In this document: positions 1 to 54,933 of the stretch, piece after piece | Layout of the letters: each line of letters starts with the position of its first letter | How positions within the stretch are numbered: position 1 is the stretch's first letter | Origin: Candidatus Hermodarchaeota archaeon | GTDB taxonomy: Archaea > Asgardarchaeota > Lokiarchaeia > Sigyniarchaeales > SOKP01 | Length of the DNA stretch: 54,933 bases | Assembly (NCBI GenBank): GCA_048885525.1 | Contig: JBHLLP010000023.1 | Coordinates: 1 to 54,933 of the forward strand | Direction: 5' to 3' | Program-made: the position numbers and the translations under genes | The notes under the pieces: generated by a model | The model's database searches: none | Told to the model about the DNA's origin: nothing | The model's input: only the letters and a program-made list of their open reading frames with translations

Positions 1-984
1 AATATCATATGGAGTATCTCCAATCCCATCATCATTAGCATCAACACCAGAATAATCACTCCAATAATTTCCAGTGGACCCGTTGTCCCATTGGTTATCT
101 GTACCATAATCAATTGCGTTTTGATTGTTATTGATAAAAGAATTATTAGTAAATATATTATTATTACTATTGTACTCCAAACGTATTCCATAATCTCCGT
201 TGTTAACTACGATGTTTCCCGAAATATTATTATTATCACCATTATACAGAAAAATTCCTCGATAGGCGTTAGCAAATACATCATTTTCTGAAACAAGATT
301 ATTAATACTATTCCATATTCCAATTCCGTCATTGATATTTTCATTTGCATTATTCCCCGTAATACCATTATTATTACTAGATTCTAAGGATAACCCCCAT
401 CCATTATATTTAAACGTATTTTCCGAGATAATATTATTATGACTATACCATAAACCAATCCCATATTCAATGTTACTGTTTGCAATATTTCCTGAAATAC
501 TGATATTTTGGGAATATTCTAAAATTATCCCTATAAAATCGTTGTTATTTGCATAATTATTGATTATTTGTCCATTATCGACATTATACAATTTAATTCC
601 CCCATCACCCCAGTCTACTCCTGAATTGTAGACAGTACAATTTTCAATCCTAAAAAATACATCAGAGTTTTCAATTATTATACAACTTCCCGAACCTCCG
701 CCATTAATTTCCAAATCTTCAATGACGTAAGGATTGGAATATGTTCCATTCCCCGTACAATTTCCCGCAACCTTAAAGGCAGCCCAACCTGAATTACCAT
801 CTATATGGATTTTACCCGATACTTTTAAGAGTTTCAGACCTTTATTATTTAAATCATCACTTACCGAGTTTTTATAAATAATTCCCATAGTAGAATTGGG
901 AGTATTGGTGATTAGTGGGGATGCAAACAAAATTATTGCAAAAATCATCAAAGTTATTAATTTAAGATTAACAAATTTTTTCAT
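1..984 (-). CDS. NosD/CASH-type right-handed beta-helix surface protein; 3' end runs off the window; absent from the ORF track
   Basis: Manual translation from ATG at 984: MKKFVNLKLITLMIFAIILFASPL (signal-like)...GNCTGNGTYSNPYVIEDLEINGGGSGSCIIIENSDVFFRIENCTVYNSG, paralogous to 16489..19668. Asn-rich repeats follow, and the NosD-type motif GNYWSDYSGVDANDDGIGDTPYDI lies at the window edge. Confidence 0.9.
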   Translation of the reverse strand, partial: MKKFVNLKLITLMIFAIILFASPLITNTPNSTMGIIYKNSVSDDLNNKGLKLLKVSGKIHIDGNSGWAAFKVAGNCTGNGTYSNPYVIEDLEINGGGSGSCIIIENSDVFFRIENCTVYNSGVDWGDGGIKLYNVDNGQIINNYANNNDFIGIILEYSQNISISGNIANSNIEYGIGLWYSHNNIISENTFKYNGWGLSLESSNNNGITGNNANENINDGIGIWNSINNLVSENDVFANAYRGIFLYNGDNNNISGNIVVNNGDYGIRLEYNSNNNIFTNNSFINNNQNAIDYGTDNQWDNGSTGNYWSDYSGVDANDDGIGDTPYDI

Positions 985-990
985 TTCATT

Positions 991-1079
991 CTCGCCAAAA
1001 TAACAAAAGTTAATGTATCACTGTTTAGTTGGTGCGTTCAAGAATAAAAATGTTTCTCCTCGATGTAGTAGTAAATTTA
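991..1079 (-). promoter_or_regulatory. Conserved upstream block of beta-helix gene (copy A)
   Basis: Ungapped 75/89 identity to 19675..19763; both blocks begin 7 nt from the respective ATG. Confidence 0.8.
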
Positions 1080-1119
1080 GGATAAATAGTGGTAAATTTA
1101 TGCTAAATAGTGGTAAATT
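1066..1119. repeat. 21-bp-period tandem repeat array A (3 units)
   Basis: TAGTRGTAAATT starts at 1066, 1087 and 1108. Confidence 0.9.
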
Positions 1120-1208
1120 GCTCAATTAGTTTTATAAATAATACTTACTTAATAACTACAGAAATGTGAAATCCACCCATTTGTAAAAGAGACAAGTTTT
1201 AAAGGAAA

Positions 1209-1763
1209 ATGGAAAAGCGTAAAAATAAGGGTTTAGGGTATTTTATTGGTGGTACAATCATTATATTAATATCGTGTGTTCTAATATTTTTGAATTTAGG
1301 AGCTAATATCAGAATTGATGAAATGTCATATTTTGGTACTCCAGCTTATTTTATTGGTGTTCTTTTAGTAGCCTATAGCATCCATTTAAGAGGAAATAAG
1401 TGGGGATGGTTAGATTTCCCTATAGCTCTTGCAATTTGTATTATTGCATTAATTCAAGTATGGGATGCCTTCTGGGATTATTTATTATATTACAGGTTGG
1501 CGTGGTTATCGGTATTTCCACTGAATTATGTGGCACTTCTAATTCTATTCATCGGTATTATTATGAAAAAAGCTGATTCTATTCAACGCCGTGATTATAA
1601 TAAAAAAATTGGTTTAGGTTTTACTATAGGAGCAATACTTTTAACTTTACCTCTAATCTTATTAGGAGCTGTTGGAGTTAATGTAATAAATCCAAATGGA
1701 GCCATATTGTTTTTCACCGTTATTGCTTGTCTTTGTATTGGAATTTACTTTTTAAAAAAGTAA
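1209..1763 (+). CDS. Orphan polytopic membrane protein (~6 TM)
   Basis: Six hydrophobic segments; internal similarity KNKGLGYFIGG / KKIGLGFTIGA; oligo-T tract downstream. Confidence 0.8.
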   Translation: MEKRKNKGLGYFIGGTIIILISCVLIFLNLGANIRIDEMSYFGTPAYFIGVLLVAYSIHLRGNKWGWLDFPIALAICIIALIQVWDAFWDYLLYYRLAWLSVFPLNYVALLILFIGIIMKKADSIQRRDYNKKIGLGFTIGAILLTLPLILLGAVGVNVINPNGAILFFTVIACLCIGIYFLKK

Positions 1764-1783
1764 AATATTTTTCTGGATTATTA

Positions 1784-1800
1784 TTTTTTTCTTTTTTTTT
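1784..1800 (+). terminator. Oligo-T archaeal-type terminator (putative)
   Basis: T7-C-T9 about 20 nt after the stop of 1209..1763. Confidence 0.5.
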
Positions 1801-1873
1801 GTAGCGTGGATGGAGATGATAAAGATTGGATAAGGCTCAAGTTTAATATTTAAGGGATTTTAGCGTAATTGGA

Positions 1874-1891
1874 GCTAAATAGTGGTAAATT
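1874..1891. repeat. Isolated copy of the repeat unit (direct repeat of 1102..1119)
   Basis: GCTAAATAGTGGTAAATT is identical at 1102-1119 and 1874-1891. Confidence 0.9.
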
Positions 1892-1951
1892 AATCAATAA
1901 TAAATATAAAAAAAATTAACTTCTGTATTTGTAAAAGTGTAGCAATTTGGA

Positions 1952-3868
1952 TTAAGGATTAAAAACCTCGTGTATAACTTCCCCGAGAGAAGGGGGATTA
2001 TTCAATTCTAACACTTCACCTGTCTGAACTGCTCTATTCAAACTTGTCCAAATTTCAGTATTATCCTTGACGGCTTTTGAGAAAATATGTAATTTCTTTA
2101 AGCCAGGGTAAGATTGTCCTTTTATTACATAACATACTAAAAATGACTCAATTGGGTTTATCAGGATTACATTTTCCCCAATTTTGATACGATCGATAGA
2201 CTCGGAAAAGACTTCGGAGCTAAATGTGTCAAACGCAGACATGAATGAGCTAAAAAGCCAATCAAAATCCCAATCTTCTCTAAATGAATAACTAAAGTAC
2301 GAAATTCCGCCCTTACTCATTATTATAAGTACAATAGGTTCTTCATCTCTTAAATCAAGTTGTTCTATAGCTCCATTACGAAGCATTCTGCCCATTTGTT
2401 CATTTATGTTCGCTAGTTTCATTCGATCATTTAAGGATATGTTTGATTCTTTAATTCCTTCCCATCTTTTCAGTTGTTTGAGTAATTCATCATGTTCGGT
2501 TGAAATTTTAACTGCAAGGCGATCAAGATGATATTTATCAGCTATATTTTGTGCTTTAGTTAAAAGTTTTCGAGCTTTTTTTAACTCAAGGGTTACTAAT
2601 GCTAGTCTTGCTTGGAACATATATACTTCAGCTAATAATGGGAATGAATGGTTTTTTTCAGCGAGGTTAAGTAATTTGATAATATAAGGTTTAATTTCAT
2701 CGATTATATCAAGATGACCTGTATTTTGTAGTTCAAATAAGAGTAAGTCGCATAGATGTAATAGTGCAATTAATGTTATTTCATAGTCTACAATTTCTTC
2801 ATCGACAACTTGTTTCAATATTTCCTCAGCTTTACCTCGATGGATAGAACGTGGACTTGTCTTCAGAAATATAGCTTTATCAACACGATAAGCCATACTA
2901 CTAAATTTCGATCTATTCTGAATTTGCTCTAATTGTTCTAAGTAATGTTGAGCTAATACAATATCACCCTCTTCAAGAGCTAAATGAAATAAACAATCTA
3001 AAGATGTCACTCCAGAAACACCTATTTCCCTAAACAATTTTACACTTTTTTCCAAAGTCTCCAGAGCAAGATTAAACCGACCTTGTTTCCGATACAAATC
3101 TCCAAGATTATTTAGAGATTGTGCAATTCCAAATTTATAATCTATTTCCTTGGCAATTGCTAAAGCTTCATTGTACTGTTCTATAGCACTATCAATCTCA
3201 CCTCTAAAAGCATAAATAATGCCAAAATGCATATAACAGTTTAGAATCTGTGCTTTGTAATCAATCTCTTTGGCATGCAATAGGCACTGATTTGAGTAGT
3301 CCAATGATATTTCAAAATCACCTAAAGTATGGTATATATTTTTCATCACGTCGAGAGACTCAACTATTCCTAACTTGAGATCAAGCTTTTTATTTAACTT
3401 TAGACATTGTTCTGCATATTCGAGAGCTTTATCAAATTCTCTCCTCATAAAATAAATATTTGCCCTACAGCAGGAAATCTCAGCTTCTCTTTTAATGCGT
3501 TCTTTCGATGTCTCAAAGTCAAGGGATTTAAGAATTTCTTCACTCTGTAAAAGTAATATGAGAGCTCTTTCATATTTGTAACCTGAAAAATAAGCCATCG
3601 ATTTTACGATGTAAGCATCAACTAATTGAAGGGAATCCTTTTGTCCCTCACTTGCATGATAAGCTTTTTCAGCGTAATCCAATAGTTTTTCTTTATCTTT
3701 CAATTTGTTAGATAAAAGACCCATTAGAATATAATAAGATATTTGTTCATAATTCGAAATATCTTTCCTTTCCCCGAAGTTTTTTAAAACTTGAGAAGCT
3801 TCATCAAATCTCCCATTTTCAATGAATTCCTTTGCATCTACTAATTCTTTTGATTCTAATTCAAACAC
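1952..3868 (-). CDS. TPR-repeat protein with C-terminal longin/roadblock-like domain
   Basis: TPR motifs (AQSLNNLGDLYRKQGRFNLALETLEKSVKL); C-terminal IVLIIMSKGGISYF...LFSSFMSAFDTFSSEVF...IDRIKIG pattern resembles longin-like domains. Confidence 0.85.
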   Translation of the reverse strand: MFELESKELVDAKEFIENGRFDEASQVLKNFGERKDISNYEQISYYILMGLLSNKLKDKEKLLDYAEKAYHASEGQKDSLQLVDAYIVKSMAYFSGYKYERALILLLQSEEILKSLDFETSKERIKREAEISCCRANIYFMRREFDKALEYAEQCLKLNKKLDLKLGIVESLDVMKNIYHTLGDFEISLDYSNQCLLHAKEIDYKAQILNCYMHFGIIYAFRGEIDSAIEQYNEALAIAKEIDYKFGIAQSLNNLGDLYRKQGRFNLALETLEKSVKLFREIGVSGVTSLDCLFHLALEEGDIVLAQHYLEQLEQIQNRSKFSSMAYRVDKAIFLKTSPRSIHRGKAEEILKQVVDEEIVDYEITLIALLHLCDLLLFELQNTGHLDIIDEIKPYIIKLLNLAEKNHSFPLLAEVYMFQARLALVTLELKKARKLLTKAQNIADKYHLDRLAVKISTEHDELLKQLKRWEGIKESNISLNDRMKLANINEQMGRMLRNGAIEQLDLRDEEPIVLIIMSKGGISYFSYSFREDWDFDWLFSSFMSAFDTFSSEVFSESIDRIKIGENVILINPIESFLVCYVIKGQSYPGLKKLHIFSKAVKDNTEIWTSLNRAVQTGEVLELNNPPSLGEVIHEVFNP

Positions 3869-3992
3869 ATTAAAATAGTAATTGAAATGTAATATATTGT
3901 AAACAATTTAAGATTATATCCTATTTAAGAGTCAGTTTTTTGTTTTACAGATTTGTTAATTCTAGGAGAGCAAGATGATTGCATTGATAAAA

Positions 3993-4162
3993 GACCAGGT
4001 TGGTCAGGTGGGGGTGTACGTGGGGAGCTTTTGGGCGATCTATTTAACCTTCTATTCTCAATCGCGCAAGTGTGTGGTGTTGAAAGGGTTTCCACAACTT
4101 GCTACCTATTTAAATCTTTACAAATTGGAAATTCGGTAATCCCATCATGTTTTTTACATGAT
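3993..4162. other. Hairpin-rich, locally GC-richer intergenic segment (candidate structured RNA)
   Basis: Stems GACCA/TGGTC (3993-4005), GCGAT/ATCGC (4035-4065), GCAAGT-g-TGTGG/CCACA-ACTTGC (4066-4102), ATCATGT/ACATGAT (4144-4162). Confidence 0.4.
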
Positions 4163-4182
4163 ATTTTTTTATAGGTCATAAG

Positions 4183-4330
4183 TACAAATGCATAATAAGG
4201 TTAAGGCTTTATTTTAAGGGTTAGATGTGATCAATTTTATTTTTTTCCCCTGCAATCTGCAATCAGATCTATCCCTAAATAATTGGCGTTATAAACCTAG
4301 AAAAACCTTAATGCTTTATTATGCATTGTA
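4183..4330. repeat. ~150-bp imperfect inverted repeat / long hairpin
   Basis: AATGCATAATAA (4187-98) pairs with TTATTATGCATT (4316-27); TTAAGG (4201-06) with CCTTAA (4306-11); AGGGTTAGATGTGAT (4217-31) with ATCAGATCTATCCCT (4262-76, 13/15). Confidence 0.75.
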
Positions 4331-4435
4331 TTCCCACCAGGGATAGTTTTTATAAACATCTTTTAACTTGAAATGATTATAATTCTTTTTTATTAAGATA
4401 ATTGAAAAAAAAATGAGTTATATATTATTTATGAT

Positions 4436-6154
4436 TTATTCTTCGCGAAGTGCTCGTTTTAATACTTTACCAACGGTAGTGAGGGGTAAAGTTTCTCTAA
4501 ATTCCCAAATTTTTGGAATTTCATATTTTGAGAGATGTTCAATGGCATAATTTTTTAAATTTTCTTTTATACTTTCGGTTGGGTCAATTCCTTCTTTTAA
4601 TTGCACAACTGCTTTTACTATTTCACTTCCAGGGCGATCTGGATCTTTAAGACCAATAATTGCTGCCATTTCTATATCTGGATGTTTTGTTAAAATATCT
4701 TCTACATGAACACTATAAACTTTATAACCACTTACTATTAGCATATCCTTAGTTCTATCTACAATTGTTATAAATCCATCCTCGTCCATGACCCCCACAT
4801 CCCCGGTATGAAACCACCCATCAATAATTGTTTTTGAATTTGCTTCAGGTTTGTTATAATATCCTCTTGTAACTTGAGGTCCCCTACAAATTATCTCTCC
4901 CGGTTTACCAAGCTCTACTTGTTCTCCTGTCTCAACATCGACAAGTCTTATTTCTGTATCTGGTACAGGTAAGCCAACAGTACCAATTTTTTTCTTACCA
5001 TAATAAGGATTCATTGTAAGAATAGGTGAGGTTTCTGTCATTCCATATACTTCTAATACTTTATTTTTTGCATTCATTGAATCTTCAAAATCGGTAATTG
5101 CTTCTGCAGGAAAAGGAGCTGCACCAGAAACATAAATTTCAATATTATCTAAAGTAGATTTAGCAATATCCTTCGCTTTAGGATTGTTTTTAATAGCCAA
5201 ATATAATGTTGGTACATTCACTATTATTTTAGGATTTTTTTCCTTTATCTCCTTTATAATATGATCTGTATCTCGAGGATTTGCTATCAAGATTTGACCT
5301 GCAGAAATATATAAAGTTAGCATACTCATTGCTAATCCCGCTAAATGGAATAGAGGAAAAGCAGACAGGTTTACATCTCCTTCTTCTGCTTCCTGATTAT
5401 CAAGCCAATTTATAACTTGAGTAATATTTGATATCAAATTAGCATGAGTAAGCTCAGTGCCTTTAGGGAGACCAGTTGTACCACCAGTATATTGAAGTAA
5501 TGCTAAATCTTTAATTACATCTATTTGTATGTCCTTTAAATCTATTTCTGTATCCATTATCTCTCGAAAATCTAATACATTCTTTCCATGAAATGGTTTA
5601 ACTTTACCTTTTGGGATTTTCCCTAATGATTTTCCAAGAAATATAATAATTTTAGAAAGCCCCATATAGTCCGATACATTTGTACTGATAACAATTTCCA
5701 ATTTTGGAACTTTATCAAGCACTTGGAATAAAACCTTTTCATAAAAAGCATCTAATGTGACAAAAAACTTTGCTTCACTGTCATTTATTTGGTATGCTAT
5801 CTCTGTTGCACTCATTAGGGGTGAACAACCCGAAGCTACTCCACCTGCCAAAAGGGTTCCAAAGTGAGCAACCAAATATTGGGGACAATTGGGTAAATTA
5901 ATAGCAACACAGTCTCCTTTCTTTAAACCGTTCTTCTGTAAATAAGTTGCAAAGCGATGCACTTTTTCTCTAAGTTCTTTAAATGACATTTCTTTTTTCA
6001 TGAAATAACACGCAATTCGTTGAGGAAATTTTGCCATTATATTATCAAACAATTTTCCTAAACTTTCCTTAGGATATTCTAAAGTTGGTTTAACATGTTT
6101 ATCGTAAGATTTTAACCAAATTTTAACATCATAAGGTGTTTGTTCAGTTTGCAT
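4436..6154 (-). CDS. fadD: Long-chain fatty-acid--CoA ligase (AMP-binding)
   Basis: YTGGTTGLPKG AMP-binding motif, YGMTE, GWFHTGDVG, C-terminal GKVLKR. Confidence 0.93.
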   Translation of the reverse strand: MQTEQTPYDVKIWLKSYDKHVKPTLEYPKESLGKLFDNIMAKFPQRIACYFMKKEMSFKELREKVHRFATYLQKNGLKKGDCVAINLPNCPQYLVAHFGTLLAGGVASGCSPLMSATEIAYQINDSEAKFFVTLDAFYEKVLFQVLDKVPKLEIVISTNVSDYMGLSKIIIFLGKSLGKIPKGKVKPFHGKNVLDFREIMDTEIDLKDIQIDVIKDLALLQYTGGTTGLPKGTELTHANLISNITQVINWLDNQEAEEGDVNLSAFPLFHLAGLAMSMLTLYISAGQILIANPRDTDHIIKEIKEKNPKIIVNVPTLYLAIKNNPKAKDIAKSTLDNIEIYVSGAAPFPAEAITDFEDSMNAKNKVLEVYGMTETSPILTMNPYYGKKKIGTVGLPVPDTEIRLVDVETGEQVELGKPGEIICRGPQVTRGYYNKPEANSKTIIDGWFHTGDVGVMDEDGFITIVDRTKDMLIVSGYKVYSVHVEDILTKHPDIEMAAIIGLKDPDRPGSEIVKAVVQLKEGIDPTESIKENLKNYAIEHLSKYEIPKIWEFRETLPLTTVGKVLKRALREE

Positions 6155-6448
6155 TTTTTTCTACCCTTTTTTTCAAAAATAGGAATTGATAAAATTTTAT
6201 CCTAATTATTAAATTTTTCATAAAAAATTGATATTGAAATATTAGAATTCGGAAATATTTAAAATTATCTTTGTAAATGAAGAAGAAGGTTATATCACTA
6301 AGAAGGCTGTGATGGAGAAAGAAAGGAGAATTTATTGAGATAAATAATTAAAAAGAAAATCTTTTTCAGTTATCAAAATCAAGCATGGAGTTGTTCCTGC
6401 TTTAAAACCAATAGAAATCCCATATCCTTTTAGCTAAGCTTCTTTTTA

Positions 6449-7237
6449 TTAATTTGAGTGATCTTTTTCCATTTCATTTTTAATAAATTCAATGTTTTCT
6501 TTAAGAGTCTGAGATATTGGCTCATCTCGCATTTTAAGGTTATCTAAGATTTGAACGGCATCTTCAAATAATTTTAAAGCTTTGGGATATTGAGATTTTT
6601 TATAATATAATCCAGGAATTTTCGAAAATTTAAAAGAGATACACTGAAATGCTGCAATTAATATCCAAGAAACAGTGAGAAAAGCTAAAATCCATTCCAG
6701 CAATGGATTTAACGTTGAAACAAATAAAATTAACACAAATCCAATTGTAAAACCAAGATATGCTAAATATCGTTTGAACGTAGGACCTTTATACATTAAT
6801 GACTGAGGGCCTTTATACATTAATATACTATACAAAACTATATAGATTGAAGTGCCAATAAAACTTACTCCTGCAACGATTCCATGAAAGGTAAAAAAAG
6901 CTACGGGATCAAAAGTCTCATTTGGGATTATTCCAACAAGACCTATACACATGTTAGAAAAGATTGCCACTCCTGTTGCGAGTTTTCCAATGTGTTCTTC
7001 AATAGCTTCTAACTCCTTTTTTAGGTAAATGTAAAAAGGGATTAATAAAGAACCAGCAACTACGAAACTGATACTGAATAATGATCTTGCATTACCTTCC
7101 CCTAATGAACTTATAGTATAATCTAATGGGTTAAAACCTGGTGTAAAAAATGCTGTTATGAGGAGGCCGACTAAAACAAATAAAGCCCCAAAAAATCCAA
7201 ACAAAACTTCCATCCTACTCTCTTTTATTGAAACCAT
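6449..7237 (-). CDS. DUF998-like membrane protein with TPR-like C-terminal tail
   Basis: PGFNPLDYTISSLG after TM1, conserved His (FHGIVA), LEWI motif; helical C-terminal YPKALKLFEDAVQI. Confidence 0.7.
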   Translation of the reverse strand: MVSIKESRMEVLFGFFGALFVLVGLLITAFFTPGFNPLDYTISSLGEGNARSLFSISFVVAGSLLIPFYIYLKKELEAIEEHIGKLATGVAIFSNMCIGLVGIIPNETFDPVAFFTFHGIVAGVSFIGTSIYIVLYSILMYKGPQSLMYKGPTFKRYLAYLGFTIGFVLILFVSTLNPLLEWILAFLTVSWILIAAFQCISFKFSKIPGLYYKKSQYPKALKLFEDAVQILDNLKMRDEPISQTLKENIEFIKNEMEKDHSN

Positions 7238-7370
7238 AATATTCCCTCTCTAAAACATTTAAAAACACTATTATTTAGTTCTCATTTGTAACTAACACAA
7301 TGAAAAGTTATTTATTAAAGTTTAGTTGATATTAATAATTAGGTGATTTATCTATTTAAAAAGTGATTTG

Positions 7371-7901
7371 ATGGGAAAATTCAAATTTAAAATTACTGTT
7401 ATTGGTGATGGATTCGTAGGTAAAACTTCCTTAATAAGTAAATTTACTCAAGGAAATTTTCAAGAGGATTATATACAAACTATAGGAGCACAATTTTCTG
7501 AACATATAGAAGATATTGAAGGTGATCGGTGTGAATTATTTTTCTGGGATATAGCAGGGCAAGCTGAATTTAACTTTTTGCGACCTGCGTTTTATAAGTC
7601 AAGTCTAGCATCAATTGTTGTATTTTCTCTTGAAGAGAATGATTTTGGTAGAAAAAGTCTTAACCATATTGAGAAATGGAATAAAGAAATTAAGAAATTT
7701 TGTGGGGATATACCCGTAATACTTTTTGGAAATAAAGTCGATTTAGTTGATGAAAGTAGCTTAAACGATGATAAAGTATCAAAATTCATAGATAAGGGCA
7801 TTTATATTGATTATTTTAGGACATCTGCAAAAACAGGCCAAAACGTTGAAAAAGCATTTAATAAAATTATCAGAGAATTGCACTCCAAGTATAAAGGTTA
7901 G
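7371..7901 (+). CDS. Ras/Rab-like small GTPase
   Basis: G1 GDGFVGKT, G2 TIG, G3 WDIAGQ, G4 NKVD, G5 SAKTG; ATG at 7371 preferred over TTG at 7368. Confidence 0.95.
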   Translation: MGKFKFKITVIGDGFVGKTSLISKFTQGNFQEDYIQTIGAQFSEHIEDIEGDRCELFFWDIAGQAEFNFLRPAFYKSSLASIVVFSLEENDFGRKSLNHIEKWNKEIKKFCGDIPVILFGNKVDLVDESSLNDDKVSKFIDKGIYIDYFRTSAKTGQNVEKAFNKIIRELHSKYKG

Positions 7902-8027
7902 AATTTCCTTATAAACCTTTAAGGAACATAAAATTTTATGACTTTAATAAACCGTCTTTTATAAGTAATATTTTTTAAAATAATAAAATAAGAAAGAAGA
8001 AATATGATTGGTAATTATTTTTTTCCT

Positions 8028-8378
8028 TTAACTATTAACTATAATCTCAAATACAACTCTAAGTATTATATAAACGATCCAAGGGATAAATGGAAGTATT
8101 AAAGCAAAAAAGACTAGCCCTAATGGTCCTATAAAAAACGTGCTCAGTGGAATCCACCACCAGGATATCCTTACTCCTGCAGTAAGATATACGGATATAA
8201 TACACCCTAATATTGCACCAATTATTAATAAATATTTAATGGGTTCTTTACGCAATAAGTACACATAATATTTTCCCGTTAATGTTTTCTTACTCCTTGC
8301 TTTTGCTCTTACATCTGAAATATATTCTTGCTCTTCAATCTCAATAACTTGTTTTTCTAAATCAAGCAATTTACCCAC
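8028..8378 (-). CDS. Small orphan membrane protein
   Basis: Charged N-terminus followed by 2-3 TM segments; shared upstream module at 8429..8477. Confidence 0.7.
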   Translation of the reverse strand: MGKLLDLEKQVIEIEEQEYISDVRAKARSKKTLTGKYYVYLLRKEPIKYLLIIGAILGCIISVYLTAGVRISWWWIPLSTFFIGPLGLVFFALILPFIPWIVYIILRVVFEIIVNS

Positions 8379-8428
8379 CTTTTCTTTTAAATTATTTTTT
8401 TAGGTTTTTTAAAAAAAATAAAGTAAAA

Positions 8429-8477
8429 ATTATATTTTTAGTTTCTCATTCAAAACTATTTTTGGACTCTTGGATTA
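8429..8477 (-). promoter_or_regulatory. Shared 49-bp upstream module, copy 1
   Basis: Minus strand TAATCCAAGAGTCCAAAAATAGTT...AAACTAAAAATATAAT; 37/49 ungapped identity to 11254..11302. Confidence 0.6.
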
Positions 8478-8560
8478 TTTAATAGACTAGAGACTTTATT
8501 CCAAAACATAACAAATTTCGCACACTGGGTTAAAATAAATAGTAGGTTTGTTTTGTAGAA

Positions 8561-8794
8561 TTGATGACATCCAATTTTATAATTAAGAGTCAGGATTCAT
8601 TTGAACCCGTGAGTGTTGTAAAATTTTATTATATGAAAGATAATAAAAAAACCATATTTGTACGACTACCAAATGGGAAAGTGATATGTGTTCCTAAAAC
8701 AACCATTCAATCCAAATTTTCAAGAGATAAAAATCGCTTACAAGACATTATTATTGATGATTGGATTCTGAGAAAATTTGGTTTGATAATGTAA
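8561..8794 (+). CDS. Small beta-rich protein homologous to the C-terminal domain of 26508..27224
   Basis: NGKVICVPKTTIQS...IIIDDWILRK aligns with NGLEVWIPKSTIHS...FHIDCWILKK. Confidence 0.75.
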   Translation: MMTSNFIIKSQDSFEPVSVVKFYYMKDNKKTIFVRLPNGKVICVPKTTIQSKFSRDKNRLQDIIIDDWILRKFGLIM

Positions 8795-8978
8795 ATAAAA
8801 TTACAATTCCACAGACAATATCAAGATCTCTATTATTTGACTCAAAAAGAGATATCCAATTAATATCACCCAAAGCTTCAATATTTCTATGGATAGTAAT
8901 TTTAAGAAAAGTTAAGAATTTCACAGAAGACCTAAAACCTTAAAACATAGGTGAGATATTTTTGAAATAGTGTTAACC

Positions 8979-10244
8979 ATGTCCGAAAAAAGGATCCATG
9001 ATGTGTGCATAATTGGTGCTGGACCGGCAGGATCAACTTGTGCCTATTACTTAACTCAAAAAGGGATGATTCCATTAGTACTTGAAAAAAAAGAATTTCC
9101 TCGAGATAAAATATGCGGGGATGCATTTCCTCTACGTGCTCAAGTTCACCTCGAGAGGATGGGAATTTTACAAAAATTAATTGATGAGAAGAAAGGACGA
9201 TGGACAGCTCAAGGGGGATTAGTTAGTCCTAGAAAAATTGTATATACGGGAGATTCATATGCGGAAACGAATTCACACTTAGTAATAGCAGTCAAAAGAA
9301 AAATTATTGATGAAATGCTGATTAAAACGGCAGTTGAAGCAGGTTCAATCCTAGTAGAGAATTATTCAGTTAAGGAAGTAAATTTTGATGAAAACAAGGA
9401 ACATTGGACTATTCATCCAAAGAATGGAAAGAAATCCCCTTATCAAGCAAAAGTTCTAATTATTGCTGATGGTGCATCTTCTCATATCGCTCAATCATTA
9501 GGAATTGTAAAAGAGTCATTCCAAACAGTGTGTAGTCGAGCTTATATAAAGGCCGGAACTTATAAATTTGACCAAGATGGAATAGTTGTTATAACAATGG
9601 AACTTGTGCCAGGTTACTGTGCTCTCATGAAAGAAGCAGATGATGATCTCGTCTTTTGTTGCTATCTTATTCCTTTTGGAAAAACTCGTACTCAAAATTT
9701 GTATAAATTGCATCATGATTTAATTGAGAATGATCCCTTCATAAGTGAAGCTTTAGGTCCTAATGCTGAAATTGGAGAAATGAAAGCAGCACCCATACGT
9801 TTTGGTGGAATACCACAAAGTTATGATAATCACTTGCTAATTGTAGGGGATGCGGCAGGAATGATAGATCCTCTAACTGGAGAAGGATTACAATATGCAA
9901 TGGATGCTGCTGAAATTGCCGCTACTACAATTGTCGAAGCTTTTCAAAAAAATAACTTTACAAAAAAATTTTTTAAACGATATCAGGGAAGATGGATGAA
10001 AAGTTTTGGGAAAGACTTTAAGTGGTCTATTCGCATGGCTCGTTTCTGTGCAAAGCATCCAATCTTTTTTGATGCTTTCGCTTCCCTCAGTCAAAAAAAA
10101 GGAGATAAATTCATGGTCGAATGGGGAAAAATCATGACAGGTTCAAAGAAGAAACTAAATTTCTTCCTTCCTAAACTTGCTTTTCCTTTAATTTTTGAAA
10201 CGCTGAGATTAAAACGCAAGTTCAAGAAAGAGAAGATAAATTAG
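8979..10244 (+). CDS. Geranylgeranyl reductase family FAD-dependent oxidoreductase
   Basis: IIGAGPAGS, FPRDKICGD, ADGASS, VGDAAGMIDPLTGEG; ATG at 8979 preferred. Confidence 0.92.
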   Translation: MSEKRIHDVCIIGAGPAGSTCAYYLTQKGMIPLVLEKKEFPRDKICGDAFPLRAQVHLERMGILQKLIDEKKGRWTAQGGLVSPRKIVYTGDSYAETNSHLVIAVKRKIIDEMLIKTAVEAGSILVENYSVKEVNFDENKEHWTIHPKNGKKSPYQAKVLIIADGASSHIAQSLGIVKESFQTVCSRAYIKAGTYKFDQDGIVVITMELVPGYCALMKEADDDLVFCCYLIPFGKTRTQNLYKLHHDLIENDPFISEALGPNAEIGEMKAAPIRFGGIPQSYDNHLLIVGDAAGMIDPLTGEGLQYAMDAAEIAATTIVEAFQKNNFTKKFFKRYQGRWMKSFGKDFKWSIRMARFCAKHPIFFDAFASLSQKKGDKFMVEWGKIMTGSKKKLNFFLPKLAFPLIFETLRLKRKFKKEKIN

Positions 10245-10260
10245 TTTAAGCTAATTAAAC

Positions 10261-11151
10261 TTATTCTGTTAATTTTTCTTTAATCTGCTCAACAAGCTTT
10301 TCTGCTTCTTTGGAGTCATAGATAAATTCAATTTCCTCTGATGATGATATTCCAATTCCTAGTTCTACAGCTCTTTTAATTTGTTCTTGTTCAAAAATTG
10401 GACCTTTTGATACTTCTGGAGTTGTCCCTAGTATACGTAATATCGCAACTCCAACAACATCTACAGCTACCTTATCAGTTCCGGCAACAAACACATTTGC
10501 TTCTTTTCGAGTACCTTCCATAGGTCCACGATCTACAAAACTAATAATACCATCCATAATAATTAAGTCAGGTTTGTATACAGAATTTATTTCTGCAATC
10601 ATTTTCCTTTGATGTTTTGAAGAATGTAACTCTCCCATGTTGCTCTTAGATACCATTCCTACGGCATTTTTTAGTGATAAGGTAAAGTGACCACCATACA
10701 TATGAGTCTTTAAACAACAAGTTTCAACAATACATTCAGCATTATCATATATCTTTGCAAATAGGAATCCATCTTTCCAATGATTATCTTCGGGATTTTT
10801 AAGGATGTATTCTTCTTTGGGTACCTCGGTCAAATCAACAATATTAAAATCTAATTCCTCTGCTAATGCATACAATCCTTTTTTTTTAAAGGTTTTAGCA
10901 GTATTTGCTGGACCACTTCGTTCAGCAACTGTAATTGATTCTGCACCCATTTCTTTTAATTTGATAATAAGTTGCTTTACGGTTTCCATTGAACTTGAAG
11001 CAGGAGGAGGATCTGCAGTATTGAAATTAGGTTTAAAAATCACATGCTTATCTTTAACAGGATTAATTTCTAATAATTCTAAAGCCTTATTTACGCCATA
11101 AACGCGATCTGATGTAGAAATAATAACAATTTTAGTCATATTATTCACCAT
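10261..11151 (-). CDS. DUF362 domain protein
   Basis: VIFKPNF, LKTH..GHFTLSLKNAVG, IIMDG, DKVAVD motifs. Confidence 0.85.
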   Translation of the reverse strand: MVNNMTKIVIISTSDRVYGVNKALELLEINPVKDKHVIFKPNFNTADPPPASSSMETVKQLIIKLKEMGAESITVAERSGPANTAKTFKKKGLYALAEELDFNIVDLTEVPKEEYILKNPEDNHWKDGFLFAKIYDNAECIVETCCLKTHMYGGHFTLSLKNAVGMVSKSNMGELHSSKHQRKMIAEINSVYKPDLIIMDGIISFVDRGPMEGTRKEANVFVAGTDKVAVDVVGVAILRILGTTPEVSKGPIFEQEQIKRAVELGIGISSSEEIEFIYDSKEAEKLVEQIKEKLTE

Positions 11152-11253
11152 TCGATACGTATTAAACTAGACCTATCAAATTAAAATTTGGGATTATAAA
11201 AATTAAGCTATAATATGAGAGTTTATCTTTTAATAAGTGGTATAGTCTGATAG

Positions 11254-11302
11254 TTATCCAAAAGTCCAATAAAAGTTCCGGACATAAAACCAAAAATATA
11301 AT
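11254..11302 (+). promoter_or_regulatory. Shared 49-bp upstream module, copy 2
   Basis: TTATCCAAAAGTCCAATAAAAGTT...AAACCAAAAATATAAT, continuing CCTAAAC.AATTA as in copy 3. Confidence 0.65.
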
Positions 11303-11340
11303 CCTAAACTAATTATTTTTAAACACTTAAAGGTGATTTT

Positions 11341-11958
11341 ATGAAAGAATATTATGATCAAGTAAAGAATATGGATGTGATAGAAATGGACGTTGAGGAA
11401 CTCACCGTTGAAAAAATAGGAGATTTAGAACAAAAGGAAACTTCAGATTCTTTTAAAGAATTTGTGGCTGAATATCCTAAATTTGTTGGAGGATTAGTTT
11501 CGATAATTGGAGTCTTAATTGGAATAGGAATATTAATGTCAAATAATAGAATTGAACTTCTACTAGGCATTAATATAATTTTCATTACAATTGCCATCAT
11601 TGGAGAGATAGTTGTGAAAAGTAGAGAATCAAAAAGTAGAATACAATATAAAGTTCCAACTTATGGTATTGTTGCTTTAGTTTTTGATATTCTTGCATTG
11701 ATAGTGATAGTAGGTGTTGATGTAAACGGATTAATGTCATTCTCCATTTGGAACAATCTTTATGCAGCCCCCTTAGTCTTTGTAGCAATAGGCAGTGCTT
11801 TAGCAGGATTTTATTATGAACATGATTCTAGACCAGGTTTAGCTGTTTTAGGGCTTTTCCTTGGCTGTATCCTATTATTGATAAGCTTTTGGCAAGTTCT
11901 ATTAGTGATTCTCATTATAATTGGAATTATTGCGTATATCGCTAATGGTGGAAATTAA
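11341..11958 (+). CDS. Orphan membrane protein (~5-6 TM)
   Basis: Acidic N-terminus, hydrophobic segments, AGGTGA RBS-like sequence upstream. Confidence 0.8.
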   Translation: MKEYYDQVKNMDVIEMDVEELTVEKIGDLEQKETSDSFKEFVAEYPKFVGGLVSIIGVLIGIGILMSNNRIELLLGINIIFITIAIIGEIVVKSRESKSRIQYKVPTYGIVALVFDILALIVIVGVDVNGLMSFSIWNNLYAAPLVFVAIGSALAGFYYEHDSRPGLAVLGLFLGCILLLISFWQVLLVILIIIGIIAYIANGGN

Positions 11959-11965
11959 TCTTATA

Positions 11966-11996
11966 TTTTTTTTCTTTTTTTTTGCTTATTTTTTTT
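11966..11996 (+). terminator. Oligo-T terminator (putative)
   Basis: Three T-runs immediately after the stop of 11341..11958. Confidence 0.5.
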
Positions 11997-12177
11997 CCAT
12001 TTAAATATGCGTAAGAAGAGCTTGAAATTGAATCGATTGAAATAAAAGACGATAAAAATCAAAAGAAAGATTAAATATGGAAAAGACATAATAAATCATT
12101 GAAAAGAAATCTCGAGAAAATATTAAAAAAATCAATTTTTTAATTAAAATCAATTATAGTAGAAGAGAAATACAAGA

Positions 12178-12561
12178 ATGAAAGATTTAACTGTTATTTT
12201 GAAAAATAAACCAGGAACCTTAGCTGATATGGGTGAAACTTTAGGAAAAAATGGCATTAATATGGAAGGATTATGCGCATTTCCTCAAAAAGGTGAAGGT
12301 GTCGTTCACATTTTAGTTGAAGATGAGACTACAACTCAATGGGCACTCGAAGATGCAGGTTTTGAAGTACGGGCTATACGTGATGTACTTGTTATAAATA
12401 TTAACCGTGATGTAGGAAAACCCGGTACAGGAGGTAAGATCGCTCGTAAAATAGGAAATGCTGGAGTTAATATTGATTTAATCTATTTAGCTGAGAATAA
12501 TAGATTGGTAATTGGAGTTGACGACTTGGATAAAGCTCGAACAGCTTTAGGGATAGAATGA
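12178..12561 (+). CDS. Tandem ACT-domain protein
   Basis: NKPGTLADMGETLGKNGINME and GKPGTGGKIARKIGNAGVNID. Confidence 0.9.
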   Translation: MKDLTVILKNKPGTLADMGETLGKNGINMEGLCAFPQKGEGVVHILVEDETTTQWALEDAGFEVRAIRDVLVININRDVGKPGTGGKIARKIGNAGVNIDLIYLAENNRLVIGVDDLDKARTALGIE

Positions 12562-12642
12562 AGATATCTGTTAATCTGGAGAATAATTCTTTTAAAATCA
12601 AATTTAATAGGAATAATTAGAAGATCATATATTCTAATGAGT

Positions 12643-13140
12643 TTAAGACTCCAAATATGGAAGTCTTTTTATCTTCATTGAAGTTCTCGTAGCTTTGATT
12701 AATTTTTGAAATTCAGATCCAGGAATTTGCAAAGTTTCAGTGTTTATATTTGGATGACAACATAGCTCTTTTGCATTCCAAATACTTTCATCTACGATGA
12801 ATATTACCTTATTATTAATATCATTAACTAACCCAATTGGAGAAACGGCACCAGCAGTGATACCTAATATACCAGAAAGTTCTTCCAGCGCAGCAAAGCG
12901 AATTTTTGGAGCATTTATCATTTTCCGGAATTGATTTATATCCAAGCGTTTTTCATGAGGAATAGTGACTAAATATAGTTGCCCCGTTTTTTTATTTTTA
13001 AGAAACAAATTTTTACAATGAGTTCCTGGAATGTGACCACAATGCTCCTTCGCTTCAGGAACAGTGAACACTGCGGGATGTGTGTGCAGGATATATTGTA
13101 TATCATTTTCCTGCAACCACTGCTTTAATGAATCTTCCAT
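12643..13140 (-). CDS. YbaK/ProX (PrdX)-type aminoacyl-tRNA editing protein
   Basis: HPAVFTV, CKNLFLKNKK, LGITAGAVSPIGL, HPNINTET. Confidence 0.9.
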   Translation of the reverse strand: MEDSLKQWLQENDIQYILHTHPAVFTVPEAKEHCGHIPGTHCKNLFLKNKKTGQLYLVTIPHEKRLDINQFRKMINAPKIRFAALEELSGILGITAGAVSPIGLVNDINNKVIFIVDESIWNAKELCCHPNINTETLQIPGSEFQKLIKATRTSMKIKRLPYLES

Positions 13141-13221
13141 ATTTATTCATTTAATTAAAAAGTTATTTACATTATAAATTTTTAAAAAAATCATAAAGAT
13201 AGTTTTTTCTAAAATAACTCT

Positions 13222-14208
13222 TTATTTTTGGAATTCTTTAGGGATATGTACAGCAAATTTACATACTAAACCTCCAGTAAGAGGAGTTTCGATTGGTTCT
13301 ACTAAAGTTGGTTGATCAAAAATTATATCCCAATATAGTTTGATATACCCTGCACTACACTGGCAGAAGTTAGGAGAAATTTCTTTTTCAGTACCGTTTT
13401 TGAGTGCTCCTCGTACCCAAGGACAGTAACAACTATAAAACCGTTTTAATCTCTCATTTTCCGCGTTAAGATGCTTCTTTATTTGATAAGGCATTTTCGT
13501 TTCTATTATTTTATCTCCTTCTCTTTTTCCAGGAGTTATTGTAGGATCATTTTTTATAAATTTGATTACATCTTCATTTATATATTGAGCAAATTCTAAA
13601 GTTCCCTCTTTTTGATGTTTTTGAAGACGTTCAATTATCTCTTGCTTTTTAATTTCTAAAAATTCATCAATATCATTTAAACTTAAGAAATGTTCTCTAT
13701 CTTTTTTAATATTCCCAGGACGACCATGTAAACAAGGTTTCAATAGTTCAATTGTTTTCGTTTCCCCTAATGTTTTTTCTAATCTTTTAATAATTTCTTT
13801 AGTGAATTCTGGCTTTTTTTTAGGATGAACTCCTAGAGCAGGAATGTTGATATTTTTAAAAATTTCATCTCGTATTTCTTCACCATATTTTTCTTCAATT
13901 CTTAGGTAAAGATTATCCATAGCATTATATGATTCTGAGATATCGATAATCTCAACGATATAATCATAGTTCTTTATAAAATATCCATAATTGATTAAGG
14001 CTCTTAATAATTCTAATACAGTCTCACTTTTGTTTTCTACTAAATATTCTGTATAACTAATAATTCCACCTTTAGGAATCGAATTAACATCATTATTCTC
14101 TTTTTTAAGATAATTATTATATTCATTTAATCTTGAAATAAGAATCTCTGCTTGTTCTTTATCAACATTTTTCTCTAGAAGATATTCCAAGAAAGCTTTT
14201 TCATTCAA
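13222..14208 (-). CDS. DUF6144/V4R-like Cys-rich protein with helical N-terminal domain
   Basis: CYCPWV, FCQCSAGYIKLYW, ETPLTGGLVCKFAVHI. Confidence 0.65.
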   Translation of the reverse strand: MNEKAFLEYLLEKNVDKEQAEILISRLNEYNNYLKKENNDVNSIPKGGIISYTEYLVENKSETVLELLRALINYGYFIKNYDYIVEIIDISESYNAMDNLYLRIEEKYGEEIRDEIFKNINIPALGVHPKKKPEFTKEIIKRLEKTLGETKTIELLKPCLHGRPGNIKKDREHFLSLNDIDEFLEIKKQEIIERLQKHQKEGTLEFAQYINEDVIKFIKNDPTITPGKREGDKIIETKMPYQIKKHLNAENERLKRFYSCYCPWVRGALKNGTEKEISPNFCQCSAGYIKLYWDIIFDQPTLVEPIETPLTGGLVCKFAVHIPKEFQK

Positions 14209-14378
14209 TATATATCACATTTCATTTTTGATGATATGAGAAGACACATTTAATGATATAATTTAAGTTATTTTATCCTCTCCAGATATAGTAGGAATAT
14301 TAAGTCTTCAAAAATGATGAAGCTTAATATGAGAGGGAAACGTCTTATTTAGCAATAAAACTCCCTAAAGTCTAAAAA

Positions 14379-14427
14379 CAATCCAAAAATTCATTCATAG
14401 TCATACACTAAAAACTAAATATATAAT
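14379..14427 (+). promoter_or_regulatory. Shared 49-bp upstream module, copy 3
   Basis: CAATCCAAAAATTCATTCATAGTC...AAACTAAATATATAAT aligns without gaps to copies 1 and 2. Confidence 0.6.
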
Positions 14428-14471
14428 CCTAAACAAATTACAATAAAACTAAAAAAGGTGGTTTTACAAAA

Positions 14472-14909
14472 TTGAGTGATGAGTTAGAAACCATTATTAT
14501 CATAGCTTTCATATTAGGTGCTGCTTCAATAGTTTACATAGCCATTTATATTTCCTTAATGTTCGTGATCTTATTACTAGTAATATCTCCAATAGCAATT
14601 TTAGGATATAATACAAAAAAGAAAAAAAGAAAATGCCCTTATTGTGTTATCTATATGAAACGTATAAAAGAAAAGGAGAAGGTAGTATATCATTGTTTTA
14701 AATGCCATAAAAAGTTTAAAGATAGATATGATAAACCAAAAAAGAAAATTGGAACCCAAAACTACATGAATTTAAACTGGTTAAGGCAGCAATATTACGA
14801 TTTGGGGAGGACCCTTCAAGATATTGCCGATGAACAGAAAGTAAGTATAATGACCATTAAAAAATGGGTGGATAAAATAGACAATGCCACCTATGATAAA
14901 GAGGATTAG
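14472..14909 (+). CDS. Membrane-anchored Zn-ribbon + HTH protein
   Basis: N-terminal TMs, CPYC...CFKC, C-terminal WLRQQYYDLGRTLQDIADEQKVSIMTIKKWV HTH. Confidence 0.75.
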   Translation: MSDELETIIIIAFILGAASIVYIAIYISLMFVILLLVISPIAILGYNTKKKKRKCPYCVIYMKRIKEKEKVVYHCFKCHKKFKDRYDKPKKKIGTQNYMNLNWLRQQYYDLGRTLQDIADEQKVSIMTIKKWVDKIDNATYDKED

Positions 14910-16399
14910 ATTTTAAGTGTTTTTAAATACTCTGGTGGTTGACGTACTTTTGATGCTTGCTCGTAGGCATACGCTAATTTAAGAAGGATTGACTCTTGAA
15001 ATTGACCCCCTATAAATGAAATACCAACTGGAAGTCCAAAAACATAACCCGCAGGAACTGTTATATTTGAATAACCTGCGACAGCAGCAGGTGACGAACT
15101 TCCGCCTGAGGAATGGTCTCCATTGATTAAATCTATAAACCATGCTGGACCTCCGCTAGGAGCAACTATTGCATTAAGTTGGTTTTCTTGGAGAATCTTA
15201 TCAATACCTTCATCTCGAGAAAGTCTTTGGCACTTCTCTAAAGCAGATTTATATTCTTCACTGGAGAGAGGTCCCTTTTCTTCTGCCATTTTAAAAATCT
15301 CTTGTCCAAAATAAGGCATAATTAGATCTTTGTTTTTATCATTGTATTGGATTAAGTCGCTTAAAGATTGAGGGAAATCTTCTGGAACATACTTTTTCAG
15401 AAATTCATTCATATCGTGTTTGAAGTCATAGAGAAGGACTTCGTATTCAGGATCTTGTAGTTCATTTACTGATGTTATATCTGTAGGGTCTATAATCGTA
15501 GCACCTAACAATTCCATTTTATCAATAGCTTTTTCTATAACTTGATCCACATATTCGTTTTTACCAAAAAAGTTACGAGCAACCCCAATTCTAGCATCGT
15601 GTAACCCGTTGGGATCTATGAATTCCCTATAATCAAAAGGGATCTCATTATTAATCTTTATCGAACTTGGATCTTTTGGATCGGCACCTACTATGACACT
15701 TAATAACATAGCTACATCCTCAACAGTTCTTGCCATTGGTCCTGCAGTATCTTGATTATGTGATATTGGAATTATTCCTGTTCGACTTACCAAACCAATT
15801 GAGGGTTTTATTCCTACTATTGAATTTGTATGGGATGGACAAATTATAGAACCATCAGTTTCGGTACCAATTGCTCCTACACATAGATTTGCTGCTACAG
15901 CTACAGCTGAACCAGAACTGGAACCACATGGATTACGATCAAGTACATAGGGATTTAAAGTTTGGCCTCCACGACTACTCCAACCACTAGTGGATCGCGT
16001 GGATCGGAAATTAGCCCATTCACTAAGGTTTGTCTTACCTAAGATTATTGCTCCTGCATTCCTTAATTGATGAATAATAAAGGCATCATGAGTAGCATGA
16101 AAATCTTTAAGAGCTAACGATCCTGCTGTAGTCATCATTTTATCTGCTGTACATATATTATCTTTAACTAGGACGGGAACACCATGTAATGGTCCACGTA
16201 TTGTTTTATTCTTCCTTTCATCATCAAGGAGTTGTGCGATTTGTAATGCATCAGGGTTAATTTCAATTATTGAATTAATTTTTGGACCTGCTTTATCAAT
16301 TTTATTAATTCTTTTTAAATAACTTTTGGTAAGTTGTTTTGCAGTAAGTTTCCCTCCTTCCATTAATGTCTGAATTTCAGCAATGGTATATTCTTTCAT
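14906..16399 (-). CDS. Amidase (amidase-signature family)
   Basis: LHGVPVLVKDN, GKTNLSEWAN, CGSSSGSAVAVAA, IGTETDGSIICP. Confidence 0.95.
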   Translation of the reverse strand: MKEYTIAEIQTLMEGGKLTAKQLTKSYLKRINKIDKAGPKINSIIEINPDALQIAQLLDDERKNKTIRGPLHGVPVLVKDNICTADKMMTTAGSLALKDFHATHDAFIIHQLRNAGAIILGKTNLSEWANFRSTRSTSGWSSRGGQTLNPYVLDRNPCGSSSGSAVAVAANLCVGAIGTETDGSIICPSHTNSIVGIKPSIGLVSRTGIIPISHNQDTAGPMARTVEDVAMLLSVIVGADPKDPSSIKINNEIPFDYREFIDPNGLHDARIGVARNFFGKNEYVDQVIEKAIDKMELLGATIIDPTDITSVNELQDPEYEVLLYDFKHDMNEFLKKYVPEDFPQSLSDLIQYNDKNKDLIMPYFGQEIFKMAEEKGPLSSEEYKSALEKCQRLSRDEGIDKILQENQLNAIVAPSGGPAWFIDLINGDHSSGGSSSPAAVAGYSNITVPAGYVFGLPVGISFIGGQFQESILLKLAYAYEQASKVRQPPEYLKTLKI

Positions 16400-16488
16400 T
16401 TATAATCCTCTATTTTTTATATATAATAAATGAAAAAAGGTTGTTAAAAAATAAATAATTAATATTTTATTGACCCTAAGGAATTCAT

Positions 16489-19400
16489 TTATGCATATTT
16501 CCAGATTTTAATCGTTTTATCATTTGATCCACTAATAATATATTTATTATCACGAGAAATAACAACGGAACCTACTTCTTTTTTATGACCGTTAAGAGTG
16601 CTTATAAGGTTCCCAGTCTTCAAATCCCATACCTTAATATTTTTATCAAATGAACCACTAACCACATAACTATCATCTGGAGATACAGAAACAGATATAA
16701 CATAAAGAGTATGCCCTTTGAATGTCCTCACAAGGTTTCCAGTCAGCATTTCCCATACTTTAATAGATTTATCGTTTGACCCACTGATTATATATTTCCC
16801 ATCTGAAGAGAACACAACAGAATTAATATATTTTTTATTACCCAAAATTGTCCTAACGTTATCACCAGTTTTTAGCTCCCAGATTTTTATAGTTTTATCA
16901 TTTGATCCACTTACAATAAATTTATTATCCGGAGATATAGCTACAGACCCTACTTCTTTTGTATGTCCCTTAAGCGTCTTTAAGAGCTCCCCTTTTGTCA
17001 AATCCCATATTTTAATGTCCTTATCAAAAGAACTACTAACAGCATAATTTCCATCAGGAGAGATAGCTACAGATAAAACATAGAAATTATGCCCTTTAAG
17101 AGTATGAATAAGCTTTCCAGTAAGAAGTTCCCATACTTTCACAGTCTTATCGTTCGAACCACTGATTATATATTTTCCATCACGAGAAACAGTTAATGAA
17201 GTAATATATTTATCATGTCCTGATATAGTTCTTATAAGTTTGCCTGTAAAAGAATCCCAGATTTTTATTGTCCTGTCTTTCGATCCACTAACTATAAATT
17301 TCATATCTGGAGTAATCGCTACTGAAGTTACACCCATTAAATGACCTTCAAGAGTTTTAATAAATACGATAGGTTCAGATATATCGGAAACTTTCGCTAA
17401 TACTTCTTCTAAGCCTTCTCCCTCTTCTGATATTTCTTCAGGGGCAATTATAGCTTCTTCTTCGATAACTTTTTCCTCGAGGGGCATTTCTTCTATGGGG
17501 ATTACAACTTCTTCCTCGATAACTTCTTCCTCCATAGATATTTCTTCTGGGATGATTGCTGCTTCTTCTTCAATAACTTCTTCCTCAATGGGTATTTCTT
17601 CTTGGGTAATTAAACCTTCTTCTTCGATGACTTTTTCCTCGAGGGGTATTTCTTCTTTGGGGATTACAACTTCTTCTTCGACAATTTCTTCCTCCATAGA
17701 TATTTCTTCTGATGGAATTACTTCTTCCTCTTTTAATACTTCTCCTTTTGCTGTTTCCGATGGAATAATTAATCCTAAATCTATCTCAGGTTTTTTCTCT
17801 TTTTCTTGGAGAATTATTTTTTTCTCAACTGAAAAACCTCTAGGTTTAGAAGATCTACTTCTTACAGTTAACAATACAGCTATGATCATTATACTTACTA
17901 TTACTAATACTACCCCAATTATTATGGGAAGGTTTATACCACCTCCTCCTTCACTTTCTTGTAAATCGACAATATCTTCCATATTTCCGATAAAAGCGTT
18001 ATTTGAAACCTGGTTGGAATGGCCTTTATATAGATAAATACCATATTCATTATTGGTAAATGTATTAGTCATAATAGAATTAAAAACACAAAATTCTAGG
18101 TATATCCCTCTATAAGTGTTACTTATTATGTTTAACGAAATTGTGTTAGAATCGCTTTTTAATAATTTTAATCCATTCATTACATTATTATTTATATAGT
18201 TTTCCGAAATGAAGTTACTACGGCTGTCTACTAAATAAATCCCCCCTAAATCATTTAAAGTTACGATATTATCAACCACATTGTTATAATTACTGTTATC
18301 AAATGATATTCCCCATTGATTATTATCATTTGCTGTATTCTGTAAAAGATCGTTATTATAGCTATTTTGTAAGCTTATCCCATCAATACTGTTGAAATTC
18401 ACATCATTTCCTGAGATTAGATTATTATTGCTAGATATTATAAAAATCCCATCACCGTAGTTATGGTTTACAATATTTTCCAAAATATAGTTGTTATAAC
18501 TGTCCTGTATATATATCCCAGTAATAGAGTTGTATCTTACTCGATTTCCCGAAATGTTGTTATTAGTGTTATCATTTGTTAGGTGTATCCCCCTCCTATT
18601 GTATTCTACTATATTTTCTAAGATTAGATTACTATCATCATTGCTTAAACGTATTCCGTTTTCAGAATTATAGGTTATAGTATTTTCAGAGATAATATTA
18701 TCAACTCCATTCCATAAAAATATCCCATTCTCATTGTTACTAGATAGAGTATTTTTTGAAACATTGTTATTATTACCCGAAACTAAGATAATACCATTCA
18801 AACCGTTATTTTTTAAAGTGTTTAGTAAAATGATATTATGATTACTGTCATCATCAATTTGAAATCCAGAAAAAGTACTGTATTCTGCCGTATTATCCGA
18901 AATATAATTGTTATTACTGAATTGTAAAGTTATCCCATCGTCATTATTGGCTACTATATTTCCCGAAACATTGTTTTCATTACTATATCTCAAGTTTACT
19001 CCGCCTAAAGTGTTGCTTGCGTTGTTGGCTTGAATAATATTATTATCGCTATTCTGTAAGAGTATCCCACTATCGAAATTATTTATAGTATTTCCTATAA
19101 TAGTATTGTTTTCACTATACCGTATATGAATACTGTACCTCACATTGGGAGAGTCACACTCACTTATGTAATTTCCTGAAATAGTATTATTATTACAATA
19201 ATCTATCCGTATTCCATCAGCGCGATTATCTGTACAATTATTATTTAATAATTGAGAATTGCTAACATTATATAATTGAATTCCCGCAAAAATACTAATA
19301 CCTGAATTGTAGGTTGTACAATTTTCAATCTTAAAGTATTCATTTGAATTCTCAATTAAGATACAACTTCCGGTACCTCCACCATCAATTATTAAATCCT

Positions 19401-19668
19401 CTATCACATAAGGATCGGTATAAGTACCTGATCCATTACATATTCCTGCAATCTTAGTATCAGTCCAATTATTATCAATATGAATTTTTTCTGACAATGC
19501 TGCGATTTTTAAATTACTCTTTTCTGAAGTAAAATCATTGCAATAACCCAAATTTTCATTGCTATTTCCTGTAATAAGTATGAGATTAGATGTAATTATA
19601 GGTAAGAAAGCGAAAATGATTCCTATAATTATTAATACTATTATTCTAATTTCTCTAAAATTTCTCAT
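16489..19668 (-). CDS. Single-pass surface protein: beta-helix ectodomain, TM, acidic repeat linker, 7 WD40 repeats
   Basis: N-terminal hydrophobic segment; many NN.I..N...GI repeats; TM LPIIIGVVLVIVSIMIIAVLLTV followed by basic RSRSSK; Glu-rich repeats; seven GH...SGS.DKTIK.W repeats. Confidence 0.93.
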   Translation of the reverse strand: MRNFREIRIIVLIIIGIIFAFLPIITSNLILITGNSNENLGYCNDFTSEKSNLKIAALSEKIHIDNNWTDTKIAGICNGSGTYTDPYVIEDLIIDGGGTGSCILIENSNEYFKIENCTTYNSGISIFAGIQLYNVSNSQLLNNNCTDNRADGIRIDYCNNNTISGNYISECDSPNVRYSIHIRYSENNTIIGNTINNFDSGILLQNSDNNIIQANNASNTLGGVNLRYSNENNVSGNIVANNDDGITLQFSNNNYISDNTAEYSTFSGFQIDDDSNHNIILLNTLKNNGLNGIILVSGNNNNVSKNTLSSNNENGIFLWNGVDNIISENTITYNSENGIRLSNDDSNLILENIVEYNRRGIHLTNDNTNNNISGNRVRYNSITGIYIQDSYNNYILENIVNHNYGDGIFIISSNNNLISGNDVNFNSIDGISLQNSYNNDLLQNTANDNNQWGISFDNSNYNNVVDNIVTLNDLGGIYLVDSRSNFISENYINNNVMNGLKLLKSDSNTISLNIISNTYRGIYLEFCVFNSIMTNTFTNNEYGIYLYKGHSNQVSNNAFIGNMEDIVDLQESEGGGGINLPIIIGVVLVIVSIMIIAVLLTVRSRSSKPRGFSVEKKIILQEKEKKPEIDLGLIIPSETAKGEVLKEEEVIPSEEISMEEEIVEEEVVIPKEEIPLEEKVIEEEGLITQEEIPIEEEVIEEEAAIIPEEISMEEEVIEEEVVIPIEEMPLEEKVIEEEAIIAPEEISEEGEGLEEVLAKVSDISEPIVFIKTLEGHLMGVTSVAITPDMKFIVSGSKDRTIKIWDSFTGKLIRTISGHDKYITSLTVSRDGKYIISGSNDKTVKVWELLTGKLIHTLKGHNFYVLSVAISPDGNYAVSSSFDKDIKIWDLTKGELLKTLKGHTKEVGSVAISPDNKFIVSGSNDKTIKIWELKTGDNVRTILGNKKYINSVVFSSDGKYIISGSNDKSIKVWEMLTGNLVRTFKGHTLYVISVSVSPDDSYVVSGSFDKNIKVWDLKTGNLISTLNGHKKEVGSVVISRDNKYIISGSNDKTIKIWKYA
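17425..17730 (-). repeat. Intragenic 54-bp (18-aa) acidic tandem repeats with 162-bp higher-order period
   Basis: EEEIVEEEVVIPKEEIPL-like units (about 6); TTTTCCTCGAGGGG at 17471 and 17633. Confidence 0.85.
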
Positions 19669-19674
19669 ATTATG

Positions 19675-19763
19675 CTCACAAAACTAATAAAAGTTAAAAT
19701 ATCACTGTTTAATTGTTGCCTTCAATAATAAAAAAGTTTCTCTTCAATTTAGTAGTAAATTTA
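19675..19763 (-). promoter_or_regulatory. Conserved upstream block of beta-helix gene (copy B)
   Basis: 75/89 ungapped identity to 991..1079. Confidence 0.8.
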
Positions 19764-19824
19764 TCATAAATAGTGGTAAATTTATCATAAATAGTGGTAA
19801 ATTTATTATAAATAGTGGTAAATT
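19750..19824. repeat. 21-bp-period tandem repeat array B (4 units)
   Basis: TAGTRGTAAATT starts at 19750, 19771, 19792 and 19813. Confidence 0.95.
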
Positions 19825-19981
19825 ATTCAATAATAAATAAATATAAAGAAAATTAATTTAATTATTTATAAAACAATTATTTTGATTAGTATTTAATAAT
19901 ATTGTTGTTCATTTAGATCAATTCAAATGATCAGATATTTTTATAATAATTTTTTTATAAGTTTGATGAGGGGAATATTAT

Positions 19982-20665
19982 ATGGATGTTTTTAACATAA
20001 TTAAAATCATTACAGCAATATTAAATGTCATAATTGCGTTTACCGTGGGATTTAGAGTGTTATCTTTGAATCCACGAGATTTGTTAAATATATGGTTTAC
20101 TTTATTTTTTATTTCTTCTTCCCTCGGATTTTTAATCTACACAATTTATCATTTAATATTAAATAATCCCCAGATAATTATTCCCATCATGATAACAGCT
20201 CATATCTTTTTCAACTTTATCTTTATTTCCCTAATGATGACGGTTTTTATTTTAGAAAAATTCAAGAAGGTTGCTATGAGTCTGAAATACCTCGGATCAA
20301 TGATAGTATTATTCTTCATAATGAGTGTTGGATATTTTATCTGGAAACCAGAACTAGATATGGTTAGATATGCTCAAGATATTGTTGATACAAACACACC
20401 TATTGAATGGCATATTTTCATAACTCTTGTTAGAATAGCTTTATCTATTTTTGTAGTATATAAGTATGCTTTAATAACTAAAAAAGTTGAAGAACAAACT
20501 AGAAAGAAAGTACAATGGTTTTTTATAGGCATAATATTCGCCATTATTGGTATGTTCGTCAATTTAATTGGAGGGTTTCTCAGATCAATTATAATCGAGA
20601 TTTTAGCATTAATTATAATTGATGTAGGAACACTTTCGATATTTAGAGGGTTTTTACTCAAATAA
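19982..20665 (+). CDS. Stand-alone 7TM protein resembling HisKA_7TM sensor domains
   Basis: Seven hydrophobic helices; NPRDLLNIWF after TM1 and RKKVQWFFIG before TM6; no kinase domain. Confidence 0.75.
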   Translation: MDVFNIIKIITAILNVIIAFTVGFRVLSLNPRDLLNIWFTLFFISSSLGFLIYTIYHLILNNPQIIIPIMITAHIFFNFIFISLMMTVFILEKFKKVAMSLKYLGSMIVLFFIMSVGYFIWKPELDMVRYAQDIVDTNTPIEWHIFITLVRIALSIFVVYKYALITKKVEEQTRKKVQWFFIGIIFAIIGMFVNLIGGFLRSIIIEILALIIIDVGTLSIFRGFLLK

Positions 20666-20739
20666 AATGCTAAGAAAATGAAATTTAATTGCTGAACTAA
20701 GATAAATGTTTAAACAATACCAAGATGGCCATAACTAAT

Positions 20740-21198
20740 TTAAGCTATTACTTCTTTCTTGTATATACCATTAAAAAATTCGATTTCACCTTTATTTAAT
20801 ATAAAAGAAACATCCATCTCCCACTTAATTTCATTGTCATTATACAATATAAGGGAACGGTTAATTTTGTAATCCCATAGTATTAAAATCTGTAATTTTG
20901 AGACATATTCCCCAATTTTAGCTGGTGTCCACACAGATTTTATAAGATACCATTGATTATTCACGCAATCTATTAAATTGTGTAATAATAATTCTCCTTT
21001 TGGCTCATCTGCAAAAGGCACAGATTTTAATGCATGCAAGAATATCCGAATTTCTAAGATCGGAATAAATCCCCTCTTTAATTTGTCGAGAATTTCCCTA
21101 ATCAAGGTTGATAAGCTTAAATTAAGAATTGAATAGGTAGCTTGGAAATCGACTATATTTTCAATACACACAATCTCCTGACAACTTATTTTTCTCAC
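20740..21198 (-). CDS. Hypothetical protein
   Basis: 152-aa ORF filling the space between two genes; no recognised motif. Confidence 0.6.
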   Translation of the reverse strand: MRKISCQEIVCIENIVDFQATYSILNLSLSTLIREILDKLKRGFIPILEIRIFLHALKSVPFADEPKGELLLHNLIDCVNNQWYLIKSVWTPAKIGEYVSKLQILILWDYKINRSLILYNDNEIKWEMDVSFILNKGEIEFFNGIYKKEVIA

Positions 21199-21448
21199 CT
21201 ATCTATAACGGTTTAAATAGAAATATTACTGTGCCTATTTAAAGAAAAAATTTTTCTTATATTCTTATACCAAGCTAATAATCAGAATTCTTCTATTAAA
21301 ATTAGGACAAAAGAGTAAATTTATAAGGGAAAAACGAATCTTGCCAAATAGCATATCAATTTTTCAAATTCCTTTGATTTAAACTATAGTTCAAAACCTA
21401 TTCCATTTAATGATTAATTTCAAAAAGATTTGAGTATAATGAATAAAT

Positions 21449-22567
21449 ATGGATCAAGAAAATTTAGATATTTATCGAAAATTACAACAACATCTTGATA
21501 AATTACCAATTGGATTCCCTGCTACTGAATCTGGTGTTGAGCTGCGACTTTTACAACATCTATTTACTCCTAAACAAGCAGAATTGGCAATGTGTTTAGG
21601 ATTCCAACCTCTTGTTTTAAAAAAAATTTTTAGAAAGGTCAAAAGTAGCGGAATAACAATGGAACAATTAGAACAAGAGTTAGATAAGATGGAACAAAAA
21701 GGGCTTATACATTTCGGTTCAACTAAAGAAGGAGATGAAATAATTAAATATTATGCAAACGCTCCATTAGTAATTGGTTTTTATGAATTTCAATTAAATC
21801 GTCTCACTAAAGATTTATATAATGACTTTATGCAGTATTTTGAAGAAGCATATATTCATGAGTTCAACAGAACAGGTATTCCTCAGGTGCGTACAATTCC
21901 CATAGAAGAAAGCATTACCTATGAGCAAAATATATCTACGTATGATGAGTTAAGAACGATGATTGAAAATATAGGAGAACCAATCTCAATTCAGGAATGT
22001 ATTTGTCGACAAGCAAAAGATCTCGTTGGAGATCCTTGTAAAAAGACAGATCTCCGGGAATCGTGTTTCGGCTTTCGGTCATTTGCAACGACATATATAG
22101 AAAAAGGATTAGGTAGAGAAATTTCTAAAGAAGAAGCACTAAAAGTTATAAAAAAAGCTGAAGAAGATGGCCTAGTTATACAACCGGGTAATCAAATCAG
22201 GCCAATGAGTATATGTACCTGCTGCGGATGTTGTTGTGGTATACTTGTTAACCAAAACAAATTACCAGAACCAGCCCAATTCTTTGCAACTAATTTCTAT
22301 GCTACTGTTGATGAAGATCTATGCGCAGCTTGTGGAATTTGTGAAGAGAGATGCAATATGGATGCGATACATGTTGAAGATAACATAGCTCATGTTGATA
22401 GGAAAAGATGTATAGGATGTGGTGTCTGTGTTCCTACTTGTACATCAGAAGCTATTCACCTTCACAAAAAAGAAGAGGAAATTATTCCTCCTAAAAATAC
22501 TAAAGAGACATATATGGCAATAATGGATAAAAAGGCAGAATTAGCGCGAGCTGAAAAAAATATTTAA
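21449..22567 (+). CDS. 4Fe-4S dicluster-binding protein with winged-helix-like N-terminus
   Basis: CICR, ICTCCGCCCG, CAACGICEERC and CIGCGVCVPTC. Confidence 0.9.
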   Translation: MDQENLDIYRKLQQHLDKLPIGFPATESGVELRLLQHLFTPKQAELAMCLGFQPLVLKKIFRKVKSSGITMEQLEQELDKMEQKGLIHFGSTKEGDEIIKYYANAPLVIGFYEFQLNRLTKDLYNDFMQYFEEAYIHEFNRTGIPQVRTIPIEESITYEQNISTYDELRTMIENIGEPISIQECICRQAKDLVGDPCKKTDLRESCFGFRSFATTYIEKGLGREISKEEALKVIKKAEEDGLVIQPGNQIRPMSICTCCGCCCGILVNQNKLPEPAQFFATNFYATVDEDLCAACGICEERCNMDAIHVEDNIAHVDRKRCIGCGVCVPTCTSEAIHLHKKEEEIIPPKNTKETYMAIMDKKAELARAEKNI

Positions 22568-22648
22568 CTTTTTCAATTTATTTCTTAATTTCTTATTTAA
22601 AACATCTAATTTCTCTTCAATTAGAAAATCTCTTTAAATGGACGAAAA

Positions 22649-23509
22649 ATGGAAACTCGTATTTTTGGAAAAACTGGAGTAAAAGTTAGTGTAATCACCA
22701 TGGGAGGATGTGGACTTGGTTATTTTGATCAAAATGAAGCTGATAAAGCTGTAAAACTTGCATTGGATCATGGCGTTAATATGATTGATGTTGCACCATC
22801 TTATGGGAATGCAGAAATTCAACTTAATCCTTGGGTTCGAAAATTTAGAGATAGAGTTTTTTTAGCAGTAAAAACGCTAAAAAGGAAAAAGAGAGGGGCT
22901 TTGAGAGAATTAAATCAATCGCTAGAAAAACTTGGCACAACCTATTTTGATTTATATCAATTCCATGCAGTATCATCTATAGATGAATTGAATCAAATCT
23001 TAGGAGATGGTGGTGCCATGGAAGCTTTTAAAGAAGCGAAAGAAACTGGGTTAATAAAATATATTGGTATTACGGTACATAACGATGTAAGATTACTCCA
23101 GAAGGCACTCGAATTATCAAATGATTTTGACACAGTTTTATTACCTGTTTATGTAGGAGCTCTTGTAAATCCTTCTCCAGAAAATGATTTTAAGAAGATT
23201 CTTCAAATTACACAAGAAAAAAATATCGGAGTCGTTGCTATAAAAGCTATTTCTAAAGGTCGATGGATAAGAGAACCTATCTATAGAACGTGGTATGAAC
23301 CGCTTGATAACCAAGAATTAGTCGAGCAAGCAGTGTGGTTTACATTATCTCAAGAAGGGGTTACAACATATTCTTTACCTTGCGATGTAAGACTCTGGGC
23401 TTTAGTTTTAAATGCTGCGATGAATTACAGAAAACTTAACGATGATGAACAGAATAAAATAATTAATATTGCAAAACAAAATAAATTTGAACCTTTATTT
23501 CCAGAATAA
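22649..23509 (+). CDS. Aldo/keto reductase
   Basis: FGKTGVKVS, IDVAPSYG, DLYQFH, GLIKYIG. Confidence 0.92.
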   Translation: METRIFGKTGVKVSVITMGGCGLGYFDQNEADKAVKLALDHGVNMIDVAPSYGNAEIQLNPWVRKFRDRVFLAVKTLKRKKRGALRELNQSLEKLGTTYFDLYQFHAVSSIDELNQILGDGGAMEAFKEAKETGLIKYIGITVHNDVRLLQKALELSNDFDTVLLPVYVGALVNPSPENDFKKILQITQEKNIGVVAIKAISKGRWIREPIYRTWYEPLDNQELVEQAVWFTLSQEGVTTYSLPCDVRLWALVLNAAMNYRKLNDDEQNKIINIAKQNKFEPLFPE

Positions 23510-23657
23510 TTTGAGTGTTTATGCCAATGAAAAACGTAAGTTCTCTTTAATAAAAAATGTATTTATATATATCCACAATAAATTTTATTTAATTTCCTAA
23601 AAATTAATGAATTAGAATTTTTAAAAACTTGATCTTCTTGATAAATCTATTTATAGG

Positions 23658-24194
23658 GTGTTTCTTATCTCAGAACAATTAAAATATAAATTATGTGTTT
23701 TTGGCGAACGTAGTGTTGGAAAAACATCTTTAACTCGAAGATTTGTTACAAAAACTTTTAAAGAAGACTTAAAAATGACAATAGGAACAGATATTACCAA
23801 AAAATCTTTTGAAGTTGATGGAAAGGAGGTTATGCTTCAAATTTGGGATTTTGCTGGTGAAGAAAAATATCAAATTCTTTTTCCTAGTTTCGTTAAAGGT
23901 GCAAATGGAGGTATATTCATGTATGATATAACTCAAGAGGGGAGTCTAAAGAACATTCAAAATTGGTTATCCTTTTTTAAAGATGATATGGGTATTCTAA
24001 CTGTTCCAATTATTATTGTTGGAGGTAAAATAGATCTTGAGAATTTAAGAACAGTAAATGTGGAACAAGCAATTGATTTAGCACAATTGCATAACTTAGA
24101 TGGATACTTTGAATGTTCATCAAAAACAGGTCAAAAAGTTGAGAAAGTTTTTGAAGCAATAGCAAAACTTATGATGAAGCATGGTGGGAAATAA
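23658..24194 (+). CDS. Ras/Rab-like small GTPase
   Basis: GERSVGKT, TIG, WDFAGEE, GGKID (variant G4), CSSKTG. Confidence 0.92.
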   Translation: MFLISEQLKYKLCVFGERSVGKTSLTRRFVTKTFKEDLKMTIGTDITKKSFEVDGKEVMLQIWDFAGEEKYQILFPSFVKGANGGIFMYDITQEGSLKNIQNWLSFFKDDMGILTVPIIIVGGKIDLENLRTVNVEQAIDLAQLHNLDGYFECSSKTGQKVEKVFEAIAKLMMKHGGK

Positions 24195-24285
24195 TACATC
24201 TTTTATTTTTCTTTAGCTAAAAAGAAATAATTAGAATTTAATAGCCTTGATAAGATTTAAATTCTCAATTATTATACATTTCTTT

Positions 24286-24579
24286 ATGCCAATATATATT
24301 CTAGCAACTAAACTTCAAAATCCCGATTTAGTAGAGAAAAGAAAAGAACAAGGAGAAAAATGGATAAACTTAGTTAGAGAAAAGGTTCCAAATATTAAAT
24401 GGATCGTACATTATGCAATATTGGGTCGATATGATTTTCTTGATATATTTGAAGTAAAAAATGAGCAAGAAGCAGCAAAAGTATCATTACTTTCTCGTTC
24501 TGCAGGAGCTACATTTGCAGAAAGTTGGACTGCTATTCCATATGCGGGATTTCTTGAATTAATAGAGGATTTGAAATAA
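24286..24579 (+). CDS. GYD domain protein
   Basis: From ATG at 24286: MPIYI...YAILGRYDFLDIFE...AAKVSL...ESWTA. Confidence 0.85.
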   Translation: MPIYILATKLQNPDLVEKRKEQGEKWINLVREKVPNIKWIVHYAILGRYDFLDIFEVKNEQEAAKVSLLSRSAGATFAESWTAIPYAGFLELIEDLK

Positions 24580-24681
24580 ATTAATACAATCTTTAAGGTA
24601 TAATTAAAGTTTATTAACTCTCATAAGAGAGTTTAGAAATTTTTAGCTGAGTTTAAATTGTTTTTTTAAAAGATAGTATTA

Positions 24682-24888
24682 ATGCTAGGATTAATGTATA
24701 AGATAAAAAAGCGAAAGTTCCAAAGAGATAAGGATTATTTTGCTTGGAGATATAGACATTGTAATTATTGTGAGAAGAATTTAAATATTTATAACAATGA
24801 AGAGATAGTTTGTGGTTTATGTGGAGAAACTTTTTGTAATTCTTGTATAAACCATCATCAGCAATATTGCTATAATTTATATGCTTAG
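24682..24888 (+). CDS. Small binuclear Zn-finger protein (AN1/B-box/FYVE-like spacing)
   Basis: C-x2-C-x13-C-x2-C-x4-C-x2-C-x2-HH-x3-C. Confidence 0.7.
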   Translation: MLGLMYKIKKRKFQRDKDYFAWRYRHCNYCEKNLNIYNNEEIVCGLCGETFCNSCINHHQQYCYNLYA

Positions 24889-25037
24889 CAAGCTTGTATG
24901 ACTCCATAAGGCAAGAGAAAATCTCATTTTTTCAGCACAATTTATGTCTAATATATCTCTTCAATAAAAATGGTGAATTAATAGCTTTATGAAATAAGTA
25001 GATTAGAGTTAAATTGAGTTTCAATGTTTCTATCTTA

Positions 25038-26213
25038 TCAATTTATAGTATTGATTTTTGATAGAAATTCTTTGTTAGGTAATGATTTGGACAAAAACAT
25101 ATCTACAACATGACTTTTGAACTCTGGATCCTTTTCTGCAAGCGCTAATAATTTATTTAAATTCTCTCCTCTATTTTCATAGAAAAATCTAATCATTGAA
25201 CGTTTGAATTTAAAGTTTCTAATCATCTTTTTGATTTCAAGATGAGATTTATATTTTTTTAAAATATTTTTAGAATAATCTTCTTGTTGTAAAGCGTTAA
25301 TTGCTACTTCTGCTGCTACTTTACCAGAGATAATTGATGTGTGAATTCCTTCACCACTTATAGGAGAGACAAAACCTCCTGTATCTCCGATAAGCATTAA
25401 ATTATCATCATATAGACTCTTCTCTAATACCCCTTCAGCAGGAAAAGGAAAAGCTCCTGTCCAGATAGTTTTATAATTTAAATCTGGAATATATTTTTTT
25501 ATGTGTTGATTTTTAAAAAATTCGTTATATAATTCCATCAAATTATAATTGAAATTATCTTCACCAAATGTTAATACTCCAATATTAAATCTCTTATTCC
25601 CTAATGGAAAGATCCATCCATAACCCTTGTAAGGTCGAAAATAAGTATAAATGAACTCTTCATTCAATTTATTATCACCCTCTAATATCGCACATTTTGC
25701 AATCCCGAGTTCTTCTGTTTTCCATTTTGATCTTAATCCTGATTTTGGTGCTAATTTAGAACTCATGCCATCAGCAATAATAAGTATTTTTCCATAATAT
25801 TCCTTGGTGCCTACTGGAGTTTTTGTTTTTATCCCAACTTTTTTTTTATTTTTTAATATAAAATCAATAGATAAATTTTTGTTAAAAAGTTCAGCTCCCT
25901 CATCAACAGCAACGTTTCTCATTAAATTATCAAGTTCTAATCGATCCAAAACCGTTCCATATTTTTGTCCCCTTATTCTATATTCTAATTTATGATAATC
26001 TGCCGAATGCATTACTATCCCTCGAATTCTTGGAAGATTATATCTTTTTAGCTTTGGTATTAAGTCAAAAGCTCTATAATGAAGACCTCCTCCACATGGT
26101 TTTCGCCAATTAATATCTTTTTCTAATATAGCAATTTTAAATCCTTCCTTGGCTAAAATTTCAGCACATTTTGATCCCGATGGACCTGCTCCTGATATTA
26201 CAACATCATACAT
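25038..26213 (-). CDS. Geranylgeranyl reductase family protein
   Basis: GAGPSGS, KPCGG, GYGWIFP, IGDTGGFVSPISGEG. Confidence 0.92.
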   Translation of the reverse strand: MYDVVISGAGPSGSKCAEILAKEGFKIAILEKDINWRKPCGGGLHYRAFDLIPKLKRYNLPRIRGIVMHSADYHKLEYRIRGQKYGTVLDRLELDNLMRNVAVDEGAELFNKNLSIDFILKNKKKVGIKTKTPVGTKEYYGKILIIADGMSSKLAPKSGLRSKWKTEELGIAKCAILEGDNKLNEEFIYTYFRPYKGYGWIFPLGNKRFNIGVLTFGEDNFNYNLMELYNEFFKNQHIKKYIPDLNYKTIWTGAFPFPAEGVLEKSLYDDNLMLIGDTGGFVSPISGEGIHTSIISGKVAAEVAINALQQEDYSKNILKKYKSHLEIKKMIRNFKFKRSMIRFFYENRGENLNKLLALAEKDPEFKSHVVDMFLSKSLPNKEFLSKINTIN

Positions 26214-26365
26214 AATTACATCTTAATATGATTAATTAATTTTTAAAAGTTTATCCTAATTGTTTTTACATAATTTTAATCTACTATTGAAAATCTCATT
26301 TTTACTTAAAAGGTTAAAAAATTAAAAGATTTTCGGAATATATTTTTGTTTTTATCTAATCCTAT

Positions 26366-26500
26366 TTAACAATCAGATTTTTGAATTTCGTAGAGATTGT
26401 CATTATCTTCAATCTCTTCATAGATTGGCAATATATGAATATGACCATGATAGATAATAAATCTATATTTGTCTCTATACAACTGATCAATTTCGGACAT
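26366..26500 (-). CDS. Putative 44-aa small protein (below the ORF-track cutoff)
   Basis: MSEIDQLYRDKYRFIIYHGHIHILPIYEEIEDNDNLYEIQKSDC*; ATG lies 7 nt after the stop of 26508..27224 on the same strand. Confidence 0.45.
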   Translation of the reverse strand: MSEIDQLYRDKYRFIIYHGHIHILPIYEEIEDNDNLYEIQKSDC

Positions 26501-26507
26501 GATAAAT

Positions 26508-27224
26508 TTAAGAAAGAATCTTATGTTTTTTAAGGATCCAACAATCTATATGGAAATTTTGAATCAAATTCTTTGTATTATCGAAGCTAGAATGAATCGT
26601 TGATTTAGGAATCCATACTTCTAATCCATTATCAAATTGGATAAGTAGGGCTTTATCAGTCTCCCCTCTTATGGATCCATTAATATTTATTACTTTATTA
26701 AGACTTTCATCATCCTCTCTTCTACTCTCTATTTTTTCATTATTATAGCCATCTGTGATAATTTCTTCTTGGATGATAATGCTGTTTACTATATCGGGAT
26801 TGCTTTTTTTAGAATTACTTAGTACAGTAGCGAATTCTATTTTTTCCTCTAATATATGCGTAAGAAGTTTTTGTAAAATCTTAAATTGCGCATATTCCAG
26901 CACCTTTGAATAAGAACCGATATGAATCCATAACTTAGCATTTTCTCCCTCCTCCCATTTGAATGAAATCTGAGTCTTATTATCCTTGAAAATATGATAA
27001 CTTGACCATGAATTTACCTCCTTGTTTAACAATCGAAGAATTAAAACCATCTCTTCTAAAGAGAATTTGATTATTTTACCTTCTCCGGTACTTGGTTTCT
27101 CCCATGAACCGTCATTTTTGCATTTAATTAGCCTAAAATAGATATGTGGCTCACTTTTTGAAGAGCTTTGAATAATCAAGCCTACTTTTTGACCAAAAAA
27201 ACTATAACTATGATTATCAACCAT
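26508..27224 (-). CDS. Two-domain hypothetical protein: Whirly/PC4-like N-terminus (tentative) plus ETDKA...WIPKS domain
   Basis: See findings; the C-terminus is paralogous to 8561..8794. Confidence 0.75.
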   Translation of the reverse strand: MVDNHSYSFFGQKVGLIIQSSSKSEPHIYFRLIKCKNDGSWEKPSTGEGKIIKFSLEEMVLILRLLNKEVNSWSSYHIFKDNKTQISFKWEEGENAKLWIHIGSYSKVLEYAQFKILQKLLTHILEEKIEFATVLSNSKKSNPDIVNSIIIQEEIITDGYNNEKIESRREDDESLNKVININGSIRGETDKALLIQFDNGLEVWIPKSTIHSSFDNTKNLIQNFHIDCWILKKHKILS

Positions 27225-27344
27225 ATATTTATCAACAATTGGATATTTTTAAAGAAAAACAGAGTATAAATTTAGTATTTTTGTCGAGAAATCAAAGAAA
27301 CTTTCTTCCAAAAATTTTTTTATTCATTTATATTCATTGTTTTT

Positions 27345-28184
27345 ATGGAAGCTGAGCATAATAAAATATCTGAAGAAAAAGTTGTACGTTCTACTCAACA
27401 ACCTAATACCATAACCTCATTAAAACATGATTTTGAAGTGGTTGGTATCAAACCTGGATCAATAGTTCTTTTGCATGTATCATTGAGTAAGATAGGATGG
27501 ACAGTAGGGGGTCCTGTTGCTGTCATAAAAGCGTTAATGCAAACTCTTACATCAGAAGGAACATTAATAATGCCAACTTTTTCAAGTGATAACACTGATC
27601 CATCTCACTGGGAAAATCCTCCAGTACCTGAAAGTTGGTGGCAGACAATTCGAAATGAAATGCCTGCTTATCATCCTGAAATAACACCAACTCGAGGGAC
27701 AGGAATAATAACAGAAGTATTTAGGAAATGGCCAAGTGTTGTTCGTAGCAATCATCCAGTATCATCTTTTGCAGCTTGGGGCAAACATGCCGAATATATT
27801 ACAAAGAATCATGAGTTAACGGCAGATCTAGGCGAAAATTCTCCATTAGCTAAAATTTACGAGCTTGATGGACAAATTTTGTTAGTAGGAGTTTCTCATG
27901 AAAATAATTCATCCCTTCATCTTGCAGAATATCGAAGTGAGTACCCAAATAAACAATATAGAACAAATTGGTCCGCCATGCTAATAGAAAATAAGAGACA
28001 ATGGGTAGAATGGGAGGAGCTTAACCTTAACATGGATGATTTTGATCAATTGGGGAGAGATTTCGAATTAAAACTTAACTATATTCCTGGTAAAGTGGGT
28101 TTAGCTGAATCACGATTAATATCTCAACGAGCAATCGTTGATTTTGCTATAGAGTGGTTTAAGAAAAATCGAAAAGATATTTAA
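27345..28184 (+). CDS. AAC(3)/YokD-family N-acetyltransferase
   Basis: LLHVSLSKIGW, GTLIMPTF, RSNHPVSSFAAWG, NSSLHLAE. Confidence 0.92.
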   Translation: MEAEHNKISEEKVVRSTQQPNTITSLKHDFEVVGIKPGSIVLLHVSLSKIGWTVGGPVAVIKALMQTLTSEGTLIMPTFSSDNTDPSHWENPPVPESWWQTIRNEMPAYHPEITPTRGTGIITEVFRKWPSVVRSNHPVSSFAAWGKHAEYITKNHELTADLGENSPLAKIYELDGQILLVGVSHENNSSLHLAEYRSEYPNKQYRTNWSAMLIENKRQWVEWEELNLNMDDFDQLGRDFELKLNYIPGKVGLAESRLISQRAIVDFAIEWFKKNRKDI

Positions 28185-28192
28185 TACTCTTG

Positions 28193-28798
28193 TTATATTT
28201 TTACTTCGAACTTTCTCAATTCTAATCTTAAGTTTGTATTTTGTGAAAACAAAATAGTTTTCATGTTCAATTTTCTCGCTTGAGAGAGAAATGCACGGAC
28301 ATCATCAATAAAGATACTTTCTTCTGGTGTTAAATTGTATTTTTCTAGTAATTTCTTATAAATTTCAAATTCTGGTTTAATAACTTTTTCACTCCCAGAA
28401 ATGATTTTCCCATCAAAAAGAGAAAGAAAATCATATTTGGTTTGTACATAATCGAATGCCTCGATGATGAAATTAGATAAAATATATACTTTATAACCAT
28501 TGTGTTTTAGATCATATAATATTTTTACATTTTCTTGGATCGGTGTGAGCATTTCCATCCAATGTTCAAAAAACATCAAAATAAAATCACTTTCTTCTGG
28601 AAATTTCTTAATAAATTCTTCCTCAGCACTTTTTAGTGAAATAATTCCACGATCTAGATTTATCCATGTTTTACTTCTAATCACTTTTGAAATAAATTCT
28701 TTTATATAATTCTTATTCTTAGAAAATTTTAGTAAGAATTTCTCTGGTTTGAAATTGAAAATAACATTCCCTAAATCAAAGACTATATTTCTTATCAC
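28193..28798 (-). CDS. HAD-family phosphatase
   Basis: VFDLGNV, ILSN, KPEFEIY, FIDD. Confidence 0.92.
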   Translation of the reverse strand: MIRNIVFDLGNVIFNFKPEKFLLKFSKNKNYIKEFISKVIRSKTWINLDRGIISLKSAEEEFIKKFPEESDFILMFFEHWMEMLTPIQENVKILYDLKHNGYKVYILSNFIIEAFDYVQTKYDFLSLFDGKIISGSEKVIKPEFEIYKKLLEKYNLTPEESIFIDDVRAFLSQARKLNMKTILFSQNTNLRLELRKFEVKI

Positions 28799-29080
28799 AA
28801 TTTTATGTCAATTAAATTACTGAAATAAATTAAAATACAAAATTGGTAAATATAAATAAATTTTTTTTAATAAATAAAATATTATCCAGAAGAATGTATA
28901 TAAATTAGAGATAATTGCCTTTCGGGATCAAAAAATTATCCCGCATATAGAAGTGAATTAATAATGTATGCTACTATCTATCGATTTTATGATATAATAT
29001 TAATCAAAACGACAGTTAAAACAAAAATAAAAAGGATAAGTAAAAATATATAAAAAAAAAGATATAAGAGCCAAATATAG

Positions 29081-29857
29081 ATGTTGATAAAAAAAGAAAT
29101 AAAATGTTTACAGGAGATATTAATGAATTCGTGGCCAGCAGACCATTATTACTTCTTAAATGGCTGGATACTGCGCTTCACAGATGGAGTGACATCTCGT
29201 GCTAATTCTGTTTTTCCTTTAAATTATACTGGCCATTTGAATTATTTGGATAGAGATATAAATATCGCTGAAAAGGCATATAAAGCTTACAATTTACCTA
29301 CAATCTTTACAATACCAGACTTTTTTGAGCCTATTAATTTAGATATTAAACTGTTAGAGCGTGGATATCAGCAACTTGGTTGTCTTACCCACACAATGAT
29401 TGCTTCTATTCAAGAATTAAGAAATAAAACTATAAATAAGGAATTTTCATATATGTTCTATTCTGAACGAGTAAAAGAATTTTCCAGTTTTTTAGCAAAA
29501 CACACTAAAAGAAACCAAGAAGCCCAGAATGTGTTAGATGCATTATCTAATAGAATCATAGTTCCACAAAAACGTTTTATCTTGGCTCAATATGAGAATA
29601 AAGTTGTGGGAACTCTTATGGGGATATTAGATCCGCATGGATTCTTATATATAGCTGATGTTGTAGTAGATCCAAATGTTCGACGGCAAAATATTGCTAC
29701 ATCAATGTTTTTCAAAATCGTAAATGATTGGGCTATACTGGGTGGGGTTAAAAAAATATGGCTACAAGTAGAAGTTGATAATAAAGAAGCTATGAACCTC
29801 TATACAAAACTCGGACTTAAAACAGCATATCGTTATTATTATTTGAAAAAATCCTAG
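29081..29857 (+). CDS. GNAT-family acetyltransferase
   Basis: GWILRF..GVTSRANS, VDPNVRRQNIA, LQVEVDNKEAMNLYTKLG. Confidence 0.9.
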   Translation: MLIKKEIKCLQEILMNSWPADHYYFLNGWILRFTDGVTSRANSVFPLNYTGHLNYLDRDINIAEKAYKAYNLPTIFTIPDFFEPINLDIKLLERGYQQLGCLTHTMIASIQELRNKTINKEFSYMFYSERVKEFSSFLAKHTKRNQEAQNVLDALSNRIIVPQKRFILAQYENKVVGTLMGILDPHGFLYIADVVVDPNVRRQNIATSMFFKIVNDWAILGGVKKIWLQVEVDNKEAMNLYTKLGLKTAYRYYYLKKS

Positions 29858-29903
29858 GAAAAAAAATGTATGAAAATATTAATATCTCCTATATTTTTCC
29901 AAG

Positions 29904-30773
29904 CTAAGATATAAATCCATAGGAACGCTTCTCATCTAAAGAAGTAGCACCACTCATAAAACCAGAATCGATAATTTTAAGTAGTTCATTAATTTTTGGA
30001 TAATTATTGTATAAAAAGTCAAGTATTTCTTCAAAGTAAGTTAAAAACTTTCCATAAGGGATCCTATAGTCAATGAATTCTTTATAATTTAGATGAAGTA
30101 TTACTAATTGGGTAAATTGAATCCTATATTTAGAACTTGAATGTTTAAGGATCTGAAGAATTAAATATTGATTATAATTTAAATCATAGAAGAGCAGTAG
30201 ATCTAGTAAATCTTTTATTTCTCTGTAGTTTGTGAAAATAGATCTCATTAATTCAATTAACTGTCTAATAGCAATATCAAATAAGCCAGAACTTATATGG
30301 TCTAATTCCTCTTGATTTAAACAATCTAAATATTTATTATATAACAAGAATCTAATAACATTCAAATTATTAGATTCAAATCTTCTTGCTACTTCCTCTT
30401 TAAATACATTCACTGCTACATGATCTCCTACCTTAGTTAATTCTTTAAGTAAAGGAAAAGCTAAATTACAATGAATTAAACTGGTATCATAGTTATTTTC
30501 ATACCAAGTTTGAAGATTTGAACAATGAGCCCAAAATAATGTTTCTGGAGGTATTTTTAACTTTGAATCTTCAGAAACTTCAAAATATCCATTTAATTTT
30601 TCAACAGCTTCATCTATTGAATATATATCATCAGTATTTTCAAAATCATCCTTAGAAAAGCTTAATAAAACATATTTACACTGTAAAAACAATTTGTTAT
30701 TCACATAAATGTAAGTCTTACCTTCTTCTAATCTAAGGTCGAGAAAATCATTTATTGTAAATTTTAGCATCAA
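29904..30773 (-). CDS. Lokiarchaeal-type conserved hypothetical protein
   Basis: FTINDFLDLRLE.GKTYIYV...CKY...FWAHCSNLQTWYENNYDT..HCNLAFPLLKEL; recalled as a domain expanded in Lokiarchaeia, often N-terminal to LRRs. Confidence 0.7.
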   Translation of the reverse strand: MMLKFTINDFLDLRLEEGKTYIYVNNKLFLQCKYVLLSFSKDDFENTDDIYSIDEAVEKLNGYFEVSEDSKLKIPPETLFWAHCSNLQTWYENNYDTSLIHCNLAFPLLKELTKVGDHVAVNVFKEEVARRFESNNLNVIRFLLYNKYLDCLNQEELDHISSGLFDIAIRQLIELMRSIFTNYREIKDLLDLLLFYDLNYNQYLILQILKHSSSKYRIQFTQLVILHLNYKEFIDYRIPYGKFLTYFEEILDFLYNNYPKINELLKIIDSGFMSGATSLDEKRSYGFIS

Positions 30774-30846
30774 GAATTAGTGGGATTCCTTATTTTTTAT
30801 TCTTTTGCTTTTTAATTTCTAAAAGATTTTCGAGTAATAGATATAG

Positions 30847-31087
30847 TCAAATTTTAATACAGGAGTTTTAACATCCCTAGTTTATTCTACATGTGCTTGT
30901 GCAGCATTATCTTTGATCCTTTCGAATGGATATGTCACAACTATAGATTTAGAGATTGAATTTCTAAATCCTGTCTCTCGGGGACGCTTGAGACTTGAAG
31001 CTAAGTGTTTAAAAAGTGGAAAAATTTTTTTTCAAAGCAAAGATATGGGATGAAAATAAAAGATTTATTTGTACAGGAAGTTCATAA
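30847..31087 (+). pseudogene. PaaI/hotdog-fold thioesterase remnant
   Basis: Start-less frame GVLTSLVYSTCACAALS...YVTTIDLEIEFLNPVSRGRLRLEAKCLKSGK; frameshift at T8 (31025-32) into KAKIWDENKRFICTGSS*. Confidence 0.75.
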
Positions 31088-31283
31088 TTCTACGAGTATA
31101 ATGAAATAATCGAGCTAGGTACAAAAATATTACAAATCCTTATCTATATTTCTTAGTTTATTTTTTTACAATTATGTAAGTATTTTTATTTGACTTATAC
31201 CATAATTTTTTTATGTTCTACTATTACGGAAATCACATTTTATTGTACTTTTTTAAATTAAAACCAAAATAGATAATATTAAT

Positions 31284-31793
31284 ATGAAAAAAACAGTAAA
31301 GGTCATAGTCTCCGGAGATGGTGGTGTTGGGAAAACCTCCTTTCTCAATAGGTTAATTCATGATAATTTCGATGATAGTATTGAATTAACTAAGGGGGTT
31401 GATTTTTTTTCCAAAATTCTAACAATAAATGGATATGAATATAATTTTGTAATGTGGGATTTTGCAGGTCAAACTCAATTTAAACAAATTTTAAATGATT
31501 TTGTTGATGGTTCAATCGCGGCTTTTGTTTTGTTTTATTTATCTCGGTTCAATACTCTTCAAGGGGTGGAAGATTGGATAAAGAAATTACATAAATATGG
31601 AAAGATATCTGCTTTTTTATTAGGAAACAAATCTGATATAATTGATATTTATGACTGTAAAGTTTTTGATGACTTTATAACAGATATTATAAGTAAATAC
31701 CATAATATCATAGGGTATTTAAAAATCTCTTCAAAAACAGGATATAATGTAAAGAAAGCGTTTATTTCTCTTATAGAAAAAATTTCAAATTAA
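31284..31793 (+). CDS. Ras/Rab-like small GTPase
   Basis: GDGGVGKT, TKGVDF, WDFAGQ, NKSD, SSKTG. Confidence 0.92.
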   Translation: MKKTVKVIVSGDGGVGKTSFLNRLIHDNFDDSIELTKGVDFFSKILTINGYEYNFVMWDFAGQTQFKQILNDFVDGSIAAFVLFYLSRFNTLQGVEDWIKKLHKYGKISAFLLGNKSDIIDIYDCKVFDDFITDIISKYHNIIGYLKISSKTGYNVKKAFISLIEKISN

Positions 31794-31819
31794 GACGTTA
31801 ACAATTAAAAAAAATACCC

Positions 31820-32848
31820 TTATACTTTTGTGATCCAGTCAAACTCATCTTCAATTTCTAATCTTTGAATCCCTGTTAATAACTCATACATTTTATTTGT
31901 TATTTCGCCTGGTTCTCTATTATTAAAAATCCGCTCCTTTCCTTCTAAATTAACTGATGCAATTGGTGTTACAACTGCAGCTGTACCAGTGCAGAATGCC
32001 TCTGTACACGACTCATTATATAATTCTTTATAAGAAATATCTCGTTCTTCAACCTCTATTTTAAGTTTTTTGGAAGAAATTTCTAAAATAGATTCTCTTG
32101 TAATACCTTCTAAAATTGTACCTGTTTTTCTTGGAGTCGCCAACTTACCATTAATCATTGCGAAAAAATTAGCTGCACCAACCTCTTCGATATATTCCAT
32201 ATTTAGAGCATCTAAATATATAATTTGGGCAAACCCTCTAGATTTTGCTTCTTTTGCAGGTAACATCGTCCCAGCGTAATTACATATAGTTTTTGCTGAA
32301 CCAGTCCCTCCTAGAGCTGCTCTCGTATAAATTTTTGATATTTCTAAATTAATTCCTTTAAATCCTTCGGGGAAGTATGGTCCGACTGGAACCGTAAAAA
32401 TAATTAATTTAAATTCCTCTGCTGAATGTACTCCTAGAATTGGACCATATCCGAATAAAATAGGGCGAATGTATAAAGCTCCACCACTATCATATGGTGG
32501 AATGTACTCTTCGTTTGCTTTTACGACACTTTTTATGGCGTCAATAAATTTATCAATATCATATTCTGGCAATAGCATCCTTTTAGCGCTAAAATTAAAT
32601 CTTTTGCCATTTTCTTCTGGTCTAAATAAGGTAATTTCTCCATTTTTTGCTCTTAAGGCTTTCATTCCTTCAAAAATACCTTGTCCATAATTTATTACAC
32701 ATGATGCTGGAGAAATTTCAAAATTTCCAAATGGTAATAATTTTCCATCGTCCCATTTACCATTCTTATGATTAGCCATAAACATTGTTTTAGTTGGGAT
32801 AAAATTGAAACCCAATGAATAGAAATCAATATCTTTCGGGTCTATCAT
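31820..32848 (-). CDS. ilvE: Branched-chain amino acid aminotransferase
   Basis: YGQGIFEGMKA, LYIRP, AKTICNY (PLP Lys), ILEGITR, GTAAVVTP. Confidence 0.95.
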   Translation of the reverse strand: MIDPKDIDFYSLGFNFIPTKTMFMANHKNGKWDDGKLLPFGNFEISPASCVINYGQGIFEGMKALRAKNGEITLFRPEENGKRFNFSAKRMLLPEYDIDKFIDAIKSVVKANEEYIPPYDSGGALYIRPILFGYGPILGVHSAEEFKLIIFTVPVGPYFPEGFKGINLEISKIYTRAALGGTGSAKTICNYAGTMLPAKEAKSRGFAQIIYLDALNMEYIEEVGAANFFAMINGKLATPRKTGTILEGITRESILEISSKKLKIEVEERDISYKELYNESCTEAFCTGTAAVVTPIASVNLEGKERIFNNREPGEITNKMYELLTGIQRLEIEDEFDWITKV

Positions 32849-33035
32849 AAATCTTAAATCCTCCTTTTTTGACTATAAGGATTAATATATAAAGATTAAA
32901 AAGTCTTATTGATGAACGTAAAAGTACTAATTTTACATAATAAACCTAATTCTAATGATAAACTGTTCTTAATTTCAATAAAAATATATTCAAATTTTCA
33001 TAACATTTTTCAAAACTAATTAGTTATTTGAATAT

Positions 33036-33920
33036 ATGTCTCTACAAAAAGTAACTACTAAAGATATAATAGAGAAGAAGAGAAAAGGCGAAAAAATAGT
33101 TACACTTACATCCTATGATTATTCCTTTGCGAAAATTGTTGATAATTGTGGTATAGACCTAATTCTTGTCGGGGATTCACTTTCAATGGTTATGCTTGGA
33201 TATAAAAACACTTTATCTGTAACGATGGATGAAATGATTCATCATACTAAAGCAGTTAGCCGAGGTGTGTCAAATGCATTAATTGTGGGAGATATGCCTT
33301 ATCTTTCATATAAGATAGATAAAATAGAAGCCGTTAAAAATGCCGGGCGCTTTATCCAAGAGGGTGGTGCTGAAGCTGTTAAAGTTGAAGGGGGAACGGA
33401 AATGTGTCCTACAATTAAAGCAATGATCGAGGCAGATATTCAAGTAATGGGTCATATAGGTCTCACGCCACAAGCAATTTACCGATTCGGAGGTTTTTTA
33501 GTTCAAGGGAAGACGATTGAGGCTGCCAAAAAATTAATCTTAGATGCAAAGAATTTAGAAGAAGCTGGTGTTTTTTCAATAGTCTTAGAAAGTATTCCTT
33601 GGCAAATCGCGAAATTAATCACTGAAAGCATTGATATACCTAGCATTGGTATAGGAGCTGGACCTTATTGTGATGGTCAAATCTTAGTTATTCATGATAT
33701 GTTAGGGATTTTTACAGACATTAAACCCAAGTTTCTGAAATATTTTGGTACTATCGGAGAATTCATCCGTTCTGCTTTGAAAGATTATAAGGATGAGGTT
33801 ATAAATGGCATATATCCTGATCGAGAACATTCATATGACTTTCCTCAACAAGATTTAAACAAGATTACTCAATGGTTTGCAAATGTGGATATATGCGAAG
33901 AAGCCCATAAATTAATTTAG
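33036..33920 (+). CDS. panB: 3-methyl-2-oxobutanoate hydroxymethyltransferase
   Basis: [40 protein letters not shown]. Confidence 0.97.
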
Positions 33921-34132
33921 TTTCTAAACTTTATTATATCAGTATCTTACCCTCATATTAAATAGATTTCCTCATAATTAAGGAAAAAGTTATAATGGTT
34001 TTAGTATAAATCTTCAATTTTTAAAGCTTCATTACCTTTATTGAATATAAAATACAAAAATTATTACGACATCTTACTTTGTTATTAGTTAAATACCAGA
34101 ATTTCGTTTTATAAATAAAATTATAAATTTGT

Positions 34133-34187
34133 ATTTATAGTTATAATATATAAAAGCTTGATTTATAGTTATAATATATAAAAGCTT
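34133..34187. repeat. Perfect 27-bp tandem duplication (28-bp period)
   Basis: ATTTATAGTTATAATATATAAAAGCTT at 34133 and 34161. Confidence 0.95.
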
Positions 34188-34246
34188 AACCAATATAGAA
34201 AATATTTCAAAACAAAATAATTTGAATGCTAAAATAGGGACGTGTA

Positions 34247-35872
34247 ATGGCCGAAGAATATGATTATCTCTTTAAATCGATTGTCGTAGGAGATGGTGGG
34301 GTCGGAAAGACAGCATTAACTCTTCGATTTTCCAAGGGCTTTTTTACTGAAGATTATAAAATGACTATTGGTGTAGACTTTCATGTAAAAACTATTAATA
34401 TTGATTCTGTTGAAGGCTTAATACGTGCAAAACTTCAGATATGGGATACAGGAGGACAAGAGCGCTTTAGTTCGATCAGACCAATGTATTATAGAGGATC
34501 TTTAGGGGCTTTGTTGATCTTTGATCTTACAAATTCCGCAAGCTTTGAACATCTCCCTCAATGGATAGAAGAAGTAAGGGTTAATGTTAAAACAGAGATT
34601 CCTTTACTCCTCGTTGGTAATAAAAGTGATTTAGTCGAATTAAGAGCAGTTTCCTTAGAAGAGATCAATACTTTCACAAGCAATTTCAATTTATATTATA
34701 TGGAAACTTCAGCAAAAACAGGTGAAGGGGTAGGTGATTGTTTTTATATTCTTGCGTGCCTAATGATTGGTTCAGGAGTCCCAGATCAGTTAATCTCAAG
34801 AGGAATTGTGTTCAGTCCTGGAAAAGTTCCAATAACTGGGATAGGAGCATATCCAACGCCTTTAAGTCAATTAGAACCAGAATTAGATTACGCTGCACCT
34901 CCGGTTCCTGAACCCCTTTCTACTATAACACTTGAACCAGAACCTGAATTTGAATATGAAGCTCCACCAGTTCCAGAACCGATTCGAATAGAAAAAACTG
35001 AACCAAGCCCTATATTTGAACCTGAATTTGAACCTGAGATACCTTTACCCCAGACTCCAGTTAATATACCTAGTGAACAATCTGTTGAATTTGAATTTAA
35101 AACTCCTGAAGAAATTTTATCTATTGAAACTGCCAAAAATGATGAAATGCCTCCCTATCAACCTCCCATATTTACTGGTAAAGATGAAACCTACAAACCA
35201 AAAGCGGTACCCTTTACATCAAATGTTCCAATACCTGCTCCTGCTCCAAAGGGATTTCAAGCCCCTCTAGAGAACCCTCCTATTGAAAGTTCACCTTCAA
35301 GTGTTTCTCCATTCCTAATACCTCAAGACAGAAAAGAACCCTCTTCAGACTCTTTAATGGATTATTTACCTAAACCCATTTATTCTAAGAAAGAAAAGAA
35401 AAAAGCTGAAAAACAGAAAAAAAAAGAAGAAAAGGAAAAGAAACTTAAAGAGGAAAAGGAGAAACAAGAACGATTATTAACAGAAATGAAAAAGGTTAAA
35501 AAAGAAAAAAAGGAAAAACCAAAAAAAGAAAAGAAAGAAAAATTAGAAAGTAAAGCTGTTGCTTCGGAGCCTCCCAGACCAACTGAAGAACCAACTAGCG
35601 CACCTTCGCTCTTTCAAACATTAAGTCAAAAAATTGATGAAACAGAAAAAACTTCAGTTGCAGATTTCATGCCATTTAAAGCAAAAGAAGCTACCGAATC
35701 CCAAGAGGTAAGTAAATTAAGAATTATTCAAAATGTATCAGATGTAGAAAGCAAACCGATCCAAACAAAAACCCGTAAACCTTCAGAAAAAGAAATTATT
35801 ATTTGTAAACAGTGTGGATCAATTCTATCAAGTGATTATCAATTTTGTAATAAATGTGGAATAAAGCTGTAA
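34247..35872 (+). CDS. Rab-like GTPase with Pro-rich/charged extension and C-terminal zinc ribbon
   Basis: YDYLFK, GDGGVGKT, IGVDF, KLQIWDTGGQERF, YYRG, NKSD, SAKTG; C-terminal CKQC...FCNKCG. Confidence 0.95.
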   Translation: MAEEYDYLFKSIVVGDGGVGKTALTLRFSKGFFTEDYKMTIGVDFHVKTINIDSVEGLIRAKLQIWDTGGQERFSSIRPMYYRGSLGALLIFDLTNSASFEHLPQWIEEVRVNVKTEIPLLLVGNKSDLVELRAVSLEEINTFTSNFNLYYMETSAKTGEGVGDCFYILACLMIGSGVPDQLISRGIVFSPGKVPITGIGAYPTPLSQLEPELDYAAPPVPEPLSTITLEPEPEFEYEAPPVPEPIRIEKTEPSPIFEPEFEPEIPLPQTPVNIPSEQSVEFEFKTPEEILSIETAKNDEMPPYQPPIFTGKDETYKPKAVPFTSNVPIPAPAPKGFQAPLENPPIESSPSSVSPFLIPQDRKEPSSDSLMDYLPKPIYSKKEKKKAEKQKKKEEKEKKLKEEKEKQERLLTEMKKVKKEKKEKPKKEKKEKLESKAVASEPPRPTEEPTSAPSLFQTLSQKIDETEKTSVADFMPFKAKEATESQEVSKLRIIQNVSDVESKPIQTKTRKPSEKEIIICKQCGSILSSDYQFCNKCGIKL

Positions 35873-35975
35873 AATATTGTAAAAACACAAATTAATTCTG
35901 TTTTTTCCTTATTTCTTATAAAAAGAATGTATAAGTATTTATTCCTTTAAATATTTAGCTAGTTTATTTATATAA

Positions 35976-36749
35976 TCAGATAGATTTTCCACAAATTGGA
36001 CATGTGCTCCACATTTTTTTAATTTTTGATTTGCAGTGAATGCAAACTTTTAGATCTGGATCAATTTGTGTTTGAGGTTTACCAAATATAGTTGGTTCCA
36101 CTTTATTATATTCATAAGATGCATTTTCTAATATAGGTTCAATCTTATCAAGGGGAGTTTGAGTTGGTTGTAGGATCATTTCTCTCGTAACACGAGTTTT
36201 TTGTGTAGGTAATTCTACACGAAGTTTAGTATACTTTTGTGGTTTAATCGGGGGTTTTTTAATATTCTCTTTTAAAACTTTACGTGTTTGCTTTGGGGAT
36301 TCAGACTCTTGTTCTCCAATAGGTACTCCAACTTTATAAAAGAAGTATTTATTATCATTGTTTTCTATGATTCTCTCTCCATCTTCTAAACAAACTTCTA
36401 CATAATATATTATCGTAGAACCTATGGGAACTTCAGCAATTTCAGCTATATAATAGTCCATTTTGGCATTCATTTCCATTTGATACCATGATTTCCCTTG
36501 ATCAGCACTAAATATTAAATTTACTAGAACAAGTGCTTTATTAAAAGTTTCTTCAGTGATTTTTACTACAATTTTAATGGTCTTTTTCAGGGCTTCCTTT
36601 TGAGTAGCAATTATATCTGTATCATCCCAAGCTGCTCCGCATTTAGGACAATTTGTGAACCAATTAGGATATTCAAAATCACACTTAGAACAAGATTTTG
36701 TAAAATATCGTGCTGTTTTTATTCCTAGTGTTTTTTTTTCTTTACCCAT
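35976..36749 (-). CDS. Zinc-ribbon protein (N- and C-terminal) with central beta-rich domain
   Basis: CSKC...CPKCG and CIHC...CPICG; central IIYYVEV...NNDNKYF. Confidence 0.8.
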   Translation of the reverse strand: MGKEKKTLGIKTARYFTKSCSKCDFEYPNWFTNCPKCGAAWDDTDIIATQKEALKKTIKIVVKITEETFNKALVLVNLIFSADQGKSWYQMEMNAKMDYYIAEIAEVPIGSTIIYYVEVCLEDGERIIENNDNKYFFYKVGVPIGEQESESPKQTRKVLKENIKKPPIKPQKYTKLRVELPTQKTRVTREMILQPTQTPLDKIEPILENASYEYNKVEPTIFGKPQTQIDPDLKVCIHCKSKIKKMWSTCPICGKSI

Positions 36750-36884
36750 AGCCTTGATTCCAACTTCTAGAAATTAAACTCCCAAAAATTTTTACTAATA
36801 ATTAAATAATAATTAGCCTTAAATATATTTTTTTTTAGCTATATTAATTAAACTGGTAATTTTTATAAAGCTATAATTTGAATC

Positions 36885-38063
36885 TTAGTTAATTTTTAAT
36901 TTTTTTACAACATTCTCTAAATCTTCAGTAAAATTTACTAAATGCGTTTTTTGAACATGTGGCATTATAACTACTCTAATTAGATTGAAATCTTCAAATT
37001 TTCCTACCATCCAATTTCTTTTTCTTAATTCTTCATCAATTCGACAAATACTTTCATGATTTTTGGTTGTAATTCCAACAACATTCATAACTGGATTAGT
37101 AGCTAGCTTTATTCCTTTAATTTCATTTATTCGCTTTACTAGATATTTGGTGTTATCCATACACTTTTTTACGATATTTTTAAAACCGTTATATCCCAAG
37201 GATTTTAAGATAACCCAAAATGATATTACCGCACCCCCCGATCTAGTTCCAACTATATGGAGATGTTTATGAGTTCCTCCGGCCAAATATGGAATACTAT
37301 ATCCAACTTTTTGTAAAATTGAAGAATCTCTTAAAAAGATTCCTCCAGAAGGAATAACTCCTAAACCCATTTTATGAGGATCTGCTGTAATTGAATCAAC
37401 TGAATTTACGGAAAAATCCCACGCAGGAATATTATTAATTAATTCTTTTAGAAAGGGTAATACAAAACCTCCAAATGCAGCATCGATATGAAAAAAAATC
37501 TCTTTATCTTCAATTAATTTTCCAATTTCTTCTATTGGATCAATCAAGCCCAATGAAGTAGTTCCAGCAATTCCTACGACACCACAAGTATTATTATTTA
37601 TTAATGAATAAAAATGATCAAGGTCAAGTTCATAATTATCTTTTAATTTTGCTTTTCTTAGTTTAATTCCAAGTAAATCGGCAGCCTTATCAAATGATAT
37701 GTGCGCTGAACAAGGTATAACAACTTCTGGAAAAGATATATCCGATCTTAACTTTTTAGCAATTCTCATAGCTATCACGTTAGATTCTGAACCCCCCGTA
37801 GTGAAAGTTCCGACAATTTTTTTCCCATTAAATAACTCACCAATTTCTTCAACTAATTCTTCCTCTAAGCTCGCAGTTCCTAAAAATAAGCCTGGATCTC
37901 CAAGATTTTTAGAGATATATTTCATAAAAAATTCAACAGCGATATCTAAAGGCTCAGTACACATAGAACCCAAGATTGACCCTGAATTGTATGAATAATC
38001 ACTCTTTAATTTTTCATTGAGAATTTTAAGTATTTCTTGTTTTTTTAATCCTTCTTTTAACAT
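36885..38063 (-). CDS. mfnA: Tyrosine/aspartate decarboxylase (group II PLP)
   Basis: GSMCT, NLGDPGLF, GGSESN, HIDAAFGG, DPHKMG, GTRSG. Confidence 0.92.
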   Translation of the reverse strand: MLKEGLKKQEILKILNEKLKSDYSYNSGSILGSMCTEPLDIAVEFFMKYISKNLGDPGLFLGTASLEEELVEEIGELFNGKKIVGTFTTGGSESNVIAMRIAKKLRSDISFPEVVIPCSAHISFDKAADLLGIKLRKAKLKDNYELDLDHFYSLINNNTCGVVGIAGTTSLGLIDPIEEIGKLIEDKEIFFHIDAAFGGFVLPFLKELINNIPAWDFSVNSVDSITADPHKMGLGVIPSGGIFLRDSSILQKVGYSIPYLAGGTHKHLHIVGTRSGGAVISFWVILKSLGYNGFKNIVKKCMDNTKYLVKRINEIKGIKLATNPVMNVVGITTKNHESICRIDEELRKRNWMVGKFEDFNLIRVVIMPHVQKTHLVNFTEDLENVVKKLKIN

Positions 38064-38194
38064 CTTTATTTCAATATTTTAGTTAATCTTTTCTATTCCT
38101 TCATTAAAAAGAAAAATTTAAACAATTAAAATATTATAAATAAAGGATAAAATTATAGTTTTGTAGAATAATAATAATTCAGAATTTTTTTGAA

Positions 38195-38512
38195 TTAAAA
38201 AAATCGGTTTGAATCTCTTTGGGAATACTTTATGAATATTTTATTAAATTCTTTCCCTAAATCAACCCCATAATGATTAGCAATGCATATAATAGAAAAA
38301 AGAAGATCTGCTAATTCTTCTCCTAAATTGGAATCTAAATTCTTATACTTTTTAGGTTTAAATCCTTCAAGTGCATTTATTTCTTTTGCAACTTCTCCTA
38401 ATTCTTCCATAATAGCGCATATCATTGATAATGGTGGCCAATATCCTCCATGGGTGTTGATCCAGTTGTCTGTTAGTTCTTGAATTTCTTTAAATAAGCT
38501 CTCATTAATCAT
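38195..38512 (-). CDS. MazG-like nucleotide pyrophosphohydrolase
   Basis: EELGEVAKE, EELADLLF, RD..RF. Confidence 0.9.
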   Translation of the reverse strand: MINESLFKEIQELTDNWINTHGGYWPPLSMICAIMEELGEVAKEINALEGFKPKKYKNLDSNLGEELADLLFSIICIANHYGVDLGKEFNKIFIKYSQRDSNRFF

Positions 38513-38558
38513 ATATGTAATAATTTAGGATTATATTTAAAAAATAAAAAAATAAGAA

Positions 38559-40703
38559 TTAATAAAAAATATGCTCACGTCTACGAGCTTCCCATTCTGC
38601 TCTTTTTCCAGGATTATATCTGTTAACTTCGCTATAATATCCTGTAACTCTTGAATAAACTTTAACATCACCAGAATTGCATTGTGGACAACTAAACTGA
38701 GACCCTCGAAATATTTTCTGGCATTCAAGACAATATATAAAATCTATTGTATATGCAAAGTAAGCTGTGTTAGTATTCAAGCAGATATTTTTTGTGAGTT
38801 CCCATAAACCATTAATATCTGGTTTTTGTTCTCCTAACCATATGTGAGTAATTACTCCTCCATTTACGATTGGGTGGAAATCACCTTGTTTTTTAATCCT
38901 TTCTGATAATGGGATATCAGCGTCATACCTAAAATGATCAGAATTAGTATAATATGCGGATTTACCACTTGATTGTATAATAGCTTTTTTTGGGAAATGC
39001 TTTAGATCTAATCTTGCTAAACGATTTGAGGTTGATTCACTCGGTTGTTCCCATAATGAATAATACTTATTATCCCTTTCTGTCATTGTATTGCATTTTG
39101 CCACCATATAGTTTAATATTCGCTTTCCAAGCTCATAAGCTGTATTAGATTCATGCAATTCATATCCAGATAGACTTTTTACTGCCTCATTTAAGCCAGT
39201 AAAGCCTATTGAAAGGTTTTGATCTTTTATATTAAAAATGGGATTCCCATTAATCTTACCACTACATAGTGGTAAATGTCCAGTTTTCAATCTTTTTTCC
39301 ATTAAATTCCATTTTTTACGTAAAATTCTCGCAGAAAGTTCCATTTTCTCATCCAGTATAGTAAAATAATCATCTTCATTCTTGCATAAATACGAATATC
39401 GAGGAAGATTTAAACTAACACTTTGTAATGAGCCAATAGTAACATAATTCTCCCATACATTAGCAATTTTCCTTTTTTCGGGATCAAGAATGCATTGTTC
39501 AATAATTTGGGATCCACTTAAAAATTTTCTGCAACATTGACTATGAATTTCATCTGGCATCCAGTCGGGACACATATTAAGAAAATATGGAGTCCCCTTT
39601 GTTGCTATTTCTTCCATAACTTTTATATAAGACGGCTCAAATTCTCGCAACCAATCTTTTTTAATTTTAATCTCGTGTTTTGGAAATGCAAAAATTTTAC
39701 CATTATGATCTCCTTGAATATATACATCTGTTAAAGCATCGAATAGTTTTAGACATTCATCTTTATAATCTTGATATTTTCCTATCAATTTTCCATGAGG
39801 TCCAACGGCAGGGATACTTAACAAACCATCAGGAACAGTGGGAGTACAGGAAATTGAAGTAAATGGTACTTGACCTCCTCTTGCTGCAAATATCTGATTA
39901 GTTTCAAAAATTAGACACTGCATTGATTGTTCAATTTCTCGAGCGGAAACACCTCTTGCATATGGAGCTAAAAAGGTTGTTATATAATCATAACCTTGTC
40001 CCCCCGAAAATTCACCCTGAATAATTCCAAGCCACTTGGCAAGATGAGTCACAGCAACACGTAAGCTTCCTGCTGGTCCTGATTTACTACAATGTGCCCA
40101 ACTCTCTACTGGAGGCAAACCATGTTCTAAAATCATTCGTGGGTCCCATTCCTGGCAGAATGGTCTTAAATCGAAGTATCGTAACATATGTACGTGAATA
40201 TCGCCATATAAATGAGCATGAGCTTCTTCCGAATCTAAAATTCTTAATAAAGCATATTCATCTGAAATTCTATTTGCCGCCCAATGATGAATACTCTCTG
40301 GATTCATATCTTGATTAGCATTTTCATCAATTCCATGTTCCAAAATTGCCTCATAATCCATTAATGGCATACCTATTCTCGTATATATTTTTCGTTCATC
40401 TTCAAAGTGCTCTTCTGATAATATTGAGCACACAATTTCTCTAATATGAGGACCCGATAAAAATTTAATCCCAGAAGATATTATTCTCCTAACAACTAAT
40501 TCGGTAATCTTATCAGCAGATTTTTGGCTTAATCCGGTTTCATTTATAAGACTTTGTTCAATTTTTACCGGATCGAATGGAACTACATCACCTTCAGTTC
40601 TGAAAACTCGCGGTAATAATTTTGTTAAATATTTACGTCTTATTTTTTCTGCATCTTTCTCTTTTAATGGTTTTAAATCTGATACCAAGACCACTATAAA
40701 CAT
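38559..40703 (-). CDS. nrdD: Class III (anaerobic) ribonucleoside-triphosphate reductase with ATP-cone
   Basis: ATP-cone (PFDPVKIEQSL), HLYGDIHVH, SGGQG, RGGQVPF, QCCR, YYTNS, CxxC..CxxC, glycyl-radical motif YSRVTGY. Confidence 0.95.
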   Translation of the reverse strand: MFIVVLVSDLKPLKEKDAEKIRRKYLTKLLPRVFRTEGDVVPFDPVKIEQSLINETGLSQKSADKITELVVRRIISSGIKFLSGPHIREIVCSILSEEHFEDERKIYTRIGMPLMDYEAILEHGIDENANQDMNPESIHHWAANRISDEYALLRILDSEEAHAHLYGDIHVHMLRYFDLRPFCQEWDPRMILEHGLPPVESWAHCSKSGPAGSLRVAVTHLAKWLGIIQGEFSGGQGYDYITTFLAPYARGVSAREIEQSMQCLIFETNQIFAARGGQVPFTSISCTPTVPDGLLSIPAVGPHGKLIGKYQDYKDECLKLFDALTDVYIQGDHNGKIFAFPKHEIKIKKDWLREFEPSYIKVMEEIATKGTPYFLNMCPDWMPDEIHSQCCRKFLSGSQIIEQCILDPEKRKIANVWENYVTIGSLQSVSLNLPRYSYLCKNEDDYFTILDEKMELSARILRKKWNLMEKRLKTGHLPLCSGKINGNPIFNIKDQNLSIGFTGLNEAVKSLSGYELHESNTAYELGKRILNYMVAKCNTMTERDNKYYSLWEQPSESTSNRLARLDLKHFPKKAIIQSSGKSAYYTNSDHFRYDADIPLSERIKKQGDFHPIVNGGVITHIWLGEQKPDINGLWELTKNICLNTNTAYFAYTIDFIYCLECQKIFRGSQFSCPQCNSGDVKVYSRVTGYYSEVNRYNPGKRAEWEARRREHIFY

Positions 40704-41144
40704 TCCTCTTTTTCAAATTTTATATATACTAAAATAATATAGTGAAATACAACACTATTTTCAATCAAAAAATTTTGTCGGTAGTATGAACTGAAATTAG
40801 AGAATTATTAATTGTTTATTATCGTTAATATTTTACCTCTTATGATATAAAAATTTATTTATTTTTCTAATTTAAACTTATTTTATTAACTCTTTATTTG
40901 CCAATATAGAATTTGTCTATAAAAATTACGAAAAAATTCTTAATTCTTTGGAGGCTTTTCAATTTCTAATTTATAATTTCCGTGATTACATATGATTTCA
41001 AATTTTGTCGTAATTATCGCCGTATTTCACCAGTTTTACATTTTTAAAATTTATAAGAATTAAGATTATGTATTATTATACAAAAAAAGGTATTACAATA
41101 TCCAAATGTACATTTCTTATGGCGAATAACTCTTTAGAATAAAA

Positions 41145-41498
41145 TTACCATTGATATGCAGCAACACTAAAGATAGCTAATATACTGAAGATAAATTCTC
41201 CTACTATCCAATCAAGAAAGAGTTGTTTTTTCTTGTCTCTATTATTTTTTATTTTTGTGGCTAAAGCAAAACTAATTGCAGAGTTTGTTCCAGTAAATAT
41301 AATAAATGAAAAGGAAGTGGCTGTTATTTCCAATTCTATCATCTCTAAAATAGTATCAAAGAGAATCCAGGCACCTATAAACCCTATAAGTAACAGTAAA
41401 AATAACCAACCCGAAAACTGAATAATTTTTTCAAATGAAATATCCAATTCTGAAATAGTGGTAAGGTCTTTGGTCGGCTTTTTCTTAATTTTGGACAT
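41145..41498 (-). CDS. Small membrane protein (3 TM)
   Basis: Hydrophobic segments; co-oriented downstream of nac. Confidence 0.7.
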   Translation of the reverse strand: MSKIKKKPTKDLTTISELDISFEKIIQFSGWLFLLLLIGFIGAWILFDTILEMIELEITATSFSFIIFTGTNSAISFALATKIKNNRDKKKQLFLDWIVGEFIFSILAIFSVAAYQW

Positions 41499-41578
41499 GT
41501 GAAATCAAAATTATATGCTGTTTAAATAGTAAAAATTTTATAATTCTTAACCTTTATTATTTGAATAATGCATCGATA

Positions 41579-42058
41579 TTAAGGCCTATTCTTCAAAAAC
41601 AAAATAGCCTTAGCAATATCTCCATTACATTCTTTTAATACTGACTCTGCTTCATTCTTCTCTACATTTGCTTGCGTAGCTACTAGCATAATATCATTTT
41701 CTGTGATTTTTGTTTTCATTTCTGAATCATCACCGGGCTCTAATTCTGCTATCGCTTCGTCGCTTTCAATTGAAATACTCTCGGGGGAAATCTCTTCTGC
41801 TTGACCTATAACTTGATAGATCTCTTGACCTGCTTGTTTCATTAGAATAACTTCTGGTTGCTCTATAATTAATGATTTTTCTGACCCTTCTATTATTACT
41901 CGAGTTGCATCAATTGGTTCCATATCAATCCCTTGTTGAGCCATCTTTCTACGCATCTGTCTTGATCCAACTTGCTGACCTTCACGCGTTTTGACTAGTT
42001 GTGGACGTTTTGGTCTACTTTTTTCTTTATTCAGCATCTCTTTAGGTAATTTTACCAT
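41579..42058 (-). CDS. nac: Nascent polypeptide-associated complex protein
   Basis: RQMRRKMAQQGIDM..I.A.RVII...YQVIG; UBA-like DIMLVATQANV...GDIAKAI. Confidence 0.93.
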   Translation of the reverse strand: MVKLPKEMLNKEKSRPKRPQLVKTREGQQVGSRQMRRKMAQQGIDMEPIDATRVIIEGSEKSLIIEQPEVILMKQAGQEIYQVIGQAEEISPESISIESDEAIAELEPGDDSEMKTKITENDIMLVATQANVEKNEAESVLKECNGDIAKAILFLKNRP

Positions 42059-42111
42059 TTTTTTCCCATTTACAACTACTTGTGTTCTTAAAATATATAA
42101 TAATTTGAGAC

Positions 42112-42603
42112 TTAAATTTTTGATTTATGAATTCCTTTTCTAATGTTAACCGCGATCCCACTGGAGAAAGATTTTACAAAAGGAACTGGTATTTTCAATT
42201 TACCAATTCCCAACAATTCATCCTCTTGATTTACAACAATAACCTCGTCTAGAGGTCTTAAATTTTCATCAATGTCAATTACATGTCTACAAAAAACATT
42301 TCTCCCTCGTTTTATAAACTCTGAAATCTCATTTAATACAATAACTCTCAATTTTGGAATAGAAGTTTGTTTAATTAATTTAATGGCTGAAAAGAGAGAT
42401 AAGGTAAAAAACCCATTTGTAGGTCTTAAAGTAAGTAATAAATTATTATTATAATAAATATATCTAATCTTATTTGTATTTGGTGATCTTTCAAAACGTA
42501 TTTTATTAAGATCATCAAATAGAATATTAGTTATTTCTTTCCCAAATTGATAGTCTGAAATTGCTTTAATTTGTCTTAAACCTAATAATACTTCTGTTTG
42601 CAT
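42112..42603 (-). CDS. PUA-domain protein resembling the archaeosine TGT C-terminal region
   Basis: ISDYQFG, KIRYIY, GRNVFCRHV.D.D.NLRP.DEV.VV. Confidence 0.88.
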   Translation of the reverse strand: MQTEVLLGLRQIKAISDYQFGKEITNILFDDLNKIRFERSPNTNKIRYIYYNNNLLLTLRPTNGFFTLSLFSAIKLIKQTSIPKLRVIVLNEISEFIKRGRNVFCRHVIDIDENLRPLDEVIVVNQEDELLGIGKLKIPVPFVKSFSSGIAVNIRKGIHKSKI

Positions 42604-42676
42604 TGCTTAATGAATAAAAATTTTACTTAATTTAGAAAAAGTAAATGAAACATAAATATATTACTCATATTTGAAA

Positions 42677-43885
42677 TTATGAGTAAAGTCTTGATTCTAT
42701 GTACTGATCTTTAACTTTATTCATTACTTTCATTACTCCATCAATGAAATCTTTATTGATAATCTTATCAGCATCTTTTCTAATTGCAAACATTCCAGCT
42801 TCTGTACAAATTGCTTTAATATCTGCTCCAGTTGCTCCCTCTGTTAGGTTTACTAATCTTTTAAAATCGATATTTTCTTCAACATGCAAATTTCTTGAAT
42901 GGATTTTAAATATAGCCTCTCGAGCGGTCTCATCGGGAATTGGAAATTCAATCATACGATCAAATCTTCCAGGTCTTAATAATGCTGGATCTAAAATATC
43001 TACTCTATTTGTAGCACCAATAATCTTTACATCTCCTCTTTGTTCAAATCCGTCTAGTTCACTCAACAATTGCATAAGAGTTCTTTGAACTTCTCTATCT
43101 CCAGATGTAGCTATCTTTAATCTCTGAGAACCGATAGCATCTAACTCATCAATAAATAATATTGTAGGGGCTTTTTCTTTTGCTAAATTGAAAATTTCTC
43201 TTACTAAACGTGCACCCTCACCAATAAATTTTTGAACTAATTCAGAACCGATAATTCTTATGAATGTTGCCTCCGTTTCATGAGCAACTGCTTTTGCTAG
43301 TAGTGTTTTTCCAGTACCAGGTGCACCAAATAACAAAACCCCTTTTGGGGGTTCAATTCCAATCCTTTTGAATAATTCTGGCTTTTTTAAAGGTAATTCC
43401 ACTGTTTCTCTTACTTCTTGCATTTGATCTTCTAACCCTCCTACATCTATATAGGAGATATCTGGAATTGAATCAATTACTTCCATACCTTTAACAAAAG
43501 GATCTAATTTTGTAGGTAATACCTCCATAATTGCGAATGTTCTTTGATTCAAGGCAACTCTTGTTCCTGGATTTAATTTTTCATTTTTTACTTTTCTACT
43601 TGTATTAACAACAAAACTTGGTCCGGTTGAACTTTTTACTATTGCTCTTCCTTTATCGTCCAAGAAATCAATGATAGTTGCAGATACTAATGGAGGTTCT
43701 CGTAATCTATCAATTTCATTTCTTAAACTGTGCAATTCTTGTTCCAATCTCAATCTTTCTGCATCTAATAATTGTTTTTCTGTTTCTAAGTTTCTGAGTC
43801 GCTTCTCTAAATGTCTGGTGTAAGTTATAAGATATTCTCCGTCTTTACTCTCTTCTTTTTTCTTCTTATCTTTAGTCGTAGTCAA
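42677..43885 (-). CDS. pan: Proteasome-activating nucleotidase
   Basis: N-terminal coiled coil, GAPGTGKT, FIDELD, LRPGRFDR, C-terminal HbYX motif LYS. Confidence 0.97.
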   Translation of the reverse strand: MTTTKDKKKKEESKDGEYLITYTRHLEKRLRNLETEKQLLDAERLRLEQELHSLRNEIDRLREPPLVSATIIDFLDDKGRAIVKSSTGPSFVVNTSRKVKNEKLNPGTRVALNQRTFAIMEVLPTKLDPFVKGMEVIDSIPDISYIDVGGLEDQMQEVRETVELPLKKPELFKRIGIEPPKGVLLFGAPGTGKTLLAKAVAHETEATFIRIIGSELVQKFIGEGARLVREIFNLAKEKAPTILFIDELDAIGSQRLKIATSGDREVQRTLMQLLSELDGFEQRGDVKIIGATNRVDILDPALLRPGRFDRMIEFPIPDETAREAIFKIHSRNLHVEENIDFKRLVNLTEGATGADIKAICTEAGMFAIRKDADKIINKDFIDGVMKVMNKVKDQYIESRLYS

Positions 43886-44127
43886 TAAAAGTATACCCCT
43901 TCTTTTCTCACTATAATGTACAATTTTTAGAAAATTCTTTAATTTATAAATAAACTTTTAATCATTTAAATTTAAGGTTATATCTTTACTATTACTTAAA
44001 AATCTCAATTTTTAAAAAATTTTAAGATTATAAATTATAATGCTAATAAACCGTAAATTATAAGAGTTTTTTTCAAATTCTATAATATAATACGGTTGCA
44101 CAAATTAATTATGATTGAGTTAATTCT

Positions 44128-44661
44128 ATGCCAAAACCAAGATATAATGAAATTGATAAGGAATGCCCTATATGTGGAAGTATAATTTGGGGTAAAGGAC
44201 AGAAAATTTTGTTAGAAGGAGCTAAAATAACTGTATGTCATAATTGTGCTCAGTATGGTATAAAAATTCGTAAATCCCCCACAATCACTCAAAATAAACA
44301 ATTAACATCCAATGACAAATCAAAACCTTTAAAACGGCAAGTCTTAAAAAAAGATGGAATTGACGATTTCGAAATAATCCCTGAATTTGCTGAAAAAATA
44401 AAAAATATAAGAAGTTCACTAGAACTTAATCAGGATCAATTTGCTCAGAAGTTAAATGAGAAACCTTCTTTAATTAAAAGAATTGAAGCGGGAAGAGTAG
44501 AACCTACAATTAAATTGGCTAAAAAGATAGAAGATGTATATAAAATCAAAATCTTAAGAAAAGTTGATGAGATTGATACTAGGATCACTAATAATAAATA
44601 TATGAAAAAATCAAGTGGATCTTCTTTAGGCGATATTGCATTTATTAAAAAGAAAAAATAA
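44128..44661 (+). CDS. mbf1: Archaeal multiprotein bridging factor 1 (TIGR00270-like)
   Basis: CPICG...EGAKITVCHNCAQYG, HTH, C-terminal SLGD. Confidence 0.92.
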   Translation: MPKPRYNEIDKECPICGSIIWGKGQKILLEGAKITVCHNCAQYGIKIRKSPTITQNKQLTSNDKSKPLKRQVLKKDGIDDFEIIPEFAEKIKNIRSSLELNQDQFAQKLNEKPSLIKRIEAGRVEPTIKLAKKIEDVYKIKILRKVDEIDTRITNNKYMKKSSGSSLGDIAFIKKKK

Positions 44662-44686
44662 AGCTGTTATTCCATTTAAATATGAT

Positions 44687-46729
44687 TTAAGATCTAATTT
44701 TTGTAATTTTAACTATAGTAGAATTATATGAACCAGATAATCCTAATTCTTCTGGTTGATTAGGCGTAAAAAAGTTTGCATTTGGATTCCTTTTCAAGGT
44801 TGACGATAATCCAGAGTATATTAATGCCATTCCAGGTTTAATGATATCAGATTCTGCTAACTTATATATTTCAGATCCAAATTCATTAGAAACAAGTACT
44901 TCACATCCTATTAATAAATCTAAAGTTTTGATATCTTCTGAACTTAAAAATACTTTATTGAATTCATCTAGAAAAGTATTATTTAGCAATCCTAATTGAG
45001 AATGTAAAAAATGAAAATGCGAAGGTGAAATAAGAAGAAATTCATTTCTTTTTCTTTTTAATCTACGCTTCATTTCACTTTTTCCGAATTCAAAATGTGG
45101 ACCATTCGCTTGAATCTGGTTGTTAGGAGTTGGAAATTTCAAATTACTGAATGGAACGGAGTTTTTATTGAATAATAAATAATAACCTTCTTTTTTAATG
45201 TCCTCTTGAATCTTTAATGGTAATAACTTCAAACAATTATTAAAAATTGTTTCTTCTGATTCTTGAAACATTAAACAGTCTTTATAGCCAATTTTCAAAG
45301 CTATTTGTTGGAAAAACTCATAATTAGATAAACAGTCTTTATATGGACAAGGACCAGCAAGATTGATTGATAGACTAGGTATATAATAAGGAGAAATCAA
45401 ATCATATGATTCTAAATCAAATTTTGCTGGGATTACTATATCAGCATACTTTGTTGTTTCATTTAAAAACATGTCTAATACCACTACAAATAGATCGTTA
45501 TTCATTAATGCTTTTCTTAGTAGGTTTTGATTAGGTAGTGAACTTGCGGGGTTGAAATTGTATATAAATAGTATCTTATAATTACCAGATGATAGAGTAG
45601 AACCAAGTTTTATTATACTAACTTCTTTCCTATTTGATTCAGATTTATATTGAGTGATATAATCTAATAGAGGTTGAAGAAGTGGTTTTAAAAAATTACT
45701 CTGGGAATATATAACTCCTGTACCGGGTTTTCCTATATTTCCAAGCATAATCTGTATTAAAGCAATAGATTTTACAATTCTACCTCCATAGAAATACTTT
45801 TGAATTCCATACCCAATATTAAATATAGTTTTATGTTTAAATTTAGTTAATAATTTCACAAAATTGTAGACTTTTTGATAATCAATTCCAATTTGATCCA
45901 AAAGCTCTTGTCTATCTATTTTTACTACTTCTTTAAAAATTGATGAATAATAAGCAACGTGTGTTCTTAAAAAATCTTTATCATAAGCATTTGTAACTAT
46001 TAATTCACTGATAATCATCTTAGCTAATAAATGATCAGTACCAGGAAAAATATGTAAGAAACAATGAGCTTTTTCAGCTATTAATGTGCGACGAGAATCT
46101 ACTACAACTAATTTTGCCCCCATTTTTATAGCTTGTTTAACCAAATAATAAGCATGGTTATTAGTCTCTGAAAGATTATTTCCCCAAATTACTATTAATC
46201 GGGCAGAACTATTCATTAACTGAAATGGATTCGTAATAGAATATGTACCAAAAAGTTCTGTGAGTCCAGCGCAACCTCCTTCATTACAAATCCCTCTATT
46301 GGTGACAGTGGCTCCTAATTTGTTAAAAAATCTTAATGGTGCATTCATTGATAATAAACCTGCATTACCCGAATAGAAAGCCCCTAATACAGACGAAAAA
46401 TTATCTCTTTCTTGGATATTGACTAACTTTTCAACAATGATATTAAGAGCAGTTTTTAAGGAAATTGGTTCAAAACTATTTTCTGATTTTGATCCACAGC
46501 GAATTAATGGTTTTTTCAAACGGGCTTTATGATATAGTAAATCCTGTCTTCGAGTATACTTTGGACAAAAGAAACCATTAGTAAATGGATGGTTTTTTAA
46601 TGGATGGGCATATAGAAATTTGTGTTCATAAGCCTCATCATTCCAAGTTCCTTTAAATACACAAGAACAATAACAATCTTTCGAACAAGTACCAAATCTA
46701 ATTTGTGCAAAATTTCTTTGTTCTTTCAT
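44687..46729 (-). CDS. Molybdopterin-dependent oxidoreductase (DMSO-reductase superfamily)
   Basis: CSKDCYCSC...FCPK Fe-S motif, RLKKPL, PGTD, ETTKYADIVIPA. Confidence 0.88.
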   Translation of the reverse strand: MKEQRNFAQIRFGTCSKDCYCSCVFKGTWNDEAYEHKFLYAHPLKNHPFTNGFFCPKYTRRQDLLYHKARLKKPLIRCGSKSENSFEPISLKTALNIIVEKLVNIQERDNFSSVLGAFYSGNAGLLSMNAPLRFFNKLGATVTNRGICNEGGCAGLTELFGTYSITNPFQLMNSSARLIVIWGNNLSETNNHAYYLVKQAIKMGAKLVVVDSRRTLIAEKAHCFLHIFPGTDHLLAKMIISELIVTNAYDKDFLRTHVAYYSSIFKEVVKIDRQELLDQIGIDYQKVYNFVKLLTKFKHKTIFNIGYGIQKYFYGGRIVKSIALIQIMLGNIGKPGTGVIYSQSNFLKPLLQPLLDYITQYKSESNRKEVSIIKLGSTLSSGNYKILFIYNFNPASSLPNQNLLRKALMNNDLFVVVLDMFLNETTKYADIVIPAKFDLESYDLISPYYIPSLSINLAGPCPYKDCLSNYEFFQQIALKIGYKDCLMFQESEETIFNNCLKLLPLKIQEDIKKEGYYLLFNKNSVPFSNLKFPTPNNQIQANGPHFEFGKSEMKRRLKRKRNEFLLISPSHFHFLHSQLGLLNNTFLDEFNKVFLSSEDIKTLDLLIGCEVLVSNEFGSEIYKLAESDIIKPGMALIYSGLSSTLKRNPNANFFTPNQPEELGLSGSYNSTIVKITKIRS

Positions 46730-46821
46730 ATAAAATTTAAAATGAACATTTAAAGAGATAGTATTGGAATAAATTTCATTTTATATAAATAGAAATGTTT
46801 CTCAATTATTACTTTTATTTC

Positions 46822-47412
46822 TTAATCTATTGAAATTTTTAAGTTTTGATTCAATACAATCTTATTTTTTAAAAAATCAATGATTGCTTGGTTATCCTGC
46901 GCTTCGAGTGCACCACCACAGTCAGGGCATCTGAAATTCAGATCAAAAGCTTCATCAAAATTATATTTTATATTTGAATCTTGACAATTACTACATATAA
47001 AAAAGTAGTTATTTTGCTCAAATTCTAACCGATCTCTTAATTTATTTTCGATTAATTTCTTTTTTTCAAGTATAATCTCCTCAAGTAGATCAAATTCATG
47101 CCACCAATAATAGATAAACCATCCCGTTGATTTATCTCTTATACGTCTAAATTGAGCTAATTTTTCAGAATATAATCTATAAAGTGTTTTTCGAACTGTA
47201 TTTAATTTCAGGATTTCAGTATCATCTGGTTCGAAATCAATTTCTGTACCTTCAATACGTTCTTTTATGTTTTCGGTAATATCTTCATCAGTTATATCTT
47301 TAGATTCAGAGATCATAAGCTCCATTCCAACATATATTGCGATTTCTCCACCAATTATATATAAAAAAGATTGTAAATAAGGATTTAATTCGTTAATATG
47401 ACGTAGCCTCAT
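46822..47412 (-). CDS. tfe: Transcription initiation factor E alpha
   Basis: TDEDI, LNTVRKTLYRL, RDKSTGWFIYYW, FDEAFDLNFRCPDCG. Confidence 0.95.
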   Translation of the reverse strand: MRLRHINELNPYLQSFLYIIGGEIAIYVGMELMISESKDITDEDITENIKERIEGTEIDFEPDDTEILKLNTVRKTLYRLYSEKLAQFRRIRDKSTGWFIYYWWHEFDLLEEIILEKKKLIENKLRDRLEFEQNNYFFICSNCQDSNIKYNFDEAFDLNFRCPDCGGALEAQDNQAIIDFLKNKIVLNQNLKISID

Positions 47413-47500
47413 TTATGATATAATTTTACCTTGATGAATAACTATCCTTGATAAAAATTAAATTTTTTTGAAACGTTTAAAAAAACCTAAATTTTAAAAA

Positions 47501-48283
47501 TTACACAATAATGGAATATTGTTTTTCTATAATTTCATCATCCACATTTAGAGTTCGAAATAACTTTCCTTTTCGTATTGCCATAATTCTTAACAATTTT
47601 GAATCTTTAATCCCTTTAGGAATTTCAATGTCAGTTATTTTATAATTATTTAAAATTAGGAGTGTTTTCCATTTCTTAGGGAGTTCTGATTCAAAATCAG
47701 ACAAAGTAGAATTCAATGTACTATTAAGATTTTTTTCAGTATTACTAATATATCCAGTGCAGAATTGAATTCTTTTATTTACATCATCTTCTTCTACTTT
47801 CTTTTTAGATGGTTGCGGTATATTTTTTTTAGTCGACACTTTACAATTCGGATTTAAGTTAAATGATAAAAGAAAATAACTATGCTCACGAAATACATCA
47901 ATACTCTTTAATAATGTATCTCTATTAACATTATCGATGATTTCCGCTTTATAATTTTTCGTTTGACCTGTTGATTCTTTAAGATCCCAATTAAATCCTA
48001 ATTTATTTATCACTTCACTAATCTCTGCTCCAGTTATTAAACTGCCTTTAATTTCAAACTTTTCTTCTGAATTTGAAATACCACTAGTAACTATTTCAAG
48101 TATCAAATCCTCATATTCATGGCTTCCCTTAAGAGTTAGCTTAGCTTTAGTTTGAGTAATTTTCATTGCAGGGCCTATAAAATCTCCCCTGGAATATCTA
48201 TAAAAATGCCGATGAATACTCTTATAATTATTTGCTGGATCATCTAAAATTGGTGATTTAATTAATTTTTTTAGAAAATGCAT
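47501..48283 (-). CDS. Hypothetical protein upstream of tfe
   Basis: 260-aa ORF co-oriented with tfe; no recognised motif. Confidence 0.75.
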   Translation of the reverse strand: MHFLKKLIKSPILDDPANNYKSIHRHFYRYSRGDFIGPAMKITQTKAKLTLKGSHEYEDLILEIVTSGISNSEEKFEIKGSLITGAEISEVINKLGFNWDLKESTGQTKNYKAEIIDNVNRDTLLKSIDVFREHSYFLLSFNLNPNCKVSTKKNIPQPSKKKVEEDDVNKRIQFCTGYISNTEKNLNSTLNSTLSDFESELPKKWKTLLILNNYKITDIEIPKGIKDSKLLRIMAIRKGKLFRTLNVDDEIIEKQYSIIV

Positions 48284-48425
48284 AATTAATATCGAATTTA
48301 TTTTCTTTGAAAATAATTGTTTCTCTATTTATTAAATATCAAAAGGTGATAATTATAAATTTTATTCATTAATAAAATTAAAAAAAAATAAATTATATCT
48401 AAACATACAGATCATAAAAAATATA

Positions 48426-48638
48426 ATGTTATTATATATGACTAGTATATCTTCTTTATCTATATGGGTTTTTGGGTGGATTTTTCTTTTTATAGGGTTA
48501 GTATCATTGACAATTTTAGTAATATATACTAAATACGGAAGGGAAGTATCCATTCGACTCTCTATATTAACTGTAGCTTTTGCCTCAATATTTCTTGGAT
48601 TCGCACTTCATTTTTTATTACTCTCATGGGGAGTATGA
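48426..48638 (+). CDS. Small 2-TM membrane protein
   Basis: Two hydrophobic helices separated by TKYGRE. Confidence 0.65.
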   Translation: MLLYMTSISSLSIWVFGWIFLFIGLVSLTILVIYTKYGREVSIRLSILTVAFASIFLGFALHFLLLSWGV

Positions 48639-48808
48639 TTTATAGTTTTAAATGATCGTATATTTAAGCGCTATACTTCTTTTAAAATGAACCAAAGACT
48701 TGTTCTTATTGTTTTTATAATTTACTTTGTTAATATTTAAAAAAGAAGAAAAGTTTTCATCTAATAATTAAAATTTCTTCAATCTAACTATAAAAAAAAG
48801 AAGATAAA

Positions 48809-49225
48809 ATGTTATTTCAAATGGACCCTACTCTTGAGTTTGTATTATCGCTTATATTAGCCACCATAATTGTGACTCTAATTCTTTATATTGCTGTTAT
48901 ACTCATTGTATCAAAAACTAAAGCCTCAGATAAAAAGTTCTTAATAATTCTTTTGGCATTTATATGTGTTCTTGTAATTCCATTAGTTTTAGGTGCAATT
49001 GGTTCAATATTTGGAATTTTTAGTCAAATTCCTTGGAGTGATGGCAATTATTTAACGCTATTAATACCTATAGTAGGTTTTTTAATAGTATTGGTACTAG
49101 TTAAATTTCTTTTGGATGTTGCATGGGATCATGCTTTATGGATATCATTACTAACATTATTTGTTTTATTCCTTCTGTATACTTTGATACCTGGACTTGC
49201 TAGCTTTTTAGGATTCACATTATAA
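48809..49225 (+). CDS. Membrane protein (4 TM)
   Basis: Four hydrophobic segments; T-rich tract downstream. Confidence 0.75.
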   Translation: MLFQMDPTLEFVLSLILATIIVTLILYIAVILIVSKTKASDKKFLIILLAFICVLVIPLVLGAIGSIFGIFSQIPWSDGNYLTLLIPIVGFLIVLVLVKFLLDVAWDHALWISLLTLFVLFLLYTLIPGLASFLGFTL

Positions 49226-49356
49226 TTATGATTAGGAAATAACTAAAACTAAAAACTTATTTTTTTCTTTTTATTTCTCATAATGTATGAAATTTTGTAT
49301 TAGTTGCTCAATTTCAAATTAAAATAAGTCAATTAAATTCAAAAAAAAAAATTGAT

Positions 49357-52300
49357 TTAAATTTTTTCTTTTAATTTAAGTCTTGGAGCAAGTCCTAAGC
49401 TCATCATTTCTTGCAGTAATAATTTAAACGCGTATGAACAAACAACCTTTGAAATAATAGTTCCTTCTCCACATACTGGACAATAACGTTTGTCTCTATT
49501 TCTATCATAGACTGCTAAAAGCCCACATTTTTCACAAACTAAGATTACCGTTCGATCAGATTCATCTAATAATCGCTCTTTTAATAATAATGCTGAACCA
49601 TGACCAACTAAACAATCTCTTTCCATTTCTCCGAATCGTAAACCTCCCTCACGAGCGCGACCTTCTGTAGGTTGTCTCGTTAATATTTGCACGGGCCCTC
49701 TTGCTCTAGCATGAAGTTTATCTGCTACTAGATGATATAATTTTTGGTAATAAATTGGTGCACAATAGATCCCCGCTTCATATTTTTCTCCAGTAATGCC
49801 ATTATACATTACTTCTCTTCCGTTAAATTCAAATCCTGCATCTACTAATTGCTCTTGAAGTTTTGTAATATCTGTCCACTCGAATGCTGTTGCATCTCCT
49901 AATTTTCCAGTCGTACATGCAATTTTTCCACTTATCCCTTCAAAGAGTTGTCCTAAAGTCATTCTTGATGGCATCGCATGAGGATTTACAATAATATCTG
50001 GTATTACTCCAGAAGCAGTATAGGGCATATCTGCTTGATCAACAACCAGTCCTAATACGCCTTTTTGACCATGTCGAGATGAGAACTTATCTCCTAATTC
50101 TGGGATTCTTAAATCTCTAACTTTTATTTTAACCAATTTATTTCCATCCACAGTTTCTGAAATAATCACCGTATCTACTATTCCTTGTTCATTATGACGC
50201 ATATTTTTTGAAGTTTCACGTCTATTTGGTTGCATAAGCTCAAATTCTTCGTATGATTTTATAAATCTAGGTGGAGATGTTCTTCCTATTAATACATCTC
50301 CTCCATTAACTTGTGTCTCGGGTTCTATTATTCCATCTACCTCAGATAATAATCTATAAGATTCAGCTGATTTGAAACCCCTTACTCCTCTTTCTGGAAT
50401 TTCAAATTTATCAACCTCTCCACCAGGATATTTTCTTTCCTCTGCATCATATGTTCTGAAAAAATGACTACGAGCAATTCCTCTCTCAATTGATGCTTTA
50501 TTGATTATAATCGCATCTTCTATATTGAATCCCTCGAAACTCATCATTGCGATGATAAAATTTTGTCCAGCTGGTCTCTTGTTTATACCAATGATTTCCA
50601 TTGGACTAGTTTTTACTAATGGTTGTTGAGGATAATGTAATGTATGTCCTCTTGTGTCTAATCTTAAATGCATATTAGCTGCAAATAAACCTAATGCCTG
50701 TTTTACCATTCCTGCCTCATATGTATTTCTAGGAGATTGATTATGTTCTGGAAAAGGAATGATAGAAGCACATATTCCCAAGATAGCCGCAGGAGATATC
50801 TCTAAATGAGTATGTTCTCCAGTAATATCCTCTTCAAACATAGCAATATACGCATTTTCTTCTTCTTCGGCATCTAAATACTCAATTACACCCTTTTGGA
50901 CTAAATCAGACCAAATAAATTTCTTTTGTTTTAACTTTTCAATATCTTCTTTTGAAACGAGTAAGTTTTTATTTCTCAAAACAAATAAAGGTCTAGTTGC
51001 TCTTCCAGCATCACAATTAATCTGAATTTCTTTAGAGTCATGATAATATCCTATATTCACATGTTGCCCAATCTCTCCCTTTCTCCGTTTTTCTCTGAGT
51101 TGACGTATAAAAGGATTATATTGTTGATGTATACCTACTAATTTCCCATTTAGAAAGACTTTTACTTTCTCTCCTCTTACATTTTTAACTTCATTTATAG
51201 GAATAACTCCTAGGTCAATTAAAATATTTTCAATAATTCTTTCATCAGTTCCTACAGATATTATTGAAGCTAATCCAAGATTCTTAACTAACCCACAATT
51301 TGGACCCTCGGGAGTTTCTGCAGGACAAATTTTCCCCCATTGAGTTGGGTGTAAATCTCTAGCCTCAAAATGTGGTTGACTACGGCTTAAAGGCGATATT
51401 ACTCTTCTCAAATGGCTTAATGTGCCAACATGATTAGTTCTATTTAAAAGTTGGCTAACCCCTGCTTTTCCTCCAACCCAATTACCAGTTGCTAATGCGT
51501 GTCTAATCCTTTCCGTTATTACATCTGCTCTTACAGCAGTTTTTATATTCGGAGCTCTTCCTCGAACAGCAGTTCTTTCCAATTGGTATTTAATATCTTT
51601 AACGAGATTTAGAAATGCTACTCTAAATAATGAAGTGAATAATTCACCAGCTAATTTTAACCTTTTATTAGCATAATGATCTTTGTCATCTGGCTCCCTT
51701 AATCCTAGAGCAAGTTCCATTACTTTTTGTGCCATTTGCCCTAAATAGTATGCTTTTTTTATTCTATCTTCTTCTGCATTCCCTATATGTGGTAAAAGAT
51801 ATCGATCTAATACTTGAAGTGCTCTCCTAATACGATAATCTTTTGTTTGTCCTATAGCTACTCTTTTTCCTATATAATCAAGGGCATTTTGCTGTGATTT
51901 TTCGGGATCCTTTAGTACTTGGATTTCAGAGGCAACATCTATTACAGGAATTAATTCTTTTTGGATTTCGTCATTTTCGGATATTGCTTCGAAAATTTCT
52001 CTATCAGAATGTAATCCTAAAGCGCGCATTAAGATTGCTAAAGGTATTTTTCCTGGAACTGATGGAAATGATACTCTGAGATTGCCATCCTTTTTCCGTT
52101 CGATTGTTACAGGAGCTCTAAAACCACTTCTAGTTGAAAAAACTTTCGCTTGATGAGTCGCACTAGAACTTCTACTAGCTTCTTCTGCAAGTATCCTATT
52201 TGGAGCAAGGTCTTCTTGAGTAACAAGAACCCGTTCTGTACCATTTATTATAAAATATCCTCCTGGGTCTAATGGATCCTCTCCTCTATTAATCAGCTCT

Positions 52301-52728
52301 TGTTCTGAGAGGCTTTCTAAAGGGCATCGACAACTCTTAAGCATTATTGGAATCTTTCCAATGTAAATATCTAAAGTTTCTTCAGCTTCTTCTCTCTGAG
52401 TTCGTTCATCAATAGTTATAGGGGTCATTTCTAACGTAATATCTGCGGCATAACTTAGTTCTCTAATTCTTGCTTCTATTGGACTAATTTCCATAGTAGC
52501 TCCATCAGCTTCTCTTACTTTTGGTACTCCAACATTAATTTTTCCAAATTTAATCTTAAATCCTGGTATATCAGGAATTACTTCACCAGATTCATCAACA
52601 ATAGTCTGCATTTCATATTCAATAAAATTATTGTATGAATCTAAATGCTGACGAACTAAACCCTTTTCATCAAATAAACTCTTTAAAATAATCCACTTAT
52701 CTTCATTTGATAACTTTTCAGAACTCAA
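49357..52728 (-). CDS. rpoB: DNA-directed RNA polymerase subunit B (Rpo2, unsplit)
   Basis: GGYFIINGTERV, ETPEGPNCGLVK, GDKFSSRHGQKG, GLRFGEMERD; TTG start. Confidence 0.99.
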   Translation of the reverse strand: MSSEKLSNEDKWIILKSLFDEKGLVRQHLDSYNNFIEYEMQTIVDESGEVIPDIPGFKIKFGKINVGVPKVREADGATMEISPIEARIRELSYAADITLEMTPITIDERTQREEAEETLDIYIGKIPIMLKSCRCPLESLSEQELINRGEDPLDPGGYFIINGTERVLVTQEDLAPNRILAEEASRSSSATHQAKVFSTRSGFRAPVTIERKKDGNLRVSFPSVPGKIPLAILMRALGLHSDREIFEAISENDEIQKELIPVIDVASEIQVLKDPEKSQQNALDYIGKRVAIGQTKDYRIRRALQVLDRYLLPHIGNAEEDRIKKAYYLGQMAQKVMELALGLREPDDKDHYANKRLKLAGELFTSLFRVAFLNLVKDIKYQLERTAVRGRAPNIKTAVRADVITERIRHALATGNWVGGKAGVSQLLNRTNHVGTLSHLRRVISPLSRSQPHFEARDLHPTQWGKICPAETPEGPNCGLVKNLGLASIISVGTDERIIENILIDLGVIPINEVKNVRGEKVKVFLNGKLVGIHQQYNPFIRQLREKRRKGEIGQHVNIGYYHDSKEIQINCDAGRATRPLFVLRNKNLLVSKEDIEKLKQKKFIWSDLVQKGVIEYLDAEEEENAYIAMFEEDITGEHTHLEISPAAILGICASIIPFPEHNQSPRNTYEAGMVKQALGLFAANMHLRLDTRGHTLHYPQQPLVKTSPMEIIGINKRPAGQNFIIAMMSFEGFNIEDAIIINKASIERGIARSHFFRTYDAEERKYPGGEVDKFEIPERGVRGFKSAESYRLLSEVDGIIEPETQVNGGDVLIGRTSPPRFIKSYEEFELMQPNRRETSKNMRHNEQGIVDTVIISETVDGNKLVKIKVRDLRIPELGDKFSSRHGQKGVLGLVVDQADMPYTASGVIPDIIVNPHAMPSRMTLGQLFEGISGKIACTTGKLGDATAFEWTDITKLQEQLVDAGFEFNGREVMYNGITGEKYEAGIYCAPIYYQKLYHLVADKLHARARGPVQILTRQPTEGRAREGGLRFGEMERDCLVGHGSALLLKERLLDESDRTVILVCEKCGLLAVYDRNRDKRYCPVCGEGTIISKVVCSYAFKLLLQEMMSLGLAPRLKLKEKI

Positions 52729-52774
52729 AATTCATTAAACCATACCATTTGTTATTTTTCATAAAAAGATAATA

Positions 52775-53032
52775 TTAAACTTTTTCTTTTTTTACATACC
52801 GATAATAATCTACAGATCTAACTGTTGTACTGGAATTACGAATTATTTTTACGATATCTCCCTCCTTTGCTCCAATAGCAATCGCAACTGGATCTTTTTC
52901 AAACATCTGTGGTAAATCATTTACATCAATCCGATATTTTTCTAAAAGATGTTGAGATTCTTCTTTAGTTAAGAGTAGATGTTTAGGAACAAATTTATGG
53001 AGTAAAACGTCTATCTGTTTCTTTTTAGTCAA
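52775..53032 (-). CDS. rpoH: DNA-directed RNA polymerase subunit H (Rpo5)
   Basis: HKFVPKH, LP....DPV, GDIVKIIR.S.T, YYRYV. Confidence 0.97.
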   Translation of the reverse strand: MTKKKQIDVLLHKFVPKHLLLTKEESQHLLEKYRIDVNDLPQMFEKDPVAIAIGAKEGDIVKIIRNSSTTVRSVDYYRYVKKEKV

Positions 53033-53146
53033 GGAAAAATCCTCACTTTTTACGAATTATAAATAATGAAGTAATACTATTCTAAAAAATTTTACCATTT
53101 TTTCATCATATTTCTCATAAGAGGCAAGGATCTTATTAAATTTTAT

Positions 53147-53776
53147 TTAATCAAAGCAATGAAAAACCCAATATCCGCTTCTTTTACATAAAATCTTAAT
53201 TTTCTCACGAGGATATGTTTCTTTAAAATAATTTAAAATGTAAGATGCCCCCATTTTTCTCTTTATTACAAATTGAAAAGAACCATTTTTTTTTAAATAT
53301 CTAGGGATCTCTGATAATAGCTTCAGGAAATCTTTCCTTCCTTGACGCATGGGAGGATTCATATAAATACCATCAAATTTCAAATTTTTTTTTTCAACAG
53401 GGTAGAAATAATTACCAGATAAAGCAAAAACATTTTTCCTTTCATTTGATAAATTTAGTTTAATATTCTCTTTAGCACACCAAATAGCTCTTTTGTTAAT
53501 ATCTAATAGATAAACAGAACTAAGAGGCGATTCATAAGCCAAGACAATTCCTATAGGGCCATAACCACATCCCAAATCAAGTAAAACACTGGCTTCTTTC
53601 GGAATATACATATGTTCTATAAAAATTTTGGTACCTAAGTCTAGCTTATTAAAAGAAAAAACTCCCGTAGTGGTTTTAAAAATATAGAGGTGTCTTCTTA
53701 AACTTACTGAAATATTATGAATTTGTACATTAACATCGGGAAATTTGCTATAATAATGATTCTTATTATTAGACAT
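53147..53776 (-). CDS. RsmC/YbxB-like small SAM-dependent methyltransferase
   Basis: HYYS, GVFS...LDLGT, LDLGCGYGPIG, NPP; ATG at 53776 (MSNNKNHYYS) preferred over the overlapping start at 53818. Confidence 0.9.
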   Translation of the reverse strand: MSNNKNHYYSKFPDVNVQIHNISVSLRRHLYIFKTTTGVFSFNKLDLGTKIFIEHMYIPKEASVLLDLGCGYGPIGIVLAYESPLSSVYLLDINKRAIWCAKENIKLNLSNERKNVFALSGNYFYPVEKKNLKFDGIYMNPPMRQGRKDFLKLLSEIPRYLKKNGSFQFVIKRKMGASYILNYFKETYPREKIKILCKRSGYWVFHCFD

Positions 53777-53804
53777 AACACAAAGTATATAATATTTAAA
53801 ATAC

Positions 53805-54809
53805 TTATTCTTTCTCACTCCAGCGTGGATAAGTTCCTCTCTCCATAAAAACTTTATTAGTTTTTACTAGTAAACCTGATTTTGCTCTGTACATTTGAAA
53901 TGCGTCTTTCATAGCAATACCAAATCCTATTAACTCTTTTTTTAATGTCATTAGAGCAACTAACATATTCAATTTTATTCTAGCATCAATATAACATATA
54001 CCGGCAGAAGCCAAATCTGCTCCATGACACAAAGCATCTACTGCTGTATCCCTAATATATATTTTTGGCAGATGGGACACCATCTTCTCCATTGGGAACA
54101 AAATTTTTTTCAAATAATAATCATTTCCCTCATTTTGATAAATTGTATAAGCATCCTTTAAATCTTGTAGTGATGTTAAATTATCATTTTCTTTAAAGTT
54201 ACCTACGCGTGTTCTTCTAAGTTCAAGCATATGTGCTCCAGAACAAAGAGCTTCTCCTAAATCAAAACAAAATTTCCTTACATATGTTCCTGCTTCACAT
54301 CCAATTCGAAATAGTATGTGATTATTATTGACTTCAATAACTTCAGTGTAATAAACTTCTCTTACACGTAATTTTCTTACAACAGAAGATTTTAATGGGG
54401 GTCTTTGATAGATCTTTCCAGTAAATAATTCAAAAATTTTTTCAATCCTTCTTCTTTTTTCTGGATTATGTAAATACATTACTCCTATATATTCTTTTCC
54501 AGCACTTAATAATGCTGACAACACTCGTGTTGCTCTTCCAAGAGCACATGGTAATATACCTGTAACTTTTGGATCGAGAGTTCCTCCATGACCTGCATTT
54601 GAAATACATAAAATTTTACGAACCCATGAAACTACTTCATGACTCGTTGGTCCACTTGGTTTATCAAGATTTATTACTCCATATTGTAAACATAATTCAA
54701 TATTTCTTTTTTCAGGTTCACATCCATAATTTGGGTCAGATATATCTTGGGATTTTACTAAAAGTTGCTCAGATTCATCAGAAGGTAATTTATATTCAAA
54801 TTTTTCCAT
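53805..54809 (-). CDS. cbf5: H/ACA RNA-guided pseudouridine synthase Cbf5 (TruB family)
   Basis: LDKPSGPTSHEV, GHGGTLDPKVTG, YQRPP, GTYVR, PUA domain. Confidence 0.97.
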   Translation of the reverse strand: MEKFEYKLPSDESEQLLVKSQDISDPNYGCEPEKRNIELCLQYGVINLDKPSGPTSHEVVSWVRKILCISNAGHGGTLDPKVTGILPCALGRATRVLSALLSAGKEYIGVMYLHNPEKRRRIEKIFELFTGKIYQRPPLKSSVVRKLRVREVYYTEVIEVNNNHILFRIGCEAGTYVRKFCFDLGEALCSGAHMLELRRTRVGNFKENDNLTSLQDLKDAYTIYQNEGNDYYLKKILFPMEKMVSHLPKIYIRDTAVDALCHGADLASAGICYIDARIKLNMLVALMTLKKELIGFGIAMKDAFQMYRAKSGLLVKTNKVFMERGTYPRWSEKE

Positions 54810-54933
54810 GCTAAATAATAGTGAAGGGAATTGTTAATTAATAATAAAGTTGAAGATCTCATAAATTTTACTTAATAAAAGTAACTTAAATAGATAGCAA
54901 ATATAAAAATTATAGTAAAAAATAGCGGGCTAT

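Follow-up and report, generated by a model that had tools for sequence, protein, structure and literature searches.

Near the left end of the analysed stretch of archaeal DNA (54,933 bp in full, hereafter the window), a plus-strand ORF at 1209..1763 is bracketed by both copies of an exact 18-bp direct repeat, GCTAAATAGTGGTAAATT (1102-1119 and 1874-1891), whose starts lie 772 bp apart. This arrangement raises the question of whether the repeat is a site at which small genes are captured, or a regulatory element whose array was split by an insertion. The repeats themselves, reported in a first-pass annotation of the DNA, were confirmed base for base when 700-2300 and 19500-20300 were re-read. 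The annotation had further proposed an integron-like or antigenic-variation-like system of gene capture. If that were so, Asgard-type archaea would possess a new system for shuffling genes, linked to their surface proteins. What was found points instead to something more modest but useful, namely a phased promoter module that is portable and belongs to a genus of uncultured archaea.

The 18-mer is present in only these two copies in the whole 3.58-Mb genome. When up to three mismatches were allowed, seven matches were found in the window against 0.21 expected, and seven was reached in none of 100 shuffles. The 14-mer core AAATAGTGGTAAAT has six exact copies genome-wide, every one in the window: at 1084 and 1105 in the left array of locus A (A-left), at 1877 in a solo unit, and at 19768, 19789 and 19810 in array B. 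Meanwhile, Tandem Repeats Finder reported a period of 21 at 1066-1119 (2.6 copies) and at 19750-19824 (3.6 copies). A-left (1066..1119, + strand) carries three boxes at 21-bp spacing, namely TAGTAGTAAAT at 1066-1076 and TAGTGGTAAAT at 1087-1097 and 1108-1118. The first copy of the direct repeat lies within this array, and the second copy is the solo unit (1874..1891, + strand) with its box at 1880-1890. Each unit is laid out as 6-bp inverted AT arms around an asymmetric 8-bp core, AGTGGTAA. Because a GC before TAAATAG was found in both copies of GCTAAATAGTGGTAAATT and in none of the other 44 of the 46 units compared, the two are regarded as sister copies. NN-TCAAT does follow both copies, as had been annotated, but this supposed signature is largely the ordinary spacer consensus (..ATCA..) that is found after every box. 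The TCAAT does not discriminate between the possible origins of the repeat.

Both arrays belong to longer modules. At locus A, a conserved block of 81 nt (the left flank, LF; 985..1065, - strand) runs from the start codon of a beta-helix gene to the first box and presumably represents the core promoter and 5' leader of that gene; a TATA-like AATAAAAA is located in it on the + strand at about 1041-1053. The gene (1..984, - strand) is the 5' part, cut by the contig start, of a NosD/right-handed beta-helix gene with a signal peptide (Pfam NosD, 1.3e-31, plus Beta_helix), which is whole and 555 aa long in the sister assembly GCA_048886605.1 (L083:4109-5776). Module B (19669..19873, + strand) consists of an LF (19669-19749), four boxes (19750-19824) and a tail (19825-19873) without interruption. 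It is positioned between a beta-helix-TM-WD40 gene to its left (16489..19668, - strand; NosD/beta-helix with WD40 repeats and a signal peptide) and a polytopic membrane-protein gene to its right (19982..20665, + strand), which is unrelated to the ORF at 1209..1763. The beta-helix genes 1..984 and 16489..19668 are paralogous and 43% identical at the N-terminus. A third module, Z, was found in the sister assembly (L083, about 3847-4045). It belongs to a 680-aa beta-helix gene, comprises an 81-nt LF, three boxes and an AT-rich tail, likewise uninterrupted, and extends to where the 555-aa beta-helix gene has its 3' end.

In Z and B the order is thus LF, array and tail with no break, whereas module A reads LF, three boxes, 754 unrelated bp, one box and tail. 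The likeness of the flanks of A to those of B, noted in the first-pass annotation, was substantiated on both sides: 988-1119 matches 19672-19803 at 86% (E 6e-38), and the solo copy with its tail (1876-1936) matches 19809-19873 at 83% over 65 bp by BLAST (E 2e-12). The tail of module A (1892..1936, + strand) is the AT-rich right flank common to modules B and Z, and its local alignment score against the B and Z tails was unmatched in 2000 shuffles; it now lies stranded, 15 bp from the stop of a convergent TPR gene. The stretch after the left array (1120-1208) resembled a tail no better than random AT-rich upstream regions of the same genome did (P 0.58-0.95), no trace of an LF was detected in 1764-1873 before the solo unit (P 0.8-0.98), and a search for decayed extra units next to both repeat copies gave nothing significant. 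Because Z and B are uninterrupted, the right-hand tail of A is homologous to theirs, and neither 1120-1208 nor 1764-1873 resembles a tail or an LF, module A must be split: on this comparison, it is a Z/B-type module interrupted by 754 unrelated bp. Removing 772 bp restores an LF, three boxes and a tail, and so leaves a B-like locus as had been predicted. Locus B also stands as the uninterrupted paralogous site; it is not an empty site in the sense of having no neighbour, as an unrelated polytopic membrane gene follows its tail.

Two side observations concern the same sequences. A longer repeat, made up of decayed units or a second tail at the left array, was considered and dropped as not significant, leaving a marginal register-locked likeness (P about 0.02). 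On contig C8 of this genome (about 44902-45045, - strand; L089, about 3400-3550), an orphan copy of the module with an LF and four degenerate boxes is 80-83% identical to A and B, and no start codon or beta-helix gene lies behind it.

The interrupting segment (1120..1873, + strand; 754 bp) looks like a complete transcription unit, to judge by its parts: an AT-rich TATA-like stretch (1127-1189), the ORF at 1209..1763, and an oligo-T tract (1781-1801) as a likely terminator. The ORF encodes 184 aa with six hydrophobic stretches by eye (6TM) and belongs to an orphan family, since no family above noise was returned by Pfam, NCBIfam or the Atlas. It has 12 metagenomic homologues at 41-55% identity, and further homologues in 4 of the 53 other genomes of the genus, none of them array-bearing; the 6TM ORF is therefore a member of a real gene family. 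No box was detected within 1.5 kb of the homologues in these four other species. The segment is single-copy in the genome and shows no significant likeness to the LF, the tail or the unit. Neither terminal inverted repeats nor a strong inverted repeat was found at its ends, foreign composition was not seen (its GC content matches the surroundings), and no known RNA family was found in 800-2100 or in four related loci. The start of the 6TM gene lies 90 nt from the boxes. When GCA_048886605.1 is compared with the window, the oligo-T tract differs in length by one base, and the sole coding difference in the 6TM gene is at 1432.

To the right, outside the module, lies the convergent TPR gene (1952..3868, - strand; 638 aa; Pfam TPR_12 and TPR_MalT). 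Its orthologues in five genomes of the genus (G061, G054, G007, G010 and G057) are 68-74% identical, and their loci have other neighbours on both sides and no boxes. As the gene order around the TPR gene has not been kept even by the closest species, filled and empty sites are not scorable across species. The TPR proteins also vary in length, with 638 aa here, 641 aa in G061, 788 aa in G010 and 954-956 aa in G054, G007 and G057, whose orthologues are 68-70% identical; in comparison with L068, L079 and L081, the protein described here lacks about 310 aa that extend the C-terminus.

The genus was then surveyed in 54 genomes, both with module B as a BLAST query and with a pattern of two boxes. 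The module is present in 9 of them, this one included, usually in one to three copies. Of 46 units (17 arrays, 9 genomes), 39-46 carry the conserved letter at each position of the box TAGTGGTAAAT, and the spacers, with the consensus T(T/G)ATCATAAA, are less conserved than the box. Six of nine modules measured across species (A, B, Z, G010b, G059 and G006a) have exactly 81 nt between start codon and first box; G010a has 82 nt and G006b 79 nt. Identity amounts to 79-98% in the arrays and 70-84% in the LF, compared with 58-68% over the 300 coding nt with which the homologous beta-helix genes begin. The module stands on either side of beta-helix genes, as in G008, where the boxes are 71-83 nt upstream of plus-strand beta-helix genes. 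It also precedes unrelated genes, i.e. a 486-aa gene (G010a) and a 191-aa membrane protein (G002). In the former case (L058:1914-2040; G010:C134, - strand), a full 82-nt LF and three perfect boxes stand before the 486-aa gene, whose product has the N-terminus MSEEKVLLIFPPSNW. Since this gene is unrelated, the promoter module is considered portable.

Several further box-like sequences were noticed during the survey. Degenerate 21-bp-phased T(A/G)(G/C)TGGTAAA boxes occur in the genome studied here upstream of an 891-aa secreted SBP_bac_5 protein (C17:21741-21793, L087) and of a 251-aa membrane protein (C11:47840-47892, L088), with similar pairs in G010, G017 and G020; they may belong to a wider regulon of the same putative factor. 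The G006a module is followed by a broken ORF. In the right flanks of G059 (L059:1715-1800), G009 (L060:942-1020) and G010 (L058:6296-6380), a shared ATCAT-TT-AAAT-type motif comes after the last box and is itself followed by a strikingly GC-rich stretch, against 29% GC in the genome described here. This stretch may be a structured RNA or another array-driven element; it has no Rfam match.

A conserved asymmetric box, phasing over two helical turns, a fixed distance to a TATA-like element, and conservation above that of coding DNA together indicate an array of transcription-factor sites. The host genome (29% GC) is archaeal, with several TBP genes, hence TATA-type promoters apply. We infer from these features that a factor binds the boxes and that the LF acts as a promoter; the position of the array upstream of the TATA element makes an activator site the more likely role. 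Comparable arrays are known elsewhere. PhoB 'pho boxes' repeat about every 22 bp in the pst and ugp promoters of E. coli, Ss-LrpB boxes are regularly spaced in Sulfolobus, and Ptr2 binds upstream activating sites in Methanocaldococcus. The arrays described here share with such phased operators and upstream activating sites an asymmetric conserved box, two to four repeats, spacing by integral helical turns (21 bp), a location immediately before a TATA-like element with the distance to the start codon fixed, and conservation exceeding that of neighbouring coding DNA. They differ in that the factor is only putative and the host archaeon has many eukaryote-like genes, and in that the module is portable between unrelated genes, works on either side, and is in one copy split by a gene.

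The state of the site was compared among the available assemblies. Over window 1-7762, GCA_048886605.1 (L083) has 99.85% identity, and it continues for another 4.8 kb to the left, where it carries the second beta-helix gene (680 aa) with module Z; its module B and the four units therein are identical to those of the window. Both junctions of the segment are identical in this assembly and in three Logan contigs from three runs (99.1-99.9% identity). The site is thus filled in four of four other spanning assemblies, with the same single gene in all five. Exact-protein look-ups for the neighbouring genes gave a match in GCA_048886605.1 alone. The arrangement is fixed in the available assemblies, and the event looks old. 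A third assembly, GCA_048938225.1, has a contig (JBHLMK010000019.1, L091; 53,058 bp) that is exactly 1876..54933 of the window. It starts at the first base of the solo unit and, on the right, ends where the window contig and GCA_048886605.1 end. Nowhere else in the genome does a sequence share more than 18 nt with the spot at 1876. The left end could reflect a graph branch, that is, a structural variant in that sample whose sequence to the left differs; more prosaically, coverage could have dropped in the AT-rich spacer.

Could the unit nevertheless be an attachment site, at which a recombinase encoded elsewhere inserts and excises small gene cassettes beside surface-protein promoters? An exact 18-bp direct repeat does flank a complete one-gene unit, the inverted AT arms around an asymmetric 8-bp core are a layout also of recombinase core sites, the junctions could by their sequence be attL/attR hybrids, the contig of the third assembly stops exactly at a unit, and the 6TM homologues are patchy (4 of 53 other genomes, none array-bearing). 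We nevertheless consider this very unlikely. The search for filled sites, empty sites and cargo that the first-pass annotation had suggested yielded no second bracketed gene in the 54 genomes of the genus, so that the capture system it envisaged would have a sole instance, with a single-copy insert, all spanning assemblies filled and the one tyrosine recombinase of the genome unlinked. Two other array-gene-array cases (G002:C19 and G008:C71) proved to be separate promoter modules with diverged arrays, each before its own gene. No solo intergenic box was found around ten other arrays, and of the 13 exact 14-mers that stand isolated in relatives, 12 fall within long ORFs. A pattern scan for the terminal unit in metagenomes gave one match, inside the coding region of an unrelated contig, which was discarded as a chance match. 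Nor was a tyrosine recombinase linked to the motif: a whole-genome scan for this family (PF00589) returned one on contig C54 (presumably XerA), none in the segment, none on the contig of the window and none near any module. Besides, the unit count of array B is the same in the sister assembly, and regulation explains both the conservation of the boxes and their fixed 81-nt spacing. Judged by what the annotation itself had said would speak against capture, these results indicate a one-off rearrangement. The likeness to known mobile systems is similarly partial. As in integrons (IntI, attI, attC), a single small gene, bounded by repeats, lies beside a strong conserved promoter region; unlike them, the locus has no intI beside it, an attC-type imperfect palindrome is missing, what bounds the gene is a promoter element repeated in direct orientation, the putative cassette apparently brings its own TATA-like stretch and oligo-T tract, and there is one cassette with no variation among five assemblies. 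An exact repeat (18/18) around inserted DNA also recalls the attL/attR-bounded elements of archaea (SSV-type, pNOB8-type), but here the insert is of 754 bp and single-copy, with no integrase and no tRNA-gene target, and no excised or empty form exists among the four other spanning assemblies. A short intergenic insertion with flanking direct repeats is likewise typical of IS elements and MITEs; such an origin, IS200/605-type elements included, was rejected as there are neither terminal inverted repeats nor further copies, and moreover an 18-bp duplication exceeds the usual target-site duplications and the segment carries an ordinary conserved membrane-protein gene. In contrast to invertible or shuffling antigenic-variation loci such as vsa/vrs of Mycoplasma, the copies at locus A are direct rather than inverted, no recombinase is nearby, and the arrangement is the same in all assemblies. 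There remains a slim chance that the unit with its AGTGGTAA core doubles as the core site of a recombinase encoded elsewhere, which moves complete one-gene units into surface-protein promoter arrays in this lineage; the contig would then stop at the unit because the population was a mixture, with some sites filled as here and others filled differently. It is mainly this contig end at 1876, along with the recombinase-like layout of the unit, that keeps an active capture site from being given a still lower probability.

There may also have been no insertion at all, if the left array were a complete beta-helix module that natively drives the 6TM gene, and the solo unit with its tail were the remnant of another, largely deleted module or an independent single-box site. 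Tandem beta-helix paralogues with their own modules do exist here (Z and A) and in G008 and G002, as do orphan or decayed modules (C8 here, and G006a beside a broken ORF). An ungapped register-locked likeness of 1127-1150 to the tail is marginal (15/24, P about 0.02), and two places 748 bp from each other have the 11-mer ATTTGTAAAAG in common. This explanation has a better chance than an attachment site but is still unlikely, because 1120-1208 is not above random AT-rich upstream regions in its likeness to any tail (P 0.58-0.95), an LF remnant is absent before the solo unit (P 0.8-0.98), the GC unique to both copies among 46 units argues for sister copies rather than independent modules, and a remnant would require one more deletion, with its end placed precisely at the border of a unit. 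That the split is an assembly artefact, i.e. a chimeric join at a short repeat, can practically be dismissed. Contigs of this population do break in or at arrays; the junctions, however, are base for base the same in the window, GCA_048886605.1 and three independently built Logan contigs, and the 18-bp repeat is shorter than the usual assembly k-mers.

The explanation that we favour, and hold to be probable, is that of a putative transcription-factor box array forming a portable promoter module, into which a foreign membrane-protein gene was inserted once; the event would be old and by now fixed, and the gene would sit at regulatory distance from the boxes. The 21-bp units would be phased binding boxes (core TAGTGGTAAAT, two helical turns apart) for a putative transcription factor, and the conserved promoter module would consist of the 81-nt LF, with TATA element and leader, followed by two to four boxes. 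In a sub-clade of the genus, this module would drive secreted beta-helix (NosD-like) genes and a few others. In the present species, the module and a species-specific AT-rich tail were probably copied along with beta-helix paralogues, giving Z, A and B. Later, in the order of events that we reconstruct, the 754-bp self-contained transcription unit would have entered module A once, between the last box and the rest. As for the mechanism, the 18-bp repeat may stem from neighbouring, already identical units of a B-like four-unit array, the segment having entered the spacer that separated them, with no duplication needed; or the third unit of a Z-like array may have been duplicated by Campbell-type or site-specific recombination through the unit, the incoming DNA itself bringing a unit. 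Neither origin requires an ongoing system. A likely consequence is that the 6TM gene came to lie 90 nt from the boxes while one box and the tail were left stranded. As this distance is close to the 71-83 nt of the box-adjacent beta-helix genes of G008, the 6TM gene may be co-regulated through the boxes. Some points count against the favoured explanation. Under a mechanism independent of the repeat, landing exactly between or at the units of an 85-bp array is a coincidence; the arms-and-core layout of the box is shared with recombinase core sites; and the contig end of GCA_048938225.1 could mean a structural variant in that sample.

As natural examples of portable promoter modules with phased boxes go, the locus is a clean one, and one copy of the module has apparently acquired a foreign membrane-protein gene that lies within regulatory distance. 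Because module A is split, the insertion can be dated after the duplications of the paralogues. The defined box (TAGTGGTAAAT, 21-bp spacing, 81-nt leader) could be used for finding the regulator and its regulon, and the split module A offers a ready test case of whether the boxes act in both directions.
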